DNA of 24,331 nucleotides. Source: Clostridia bacterium (lineage in GTDB: Bacteria; Bacillota; Clostridia; UMGS1883). Positions 1-24,331 of this stretch are shown in pieces (within the stretch, counting starts at the first letter, position 1; every line of letters starts with the position of its first letter). Location of the stretch: the NCBI GenBank assembly GCA_051866635.1, contig JBJDXJ010000061.1, forward strand, positions 1-24,331. Reading direction: 5' to 3'. Both the position numbers and the translations under genes were made by a program. Below the pieces are notes generated by a model that did not search any database, was not told where the DNA came from, and was given only the letters and a program-made list of their open reading frames with translations.

Positions 1-10
1 CACAAAAACA

Positions 11-54
11 GGGCTGTAGTCAACCCGATTTAAAAAATCGTTTTGCTACAGCCC
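11..54. terminator. Stem-loop, probable bidirectional intrinsic terminator downstream of the alarmone synthetase gene
   Basis: GGGCTGTAG (11-19) pairs with CTACAGCCC (46-54); inner CGATTT/AAATCG; A-run before and T-run after. Confidence 0.5.
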
Positions 55-121
55 CATTTTTAGGGTCAATCCCTCATTTTGTGTAAACTTTGGGGGCCAC
101 TTCGTTTGCCATACATTCTTC

Positions 122-769
122 TTATTCGCTTAATTCCAACACATCGTTATTTTCCATCATATCCCTTATCCGCATCATGGAATAATCAATCTTAAGCATC
201 TCATCTGCACATTTTTTAAGCAGTTCAATTTGCTTTGCATCGCTCAAATCATTATTTTTATACCTTAGCTGATGCTCTGCACTTGCCCAGGAATTCATAA
301 CCATGCTTCTTATCTGTATTTCGCACTTGACAAAATGTGTTTCCCCTTTATATACGATAGGTGTACGTATAATCAAATGATAACTTCTGTATCCGTTTTC
401 CTTTGGATTTTTAATATAATCCTTTACTTCGCATACCTCAATATCGCTATGTGCCGATAATTTTTCCGCCATGGTGTACACATCGTCAATATAGGGGCAG
501 ATAATCCTTATCCCTGCCGCATCGTTAACATTTATTATGGCAGACTCACCTGTTGCGGGAAAGCCCTTTTTTTCAAGCTTTGCTTTCATGCTCTCCGGAT
601 TTTTTATTCTGTAACGCACATTGTCAGAAAGTTTTCTTTGTCCGTTCAGTTCTCTCTTTTTCTCAATCTCACTTATTCTGTCAAGCATTTTTTCAATAAC
701 CGCTTCAAGATATAACAAATTCTCTCTGTAAAAATCATAGTAAATACTGTTAGTGGCTTCTTTTAGCAT
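122..769 (-). CDS. Small alarmone synthetase / GTP pyrophosphokinase (RelA/SpoT synthetase domain only, YwaC/YjbM-like)
   Basis: 215 aa with synthetase motifs RIKxxES, DAAGIRI, NGYRSYH and EIQIRS...WASAEH; AAGGGGG SD upstream. Confidence 0.9.
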   Translation of the reverse strand: MLKEATNSIYYDFYRENLLYLEAVIEKMLDRISEIEKKRELNGQRKLSDNVRYRIKNPESMKAKLEKKGFPATGESAIINVNDAAGIRIICPYIDDVYTMAEKLSAHSDIEVCEVKDYIKNPKENGYRSYHLIIRTPIVYKGETHFVKCEIQIRSMVMNSWASAEHQLRYKNNDLSDAKQIELLKKCADEMLKIDYSMMRIRDMMENNDVLELSE

Positions 770-884
770 TTCCCATCCCCCTTAAAATTCCAAACATTTC
801 ATTATATTCACCACTTCAGGTATATATTACAATTAATTTTTGAACTTAATAAATTTTAATTATAAACAATCTATAAATAAACCT

Positions 885-932
885 AAAAACGGTAATCACA
901 AAAACATTCAAGTTCCTGTAACTACCGTTTTT
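885..932 (-). terminator. Intrinsic terminator after glutamine synthetase
   Basis: Minus-strand ACGGTAGTTACAGGAAC/GTTTTTGTGATTACCGT pairs fully using G:U wobbles and is followed by a U-tract; the wobbles fix the strand as minus. Confidence 0.8.
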
Positions 933-941
933 CCACTTTAA

Positions 942-3035
942 TTAATAGAAAAGTATATCAGCATATGTGGGCATGGGCCAGTAATCCTTACTTACCAAAG
1001 GTTCAATACTGTCTGCATATTCTCTCAATTCCTCCGCCAAGGGAAGCACCACGTTATGCATATAATTTGCCCCGTCTATAATATTCATAGCTTCTGCTTT
1101 TTCGATTTCCAACTCAAACCTTGCAGTAACTGCATAAAGTCTGTCAAACAAGGGCTTTATTCTATAAATAATGTCCTTTTCAACAACAGCCTCCAAGCCT
1201 AACTGATTCATTCCGTTTACTGCCGTTGCAAGATACTTAAGGTATTCACTAACCGCCGGGATGATTTCCTGCCTTGCCATATCCAGCATAGTGAGACATT
1301 CGTAGTTATTTACCTTAAAGTATTTTTCCATTCTTATTTCATAACGGCTCTCAAGCTCTGCACGTGTATAAACGCCCATTTCTTCAAACATTTTAACGCT
1401 TTCTTCCTTTGTGAACTCACCGAAAGCATCAATTGAATCCTTAAGATTGGGAAGCCCTCTTCTCTCTGCTTCCTTCGCCCATTCTTCGCTGTAGCCGTTA
1501 CCGTTAAACACAATTTTGGGATAATGCTTCTTAAATATTTCTCTTACAACATCGAAAGCTTCTTCCCTTGGTTTTTCAGCCTTTTCAAGCTTTTCTGCAA
1601 TACCTTTTAAACTTGATGCCACAATAGCGTTGATAACAGTATTTGGTCCCGCAATAGATGCAGAAGAACCAACTGTTCTGAACTCAAATTTATTACCTGT
1701 AAATGCAAAGGGGCTTGTTCTGTTACGGTCAGTATCATCCTTCTTGAACTTTGTAAGGGTAGATGCACCAAGATTTACGGTGCCGCAATCTAAGCTTACA
1801 TCTTCATTTCCGTTTATTATACTTTCCACAACCTTATCTAAGGCATCGCCCAAAAACATTGATATAATACAAGGGGGTGCTTCATGGCCGCCTAAGCGGT
1901 GGTCATTGGAGGCATTTGCCGCAGAAGCACGCAAAAGTCCTCCGTGAATAGATACAGCTTCCATTGTAGCCGCCAAAAATACTAAAAATTCAATATTATG
2001 TACAGGGTCCTTCCCCGGCTTAAGCAAGTTTTTGCCGGAATCTGTGCTTACAGCCCAGTTATTATGCTTACCTGAACCGTTAAGCCCCTTAAAGGGCTTT
2101 TCGTGCAAAAGACAAACAAGTCCGTAATGCTCGGCACACTTTTTAAGTGTTTCCATTACCATATGGTTCGAATCAACCGCAATATTTGCAGTTGTATACA
2201 CACATGCCAGTTCATGCTGGCAGGGTGCAACCTCGTTATGCTTAGTCTTGGCAAAAATGCCCATCTTATAAAGCTCTCGGTCAACCTCTTTCATAAAGCA
2301 GGCAACATTTTCACGTAAAGAGCCGTAATATGCATCGTCCATTTCCTGTCCCTTTGGTGCAGGTGCACCGAAAAGGGTTCTGCCTGTAATCTTTATGTCT
2401 TTTCTCTGTTCCACATGTTCCTTTGAAACAAGGAAATATTCCTGTTCAGGACCAACCGTTGCAATAACCTTTTTTGTCTTTGTATCGCCAAGAACACGAA
2501 GCACCCTGATTGCTTCCTTTTCCAAAGCGTCGCAAGAACGAAGAAGTGGTGTCTTTTTGTCCAACGCTTCTCCTGTATATGAACAGAAGGCCGTGGGAAT
2601 ACAAAGTGTCACACCGGAAGCATCCTCTTTCAAAAACACAGGGGATGTTATATCCCATGTTGTGTAGCCTCTGGCTTCAAAGGTAGCTCTTATACCACCT
2701 GACGGAAAGCTTGATGCATCGCTTTCACCTTTTATAAGCTGGTCACCTGTAAATTCCATAATAGCTTTTCCCGTTTTAGGGTCGGGATTTATAAAAGCAT
2801 CGTGTTTTTCCGCTGTCAGCCCTGTAAGCGGCATAAAAATATGGGTATAATGTGTGGCACCCTTACTCATCGCCCATTTTTTCATAGCTTCCGCTATTTC
2901 GTCGGCAACTTCTTTATTTAAAGGACCACCCTTTTTAAATTCAGCATAAGTCTTTTCCGAAAGCATTTCACGCATAACATCATCAGAAAACACATTACAG
3001 CCGAAATACTCAGATAAAGGTTTTTCGTTAGACAT
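942..3035 (-). CDS. glnN: Glutamine synthetase type III
   Basis: GSIII motifs GATHYTHIFMPLTG, AEKHDAF, DASSFPSGG, GPEQEYF, HNEVAPCQHE, NGSGKHNNW, DRNRTSPFAFTGNKFEFR. Start moved to ATG 3035, 7 nt after GGAGG. Confidence 0.95.
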   Translation of the reverse strand: MSNEKPLSEYFGCNVFSDDVMREMLSEKTYAEFKKGGPLNKEVADEIAEAMKKWAMSKGATHYTHIFMPLTGLTAEKHDAFINPDPKTGKAIMEFTGDQLIKGESDASSFPSGGIRATFEARGYTTWDITSPVFLKEDASGVTLCIPTAFCSYTGEALDKKTPLLRSCDALEKEAIRVLRVLGDTKTKKVIATVGPEQEYFLVSKEHVEQRKDIKITGRTLFGAPAPKGQEMDDAYYGSLRENVACFMKEVDRELYKMGIFAKTKHNEVAPCQHELACVYTTANIAVDSNHMVMETLKKCAEHYGLVCLLHEKPFKGLNGSGKHNNWAVSTDSGKNLLKPGKDPVHNIEFLVFLAATMEAVSIHGGLLRASAANASNDHRLGGHEAPPCIISMFLGDALDKVVESIINGNEDVSLDCGTVNLGASTLTKFKKDDTDRNRTSPFAFTGNKFEFRTVGSSASIAGPNTVINAIVASSLKGIAEKLEKAEKPREEAFDVVREIFKKHYPKIVFNGNGYSEEWAKEAERRGLPNLKDSIDAFGEFTKEESVKMFEEMGVYTRAELESRYEIRMEKYFKVNNYECLTMLDMARQEIIPAVSEYLKYLATAVNGMNQLGLEAVVEKDIIYRIKPLFDRLYAVTARFELEIEKAEAMNIIDGANYMHNVVLPLAEELREYADSIEPLVSKDYWPMPTYADILFY

Positions 3036-3160
3036 GCAAAGTCCTCCAATCCTCACTATTCATATAAATATCTATCCTATATTTAATCACATTTCCCATC
3101 TAAAATCAAGTTGAATTTTCCACAAACTATCATATTCTTTCCTTTACCTTTTTATAACGC

Positions 3161-3190
3161 AAAAATACGGGCTGTTTTGCCCGTATTTTT
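3161..3190. terminator. Intrinsic terminator after the lectin/peptidase gene (bidirectional form)
   Basis: AAAAATACGGGC-TGTTTT-GCCCGTATTTTT perfect inverted repeat. Confidence 0.85.
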
Positions 3191-3210
3191 CGTTATTTTT
3201 GTATTCTCAT

Positions 3211-5307
3211 TTATTCAGCTTTTACAAGCTTCCACCTTACATAGCCCATACTTTCATCACCCTGACAGAAGCCGTCTTTGCTCTTTGTCAGTGAAAGTCC
3301 GCTGTGTCTCACTTTAAGTGTATAGGTGCTGTCGCCGTTATTTTCAAGCATAAAGTGCTGATTTGTTCCGCCTGTCACAGAGTAAAGTATTGCACTTGCA
3401 CCCTTTTCAACACTGTTACCTGAAATATCAAACACCTTGCCTGTTTCCTTGTGCTTAATAAGGAACAAATTCTTGTCAACAGGCACAAAATTCCATAAGT
3501 CGCCATCATTTGAAAGTGTTATTCCCACACCTTCTTCAAAACCAAGCTCTTCTTTTGTAACTTCAAGAACAATTTTATAATCTCCTCTATAGAAGATTTC
3601 TTCCACTTCATCAACTTCAAGAATTAAATCTCCTGACAATGAAGCTGTCATGTCCTCATTAATTGTAAAGCCTGTAGCACTTTCCACTATCTTATAACCT
3701 TCATCGCCGCTCTTTAAGCCTATTGAAGTACCATCACCTAACGTAAGAATTGAATTGTCCAATGTCAAATATCTGCCTGTAGCCTTGTTACGGACAATAC
3801 TGCTTCCTGCCTTGCGGCTGTAAATCTCCCAAGTGTACCAATCGGATGCGGCACTACTCATATCTGTAAATATAATCTTTCCGTCAACATCTCTCATGTA
3901 CTTACCGTCACGACTGAAGGTTACGCACACGCTCTTGTCATAATCGCCTGTAGCCTGCTCAATTTTTTCGTACTCATCCTTATATTCATCGTAAAATTCG
4001 CTATCCACCGCATACAAAAGAGCCTTGTATGCCACGGTTCTTGCAGGGTATGTATTTTCAATAGCTTCAATTCTCGACTCATCGCCCTTTGCAAGAAGGT
4101 AAAGTCTTGAAAATTCAGCCAAATCCTCCCAACGGTTTGTTTTGCCGTAGCCTGTCACAGGCACCATATCCTGTGCAATTGCTCTGTACCACACATCGTT
4201 ATCCTGTCTGCCGTTATCCATTACATGTCCTAATTCGTGGGCAAACATCTGCACCATGTTGTTAACATCACCGCGGTAACCTGTGTTATTCCAGATTGTG
4301 CCGTCACCGCCATTCCAGCTTGCAGTATTCATGCTTGTGTATATAAATCTCCAAAGTGACTTTGCAACAGGCATTTCAAAGCAAGCCACCGCTTCACCTA
4401 CAACTGCCGCATATTCTTCGTCATTGTCGTAAGGAGAATAATACAAGAATACATGTGAATCCCCATTTTCAGTATCTGTAATTGTAACGTCATAACGTCT
4501 TGCTTCTTCTTCTGGAATACCGTGCCAGCTCTGCCATATATTTTCTTCTATACCCACATATTCAACTTTTATATCACGCTTAAGCTTTGTAGCCATAGAA
4601 CCGTACATAAGGCTTGTGGGTTCCACAGTAAAACATTCTTCAACAAAAGCTACCTGTTCGTCATAAGAAAGATTGAAATAATCTCTCTCATCAATCATTT
4701 TTTCAACCTTATCATAAGTTAAAAGGTTAAATTCACCACTGGAGAGCAAAAAGTCACAAAGTCTGCCGTAACGGTATTCGCTAAGGCTTTTTGCTGCATC
4801 ACTCTCAAGCATTTTTTCAACAACAGGTTCGTATTTATCAACAACATCAATCTTCCAGAGCTGATTTTTTTCTTCGTCCTTTACTTCCTGGGTAATAACC
4901 CCTTCACTTTCAGTCATGTAAAGGTCTGAAAATACGGACTTAATGTAATAATAACCATCCTCCGCTTCTTCTATCATCCAACGCTGATTATTTGCACCTG
5001 TGCTTGTCCACTGAATAATTGTAACACCTTCAGCCTTTGATGCACCGTTTACGTCAGCAGCCAAATCGCCTTCACCTATAAAAGCATAACTTCCGCCAAG
5101 GAAAGCCTTTAACCTCCAAGTTCCATCTTCTTCCCCCACCGTGAGAGCATTACCTCTTTCATTGCCGGAAGGAATAAGATATCCGTTTACGTTTTCAATA
5201 GTGCAGATTGTATTTTTCAAATCTGCCTCCTGTGCACTTATGGGAAGTGCCATGCACACAGACAAAGATAGTGCCAAGGCTAAAATAATGGACAAACATT
5301 TTTTCAT
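3211..5307 (-). CDS. Secreted protein: ricin-B (CBM13-like) lectin domains flanking a zinc metallopeptidase domain
   Basis: Signal peptide MKKCLSIILALALSLSVCMALPISA; ricin QxW repeats (IIQW..GANNQRW, NQLWK; C-terminal GGTNQHF); central AHELGH with downstream YGKTNRWEDLAE. Confidence 0.75.
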   Translation of the reverse strand: MKKCLSIILALALSLSVCMALPISAQEADLKNTICTIENVNGYLIPSGNERGNALTVGEEDGTWRLKAFLGGSYAFIGEGDLAADVNGASKAEGVTIIQWTSTGANNQRWMIEEAEDGYYYIKSVFSDLYMTESEGVITQEVKDEEKNQLWKIDVVDKYEPVVEKMLESDAAKSLSEYRYGRLCDFLLSSGEFNLLTYDKVEKMIDERDYFNLSYDEQVAFVEECFTVEPTSLMYGSMATKLKRDIKVEYVGIEENIWQSWHGIPEEEARRYDVTITDTENGDSHVFLYYSPYDNDEEYAAVVGEAVACFEMPVAKSLWRFIYTSMNTASWNGGDGTIWNNTGYRGDVNNMVQMFAHELGHVMDNGRQDNDVWYRAIAQDMVPVTGYGKTNRWEDLAEFSRLYLLAKGDESRIEAIENTYPARTVAYKALLYAVDSEFYDEYKDEYEKIEQATGDYDKSVCVTFSRDGKYMRDVDGKIIFTDMSSAASDWYTWEIYSRKAGSSIVRNKATGRYLTLDNSILTLGDGTSIGLKSGDEGYKIVESATGFTINEDMTASLSGDLILEVDEVEEIFYRGDYKIVLEVTKEELGFEEGVGITLSNDGDLWNFVPVDKNLFLIKHKETGKVFDISGNSVEKGASAILYSVTGGTNQHFMLENNGDSTYTLKVRHSGLSLTKSKDGFCQGDESMGYVRWKLVKAE

Positions 5308-5343
5308 AATTTCATAACTCCTTGCATTTTATATGTTACTTTA

Positions 5344-5372
5344 ATTTTATAATTGCAGAATTTATTTGTCAA
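5344..5372 (-). promoter_or_regulatory. SigA-type promoter of the lectin/peptidase gene
   Basis: TTGACA (5372-5367), 17 nt, TAAAAT (5349-5344); AAGGAG SD downstream. Confidence 0.8.
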
Positions 5373-5380
5373 CATAAAAA

Positions 5381-5812
5381 TTACAATTCATCTACAAACT
5401 CATATTTAACATCCATATTACAAGGAATAGCCGCCCTTACCTTCCACTTATCAAAATTTGGTTCTTCAAGGGTAGTTCTAAAGGTAAAGGTCATGGTTTC
5501 TCTGTCGTAGGAAAGGTCAAATCTCCTTTCTTCAAACCAACAAGTGAGAATACTTTTCATTACACTTAAAGTCAGAACATAATGTCGTTGCAAATACCTT
5601 TTAACTGCTATACTACGGTCAATGCTTGAATAATCATTAACCATATCGTTCCATTTAGTTTCACTGACACTGTCAAGATATATTTCACTTAACATATCCC
5701 TTATATCACCCATAAATATATCTATTAATTGCTGCTGAACATTTGCAATGGTCTGTATTTCTTTAAACTCCCTAAGATAATCAGGATAATTTTCAAGAAT
5801 TGTCCTTTTCAT
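5381..5812 (-). CDS. Baseplate wedge protein (XkdU/DUF2313-like), short
   Basis: Follows and overlaps the baseplate J gene; N-terminal YPDYLREFKEIQ and C-terminal AIPCNM resemble this family. Confidence 0.65.
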   Translation of the reverse strand: MKRTILENYPDYLREFKEIQTIANVQQQLIDIFMGDIRDMLSEIYLDSVSETKWNDMVNDYSSIDRSIAVKRYLQRHYVLTLSVMKSILTCWFEERRFDLSYDRETMTFTFRTTLEEPNFDKWKVRAAIPCNMDVKYEFVDEL

Positions 5813-6842
5813 TTATCGTCACACCACCCACCAGTTGATTTTCCTTCAATGTAATGCGATTTGGTTCACCGTTAATGGAAATAACGTTAACATCCGTTGC
5901 TCCCAATCCGAAGAAGTAATCTTCAATCACTCTGTCCCTTAAAACAATCCTGTCTTGTTTATCCCATGTTTTATTAAGTTCTTTTAAAATCACAGGCAAG
6001 TAGGTTCTTGCCTGTCTGAGATACCCTTTTGTCTTACTTGCAGGCTCCAACTCCAGAACAATGTCAATATCAACCATTTCAACGGATTCCACCGTAACGC
6101 TGTGTCCTATGGGCAAAAGTCCTGTCCCCTGACCGCTTGTTTCTTCAGGGTCCAAAGTCTCCTTCACATATTTAACCAGTTCATCAGGTGCAACAGAGTA
6201 GTCAGAGCTTGTAATAATAACCTTTACCGTACCTATCCCGTCTGCTACAGGGACAACCCTTATGCCTCCCACATTGGCAAATGACTTTATAGCATTGCGG
6301 TAATAGGCAATGTTTGCCGCACACACAGGATTGCGTAATTGTTCTATATATCTTTCCCTGAAAGTATCATCATCCTCAACATCTTCACCCGGTGAAATAA
6401 TCTTTGTAATACTCATGATAGCACTGCTTTTATCAACCTTCGCCATTACCTCTCCTATATATTCATTTCCCTTAATACCGGGGGTCTGGCACTCCGCAAG
6501 GTAGTAATCGTCATTAACGCTTATAACCACATACTCACAATCCGATGTATAAAAAACATCTCCCTCATTATAGCCTGTATCCCCCTCAATTCTCACAATA
6601 GCTTTTGTGGCAGCTTTTCTTTCAACCCCAAGTATTGCGGCAGCCTTGTCCATATATGTTCCGGATGCAGTAATAACAAAAGCATTATTCTCTACCTCTT
6701 TAACATTAGAATAAGCATCGGCTAAAGCAGCAGCAAAGGCTGATGTTGTTATATATGCAAGGGAGCCTTCTCTTTTGTCTATATCGTCCCCCATTCGGTA
6801 AAAACAAATTCTCATTATGTCATCATAAGTCCTGGCCTTCAT
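5793..6842 (-). CDS. Baseplate J-like protein (XkdT/gp47 family)
   Basis: IDKREGS, TASGTYMD, GEDVEDDDTFRERY, GIGTVKVII, GLLPIGHSVTV; position in the tail module. Confidence 0.9.
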   Translation of the reverse strand: MKARTYDDIMRICFYRMGDDIDKREGSLAYITTSAFAAALADAYSNVKEVENNAFVITASGTYMDKAAAILGVERKAATKAIVRIEGDTGYNEGDVFYTSDCEYVVISVNDDYYLAECQTPGIKGNEYIGEVMAKVDKSSAIMSITKIISPGEDVEDDDTFRERYIEQLRNPVCAANIAYYRNAIKSFANVGGIRVVPVADGIGTVKVIITSSDYSVAPDELVKYVKETLDPEETSGQGTGLLPIGHSVTVESVEMVDIDIVLELEPASKTKGYLRQARTYLPVILKELNKTWDKQDRIVLRDRVIEDYFFGLGATDVNVISINGEPNRITLKENQLVGGVTINEKDNS

Positions 6843-7235
6843 TTACGCCACCTCCGTTTCGTAATCTATAGTTCCGTAAATAGACGACACCTTAAACTTA
6901 ACAGCTATTTTCTTTCCAATCCTACTGAACTCAAAATCTGAAATTGACAGAATTCTGTCATCGCACAGCAGGCTGTCTTCTATGGCATTTTTAATTTTCC
7001 CCATAGCCTTCATATACCCACCATCCAAAGCATCATTGTAATCTGTTCCGAAGGAATGGGGAAAAATCGGATAGCGATATCTTTCAGTTAAAAGTGCAAT
7101 ACAAATTGCCTGCTTTAAAGCATCAACTCCCTCAATCATGCCCCCTATACACTTTTTGTCAAAATCTATTTTAAAATCCTTATCGGGCAGTCTTTCCGTA
7201 CTGCCCATGTATGTCATACTTGTTTTAGGTAACAT
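6843..7235 (-). CDS. Baseplate / sheath-initiator protein (XkdS/DUF2634-like)
   Basis: GVDALKQAI..L.TERYRYPIF..SFG and L.DDRI.SISDFEF; sits just upstream of baseplate J. Confidence 0.85.
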   Translation of the reverse strand: MLPKTSMTYMGSTERLPDKDFKIDFDKKCIGGMIEGVDALKQAICIALLTERYRYPIFPHSFGTDYNDALDGGYMKAMGKIKNAIEDSLLCDDRILSISDFEFSRIGKKIAVKFKVSSIYGTIDYETEVA

Positions 7236-7248
7236 ATTTCAACTCCTG

Positions 7249-7548
7249 TCACAGTTTTGCAAAAGCAATATAACCTTCTCCGCCCTTTTGCCTTAGTAAA
7301 ACAACACCATCCCCGACTTTAAGCCCCTCTTGTATAACGATTGTTCTTTCATACATCCCTATGCTTATGTTACATTCTCTGTATAAAAGGTTATCAGTCA
7401 CACTAAGGAGTTCTTCGTCTAAAATAAGCTGTCCCACTTCTATTTTTACAGGCTCAACGCTTACAACAGTGCCAAATAAAACTTCGCAAGGCATTGATGC
7501 TTCATAAGCTTTCATGGCACATTCTTTTACCGCATCTGCTATATTCAA
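7249..7548 (-). CDS. Baseplate spike-region protein (XkdR/DUF2577-like)
   Basis: FGTVVSVEPVKI and GLKVGDGVVLLRQKGGEGY; synteny. Confidence 0.85.
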   Translation of the reverse strand: MNIADAVKECAMKAYEASMPCEVLFGTVVSVEPVKIEVGQLILDEELLSVTDNLLYRECNISIGMYERTIVIQEGLKVGDGVVLLRQKGGEGYIAFAKL

Positions 7549-8546
7549 TCCAGATTCCTCCCGTCTAAATAAAGGTTTGTCTTATAGAGGTTATTTTCAA
7601 ATATATGCATCGCCTTTTTTACCCGCATATACCCATCCAACGCTAAATCCCCCATACTGAGCCTTACATAAACAGAACTTCCCGGAATTAACTTAGAATT
7701 ACCACGAACCCCCATCAGAACAATTTCACGGTTTATGTGGTTATATTCATCAAGCATGTTCTTAACTATGGATGTATTGTAGTTTCCGCCATCTAATCTC
7801 TTGGATAAAACCAGCGTCCCCCATTTGTTCATGCTTTCTTCATCACTATCTTCCATAATAATAACAGCACCCATTCTTGATGAATTAACATATAACTGTA
7901 TTTTGTTATACACCCCGCTGTCAATTGTATCGGTGTAAACATAGTTTTCAGCCTGTGATGCGTCTATTAAAACATCAGTTACAAGATTATCCTCATTTTT
8001 TAAGGCCAAATATCCGAAATCGTCAAAAACGATATATCTTTCCCCGCTGTTTTTCCTCACATCGTTACACCCCTTTGCCACAACATCCAAAAGAGAAACA
8101 GACTGGCTTGCCATTGGAGAAAGCATCACCTTACACGGGTCAACATCACCTATATTCAAATCGTTCTTTTTTGCAATTGTACGCACAGTTTCTTCAAGGC
8201 TCATAAACCCTCTCTGATAGCACACCTTGTTTTTCATATATCTCATCTGGTCATATGCCACCACGTCAATAAGCCCGTCTTTATCACGGCTTTTTGAAAA
8301 AACATACCCAAAAAAAATCCCTTCCGAACCGAACTTAACACTTACAGCATCCCCTTGGTTGAAGCTTACAACATTATCCTTCAAAACCGTGAACTTAAAT
8401 TTTGACGCACAAAATTCTTCTTTTTCCACAGTGGCTTTCCCCACCAACACAACTGAGTAAACCTTAAGATTGCTCTTTATATAAACCTTAAGCTTTTCTT
8501 CCCCGTTTTCCACCAAAAATACTTCTCTGCTTTTTGTATTATCCAT
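7545..8546 (-). CDS. Baseplate hub protein (XkdQ/YqbQ-like)
   Basis: IFFGYVFSK, VAYDQMRYMKNK, YIVFDDFGYL, YNKIQL, KWGTL; synteny. Confidence 0.85.
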   Translation of the reverse strand: MDNTKSREVFLVENGEEKLKVYIKSNLKVYSVVLVGKATVEKEEFCASKFKFTVLKDNVVSFNQGDAVSVKFGSEGIFFGYVFSKSRDKDGLIDVVAYDQMRYMKNKVCYQRGFMSLEETVRTIAKKNDLNIGDVDPCKVMLSPMASQSVSLLDVVAKGCNDVRKNSGERYIVFDDFGYLALKNEDNLVTDVLIDASQAENYVYTDTIDSGVYNKIQLYVNSSRMGAVIIMEDSDEESMNKWGTLVLSKRLDGGNYNTSIVKNMLDEYNHINREIVLMGVRGNSKLIPGSSVYVRLSMGDLALDGYMRVKKAMHIFENNLYKTNLYLDGRNLD

Positions 8547-8549
8547 AGC

Positions 8550-9185
8550 TTACTCCCTTAACCTCAACACATCTCCGGGATTAATATCATAGGGCGGTTT
8601 AATGGAATTAAGGTTTGCAATATATGTATATTTCTCCCCATCGTCAAAAAACCTCTTGGCAATAATCCATAAAGTATCTCCTTGTACCACCGTATACGTA
8701 TAAGGCACCTCAAGGGTACTGTTTCTCTCAGAGTAGCGTGCAATATTTTCCTCTGATGCAAATTTTGTCTCCACATTTCTGTATTCCGTAAGAACAACCT
8801 TTGCTTTCATATCCATCCCGTTTTCCGCATCTTCAGTTATTGAAATCTCATCCACAACGACCAACATATTTGTAAGATATGTTTTATTTATATCAGGAAA
8901 AGTACGGTAAACATCAAACCATACCGGCTCATTTTTTGCGGCAATAGCGTTTAATGCATCTACAAATTCGGTACCGTCTATAAACTTTTCCTCGTACCGT
9001 GCAAAGGGATATTCACTCATGGGAAGAAGAAGTTCAAAGCTTATCTTCTTAAGACCTTTTCCTCCCACATCCACAACAAAGCTTCCGTCTACAAGATTGT
9101 ATGTTTTATTACTGTTTTTCGTTTCCATCACTATTTTTTCCGGAGCCACGGGAAACAGTACATGGTCAAGATAAAGCATATACAT
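8550..9185 (-). CDS. LysM-domain tail tube initiator (XkdP-like)
   Basis: N-terminal LFPVAPEKI; C-terminal LysM YTVVQGDTLWIIAKRF..INPGDVLRL. Start moved to ATG 9185 after AAGGAG. Confidence 0.9.
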   Translation of the reverse strand: MYMLYLDHVLFPVAPEKIVMETKNSNKTYNLVDGSFVVDVGGKGLKKISFELLLPMSEYPFARYEEKFIDGTEFVDALNAIAAKNEPVWFDVYRTFPDINKTYLTNMLVVVDEISITEDAENGMDMKAKVVLTEYRNVETKFASEENIARYSERNSTLEVPYTYTVVQGDTLWIIAKRFFDDGEKYTYIANLNSIKPPYDINPGDVLRLRE

Positions 9186-9186
9186 T

Positions 9187-9342
9187 TTATTTATTCTCCT
9201 TCCCATCAAGGTAAATATCGATTGCCGCAATTATGAAAGCCTTTTCATTTTTATCCATCAAGGCAAACTGCATAGGCAAAATTTTAAGATTGTGAAGGCA
9301 CCAGTATGCGTAAAGTGCATCACCGTCGCCTTCACTTATCAG
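9187..9342 (-). CDS. -1 frameshift extension (gpT-like) of the tail assembly chaperone, 51 codons
   Basis: Slippery A-AAA-AAC (9348-9342) just before the TGA; the -1 frame reads LISEGDGDALYAYWCLHNLKILPMQFALMDKNEKAFIIAAIDIYLDGKENK*. Confidence 0.8.
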   Translation of the reverse strand: MISEGDGDALYAYWCLHNLKILPMQFALMDKNEKAFIIAAIDIYLDGKENK

Positions 9343-9752
9343 TTTTTTGCTTTTTCTATCCTTTCACTCATCGCAATATCAAACCCGTTAATGCTCTGCA
9401 CCTTTTTTATAAACTCCTGGTACTCTCCGGGCTTGTCAATCAATGCAACCAATAAATCCTCCGGGCTTGTCACGCAGTAGGAATCCTGAAGCGACGCATT
9501 GTACAAAGGCGGAAAAACTACACTTGCCACCGCAATTTTTCTCATATATGCCCCATAATCAAATCTTGTACCCCTGCCCTTTATTTCACGGATACAGTCT
9601 TTTCTTATTGCCTCATCCTCATCTGTTGTAATACTTCTTAATTCCCACATAAGTGCCTCTCCCTTTTCGTCACACAAACTCTTTGTGGCAGGGAAGAACA
9701 CATTTTCCCTCTTTATTTTATTTTCTTTCAGAAAAAGCTCCAATCCACTCAT
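9339..9752 (-). CDS. Tail assembly chaperone (XkdN-like)
   Basis: WELRSIT, ASVVFPPL.NASLQDSY, PGEY, EKAKN end; directly downstream of the tube gene. Confidence 0.85.
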   Translation of the reverse strand: MSGLELFLKENKIKRENVFFPATKSLCDEKGEALMWELRSITTDEDEAIRKDCIREIKGRGTRFDYGAYMRKIAVASVVFPPLYNASLQDSYCVTSPEDLLVALIDKPGEYQEFIKKVQSINGFDIAMSERIEKAKN

Positions 9753-9767
9753 TATCTTACTCCCTTA

Positions 9768-10241
9768 TCAAAGCATGCCGTTTAACGTATCAAATTTTTT
9801 CGGCATCTTAAAATCTTCAAAAGTTCCTGTAATATTTTCGGAAAGATAATCGCCCTCTGCATCAAACTTTGCAAGTATACCTCCGTCAATATTACAACCT
9901 GTAAATACAATTGTCTGGCTTCCGGCATTGGAGGCAGGATCGTAATTGGTCACCTGAATGTCAAAATAAACATCCTCTCCGCTTTCCTTATAGTCCATCA
10001 AAAGCTGACGGAATACAGACTGATTATAATGTGCCTTTCCTTTAAATACACCTGTCCATCCGTTGGCTTTGTTTCCCTTGCCGGTCTGACCTAAAATTGG
10101 TACAGAAGTCTTATTCTTTGTGATTGATGCCTCAAAATTTATCATCTGCATAAAATTGTATCTGTTTGAATTAACAGTAATATAACATTCCGCCAATGAT
10201 GCCGATACAGCATCACTGCCATTCATAGTAATTGCAGCCAT
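9768..10241 (-). CDS. Tail tube protein (XkdM-like)
   Basis: DAVSASLAECY, VPILGQTGKGNK, YFDIQVTN.DP.S, DGGILAKFDA, TFEDF. Confidence 0.92.
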   Translation of the reverse strand: MAAITMNGSDAVSASLAECYITVNSNRYNFMQMINFEASITKNKTSVPILGQTGKGNKANGWTGVFKGKAHYNQSVFRQLLMDYKESGEDVYFDIQVTNYDPASNAGSQTIVFTGCNIDGGILAKFDAEGDYLSENITGTFEDFKMPKKFDTLNGML

Positions 10242-10251
10242 ATAAATCCTC

Positions 10252-11556
10252 CTATTCTAAAGTTGTTGTAATGTAAAGCTGGGCCATGGAATTAATGGGA
10301 CAGATTGCACTTGTAATAACAACACTTGTCTTACTTGTGCCCTTTTCAACTGAAATATCCTCGTCCTTGAAGTTTTCAATAGCTCTCATCTTCTGAAGGG
10401 ATTTTCTATGTTCTACCAAATCGTTCCACAAGGATATTCTTCCCGCTTCATCATTTGGCACAATTCCAAGATATTTTGTCTTGAAAAGGTACGCATCATC
10501 ATATGCAATCTGGTCCACAAGCCTTACAGTCTGGTTTTCACAGAATATTTCTCCCACTTCAGCAGAGGTTGTCACCAAGGAGTTAATATCAGCTAAAACT
10601 CTGTATTCATTGCCAACCTTGTGGAAAACAAACTTCCCCTTCTTGATACATTCCTCCAGCTCGCTCTGGGTATATGTTGCATACAGATAATAATTTCCTG
10701 AATATGCATGATTTACAAGGCTCTTTCCCATCTTACATCCTGCACTTGCCCCTGCCACATACCATACAAGCTCGGCTTCGTTTTTTACGCCTTTAAAAAC
10801 TGCATTATCAACATTTATAACGCCTATATCATCAGCTTCGCATCTGTAAAGCACGCTCTGGAATTTTACGCCTCTATCCTCTCTCATACGCTTAGTGAAA
10901 GCCGCAATGAGGTTATTTACCGTACTGTCCACACTGGCAACTGCCAACACGTTAAAGCTTACGGTTTCTATACAATCCAAAAACTCCTGATAATCTTCGC
11001 CCTTTATAACAGCATCACCGCCGCCTGTCATACCTACAGCACCGCCCGGGGTAAGTGTTGCGGTTTTATCCCATACTACAAAATCATTGTCTGTAAGCTC
11101 GGATGCACTTTGAACAGTCTGTACATCCTTCTTTATTCCGTTATAATATGTGATTACATCATAATACTTACTGTTATCAATATTTCCTGTTACCTTCACC
11201 TGTATGTTATTGCCGCATTTACCACTGCATGCTGCCGTACCGTAACTGTTTGAAGCCTTTACACCGTGGCCTAATCTGTACACGTAAACCAGTGATGCAT
11301 TCTTAAACAAATCTCTCATACCCCGAAGGTTGTCGTGAATACATGAATAGCCAAAATATTTTATACTGTTCTTCCAGAAATCCTCAACAGTAACTGCTAC
11401 AGCTTCATCCTCCTTGCCCCAGCTTAACTCAATGCCGATGGCACACACGCCTCTGTCCGATACCTCTCCGGTGGCACTTGAAGACGAAACAAAATTTATA
11501 TATGTACCGGGCAACAACTTATTATAATTAGTAAAACTGCCTCCGCCCAAAGCCAT
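10252..11556 (-). CDS. Contractile tail sheath protein (XkdK-like)
   Basis: MALGGGSF..NKLLPGTYINF, DRGV.A, VLADINSL, NQTVRLVDQIA.D, PNDEAGRISLW; 434 aa. Confidence 0.95.
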   Translation of the reverse strand: MALGGGSFTNYNKLLPGTYINFVSSSSATGEVSDRGVCAIGIELSWGKEDEAVAVTVEDFWKNSIKYFGYSCIHDNLRGMRDLFKNASLVYVYRLGHGVKASNSYGTAACSGKCGNNIQVKVTGNIDNSKYYDVITYYNGIKKDVQTVQSASELTDNDFVVWDKTATLTPGGAVGMTGGGDAVIKGEDYQEFLDCIETVSFNVLAVASVDSTVNNLIAAFTKRMREDRGVKFQSVLYRCEADDIGVINVDNAVFKGVKNEAELVWYVAGASAGCKMGKSLVNHAYSGNYYLYATYTQSELEECIKKGKFVFHKVGNEYRVLADINSLVTTSAEVGEIFCENQTVRLVDQIAYDDAYLFKTKYLGIVPNDEAGRISLWNDLVEHRKSLQKMRAIENFKDEDISVEKGTSKTSVVITSAICPINSMAQLYITTTLE

Positions 11557-11559
11557 AAA

Positions 11560-11715
11560 TTACACGCATCCTTTCATAAAATTCACAATAATTTCTTCCG
11601 CTTCCAACACTGTGTAAGTTTTATCCTTATCCAATAATGCCTCAATTGCATCAGCATATTTTCTGAATAATTCCGATTTTTTCAGCTCGTCCTTTGTGTA
11701 TCTGTACTCCTCCAT
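11560..11715 (-). CDS. Small 51-aa phage protein upstream of the sheath gene (missing from the ORF track)
   Basis: ATG 11715 after a GAGGTGA SD; MEEYRYTKDELKKSELFRKYADAIEALLDKDKTYTVLEAEEIIVNFMKGCV*; fills the gap between neighbours almost exactly. Confidence 0.8.
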   Translation of the reverse strand: MEEYRYTKDELKKSELFRKYADAIEALLDKDKTYTVLEAEEIIVNFMKGCV

Positions 11716-11719
11716 TAAA

Positions 11720-12139
11720 TCACCTCATTTTTATTTCTATAGTCTCCATCAAAGACTTGTCAGTATCATCACAATCTTTTATAAAAACATCATAAATAGC
11801 AGTAAGCGTCAGATTTCCGTCATTTTTTTCAGCCGAAATCCTCCGTCCGCGTATTCTCTCCCCGTCTTTTTCAATCATACCCATGGCAGAAAACAAATCC
11901 TCCACCACACAGTCACCCTCATACATTTTCGTGTCACTGTCGCTCATGTAATCTACCTTTACGTAAACTCTTAAGAAATATCTGTCCCCTAAAAGTGTTA
12001 CTCTTTCCACATTCTCGCATTGCACAAAAATGCACGGTTTTATAAGGCCTTGCTTTATTTTCTCCGTATATACGGGAATTTTTTCATTCGTTGCCTTTCT
12101 AATGCTATCGTAAAGCCCTTCAATTACCTTCTGAACCAT
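11720..12139 (-). CDS. Tail terminator / completion protein
   Basis: VYTEKIKQGLIKPCIFV..LLGDRY motif; position before the sheath gene. Confidence 0.7.
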   Translation of the reverse strand: MVQKVIEGLYDSIRKATNEKIPVYTEKIKQGLIKPCIFVQCENVERVTLLGDRYFLRVYVKVDYMSDSDTKMYEGDCVVEDLFSAMGMIEKDGERIRGRRISAEKNDGNLTLTAIYDVFIKDCDDTDKSLMETIEIKMR

Positions 12140-12150
12140 AACACCATCCC

Positions 12151-12519
12151 CTATGCGTAGTCCTTTGAAATTTCAATCATCACTTCATTGTGCGACGGAT
12201 AATAATTCACCACACCGCTTTTTCCGAAAACCTTTATTCTGCCACTGCTTTTTACTTCAATAATGCTTCCTTCTTTAACATCGTATTCACTTGGCAAATA
12301 AAGCTTCACCTTCTTACTGACCTTTGTTATCATGTCCCCTTCTTTTGCGGCATTTTCGCCAAATAAATATGCTTTTGCGGACACTCTGCACGGGATTGAT
12401 TTATTGACACACATCTTTATGAAAGTTGTTCTTCCGTTTTCTGTTACTGCCCTTGTTTCATAAATATCACATTCGTCACAGAAAAACTTTTCTGCCGCTT
12501 TCTTTACTTTTCTCACCAT
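12151..12519 (-). CDS. Head closure / stopper protein (SPP1 gp16-like)
   Basis: CDIYE, IPCRVS, KLYLP...VKEGS.IEV, YPSHNEV; follows the adaptor gene. Confidence 0.7.
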   Translation of the reverse strand: MVRKVKKAAEKFFCDECDIYETRAVTENGRTTFIKMCVNKSIPCRVSAKAYLFGENAAKEGDMITKVSKKVKLYLPSEYDVKEGSIIEVKSSGRIKVFGKSGVVNYYPSHNEVMIEISKDYA

Positions 12520-12869
12520 TTTACTCTCCTGAAACTTAGCATTTCTTCTCTTCCCCCGTTTAAGAGTTCATCAATCAGACTCTCCGTTTCTGTCCTGTCA
12601 CGAAAGCTGACCGACATATCGCCTTCAGTAATTGAAGCAATATCATCTTCGCCGTCATTTTCGCAGGACCTTACGGCAAGGAGATATTCTCCCGCCGCAA
12701 GATCTAAAAATACAAACCTTAGTTCCTGGGGAACAGTTTCACAGTTACATGTGTTCATAATGGTGCTCTCTGCTCTCTGCATACTGACAATAAGCTTGTC
12801 CTCATGGTTTTCAGGCACCTCAAATCCCAAATCCCACAATCTTTCTTTCAAATCCTCGCAGTTGTACAT
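12513..12869 (-). CDS. Head-tail connector / adaptor (SPP1 gp15 / HK97 gp6-like)
   Basis: I.NTCN...VP.EL, ASITEGDMSVSF, C-terminal FRRVKW. Start moved to ATG 12869 after AGAGGG. Confidence 0.8.
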   Translation of the reverse strand: MYNCEDLKERLWDLGFEVPENHEDKLIVSMQRAESTIMNTCNCETVPQELRFVFLDLAAGEYLLAVRSCENDGEDDIASITEGDMSVSFRDRTETESLIDELLNGGREEMLSFRRVKW

Positions 12870-12879
12870 ATAATCCCTC

Positions 12880-13836
12880 TTATTCCATGCTGAGGTTAGT
12901 AATAGATGCGTGAAGGAATGAAGGACCGTGAGCCAAACCAATCTGTGAATAAATCTGAATCATATCGCTTGCACCGGTCTTTGCTAACTGTTCTTCAAAA
13001 AGAACACCCTTTTCCGGTACAGCCTGGAATACAGGTGCAATATGTGCAACATCGGCAATTAAAATTGTGTCCTTAGGCATAAATCTGTCCCAGACAACAC
13101 CCATCTTGAAAAAGTCTGTTTCAATCTGATTAATGCTTACACCGCCGATAGTTTCTCTTGAACCCATAGTGGCATTGAACTGATTTGTATAAATATCAGT
13201 AATCATCTGCTTCTGGAATGCAGGAAGGAACATTACCATATTGTCAAAATATGCACCTGCTTCCGCCATTTCTCTGTAAAGGGAATCAAGCATGCTCTTT
13301 GTAAGTAAACCACCTTCTGCATCAATTGTAGTACCTGTCTTTGTAAGCTCAATCAAGCCTCTTGTCTTATTTGCATCAGAGGCACTTGTTGCCTTATTAA
13401 ATACGCCGTTAATAAAGCTGTGTTCCACATCACGTGCCATCTTTACAAGCTTGTGATGAATTTGAAAAGCCTTTTCATCTTCCACAGAATTTGCCATAGT
13501 GCTGTTTAAGCCTGACATATTTCCGCTGTTTGACATCTTCATGTATGTAAGGTTAATAACCTCCTGATGAATTTGCACCACATTAGTTTCCTGCTCACGT
13601 ACAATAAGGCTTGACTGAGGTGCAGACACTGACTTTTCTTCTGAAATTTCAGGCTGAGCTGCCTTGGGATAATCAAAAAGCACCGCTGTAGGAAACTCGC
13701 TTGACGCAGTCTGTCTGCCTCCTGTCAAACCGCCTATCATTGATAATAAAGGTGTCTGCGAGGCATCCGCCGTAAAAAGCTCACCTGCATAATTTGGTAA
13801 ATTCCAACTTGTACCTACTCCTGTTACTACTGACAT
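12880..13836 (-). CDS. Major capsid protein (HK97 fold, DUF5309/SU10-like)
   Basis: WNLPNYAGELF..TPLLSMIGG, TNVVQIHQE, ARDVEHSFING, TRGL, IETDF, LAKTGAS..QIYSQIGLAHGP; follows the scaffold gene. Start ATG 13836. Confidence 0.88.
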   Translation of the reverse strand: MSVVTGVGTSWNLPNYAGELFTADASQTPLLSMIGGLTGGRQTASSEFPTAVLFDYPKAAQPEISEEKSVSAPQSSLIVREQETNVVQIHQEVINLTYMKMSNSGNMSGLNSTMANSVEDEKAFQIHHKLVKMARDVEHSFINGVFNKATSASDANKTRGLIELTKTGTTIDAEGGLLTKSMLDSLYREMAEAGAYFDNMVMFLPAFQKQMITDIYTNQFNATMGSRETIGGVSINQIETDFFKMGVVWDRFMPKDTILIADVAHIAPVFQAVPEKGVLFEEQLAKTGASDMIQIYSQIGLAHGPSFLHASITNLSME

Positions 13837-13904
13837 AAAAAACATCCTTTCTTTTTTTTTAATTATAAATCTATATCAAACTGCCAAAGCAGTTGTATAC
13901 CACT

Positions 13905-14333
13905 TTAAATCAGCATAATTCCTTCCTGTGCCGCCTGCTGTTTTATTCTGATAGCCTCTACACTGTTCCCCTTGCTTCTTGCCTCTTTAAGCCGCATTTC
14001 ATAATCATTTTTAGTTACATCAGGCAACTTCTGTCCGCTTTGATACGGCTCAAAGCTTTTCTTTCCGCTTTCAAACAGAAACCTTGTATCCTTATTCTTT
14101 GTAAGGCTTTCAATCTGGCTTTTTATGCTGTCCATATCCCCATCCTCAAGCAAAGCTCTTACTGCCTTAATGTTTTTGGCTCCCTTATCTCTTAAAATAA
14201 GCTCCACCTGAAAATCCTTTTCAACTTGGGCAACCTTTTCTTCCCAGCTTGTACTTAAGCTGTTAAACTCACCTTCAATTACTTCCGCCACAGCTTCTTC
14301 AACACCCATGGCAATAAGCTCATTTTTGTCCAT
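13905..14333 (-). CDS. Capsid scaffolding protein (Phage GP20-like), short
   Basis: MDKNELIAMGV, GAKNIKAVRALL, SQIESL..FLF; lies between portal and capsid genes. Confidence 0.8.
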   Translation of the reverse strand: MDKNELIAMGVEEAVAEVIEGEFNSLSTSWEEKVAQVEKDFQVELILRDKGAKNIKAVRALLEDGDMDSIKSQIESLTKNKDTRFLFESGKKSFEPYQSGQKLPDVTKNDYEMRLKEARSKGNSVEAIRIKQQAAQEGIMLI

Positions 14334-15702
14334 CTGTACTACCTTCCTTTTTCTTTAATTCTTTCTGTACATCCCTTACCCAAGGGTGTTGCAAAATCAC
14401 TGTCTCTTCGGATAAAATATCCGCACTCTTTATACAGTTGTCAATTGCTTCGCTTTCATTAACAGGGCAGTCACGGTTGAATACTATTTCTGCATCCTCA
14501 TCAATAAAGCATCCGTAACCGTATTCCATCAGGTACTCCTTTGCAAAGCTTGTCAACTTTTTAAATGAATACTGAAATTCTGCCTCAATTTCACTCACAT
14601 CCAAGTCCAAATCGGAAAACATGGCTCTTATCATAAGCTGATTGGGGCTGTTACCCAAGCGGTCATTTTTTGCATCATAGCCCATAGCATTTTCAACCAT
14701 TGCACCTTTTAACATGTCTGCCATAGCCTGATAATTTCCCGCATTGAAATCTGTTGTCAATGCTTTTATATCCCCGGGCGTTCCGTCCACGGTCTTAACC
14801 TTCACCGCACCGTATGTTGACAAATTATGCCTGAATTCACCCAAATCCGTGCCGTCGTAATTCTGAAGTACAAGAATTGTATTTCTCGCATCCTCCTGAA
14901 GACAGTTTTCAAAATCCGACATAGTTTTGTTCAAAGCATCCTGTAAACTCTTTACCCTTGTTATCAAGGGAATTTCCTTTTCATTGTATTTAAACGCAAT
15001 AAGGGGTATTTCTCCCGGATATGGCATAGTATAGCTATGTTGTTCAACCTGGTGAAGTGTACCGCCTTCAAGCTCGTAAACAGTAACCCCTTCTGAAGAA
15101 TATATCTCCACCATTTCTCTCACACATTCTTCCCGTCCCTTATATCCCTCTACACTGTAAAGCCTCACCGCCCTATCCAGCTTTGTATGGTCATAATCTG
15201 ACCAGTAGGCAATAATTTCAAAAGCCGGCAATCTTCTCATTCTCAGTTTCCCTTCATCGTCCGCATAAACATAAAGCCAGCCAATCCCCATGTTAACCGC
15301 ATCACGCATAAGACATTTCATAGTCCTGAAAAAATCATTTCCCAGGACTTCTTTCAAAAGGGATATGTATTCATCATTTTCTCCCTCAATCACAAATTCT
15401 CTCCCCATAAGATAATTAACCTTCTGGTTCACAAGCCTTTGATACTGATTATTTACAATCCTGTTATTAGGCAGGTTTTCAATTTTTCTGAGCTTTCCGT
15501 CTGCACCGATTGCCATTCTTTCACTTTTTAAAATATCATGGTCCCCACGGAAATATCTTTCCCCTTCAATCATCTTCAGTCTTTTTTCATCCTTTTTCCA
15601 CAGTGCAATCTCTGCTTCAAAGAACTCCTTTTCGCTCATGACATACCCGTCACTTGTGATTTTTTCCATAATTCCATCTTTAAAGCGGGTAAAAATACTC
15701 AT
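14320..15702 (-). CDS. Portal protein (SPP1 gp6 family)
   Basis: LPNNRIVNNQY..LVNQKVNYL.G, IPLIAFKYN..E.PL, ILVLQNYDG, LSEETV..QHPWV; 460 aa. Confidence 0.95.
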   Translation of the reverse strand: MSIFTRFKDGIMEKITSDGYVMSEKEFFEAEIALWKKDEKRLKMIEGERYFRGDHDILKSERMAIGADGKLRKIENLPNNRIVNNQYQRLVNQKVNYLMGREFVIEGENDEYISLLKEVLGNDFFRTMKCLMRDAVNMGIGWLYVYADDEGKLRMRRLPAFEIIAYWSDYDHTKLDRAVRLYSVEGYKGREECVREMVEIYSSEGVTVYELEGGTLHQVEQHSYTMPYPGEIPLIAFKYNEKEIPLITRVKSLQDALNKTMSDFENCLQEDARNTILVLQNYDGTDLGEFRHNLSTYGAVKVKTVDGTPGDIKALTTDFNAGNYQAMADMLKGAMVENAMGYDAKNDRLGNSPNQLMIRAMFSDLDLDVSEIEAEFQYSFKKLTSFAKEYLMEYGYGCFIDEDAEIVFNRDCPVNESEAIDNCIKSADILSEETVILQHPWVRDVQKELKKKEGSTDGQK

Positions 15703-15715
15703 ATTTTAACTCCTT

Positions 15716-16432
15716 TTATATATAAAATCCTTCCGCACTCTTATTCATTATTTCATACAGCTTCTCTCCTACCATCTGTGCTATACTGTCCCCATCAAGT
15801 TCAAAATTACTTCTTTCCTCCCTGACTGATTCTACTCTTATTTCTCTTCCTTCTTTATCCCATCTGTCCAATGACAACTCCATCAGTCGTCTTTTTTGTC
15901 CCCCATCAAGCTTTATATCCTCATCTTTTATATATATATCTTCCCCTAAAGGCATCTCCCCTTTTTCTGCCTTTTCAAAAATGCTTTCAGTAACATTTTT
16001 TGAAACTTCAAATATATCCTCCCACTCTTTGAAATCCTTTAAAGCCTCCCATCTGAAATACTCCTCATTTTTCAAATCAAAGCTCTGTCTTTCATATATC
16101 TTTTCGAGGGCTAAATTGGCATCATCCATTTTTGCACTATCTGTTGTTGTGAAAAGATTATTTATAAAAGCTTCACTTAACAAAACCTCCTGTGTTTCTG
16201 CATCTTTTTGAAGATATGTATCTACGGCATGTTCCTCTCCCAAGAAAGGTTTCATCACCGAATTACTATTTTGAAAAGCACTGATATTTTCCCCGTAATC
16301 CGCATCCACATTCAATATTGAAGTAAGCCTTCTTAAAATATCATCTTCTTTAAAAAAGATAATTCTTGCCTCAAAATTGAAAAACAGCATAAGGTTTTCA
16401 AATATTTGTTCCCACTCACAGCTCTTTCCCAT
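15716..16432 (-). CDS. Acidic 238-aa protein; putative miniature tape measure protein
   Basis: ATG 16432 after AAGGAGG. The C-terminus (IKDEDIK...EIRVE...ELDGDSIAQMVGEKLYEIMNKSAEGFYI) resembles, from recall, tape-measure C-termini of Xkd-type clostridial myophages. Confidence 0.55.
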   Translation of the reverse strand: MGKSCEWEQIFENLMLFFNFEARIIFFKEDDILRRLTSILNVDADYGENISAFQNSNSVMKPFLGEEHAVDTYLQKDAETQEVLLSEAFINNLFTTTDSAKMDDANLALEKIYERQSFDLKNEEYFRWEALKDFKEWEDIFEVSKNVTESIFEKAEKGEMPLGEDIYIKDEDIKLDGGQKRRLMELSLDRWDKEGREIRVESVREERSNFELDGDSIAQMVGEKLYEIMNKSAEGFYI

Positions 16433-16442
16433 CTTTTCCTCC

Positions 16443-17693
16443 TTAAAATGAAAAGTTTTCTCCTTCCTCAATAGCCTCCATACCGTAACGCATGGCATCC
16501 ATCAGATGATTATATTCATCCTTAGGTCTGTTAATTTCATTCCCTATCTCATCCGTATCCCATGCGTAATTTGATATTTCTCTTATAAAATTCTCACAAC
16601 AAGGCTTTATGATAATTTCATATTCACGTATTTTGTCAATTCCGTACCGCACACTGTCAGGACCTTTTTTCGCACCTCTTATTCTCTCAAGCCCCAACTG
16701 CCTTAAACGGTCAATACTCTTCGGCTCTGCACTGTCTGCCCTTATTCTTTCCTTTCCGTAACCCTTACGGGTTATTCTCCGGTAAATTTCATCGTTACTT
16801 AGCCCCTTTTCATATATCTCGTCAAAAACATATATCTTTTTATTTTCCACATCTGTCAGACCGCAAAAAAGTGCCGTTGGGTCATTGACATACCCAAAAT
16901 CAAGACCGAAAACCGTCTTAATATTTTTATCCTTCACAATCTCTGCCACATCAAAATCCTTCTCACACCACCTGTCATATACACAGCCACGGCTTATACC
17001 CCACTCTCCCAATCCTGCTACCTTATATCGTGCAGGGTTTTTTTCTTTCATAACTTCAAACAGCTTTCTGTCTGACTCGTCCAAAAATTCATTGCACAAA
17101 TAATTGGTAGTCATTTTAAGGGTATCAGCCCTTTCTTCGTCAAAAAACCTCTTTTTCAACCAATGGTGTTCGTTCCAAGGATTAAATGTCAGTGTTATCT
17201 GTTTAAAAAGCCCCTCCTCCGAAGCACCTCTTATGGATTCATCAAGCATATCAAAATGGCTTTCATCATTAATTTCATATGCTTCTTCAATCCACATCCA
17301 GCAAAGGCATCCATAGCTCACGGTAATACTCGTCACCTTCATAGGGTCATCAAGTCCTCGAAAATATATTTTCTGTCCCGTAGGCAAGTAAACAAACTCC
17401 ATAGGTGCCTCTTTAATAAGCCAGTATTCACCTACTCCAAGCCTTTCCACCGCCCACTTCAATTCCTCAAAGCAAGAATTTTTCAGTGTTCTGTAGGTTT
17501 TTCTTATAACCAAAAGATTTGCCTTATGATACTTCATCATATTAACAATGTACCAAAGTGCCGTTGTCTTACTTTTCTTACTTGCTCTGGACCCCTTTAC
17601 CACACGGTAACGCCCCTTAAAATTCCAAAAATTTTTATATCCCCTCCCCACCACATGGGGAAGATAAATTTCATTCTTCAAGGTCCTCTTCAC
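16443..17693 (-). CDS. terL: Terminase large subunit (PBSX family)
   Basis: Walker A region VKGSRASKKS, Walker B WIEEA, TFNPW, nuclease FGLDFGYVNDP, ADSAEPKSI, NHLMDAMRY. Start is GTG 17693 or TTG 17681. Confidence 0.95.
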   Translation of the reverse strand: MKRTLKNEIYLPHVVGRGYKNFWNFKGRYRVVKGSRASKKSKTTALWYIVNMMKYHKANLLVIRKTYRTLKNSCFEELKWAVERLGVGEYWLIKEAPMEFVYLPTGQKIYFRGLDDPMKVTSITVSYGCLCWMWIEEAYEINDESHFDMLDESIRGASEEGLFKQITLTFNPWNEHHWLKKRFFDEERADTLKMTTNYLCNEFLDESDRKLFEVMKEKNPARYKVAGLGEWGISRGCVYDRWCEKDFDVAEIVKDKNIKTVFGLDFGYVNDPTALFCGLTDVENKKIYVFDEIYEKGLSNDEIYRRITRKGYGKERIRADSAEPKSIDRLRQLGLERIRGAKKGPDSVRYGIDKIREYEIIIKPCCENFIREISNYAWDTDEIGNEINRPKDEYNHLMDAMRYGMEAIEEGENFSF

Positions 17694-17973
17694 CGAATAT
17701 CACAACCTTTTTCGCTTCTTCACTCTTTATCCCAAGATATTTCATCAATAATTCCGTCGCTTTAAGGCGGTCCACCGTTTCGATATTTATTCCGGAAGGT
17801 GTTGTCTTTATAGTAGTTATAGCCTTCTTTATATCATCGGGAAGCTCATCAAAACTTTTCCACCTGATTTTTTGTTTTTCATTTTCATACACAATGTCCG
17901 CAAGGTCAGCAGGCGATGTAAAAGCAAATGCCCCAAGGAGCTCGATAATCTTTTTCTTACTTATTCTTGTAAT
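17671..17973 (-). CDS. terS: Terminase small subunit, N-terminally shortened (100 aa if started at ATT 17973)
   Basis: IIELLGAFAF.SPAD, DRLKATELL.KYLG, acidic tail VVIFGEEDLEE overlapping terL. AAGGAGG lies 7 nt before an in-frame ATT; the track's TTG 18051 has no SD. Confidence 0.75.
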   Translation of the reverse strand: MTRISKKKIIELLGAFAFTSPADLADIVYENEKQKIRWKSFDELPDDIKKAITTIKTTPSGINIETVDRLKATELLMKYLGIKSEEAKKVVIFGEEDLEE

Positions 17974-18059
17974 CCTATCCCCTCCTTCGAAAGGAATAAT
18001 AGCATGAAGTCTTGTAGCATTTCGTCCCCAACTATTTTGAATTTTTTTCAAAAAAACTC

Positions 18060-18088
18060 TTGCAATACTTTAAAACCTATGGTATAAT
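18060..18088 (+). promoter_or_regulatory. SigA promoter of rpmE
   Basis: TTGCAA (18060-65), 17 nt, TATAAT (18083-88) with TGn extension; A/T tracts upstream. Confidence 0.85.
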
Positions 18089-18153
18089 CATCGTTGTCTG
18101 TAATGGATTATAATTATTTATATACACAAATTTTCTGAAAGAGGTGAATTGTA

Positions 18154-18354
18154 GTGAGAGAAGGTATCCATCCCAACTACGGTCCTGCTACTATCAAGTG
18201 TGCATGCGGTGCAGTCTTTGAAACAGGTTCTGTTAAGGAATCTATCAATGTTGAAATCTGCTCTAAGTGTCATCCCTTCTACACAGGTAAGCAGAAGCTT
18301 GTTGACACAGGCGGTCGTGTAGAAAAGTTTAAGAAGAAGTTCAACATCCAGTAA
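18154..18354 (+). CDS. rpmE: 50S ribosomal protein L31 (zinc-binding type)
   Basis: [33 protein letters not shown]; GAGGTGA SD, GTG start. Confidence 0.98.
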
Positions 18355-18366
18355 GATGTAACTAAA

Positions 18367-18399
18367 AAGAAAGCCTTCGCATAAAGCGGAGGCTTTCTT
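18367..18399 (+). terminator. rpmE intrinsic terminator
   Basis: AAGAAAGCCTTCGC-ATAAA-GCGGAGGCTTTCTT with a U:G wobble on the + strand. Confidence 0.8.
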
Positions 18400-18519
18400 C
18401 ATTATAAAAAAGCATTTTAATGCTTCAACCCACTCAATCTCCCAATCTTGGGGGATGAAAAGGTAAGCTTTTATTTCATAAGCAAATATGCACACATTCT
18501 GCGTGCAATTTCCTATATG

Positions 18520-18569
18520 ATAAAAAAGCAAGTTCATTACCACGGCGGTTTCTGAACTTGCTTTTTTAT
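18520..18569. terminator. Long inverted repeat, probable terminator for the MerR-family gene
   Basis: ATAAAAAAGCAAGTTCA ... TGAACTTGCTTTTTTAT, a perfect 17-bp stem. Confidence 0.7.
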
Positions 18570-18689
18570 TCTATTGCCGTGCGAGAATTTCCTCGCAAAA
18601 GAGAAAAACGCACATGGCATTTCTCCTCTGTTCGCTTTAGCTAAGCTATTGCCAAAAGCGAGGAGACACTTTGTTCCCGTCCTTTTATT

Positions 18690-19142
18690 TTATTCTTCTT
18701 TATTTTTCAATCTTTTTCTTACCTTTACAAACTGTGGCGGTATTTCCTCATCACTCATTTCTCTGGGAACAGCGGCAGTACCCTTTTCTATGGCAGTTTC
18801 ATAATACCATAATTTAAAATCAAGAGCCTCTGCCATTTCATTTAAAACCTTTATTTGCTCCGTCACACTCTTTCGTTGTTTCTTTATTATATCAAGCCTT
18901 TGCTTTAGGGTTTCATCTCCCTCCATTGCCATAAGTATATATGTTTTTATATCCTTAACAGGCATACCGGTTTTTTTCATACATTCAATTGTTTTAAGCC
19001 ATTCGTAGTCCTCATCACAAAACACTCTTATTCCGCTTTCCGAACGTTCAACAAAAGGCAGTAATCCCTCTTTGTCATAGTAGCGAAGGGTTGAAGGTGC
19101 AACACCCAAAAGCTTTGCCATTTCTCCTATGGTATACAGCAT
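18690..19142 (-). CDS. MerR-family transcriptional regulator (AdhR/NmlR-like)
   Basis: YTIGEMAK..GV..STLRYYDKEGLLP HTH; IECMKKTGMPVKDIK with the conserved Cys; GGAGG SD. Confidence 0.92.
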   Translation of the reverse strand: MLYTIGEMAKLLGVAPSTLRYYDKEGLLPFVERSESGIRVFCDEDYEWLKTIECMKKTGMPVKDIKTYILMAMEGDETLKQRLDIIKKQRKSVTEQIKVLNEMAEALDFKLWYYETAIEKGTAAVPREMSDEEIPPQFVKVRKRLKNKEE

Positions 19143-19185
19143 AAAAAATATCCTCCAAAAAAAATAAAAATTTTCAAAAAAAGTA

Positions 19186-19246
19186 TTGACTTAAAGTATA
19201 CTTTAACTTTTATACTTAACTTATACTTTAAAGTATATGGTATAAT
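19186..19246 (+). promoter_or_regulatory. MerR-type promoter/operator (19-bp spacer with AdhR-like palindrome), possibly tandem
   Basis: TTGACT (19186-91), 19 nt, TATACT (19211-16), overlapping perfect palindrome TTAAAGTATACTTTAA (19191-19206). Second unit: TTAACT, 19 nt, TATAAT (19216-19246). Confidence 0.85.
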
Positions 19247-19280
19247 CAGACTTATGTCAAGAGAAACAGGAGGTATTTTG

Positions 19281-20603
19281 ATGAAAAAAAGAATTTTAGC
19301 AAAAACATTAACACTTACATTATTAGCGTCGGCAATAATTATACCTGTAAGTACAGGAGCCAAAGCACCAACAAGAGGTGAAGCTCTTGTGTCAATTATT
19401 CAAACAATAGGCAGAGAGCCGAACGCTCTTTTAGAAACAGCAGAAAATCCATTTACCGATATTTCGGATGAACTTGCACCCTATGCGGCTTATGCATACA
19501 AAAACGGAATTACCGCAGGTGTAGGCGAAAATCTTTTTGCACCTGACAGGGAAATTACAGCGGAAGAATACGCCATCATGCTTGAGAGGGCAAAAAATCT
19601 TACAAATACGGAAACAGCGAAAATTGCAGTCGCAAAACAGGGTATGTTCTCGTCGGGTGGCACAGTTACGGAGCCTATAGAGGGCGAGTTTGATGCAACC
19701 ACAAACTGGCTTGACATGACACGTGCAGGAAATACGGCTCATGTAGACCATGCGAATGTACTCTATCAGGTACCCGAAAATGAAACGGGACTGCCAATGG
19801 TATTTTTGCACGGCTACGGACAGTCCCGTATGGGATGGATGACTACTCCCGACGGAAGAGATGGCTGGTCAACATTATTTTTGAAAAAAGGACACAGTGT
19901 ATTTTTAGTAGATCAGCCACGCAGAGGCGAAGCAGGTTCTACTATAGCTATGACAAATGACTTTCTTGATACGTGGTCGGAGGATTCCAAAGAATACAAG
20001 GCGGGAGATCAGGCGTGGTATACTCATTTCCGTATAGGACGAGGCACTCCCAACAGATATGACGGTTCTCAGTTCCCTGAGGGTGATGAAGCACAGAACC
20101 AGTTTTTGCGTCAGATGACACCGAACACCGGCGGCTTTGATTTAGCGGTTAACAAAGCAGCACTTGATGAAGTATTATGCGATGTTAAAGAAATGACAGG
20201 CAAAAAGAGCATATATATAACACATTCACAGGGTTGTTCTGTTGGGTTCGAGGTTGATACCGAAAATGTTGCGGCACTTGTGGCAATTGAGCCGGGTGGT
20301 GCACCTAATGTAGGATCTGAACAGTATAACAAGCTTCTTGAAGCAAAAATCCCGATTGTATTCTATTACGGTGACTACATAGACAACGGACCGGAGGATA
20401 TTCAGTCAACATCTTTCTGGAAAGGTGCAAGGGATTCGGCTGTCGCTTTTGCGGAAAGCTATAATACAGCCGGCGGCAACTGTACAGTTGTAAACCTCCC
20501 CGATGAGGGAGTGAGTGGGAATTCACACTTTTTGTTCCAAGAGATGAACAATGCACAAATTGCAGACCATCTTGAAAAGTGGATTTTGGAAAATGTGAAA
20601 TAA
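19281..20603 (+). CDS. Exported alpha/beta hydrolase with N-terminal SLH domain
   Basis: Signal peptide; SLH-like FTDI..YAAYAYKNGITAG..FAPDREIT; FLHGYGQ, VDQPRRG, nucleophile HSQG, GNSHF. Start ATG 19281 after GGAGG. Confidence 0.8.
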   Translation: MKKRILAKTLTLTLLASAIIIPVSTGAKAPTRGEALVSIIQTIGREPNALLETAENPFTDISDELAPYAAYAYKNGITAGVGENLFAPDREITAEEYAIMLERAKNLTNTETAKIAVAKQGMFSSGGTVTEPIEGEFDATTNWLDMTRAGNTAHVDHANVLYQVPENETGLPMVFLHGYGQSRMGWMTTPDGRDGWSTLFLKKGHSVFLVDQPRRGEAGSTIAMTNDFLDTWSEDSKEYKAGDQAWYTHFRIGRGTPNRYDGSQFPEGDEAQNQFLRQMTPNTGGFDLAVNKAALDEVLCDVKEMTGKKSIYITHSQGCSVGFEVDTENVAALVAIEPGGAPNVGSEQYNKLLEAKIPIVFYYGDYIDNGPEDIQSTSFWKGARDSAVAFAESYNTAGGNCTVVNLPDEGVSGNSHFLFQEMNNAQIADHLEKWILENVK

Positions 20604-20623
20604 GTGATAAGGAGAACGGCGGT

Positions 20624-20743
20624 ATGAATATAAAAATGCTATGTGCTTCGGTACTGACATTGGGTATTCTTGTAGCCTCGCTTTTAATGGCGTTCGTGCG
20701 GACGCACAATCTGAACAATTTTCTTCCAAAATTGGTTTTGTGA
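20624..20743 (+). CDS. 39-aa hydrophobic ORF, possibly the remnant of an exported-protein gene
   Basis: AAGGAG SD; MNIKMLCASVLTLGILVASLLMAFVRTHNLNNFLPKLVL*; the stop abuts the SD of the next gene. Confidence 0.35.
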   Translation: MNIKMLCASVLTLGILVASLLMAFVRTHNLNNFLPKLVL

Positions 20744-20764
20744 AAGGAGTTAATAATTATAAAA

Positions 20765-21304
20765 ATGAGTAAAAAAGTTTTAATTTTATCAGGAAGCCCC
20801 CGTAAAGGCGGCAACTCGGATTTGCTGTGCGATGAATTTATGCGCGGTGCGAAGGAAAAGGGATATACGGTTGAAAAGATTTTTATAAGGGATAAGAAAA
20901 TAGGCTATTGCACAGCTTGTTATTACTGCAGAAACAACAGCGGTAAGTGTGCTATAAAGGATGATATGTCAGAAATCCTTGATAAAATGATTGATGCAGA
21001 TGTAATTGTCCTTGCAAGTCCTGTATATTTTTATTCTATTGATGCACAGCTTAAAACTGTCATTGACCGCACTGTTGCAAGATGGACACAGATAAAAAAC
21101 AAGGAGTTTTATTACATAATGACAGCGGCTGATGATAACAGGTCGGCTATGGACTGCACGCTTGAATGTATGCACGGCTTTGCCGTATGTCTTGACGGTT
21201 CAAAAGAACGGGGAGTTGTTTTCGGCACAGGTGTTTATGAAGCGGGTGAAATTAAAAATACTCCTGCGTTTGTTGAAGCATACAAAATGGGATTAAACGT
21301 TTAG
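20765..21304 (+). CDS. Flavodoxin-fold iron-sulfur flavoprotein / NADPH-dependent FMN reductase
   Basis: SGSPRKGGNS, CTACYYC..C, ADVIVLASPVYFY, LKTVIDR. Confidence 0.9.
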   Translation: MSKKVLILSGSPRKGGNSDLLCDEFMRGAKEKGYTVEKIFIRDKKIGYCTACYYCRNNSGKCAIKDDMSEILDKMIDADVIVLASPVYFYSIDAQLKTVIDRTVARWTQIKNKEFYYIMTAADDNRSAMDCTLECMHGFAVCLDGSKERGVVFGTGVYEAGEIKNTPAFVEAYKMGLNV

Positions 21305-21313
21305 GAGGCATCT

Positions 21314-21721
21314 GTGATGAAAGAATTAAGCGTATTTAAAACAGGCGAAAAAAACGATGCTTTTGCAGAGTTTTTTACGGGACAGAGTTATCTTAATATG
21401 CTCTCGACAAATCAGGTTGGCATTGCAAATGTGACATTTGAACCGAAGTGCCGCAACAACTGGCACATACACCATGCAAAGAGCGGAGGCGGTCAGATTT
21501 TGCTTGTAACGGCAGGACGCGGCTACTATCAGGAATGGGGCAAGAAAGCCATTGAACTGAAGCCGGGCGATGTTGTAAATATCCCGCCTGAGGTCAAGCA
21601 TTGGCACGGTGCGGCAAAAGATGAATGGTTTCAGCATATAGCAGTGGAGGTGCCTGCCGAAGATGGCTCAAACGAATGGCTTGAGGCAGTGTCCGACGAG
21701 GAATATAAAAAATTAAAATAA
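21314..21721 (+). CDS. Cupin domain protein
   Basis: VTFEPKCRNNWHIH, GGQILL, PGDVV.IPPEVKHWHGA. Confidence 0.9.
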   Translation: MMKELSVFKTGEKNDAFAEFFTGQSYLNMLSTNQVGIANVTFEPKCRNNWHIHHAKSGGGQILLVTAGRGYYQEWGKKAIELKPGDVVNIPPEVKHWHGAAKDEWFQHIAVEVPAEDGSNEWLEAVSDEEYKKLK

Positions 21722-21754
21722 TTGGAAAAGAGCAAAAAGGTTGTGAAAATTACT

Positions 21755-23317
21755 ATGAAAAAACTATTATCAATTTTAATGACATTGATTTTTGCAATGT
21801 CAATGGTAACAGGATGCTCTGCCGCAGAGGATAAATCTGATAGCTTTATCCTTACAATGCAGATCGGAAATCCCGTTATGAGTGTAAACGGCGTGGACAC
21901 AGAAATTGATCCCGGACGTGGTACTGTGCCGTTTATACAAAACGACAGAACTCTCGTACCTATCCGTGCCATTATTGAAGCAATGGGCGGCAGCGTTAAT
22001 TGGGATGAAGAAACGCAAACGGCATTTCTCCATTATAACGGCGATATCATAACACTTGCAATTGGAAATCGAACAGCATATTTAAACGAAACAGCAAATA
22101 CGCTTGATGTTGCTCCCACAGTGATTAATGACAGAACAATGCTGCCTATACGTTTTATTGCAGAAAGCTTTAAGTTTAATGTGAATTGGAACGGAGAAAC
22201 GCAGACGATAACAATTACAAAATCGGATGAAGTAACTCAAAATACTGCTGTGCAGCCAACAGAACGCGGAAAAGTGCTGGTAGTTTACTATTCCGCAACG
22301 GGAAGCACCGAAAAAGTTGCCCGGTATATAGCAGACGAAACAGGAGCCGATATTTTCGAGCTTGAACCCGTAAACCCTTATACAGACGCAGATTTAGACT
22401 GGACAGACGATAACAGCCGTGTTGTTCGTGAACACAACAACGAAAATGAAAGAAAAGTAGAACTTAAAGAAACCTCTGTTACCGATTGGGAGTCTTATGA
22501 CACTGTATTTATAGGCTATCCTATCTGGTGGGGTATTGCCTCATGGCCCGTAAACGGTTTTATTGAAGCAAATGACTTTACAGGCAAAACCGTTATTCCC
22601 TTCTGCACCTCGGCAAGCTCCTCTCTTGGCGAAAGCGGAAAGCTTTTAGCGGAAGTGGCAGGAACGGGAGATTGGGATTTGGGTATGCGTTTTAGGTCAG
22701 GTGTAAGCGAAAACGATGTGAAAACTTGGGTAGAAAGCCTTGATATTAAGACCGATACAAGCAAAACAAACAGTAAAACACTCGTTGTTTACTTCTCCCA
22801 GCCGGAAACAGATAAAGCGGATAATATGACGCAGGAGGAGGACAACAGCACGGTTGTTATTAACGGCGAGGTTTTGGGCAATACCCAGTATATGGCTTAT
22901 GTAATTGCAGAAACCAAAAATGCGGATATTTTCCGTATTGAGCCCGAAATCCCATATCCCACCGAACACCGAACATTAGTTGATCAGGCAGCCCGGGAAC
23001 AGGATAACAAGGCACGCCCTGCAATAAAAGGCAGTCTTGAAAACATTGATGATTATGATGTACTCTTTCTTGGTTATCCCAACTGGTGGGGCGATATGCC
23101 TATGATTTTATACACATTCTTGGAACAGTATGATTTATCGGGGAAAACAGTAATTCCCTTTAACACGCACGGTGGCAGTGGATTTTCTGACACAATAGAT
23201 ACAATACGCACTCTTCAGCCTTCTGCTGAGGTATTGGATGGTTTGTCAATCTCTCGTAATCACATACAGGACGCAGAAGACGAAATTGTCACTTGGATAA
23301 ACAACTTGGATAAATAA
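21755..23317 (+). CDS. Exported (lipo)protein: copper-amine-oxidase N-terminal-like domain plus two flavodoxin domains
   Basis: Signal peptide with VTGC lipobox-like site; DRTLVPIRAI.E and DRTMLPIRFIAE; two flavodoxins (YYSATGST..GYPIWWG; YFS..GNT..GYPNWWG). Start ATG 21755. Confidence 0.8.
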   Translation: MKKLLSILMTLIFAMSMVTGCSAAEDKSDSFILTMQIGNPVMSVNGVDTEIDPGRGTVPFIQNDRTLVPIRAIIEAMGGSVNWDEETQTAFLHYNGDIITLAIGNRTAYLNETANTLDVAPTVINDRTMLPIRFIAESFKFNVNWNGETQTITITKSDEVTQNTAVQPTERGKVLVVYYSATGSTEKVARYIADETGADIFELEPVNPYTDADLDWTDDNSRVVREHNNENERKVELKETSVTDWESYDTVFIGYPIWWGIASWPVNGFIEANDFTGKTVIPFCTSASSSLGESGKLLAEVAGTGDWDLGMRFRSGVSENDVKTWVESLDIKTDTSKTNSKTLVVYFSQPETDKADNMTQEEDNSTVVINGEVLGNTQYMAYVIAETKNADIFRIEPEIPYPTEHRTLVDQAAREQDNKARPAIKGSLENIDDYDVLFLGYPNWWGDMPMILYTFLEQYDLSGKTVIPFNTHGGSGFSDTIDTIRTLQPSAEVLDGLSISRNHIQDAEDEIVTWINNLDK

Positions 23318-23335
23318 TTTTGGGAGGAATTAAAT

Positions 23336-24223
23336 ATGGAATATATTACATTAAATAACGGCGTTAAAATGCCTATGCTCGGTTACGGAGTTTATCAAGT
23401 AACACAAGAGGAATGTGAAAGATGCGTACTTGACGCACTTTCCACTGGTTATCGCTTAATTGATACCGCACAAAGCTATTTCAATGAAGAACAAGTGGGA
23501 AATGCTATCCAAAAATCATCTGTTCCGAGAGAAGAAATATTTTTAACAACAAAGGTGTGGATTGACAATTACGGTTATGAAGTTGCAAAAAAGTCTGTTT
23601 TAACTTCTATGGAAAAGCTGAAAACAAACTACCTTGACCTTTGCCTACTGCACCAGCCCTTCAGCGATGTTTACGGTGCATACAGAGCTTTGGAGGAATT
23701 ATACGAAGAGGGAAAAATCCGTGCAATCGGTATCTCCAACTTTTATGTTGACAGAATGATTGATATAGCTTCATTCTCAAAAATAAAACCTATGGTAAAT
23801 CAAATTGAAATACATCCCCTCCACCAACAGAATGAACAGCTTACATGGGCGAAGAAGTATAATATTGCACCGGAGGCATGGGCACCATTCGGTGAGGGCA
23901 GAGGTGAAATGTTCTCCAATCCCATTCTCGCTGAAATCGGGAAAAAATATGGTAAAACAGTTGCTCAAGTAATACTACGTTGGCATATTCAAAGAGGTGT
24001 TACGGTAATTCCAAAAAGCACTCATATTGAAAGAATGAAAGAAAATTTTGATGTATTTGATTTTACTCTCACCGACCAAGATATGAAAACAATAGCAAAT
24101 CTTGATACGGGCAAAAGTGCTTTCTTTTCCCACACAGATCCCAATATGGTAGAATGGTTTGTTGAAATGACAAAAGTAAGAAGAATACAGCATGACAGCT
24201 CTAAAGAAAACAAAAAATGGTAA
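23336..24223 (+). CDS. Aldo/keto reductase (2,5-DKG reductase-like)
   Basis: LNNGVKMP.LGYG, IDTAQSY.NE, FLTTK, YLDL.LLHQP, IGISNF, IPKS. Confidence 0.95.
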   Translation: MEYITLNNGVKMPMLGYGVYQVTQEECERCVLDALSTGYRLIDTAQSYFNEEQVGNAIQKSSVPREEIFLTTKVWIDNYGYEVAKKSVLTSMEKLKTNYLDLCLLHQPFSDVYGAYRALEELYEEGKIRAIGISNFYVDRMIDIASFSKIKPMVNQIEIHPLHQQNEQLTWAKKYNIAPEAWAPFGEGRGEMFSNPILAEIGKKYGKTVAQVILRWHIQRGVTVIPKSTHIERMKENFDVFDFTLTDQDMKTIANLDTGKSAFFSHTDPNMVEWFVEMTKVRRIQHDSSKENKKW

Positions 24224-24248
24224 ATTCTAATTTATAAATAACAAGAGA

Positions 24249-24277
24249 CGGGGGTGCGGACCATGTCCGCACCCCCG
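24249..24277 (+). terminator. GC-rich hairpin after the reductase operon (no U-tract)
   Basis: CGGGGGTGCGGAC-CAT-GTCCGCACCCCCG, a perfect 13-bp stem. Confidence 0.6.
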
Positions 24278-24331
24278 GAGATTGTAAAATAAAGTGTGTA
24301 AGTTAGAAAAAAGCTTGCACACTTTTTGCAT
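24278..24331 (+). mobile_element. Possible IS256-family terminal sequence, cut by the window end
   Basis: GAGATTGTAAAATAAAGTGTGTAAG resembles IS256-type termini (from recall) and is followed by a partial inverted copy CTTGCACACTTT; no transposase visible. Confidence 0.4.

Follow-up and report, generated by a model that had tools for sequence, protein, structure and literature searches.

The chromosome of a gut-associated clostridium carries a compact series of head and contractile-tail genes, which raises the question of whether this locus is a prophage in decay, a mobile element or a particle-building system retained by its host lineage. To address it, we analysed a 24,331-nt window (i.e., one whole contig of a 63-contig, 96.6%-complete MAG) by naming its genes with PHROG and Pfam scans and comparing the locus with those of relatives and of known phage-derived systems.

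Organisation of the operon

The operon comprises 19 open, co-directional genes on the minus strand, beginning with terS and ending with a baseplate gene (17973 to 5381, ~12.6 kb), plus one -1 frameshift extension of xkdN; in the ORF listing the minus-strand series is unbroken from 18051/17973 to 5381. It sits between host genes. On one side is the divergent rpmE (ribosomal protein L31, a name read from the sequence and its translation; 18154..18354, plus strand), whose promoter-like site TTGCAA-17-TATAAT (18060-18088, plus strand) lies 86 nt away from terS, which starts at 17973. On the other side, a gene for a secreted, 698-aa ricin-lectin protein (3211..5307, minus strand) has its own promoter-like site, TTGACA-17-TAAAAT, which begins at 5372, 8 nt past the operon's final base at 5381; type III glutamine synthetase (glnN; 942..3056, minus strand) lies beyond it. 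The PHROG and Pfam scans detected no integrase, replication, regulator, lysis or fibre genes within the operon, and searches for flanking direct repeats (att) and for a tRNA at the locus found none.

This architecture agrees with the original prediction, which had described 19 co-directional open genes from terS to the baseplate, starting less than 100 nt from the rpmE promoter, ending 8 nt from the -35 of the next gene and leaving out integrase, lysis and fibre genes. Its description of the operon as intact holds for the reading frames, all of which are open, but needs qualifying because there is no tape measure gene at the canonical place. It had also suggested looking for unlinked holin, fibre and activator genes; none was found with the queries tried. 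Specifically, three holin families had no match in the genome, neither the locus nor the rest of the genome yielded a gene for a fibre or receptor-binding protein, and phrog_521 had no further genomic match beyond the operon's last gene. The operon is present in a single copy, with no paralogs found in its own genome.

Packaging, head and neck genes

The first gene, terS (17671..17973; Pfam Terminase_2; this and all further operon genes are on the minus strand), encodes 100 aa. It starts with the non-canonical codon ATT, 5 nt after a conserved Shine-Dalgarno (SD) sequence, GGAGG; the start is ATT in seven of eight loci and ATC in the other. The protein covers only positions 61-135 of the 141 in the Terminase_2 profile, meaning that the N-terminal HTH (DNA-binding) part is missing in this genome and in its sister G002. 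Orthologs in 6/8 loci are 153-161 aa long, match from profile position 2 to about 132 and retain the HTH, which means that TerS gives no ground for proposing sequence-independent packaging across the clade. The original prediction had overlooked both the ATT start and the missing HTH. Upstream of terS, the motif GGGACGAAATG, followed by an extended -10-like TGnTATTAT (17995..18027, minus strand), is conserved in all eight loci that reach this region, and no second copy was found before any gene in the same genome. We consider it a candidate operon promoter or regulator site.

The remaining packaging genes are terL (16443..17693; Terminase_3 plus RNaseH-like nuclease; 69-78% identity in relatives, dN/dS 0.07) and an SPP1 Gp6-like portal (14320..15702), both identified by PHROG and Pfam. 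A short, 142-aa scaffold (13905..14333) matches phrog_194 at positions 103-210 of 335 and Phage_scaffold at positions 83-161 of 170, the latter under the Pfam cut-off. It is followed by an SU10-type major capsid protein (MCP; 12880..13845; PHROG, Pfam) that is 83-91% identical across species, with a mean column identity of 91%. The neck is represented by a head-tail adaptor (phrog_132; 12513..12869), which probably starts at residue 25 of the listed ORF and has orthologs of 113-118 aa in 8/10 relatives, and by a second head-tail adaptor or closure protein (phrog_615; 12151..12519). A tail terminator (PF20765; 11720..12139) and a conserved 51-aa phage protein (phrog_966; 11560..11715; found in 10/10 relatives) come next. 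Absent from the operon are a minor head gene, which the nearest viral relative has, and a Neck1 gene, for which a phrog_5 search of the genome also gave no match; both absences had escaped the original prediction.

Tail genes and a proposed mini tape measure

The contractile sheath (10252..11556) and the tail tube (DUF2001; 9768..10241), each named by PHROG and Pfam, are 63-70% identical in 11 relatives and 77-92% identical among relatives, respectively. An XkdN-type tail assembly chaperone (9339..9752; PF08890, E 7e-41) is extended in the -1 frame by a “T” part (9187..9363) that lacks its own start codon and is reached through the slippery heptamer A_AAA_AAC (9342-9348). All 11 of 11 loci have kept both heptamer and -1 ORF, with 23 invariant columns, and the extension aligns (hhalign probability 99.3%, E 1.8e-20) with the corresponding ORF of locus L045, which lies ahead of the gene for a 737-aa tape measure protein (TMP). 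Directly after the extension, at the tape measure's place in related phages, begins an XkdP-like LysM baseplate protein (8550..9186; PHROG, Pfam); all copies lack the canonical tape measure gene that would separate xkdN from xkdP. The baseplate series continues with a YqbQ/XkdQ-like hub protein (7545..8546; PF24032, E 7e-65), DUF2577 (XkdR-like; 7249..7548; Pfam), a gp25-like sheath initiator (6843..7235; PF10934) and a Baseplate_J wedge protein (5793..6842; PF04865). The last, XkdU-like gene (5381..5812; phrog_521 positions 30-177 of 534) is present as an ORF of 141-152 aa in 11/11 loci and evolves faster than any other alignable operon gene (22-30% identity, dN/dS 0.37).

Between terL and portal lies a hypervariable, acidic gene of 238 aa (15716..16432), itself without a match in Pfam or PHROG. 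An ORF with an SD occupies this position in 10/10 spanning loci and is 196-311 aa long where fully read. Its last 42 columns align with the last 42 of 11 related TMPs (hhalign probability 86%, E 5e-6), and a search with its profile matched four proteins of 671-727 aa at their extreme C-termini, all four of them phrog_1068 tape measures. Upstream of these columns there is no detectable similarity, and the sequence is both acidic and highly variable, unlike a usual ruler protein; the AlphaFold model is uninformative, with a mean pLDDT of 37.9. Based on the ~42 C-terminal columns, this gene is likely a relocated mini tape measure. If the usual length rule holds, a ruler of 196-311 aa implies a short tail, probably of roughly 30-45 nm. 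The loss of the canonical tape measure and its apparent relocation had been overlooked in the original prediction.

Distribution, inheritance and selection

The operon was found in 12/12 genomes of three related genera and in 0/52 genomes from the rest of the family. An MCP search was positive in 12 of 64 family genomes and negative in all 52 from genera g4-g7; a sheath search was positive in the same 12 (of 41 genomes), all in genera g1 (10, including G000), g2 and g3. No empty site was seen among the 12 clade genomes, and the operon boundaries are identical across the three genera. Gene order and flanks are likewise identical in ten fetched loci and three IMG/VR contigs, where these are long enough. 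In the comparison that the original prediction had proposed, the operon neighbours rpmE in all relatives with a contig long enough to show it: rpmE is 91-100% identical and adjoins terS in seven relatives and in L090. The lectin gene comes next after the operon in 9/10 relatives (G011 has none), and in G012, which does not carry the element, a lectin homolog (37% identical) adjoins glutamine synthetase III.

Synonymous sites are saturated (median pS 0.60-0.80 in 18 operon genes) and median dN/dS ranges from 0.056 to 0.367, compared with 0.049 and 0.136 for two host flank genes; all 18 values are thus well under 1, as anticipated. TerL, portal and MCP (0.07-0.08) are constrained at least as strongly as the tail genes, and among ~200 gene copies checked a single one, the G009 tube gene, is frameshifted. 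The expected congruence with the host phylogeny was largely found, with the groups (G010,G011), (G000,G002) and (G007,(G006,G009)) common to the element and rpoB trees, but G004 is placed differently (support 82/84 vs 90/90). Host-like composition was also borne out in part: G+C (0.392 vs 0.403 in the host) and GC3 (0.378 vs 0.365) resemble the host, but the RSCU distance of the operon to the host mean is 0.338; random sets of host genes have 0.157 +/- 0.041, and just 0.8% of them lie as far away. Taken together, saturated pS, low dN/dS and a largely rpoB-like tree argue for an old, vertically inherited domestication.

Comparison with known systems

The nearest viral-type relatives are the IMG/VR contig behind locus L099 (MCP 63%, TerL 65%) and the Clostridioides phages phiMMP01/phiC2 (XkdN 38%), whose structural modules are homologous gene by gene. 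In these relatives TerS is 170-230 aa long with a canonical start (100 aa and ATT here), the scaffold has 218 aa (142 here), and portal directly follows terL, whereas a gene intervenes in the element. Further features of these relatives are a minor head protein, Neck1 and a 762-911 aa tape measure between chaperone and LysM protein, as well as fibre genes in phiMMP01; the element lacks all of these.

PBSX of Bacillus subtilis is likewise a chromosomal, defective myovirus-like element that is conserved within its host group and has terminase, portal, capsid, sheath and tube. Its XkdN-type chaperone, LysM, YqbQ, DUF2577, gp25-like and Baseplate_J genes come in the same order, a likeness by Pfam and PHROG family names. 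Unlike PBSX, the element carries neither regulators nor lysis or fibre genes in cis, has the proposed 238-aa derivative between terL and portal instead of an xkdN-xkdP tape measure and, in this genome, a TerS without HTH. It spans ~12.6 kb, against a reported 28.7 kb for a PBSX-like region (PMC8347963).

GTA-like packaging of 4.6-8.9 kb of host DNA is described as a common trait of Ruminococcaceae, Oscillospiraceae and Christensenellaceae in the gut (PMC12946183). There, FpGTA of Faecalibacterium, a gut bacterium from the same broad Clostridia group, is presented as a near-ubiquitous structural operon of its genus, podovirus-like, with ten ORFs, a TerS without an obvious DNA-binding domain and other functions outside the main operon; baseplate, fibre, holin and endolysin genes are in a second operon (PMC12946183). 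By this description, our element differs through its sheath, its tube and its complete contractile baseplate; the searches of its genome turned up no second locus. RcGTA is similar in concept, being a vertically inherited head-tail cluster under purifying selection without replication or integration genes. RcGTA of Alphaproteobacteria has a TerS with reduced DNA recognition and known regulators and accessory loci; by description, its origin is unrelated, its tail non-contractile and its capsid and terminase of different lineages. R-type tailocins and extracellular contractile injection systems share the contractile sheath, tube and baseplate genes but have no terminase, portal or capsid, whereas the element has all three, strongly constrained.

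Possible explanations of the locus

The explanation we favour, and hold to be probable, is an anciently domesticated, defective prophage of PBSX/phiC2-like myovirus type that packages host DNA. Such an element would have been inherited vertically within an uncultured clade of herbivore-gut Clostridia/Oscillospiraceae, at a single site flanked by rpmE on one side and by the lectin gene and glnN on the other. It would keep just the genes for building and filling a particle: TerS, TerL and portal for packaging; a head made from the retained scaffold and capsid protein; neck proteins; and a tail made from sheath, tube, a chaperone with programmed -1 frameshift and baseplate, its tape measure replaced by a 196-311 aa derivative moved between terL and portal. 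Given the loss of the TerS DNA-binding domain in this genome, packaging would be expected to be headful and sequence-independent, with host DNA as cargo, as in PBSX and GTAs. The data show directly which genes are present, that their site is fixed, that they are conserved and under purifying selection, that the frameshift signal is kept and that the inserted gene ends like a tape measure. From these we infer that particles are produced, carry host DNA, have a short tail and act on target cells, be it by DNA delivery or killing. The original prediction of a domesticated, DNA-packaging myovirus-like particle, reduced beyond PBSX and distinct from a tailocin, has good support at the genomic level. 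Overall the prediction is supported in part: GTA is a candidate label, the tape measure, minor-head and Neck1 losses had been missed, unlinked holin, fibre or activator genes did not turn up with the queries tried, and codon preference can still be told apart from the host's. As the operon is intact at one site throughout the clade, we regard it as a good new GTA candidate rather than a decaying prophage.

Alternatively, the element may be a PBSX-like killer particle, in which the contractile tail is selected, the head is kept and packaged DNA is an undelivered by-product. This has domestication in common with our favoured explanation, and no finding separates it from the GTA reading, although we judge it clearly less probable. 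PBSX is reported to package 13.4-kb host DNA without injecting it and to act like a tailocin (PMC12946183); tube, sheath and baseplate genes here are under purifying selection, and the two fastest genes (mini tape measure and XkdU-like) would be expected to meet the target cell. However, no gene for a fibre or receptor-binding protein was found, whether inside the locus or outside it, and the constraint on TerL, portal and MCP makes by-product heads hard to explain.

A decaying, functionless prophage remnant would fit the missing integrase, regulation, replication, lysis, fibre, full tape measure, minor head and Neck1 genes as well as the G009 frameshift, but is very improbable given 19/19 open frames at saturated synonymous divergence, low dN/dS, identical boundaries in three genera and a frameshift signal kept in every locus. 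No more probable is an active temperate phage or helper-dependent satellite (capsid-forming PICI type) repeatedly integrating at an rpmE hot spot. Three IMG/VR records class fragments of the element as viral, and satellites are reported to carry reduced structural modules too (10.64898/2026.07.08.737213), but those records also contain the flanking host genes, rpmE and that for the lectin; the element has its own tail genes, lacks integrase, replication gene, att repeats and tRNA, largely follows rpoB and, among the family genomes searched, is confined to, and universal in, one clade. Finally, an assembly or binning artefact concealing a full prophage, conceivable for a locus on a complete 24-kb contig, can practically be dismissed: both junctions are internal to the contig and recur in 10 other, independent MAG assemblies (two on 245- and 405-kb contigs) and in the three IMG/VR contigs, which argues against the misassembly that the original prediction had named as a risk.

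Gene content and borders of the element

PHROG and Pfam scans of the window, which is the complete 24,331-nt contig C61 of the Clostridia genome G000 (2.33 Mb in 63 contigs, 96.6% complete), assigned most members of an uninterrupted run of 19 minus-strand genes, from 17973 to 5381, to phage late functions. In order, these comprise packaging and head genes (small terminase with Terminase_2, large terminase with Terminase_3 and a nuclease domain, an unnamed 238-aa gene, an SPP1-type portal, a short scaffold and an SU10-type major capsid protein, MCP), neck and tail genes (two head-tail adaptors, a tail terminator, a 51-aa phage protein, the sheath, a DUF2001 tube and an XkdN-type tail assembly chaperone) and a baseplate end (a LysM protein, a YqbQ-like hub, DUF2577, a gp25-like sheath initiator, Baseplate_J and a 143-aa XkdU-like protein). 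Both ends are abutted by host genes with promoter-like sites of their own: the divergent rpmE on one side (TTGCAA-17-TATAAT at 18060-18088) and a gene for a secreted 698-aa ricin-lectin protein on the other, whose TTGACA-17-TAAAAT site begins 8 nt past the last operon base. Beyond the lectin gene lie a type III glutamine synthetase (GS-III) and a small RelA/SpoT-type protein. The ORF listing, the profile scans and these promoter-like sites bear out the original prediction of 19 co-directional genes bordered by host genes.

Between rpmE and the lectin gene we found packaging, head, neck and tail genes exclusively. With host genes abutting both ends, the operon has beside it no repressor or activator of its own, no lysis cassette and no fibres; neither att-like flanking direct repeats nor a tRNA was found at the element, no Rfam family matched in the window, and none of the 19 operon proteins has a paralog elsewhere in the genome. 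For building a DNA-filled head with a contractile tail, the genes present are sufficiently complete for selection to act on them as a unit.

Two neighbouring genes deserve mention. The lectin protein (3211-5307, minus strand) has ricin-type lectin domains at both ends, a central HExxH motif and a weak match to the Botulinum_HA-17 lectin domain; its gene lies downstream of the operon in nine of ten relatives. Since a 37% homolog adjoins GS-III in G012, a genome without the element, the lectin gene looks like a host gene older than the insertion. A MerR-family regulator at 18690-19142 (minus strand), beyond rpmE, has no match in any of 10 related loci and so does not count among the element's conserved neighbours.

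Distribution and synteny

Among 41 related genomes, sheath matches were confined to 12, namely all ten genomes of genus g1 (G000 included) and the single genomes of genera g2 and g3, with no match in the remaining 29. Surveying the taxonomic family with the MCP recovered the identical 12 among 64 genomes (0 of 52 in g4-g7, the rest of the family). Carriers are uncultured Clostridia/Oscillospiraceae MAGs from, among others, the gut of goat, roe deer and water buffalo. GS-III identity is 79-88% within this clade, whereas it falls to 50-62% outside it; the element thus marks a well-separated clade.

Gene order was identical across the 10 fetched loci, and the flanks were identical wherever a contig extends that far: rpmE adjoins terS in 7 loci and the lectin gene follows the last operon gene in 9, while in G011 glutamine synthetase comes directly after it. 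Three IMG/VR contigs carry a further variant of the element with unchanged flanks. The expectation that the same operon would stand beside rpmE in relatives was therefore borne out in 7 loci and in IMG/VR contigs, wherever the contig reaches. In eight outgroup loci (g4, g5 and g7), GS-III was found without rpmE or the element within the 6-12 kb fetched upstream; because synteny differs in these outgroups, no clean empty site can be defined there. A second MCP match in G006 (59-63%) was dropped as a copy of the element, as it belongs to another phage-like region that has the capsid gene alone in common with it; this region (contig C6, ~60000-99800; loci L073 and L074) also holds a 1239-aa ORF.

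Integrity, selection and phylogeny

Gene lengths are conserved across loci, and among ~200 gene copies the sole frameshift splits the tube gene of G009 (locus L022), a single MAG in which it may reflect either an assembly error or genuine inactivation. Two apparently short genes, an adaptor in L015 and xkdP in L017, proved to be start-picking artefacts.

We estimated dN/dS by the Nei-Gojobori method, taking medians by gene from non-saturated pairs; synonymous sites are saturated between species (median pS 0.60-0.80, with median pN 0.09-0.51). The comparison excluded the G009 tube gene, which is in two pieces, the 238-aa gene, whose middle is unalignable, and any copy shorter than 60% of the longest one; terS was covered over the part called from canonical starts. 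Medians for the operon genes ranged from 0.056 to 0.367, in agreement with the predicted dN/dS below 1, and were lowest for the tube (0.056), followed by terL (0.073), MCP (0.074), portal (0.084) and sheath (0.152), with the XkdU-like gene at 0.367; the flanking host genes gave 0.049 (GS-III) and 0.136 (lectin).

Agreement with the species tree and host-like composition, both of which had also been anticipated, held for the most part. We built one tree from 14 element proteins joined end to end and another from rpoB, without G001, G003 and G005 (no usable rpoB) and G008 (no full element locus). Both contain the groups (G010,G011), (G000,G002) and (G007,(G006,G009)); G004 alone is placed differently, with moderate support in both trees. 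The G+C and GC3 of the element equal host values and its codon preference correlates with that of the host (r = 0.81), although 99% of random host gene sets lie closer to the host mean. The distribution, synteny, integrity, selection, trees and composition taken together rule out misassembly, neutral decay and separate integrations on repeated occasions. The combined results indicate a single old acquisition followed by selection on the whole module, and the inferred domestication of the element is strongly supported.

An empty tape measure position and a putative relocated ruler

Related phage-like loci carry, after the chaperone gene, a -1 frame extension ORF (61-68 aa), a tape measure protein of 615-911 aa and then the LysM protein. 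In the element the LysM gene begins right after the chaperone extension (the gap is 426 nt in G011 and 112-156 nt in the other 10 of the 11 loci), the gap contains the frameshift extension alone, and a long tape measure between chaperone and LysM protein is absent from all 11 loci. The tail operon, described as intact in the original prediction, therefore has no canonical tape measure, which that prediction had missed. In the G011 locus (L018) the sequence added to the xkdN-xkdP gap, elsewhere ~150 nt, holds no long ORF.

We found no tape measure elsewhere in G000: PF10145, the phiMMP01 tape measure and phrog_1068 (run over the whole genome) gave no match, and tblastn, hmmsearch and phmmer searches with ORFs from the chaperone-LysM gaps of 11 related loci returned noise only (two of the 13 gap-ORF queries were actually LysM proteins, and these matched the operon's own xkdP). 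The slippery A_AAA_AAC and the chaperone extension ORF are nonetheless kept in all 11 loci, with 23 invariant columns, and the extension is homologous to the ORF preceding a 737-aa tape measure in locus L045 (hhalign probability 99.3%).

The 238-aa gene (15716..16432, minus strand) lies between terL and portal. In the nearest viral relatives the portal directly follows terL, which makes the gene an element-specific insertion. It has a strong Shine-Dalgarno sequence and is present in all 10 loci spanning terL-portal, with a length of 196-311 aa where fully read; its product is conserved at the N-terminus (MGKxxEW) and at the C-terminus, with a hypervariable acidic stretch in between. The protein has no PHROG or Pfam match, i.e., no full-length similarity to phrog_1068, but the last 42 columns of its alignment match the last 42 of 11 related tape measures (hhalign probability 86%, E 5e-6). 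Locus L017, which has a masked stretch, was left out of alignment A3.

Searching the profile of the 238-aa protein against 1.84 billion representatives (E <= 0.001) yielded 60 matches, of which 52 had E <= 1e-10 and were all short (153-472 aa). Four long proteins (671-727 aa) were each matched at their extreme C-terminus, and all four belong to the tape measure family phrog_1068 (E 6e-70 to 4e-179); a short member, P0047, aligns to phrog_1068 positions 665-705 of 706. An AlphaFold2 model built from nine sequences was uninformative (mean pLDDT 37.9, with the C-terminal helix alone at 62-73). Our reading of these matches is that the 238-aa gene is a putative tape measure derivative, cut to about a quarter and relocated, which would account for the retention of the chaperone extension despite the empty canonical place. 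The protein is predicted to set tail length and to be bound by that extension, whose conservation fits this indirectly.

Under the ruler rule, tails measure about 0.15 nm per residue. If it applies here, the predicted tail would be ~30-45 nm long. PMC1796659 describes tail length as linked to the length of the gene. The element would then amount to a natural experiment with a tape measure cut to roughly one quarter of the ancestral length and placed at a new position, and the variation of 196-311 aa among species offers a potential test of the ruler rule in a contractile system. Near-identical copies of the terL-portal gene from three samples (IMG/VR loci L089, L090 and L091) show among them a small indel and a handful of substitutions, all within the acidic middle, which suggests within-species variation of the proposed mini tape measure.

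The start and DNA-binding domain of TerS

No ATG, GTG or TTG lies between a conserved upstream motif and the terS coding region. What is found is a conserved GGAGG followed, after 5 nt, by ATT in seven of eight loci and by ATC in one. Read from this start, TerS is 153-161 aa long in six of eight species and covers Terminase_2 positions 2 to ~132; in G000 and its sister G002 it has 100 aa and covers positions 61-135 only. Because six of the eight species cover positions 2 to ~132, an in-frame deletion removed the DNA-binding N-terminal part in the G000/G002 sub-lineage only. We rejected an alternative picture in which all TerS orthologs have 100-137 aa and no HTH, as it results from permitting ATG, GTG and TTG starts alone. 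G000 and G002, set against the six other species, thus provide sister lineages without and with the TerS DNA-binding domain, i.e., a second natural experiment.

Upstream motif and accessory functions

The motif GGGACGAAATG and an extended -10-like box, with a poor -35, stand upstream of terS in all eight loci, making the motif a candidate regulatory site. No second copy was found before any gene in G000, the remaining copies lying within coding sequence. Two near-identical coding stretches ~4 kb apart on contig C34 of this genome (~28935 and 32940, minus strand) resemble the motif and represent a duplicated gene, not a promoter.

In the same genome (96.6% complete), the few holin families tried (PF05105, PF04688 and PF10779) gave no match, and the sole match to phrog_521 was the operon's own gene. 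The minor head protein (phrog_115) and the Neck1/tail completion protein (phrog_5) are absent from the element and present in L099, an IMG/VR locus that is its nearest viral-type relative (MCP 63%, TerL 65%); the scaffold has 142 aa in the element as against 218 aa in L099. A genome-wide search of G000 gave no match to phrog_5 and two short partial matches alone to phrog_115 (C19:6535-6675 and C38:218092-218310, profile positions 268-316 and 268-354), both outside phage-like clusters.

Comparison with known systems and proposed function

The element is not an R-type tailocin, a class devoid of capsid and DNA-packaging genes, since it has constrained terS, terL, portal, scaffold and MCP genes, in keeping with the original prediction on this point. 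Nor is it a capsid-forming PICI satellite, a class of patchy distribution that depends on helper tails: the element has no integrase, replication or excision genes, brings a tail module of its own and is fixed across its clade. Closer is a PBSX-like defective prophage, whose late operon is matched in type and order (Terminase_2/3, SPP1 portal, sheath, DUF2001, XkdN, LysM, YqbQ, DUF2577, gp25-like, Baseplate_J); however, the element is not a standard PBSX-like one, because the tape measure at the canonical place and regulators, lysis genes and fibres in cis are missing. For gene transfer agents (GTAs), each genomic feature that could be assessed was found: a chromosomal, phage-derived packaging and structural cluster without replication, integration or excision functions of its own, vertically inherited under purifying selection at one site in all 12 genomes of its three genera. 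By gene content, the element would work like both PBSX and GTAs.

According to PMC12946183, GTA-like packaging is common in gut Ruminococcaceae, Oscillospiraceae and Christensenellaceae, gut virus-like particles often hold short, evenly spread host DNA of these three families, and in Gram-positive bacteria the gene clusters behind such packaging are known for PBSX and FpGTA alone. Further candidates in murine gut Clostridia are proposed in 10.64898/2026.07.08.737213, where firm clusters are missing. In the literature searched, we found neither the element nor a mini tape measure at a new position described. The element offers a tangible candidate cluster, shared by a whole clade, for a third morphotype, i.e., a head with a contractile tail.

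In the mechanism we propose, a host factor would turn the operon on from the conserved upstream site and TerS would be produced at low level from the ATT start. TerL and portal would package DNA into small heads by the headful route, which in G000 and G002 would not depend on TerS recognising a sequence. The mini tape measure would be placed on the baseplate hub by the chaperone together with its -1 product, followed by assembly of a short tube and sheath. Lysis functions encoded outside the gene set found would release the particles, and the target cell would be met by the fast-evolving mini tape measure and XkdU-like protein. A GTA-type function (DNA delivery) is plausible, the alternative being killing as in PBSX; were the particle only a PBSX-like killer, the element would still be a case of an entire virion domesticated over the long term in gut anaerobes that are uncultured.

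Put in full, the reading built on DNA delivery is a tentative one, to which we give about one chance in three: an independently evolved contractile-tailed GTA of gut Clostridia, whose ruler, reduced in size and shifted to the packaging module, gives stubby tails and, like the outer baseplate protein, diversifies rapidly from species to species, and in which the GTA-typical loss of DNA recognition by TerS is caught in progress (in G000 and G002, with six species keeping the domain).

Related capsids (64-67%) also occur in termite-gut Oscillospiraceae, in genome contigs (L034, L040 and L048) and IMG/VR loci (L094 and L097). Here the order is capsid, adaptors, chaperone, a 251-351 aa ORF with a tape-measure C-terminus and baseplate genes, then terminator, sheath and tube, and these loci may represent another reduced or rearranged element.

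Follow-up and report, generated by a model that had tools for sequence, protein, structure and literature searches.

A putative miniature tape-measure-derived protein encoded between the terminase and portal genes of a domesticated phage cluster in Clostridia

Few rules of tailed-phage genomes hold as firmly as the position and size of the tape measure protein (TMP) gene, on which annotation tools rely. We analysed a contractile-tail cluster in which no such gene stands at its usual site, in a Clostridia bacterium (contig JBJDXJ010000061.1 of assembly GCA_051866635.1; 24,331 nucleotides, hereafter the window). A 12.7-kb block running from position 18051 down to 5381 encodes, in order, terS, terL, a reading frame that we call orfX, portal, scaffold, capsid, two connectors, terminator, sheath, tube, chaperone, LysM protein, hub, spike, sheath initiator, baseplate J and wedge, with no integrase, replication, lysis or fibre genes within it. 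An initial annotation had proposed that orfX is a TMP that was shrunk and moved between terL and portal. The features of the cluster are as follows, all on the minus strand:

17996..18028 (−), conserved promoter-like motif GGGACGAAATG-N13-TGnTA upstream of terS, of putative function
17671..17973 (−), small terminase (TerS); Pfam profile positions 60–135 of 141; likely ATT start after a strong Shine–Dalgarno sequence (SD)
16443..17693 (−), large terminase (Terminase_3 / 3C); Pfam and PHROG
15716..16432 (−), orfX, putative miniature tape-measure-derived protein, 238 aa; open reading frame and family profiles
16343..16432 (−), orfX N-terminal motif; M1 and W7 invariant, F20 in 12 of 12 aligned sequences; unlike the TMP N-terminus
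15719..15853 (−), orfX C-terminal ~45 aa, homologous to the phrog_1068 TMP C-terminus; predicted helix at 214–233
14320..15702 (−), SPP1-type portal; Pfam and PHROG
13905..14333 (−), shortened scaffolding protein; no MuF gene between portal and scaffold
12880..13845 (−), major capsid protein (SU10_MCP); 83–91% identical across carriers
12151..12941 (−), two head–tail connector genes; tail-completion gene (Neck1, phrog_5) missing after them
11560..12139 (−), tail terminator and 51-aa phrog_966 gene; library scans
9768..11556 (−), contractile sheath and tail tube; library scans
9187..9752 (−), XkdN-like tail assembly chaperone with A-AAA-AAC slippery site and −1 extension (G/G-T-like pair); predicted frameshifting
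8550..9185 (−), LysM tube initiator (XkdP-like), directly past the chaperone extension at the empty tape-measure site
7545..8546 (−), baseplate hub (YqbQ/XkdQ-like); Pfam and PHROG
7249..7548 (−), central spike (DUF2577), 99 aa; N-terminal helix kept, HxH tip absent
5381..7235 (−), sheath initiator, baseplate J and phrog_521 wedge gene; end of the cluster, with no fibre or lysis genes after

The initial description of orfX as an acidic 238-aa frame that has a strong SD and separates terL from portal is accurate. Its SD, AAGGAGG, overlaps the stop codon of terL at 16443 and precedes the start codon by 5 nt, and the portal start follows 13 nt past the orfX stop. Aspartate and glutamate make up 23% of the protein (net charge −25), and the best 19-residue mean hydropathy is 1.03, in agreement with the earlier remark that no obvious membrane-spanning stretch is present. 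AlphaFold produces a weak model (pLDDT 67, pTM 0.28) that suggests long helices without a globular core, and Foldseek with this model returned no match at E ≤ 0.001. Searches with single sequences were equally barren: the window orfX recovered only itself among 196 candidates, the ortholog P0028 had no tblastn match in GenBank phages, and an ESM Atlas search gave nothing above 0.82. An ORF nonetheless stands at the same place between terL and portal in all 11 other genomes that carry the cluster (carriers), reached through the portal gene, and in each of the 11 genomes where the sequence has no gap the frame is uninterrupted. These relatives are 19–31% identical and are conserved at two ends only (10 gap-free relatives aligned).

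The initial annotation had suggested a profile search with the C-terminus, and a profile of the last 70 residues of orfX, run against 1.84 billion representatives, did reach TMPs. Among its 108 matches, 52 are orthologs of 153–472 aa and the others are mostly long proteins aligned at their extreme C-terminus; 36 of the 38 matches of at least 400 aa are tape measures by PHROGs, 35 of them with phrog_1068 as the best family, and the remaining two are the 472-aa ortholog and one repeat artefact. P0051 (1,918 aa, nine repeated stretches) was discarded because its score is driven by repeats. Homology between the orfX family and TMPs is limited to the last ~41–45 residues (phrog_1068 positions 665–705 of 706), and 6 of 11 orthologs match phrog_1068 directly (best E = 9e-7, profile positions 662/665–705 of 706). 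In the reverse direction, a profile was built from 15 TMP C-termini of phage loci to which the capsid gene had led. With this profile 26 of 47 orthologs reach at least 15 bits, against 0 of 940 shuffles, which never exceed 5.7 bits. The likeness that the initial annotation pointed out divides in two: the downstream tip stands, whereas the upstream IKDEDIK/EEDLK part falls outside the stretch aligned by PHROGs.

This homology holds at the level of the family and not of the window copy, which scores ~6 bits with the TMP C-terminus profile (rank 6 in its own genome, chance level) and has no Pfam match and no PHROG match better than E = 0.014; hhalign of the family profile against one prophage TMP gives a probability of 14%. 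By contrast, a family profile built without the window copy and its nearest relative finds the window orfX at E = 1.4e-12, as the sole significant match among 23,421 genome segments. We accordingly place the window orfX in the family by synteny and the leave-out profile rather than by its own TMP score. In function orfX would resemble the tape measure of a PBSX- or diffocin-type tail; by descent, only its tip is tape measure, and neither its position nor its N-terminus is that of the TMP family. A membrane-type segment (hydropathy of at least 1.6) occurs in 33 of 34 long TMPs and in none of 47 orfX orthologs.

The claim that the tail module has no TMP gene is borne out. From the chaperone stop at 9339 to the LysM tube-initiator ATG at 9185 there are 153 nt, occupied by the −1 frame chaperone extension, leaving no room for a TMP at the normal site. 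No full-length TMP was found with phrog_1068 in the 12 carrier genomes, where the sole matches are the ends of orfX (6 of 12), and none with PF10145 in this genome (G000, 96.6% complete); several carrier genomes are only 59–89% complete, and negatives for TMP, as for Neck1 below, mean 'not found' rather than proven absence.

Comparison with related ordinary phages (capsid 51–73% identical) defines how the cluster departs from its kin. In these phages terL is the immediate neighbour of portal in 29 of 29 and 24 of 24 loci, 53 of 53 in all, whereas in carriers orfX lies between them; a TMP with this tip sits between chaperone and LysM gene, directly upstream of the latter, the location that the initial annotation had named as support, in all 45 loci that span the site and in 0 of 12 carrier loci; MuF follows portal in 59 of 59 phage loci and 0 of 13 carrier loci; and Neck1, the gene for tail completion, occurs in 66 of 66 and 0 of 14, respectively, with many of the phage loci near-copies of each other. 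One of 12 carriers has an HK97-gp10-like gene, on a contig other than the cluster's. The phrog_1068 TMPs of these Xkd-type clostridial myophages are mostly net acidic like orfX, and their tail modules share the order chaperone–LysM–hub–spike–wedge, but their median length is 708 aa, compared with 238 aa for orfX, and their N-terminus differs. A metagenome scan recovered ordinary phages only (44 loci, capsid 51–73%), none with the orfX N-terminal motif. The related phage L087 has tandem full-length TMP genes of 736 and 691 aa (15657–19973), and its terL and portal genes flank a tRNA-like stretch. In the literature within reach we found no relocated TMP gene described, and none lying between those of terminase and portal.

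The proposal that a TMP was shrunk and moved is thus supported by the homologous tip and the empty site, with only the last ~41–45 residues demonstrably TMP-derived; what looks like shrinkage may instead have arisen by joining a TMP tip to a new N-terminal part and spacer. The orfX lineage breaks the rules of TMP position and size clade-wide, and distinguishes a TMP part that cannot be lost, the last ~41 residues, from a replaceable part.

The family varies in length between conserved ends, as would a spacer. Orthologs span 196–324 aa (median 233, 47 orthologs), and P0047, at 472 aa, is enlarged by internal 12-residue repeats; the alignment comprised 47 of 52 first-tier hits, the five omitted being three that lack the N-terminal motif, one whose start is extended, and the 472-aa variant. 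The middle is acidic and hypervariable, with predicted helices and no membrane segment. In four pairs with dS close to saturation, for which all figures are rough, dN/dS of the last 45 codons is 0.12–0.33, inside the 0.03–0.45 of the structural genes; the first 30 codons are looser at 0.42–0.68, and the middle is almost free of constraint (pN ~0.5). In lambda a frameshifting chaperone pair serves the tape measure, and here the chaperone with its slippery site and −1 extension is kept in all 12 carrier loci that span it, with a dN/dS of ~0.15–0.19 (three pairs with finite dS) indicating purifying selection.

We consider it probable that orfX is the working, miniaturized tape measure of a host-owned particle with a head and a contractile tail of ~35–40 nm. 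The TMP tip motif, the only such sequence in carriers, the conserved ends around a free middle, and the retention of chaperone pair and spike make a ruler likely; against it, only ~41–45 of 238 residues are TMP-like, the N-terminus is unmatched and the gene is off the TMP position. From the lambda-derived value of ~0.145–0.15 nm per residue we infer, with the initial annotation, a ruler for a tail of roughly 35 nm; over the range 0.145–0.17 nm, simple arithmetic gives 35–40 nm, or ~9 rings, for 238 aa. The upper value is that of the diffocin TMP CD1366, which has 1388 Å and 32 layers for 817 aa (PMC10996793).

A reading in which orfX is only a tip plug or baseplate nucleator would have the C-terminal helix seed the spike, hub and tube initiator and the middle measure nothing, yielding a stub or loosely set tail. 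Homology and strong constraint confined to the last ~45 residues, a middle that can hardly be aligned (mean column identity 18%) and the disappearance of the TMP N-terminus are what it would predict. Yet none of 47 orthologs has a middle shorter than ~120 residues, conservation at both ends is what a two-anchor spacer would show, and sheath, tube, terminator and chaperones are all conserved or under purifying selection; we regard a pure nucleator as unlikely.

The N-terminal motif appears to be new, with matches only inside the orfX family. It matches neither TMP N-termini nor MuF or Neck1, nor any of 18,384 segments of 49 phage loci, and among 7,993 scored candidates, weak evidence as to its origin, it was found in orthologs only. 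A new N-terminus, together with the terL–portal position and the SD overlapping the terL stop, would suit a protein re-purposed for the head or for packaging, an acidic scaffold-like or ejection factor whose TMP-like end is a leftover, and the loss of MuF and shortening of the scaffold leave a head-side job open. The scaffold measures 140–152 aa in 13 carrier loci compared with 207–264 aa in 41 phage loci (~70 aa shorter), which, with the unusually conserved capsid protein, may signal a smaller head. Such a role is nevertheless hard to reconcile with a TMP-like end that is the most constrained part of orfX, or with a tail that would keep its chaperones and have no ruler, and orfX has no match in the MuF, Neck1 and scaffold sets; we give a head factor little chance.

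If orfX is a tape measure, three chains, lying along the inside of the tube, would seed on the spike, be coated by chaperones and guide ~9 tube and sheath rings, stopping at the terminator, with the acidic helical middle acting as a plain spacer for the ~9 sheath rings. The C-terminal helices would dock on the N-terminal helices of the spike, by analogy with diffocin and phiCD508, in which TMP C-terminal and spike N-terminal helices form a bundle (PMC10996793, PMC11948020). The element spike shares their spike fold including the N-terminal helix (diffocin spike 8v3w_C, E = 1.8e-4; phiCD508 needle 9g8s_r, E = 1.9e-3). As neither the diffocin nor the phiCD508 TMP in the PDB matches the phrog_1068 C-terminus in sequence, the docking model is one of architectural analogy; PDB sequence searches with C-terminal profiles returned only flagellin and SRP54 helices, which we take as chance. 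CD1366 and phiCD508 gp59 differ from orfX in having predicted membrane helices and ends without detectable sequence similarity to its own; diffocin further differs in having no head, whereas the carrier cluster has head genes. The needle apex of phiCD508 binds metal (PMC11948020), and the HxH tip is missing from all 11 element spikes while present in 9 of 10 related phage spikes.

At the other end, the new motif would replace the old TMP N-terminus, whose partner, the tail-completion protein, is also lost. The tail-completion protein of phage 80alpha is the partner of its TMP N-terminus (PMC11661146), and a joint loss of the two here fits a replaced N-terminus. Lacking membrane helices, orfX would form no membrane channel; T4 and T5 TMPs likewise have few or no membrane segments, according to PMC10996793. 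More speculatively, a soluble orfX may need less co-translational chaperoning, allowing the gene to move upstream of the chaperone genes. Orthologs that naturally range over 196–472 aa allow a direct test of the ruler law for a contractile tail, and set measuring apart from membrane-channel formation.

The distribution of the cluster indicates to whom such a particle belongs. The orfX family occurs in 12 of 12 genomes of genera g1–g3 and in 0 of 75 other genomes of the order; the carriers are a three-genus clade of uncultured Clostridia, and the relatives are recorded as uncultured Clostridia or Oscillospiraceae, many of them from herbivore guts. In an rpoB alignment of 17 rows, the nine carriers whose rpoB was usable stand together on one side of a branch with 100/100 support, and element sheaths form one group separate from 20 phage sheaths. 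In a comparison of eight taxa based on one host gene, host and element trees agree in four of five internal splits and differ in one. The site is also constant: rpmE lies upstream in all 8 loci with enough DNA, and a ricin-domain gene and/or glnA lies downstream in 11 of 11. The integrase, replication and lysis genes, variable sites and patchy presence of a prophage are not seen here, unlike in an ordinary prophage of G032. The cluster is a domesticated, vertically inherited element, fixed in site and across the clade, and not an ordinary phage. Three IMG/VR 'viral' contigs with orfX were read as chromosome fragments, two of them with flanking host genes.

Several neighbouring features were noted along the way. 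Encoded directly downstream of the cluster, at 3211–5307 of the window, is a 698-aa protein that looks secreted and carries both an HELGH motif and lectin domains of the ricin type; it is 54–71% identical in carriers and missing at the site in G011. In three carriers (L017, L019, L022), sequence reading places a spoIIA-like operon or spo0A-like gene near, and upstream of, rpmE.

The missing integrase, replication and lysis genes could also signal a decaying prophage, in which orfX would be a rearranged, functionless TMP remnant. This genome has no detectable fibre operon and a shortened TerS; in addition the tail tube gene of carrier G009 (L020) is split into 49 and 76 aa, through assembly error or decay, and one stop interrupts the portal match of G005. 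Against decay, the orfX frame stays open in the gap-free genomes despite 19–31% identity, dN/dS is well below 1, the site is fixed with the cluster following the host tree, and the promoter motif is conserved in 11 of 12 carriers. We judge decay very improbable.

Expression signals are shared as well. In 10 of 10 carrier loci terS appears to start with ATT or ATC after a strong SD (window 17973–17971), a non-standard start that could throttle terminase expression. TerS is without ~45 N-terminal residues in G000 and G002 only, a part kept in other carriers, which we take to be the DNA-binding HTH. One or two copies of the motif, GGGACGAAATG, 13 nt and TGnTA, occur in those 11 carriers and none in 5 non-carriers, and in relatives the extra copies head a second, unlinked operon of two genes: a 108-aa phrog_1084 gene, present in all 11 other carriers and in 0 of 75 non-carriers, and a fibre-like gene of ~550 aa whose C-terminal part is variable (for example G006:C26:98815-100777 and G002:C14:94964-96956, L232 and L233; further L221–L231). 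The operon was not found in this genome's assembly, being either lost or unassembled. The common motif offers a way to find the cluster's scattered accessory genes. Holins of PF05105, the only holin family looked for, occur in 1 of 12 carriers.

With its own lysis and regulatory genes and a long tape measure at the usual place, PBSX of Bacillus subtilis differs from the carrier cluster in these respects, although both combine a chromosomally fixed head with an Xkd-type contractile tail. PBSX packages host DNA and acts as a tailocin, according to PMC12946183. A gene transfer agent (GTA), as defined in PMC9662315, packages random host DNA, is incapable of packaging its own entire genome, and delivers DNA to other cells. 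The genomic criteria for GTAs given there include caudovirus-derived, endogenized particle genes, often at several loci, and vertical inheritance with host co-diversification; both describe the cluster, a candidate GTA by these genomic features, and the particle is most likely GTA- or PBSX-like. RcGTA and FpGTA similarly have no replication genes, are inherited vertically and use two unlinked operons (PMC12946183, PMC9662315). FpGTA of Faecalibacterium also has a TerS without an obvious DNA-binding domain, according to PMC12946183; it differs from the present cluster in being podovirus-like, and the GTA tails described there are non-contractile. GTA-like packaging of host DNA has been reported in gut Clostridia with few gene clusters known, in PMC12946183 and bioRxiv 10.64898/2026.07.08.737213, making the cluster a candidate locus for it.

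More tentatively, and with the odds against it as a whole, a single myophage domestication in the clade ancestor may have produced a GTA with a miniature contractile tail that binds kin through a fibre from the second, co-regulated operon and releases host DNA at or inside the wall, to be taken up by the competence machinery of the recipient. Domestication would have cut the ruler to a third and moved it, and dropped the membrane helices, tail-completion protein, MuF and metal tip of the spike. By diffocin layer spacing, nine rings would shorten by ~13–16 nm (arithmetic; the host's own envelope may differ), and the C. difficile envelope is quoted as 37–58 nm in PMC10996793 and PMC11948020; on a bold reading, such a stroke would be too short to traverse the envelope of a Gram-positive cell. 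SPP1 particles that lack their tail-completion protein assemble as usual but let out their DNA outside the cell, according to PMC11099176, and the losses of membrane helix, tail-completion protein, MuF and HxH tip point the same way, hence the reading that DNA is dropped at the wall. A PBSX-like killer role is possible, though without the pore-forming helices proposed for diffocin. On this GTA reading, nature would have run an experiment both on the minimal tape measure and on a contractile-tailed GTA.

Two candidate supports for release and uptake were set aside. ComEC in G000 was dropped as support for competence uptake because 10 of 14 control genomes matched the family too. On G000 C26, the holins and CHAP enzyme were ruled out as a lysis module of the cluster, being part of a separate podovirus-like prophage. 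That prophage (G000:C26:92700-121798, L110 and L111, with C41:1-8000, L112) encodes a terminase, portal, capsid, a 2,977-aa protein, holin-like genes and a CHAP-like enzyme, labels assigned by sequence reading and BLAST to phage loci. In two genomes the second operon lies near a tRNA-like stretch and a sigK-like gene, and in G000 a sigK-like gene is split over C13:~2000-3100 and C15:~7200-9340 beside a recombinase, suggesting a skin-like element.
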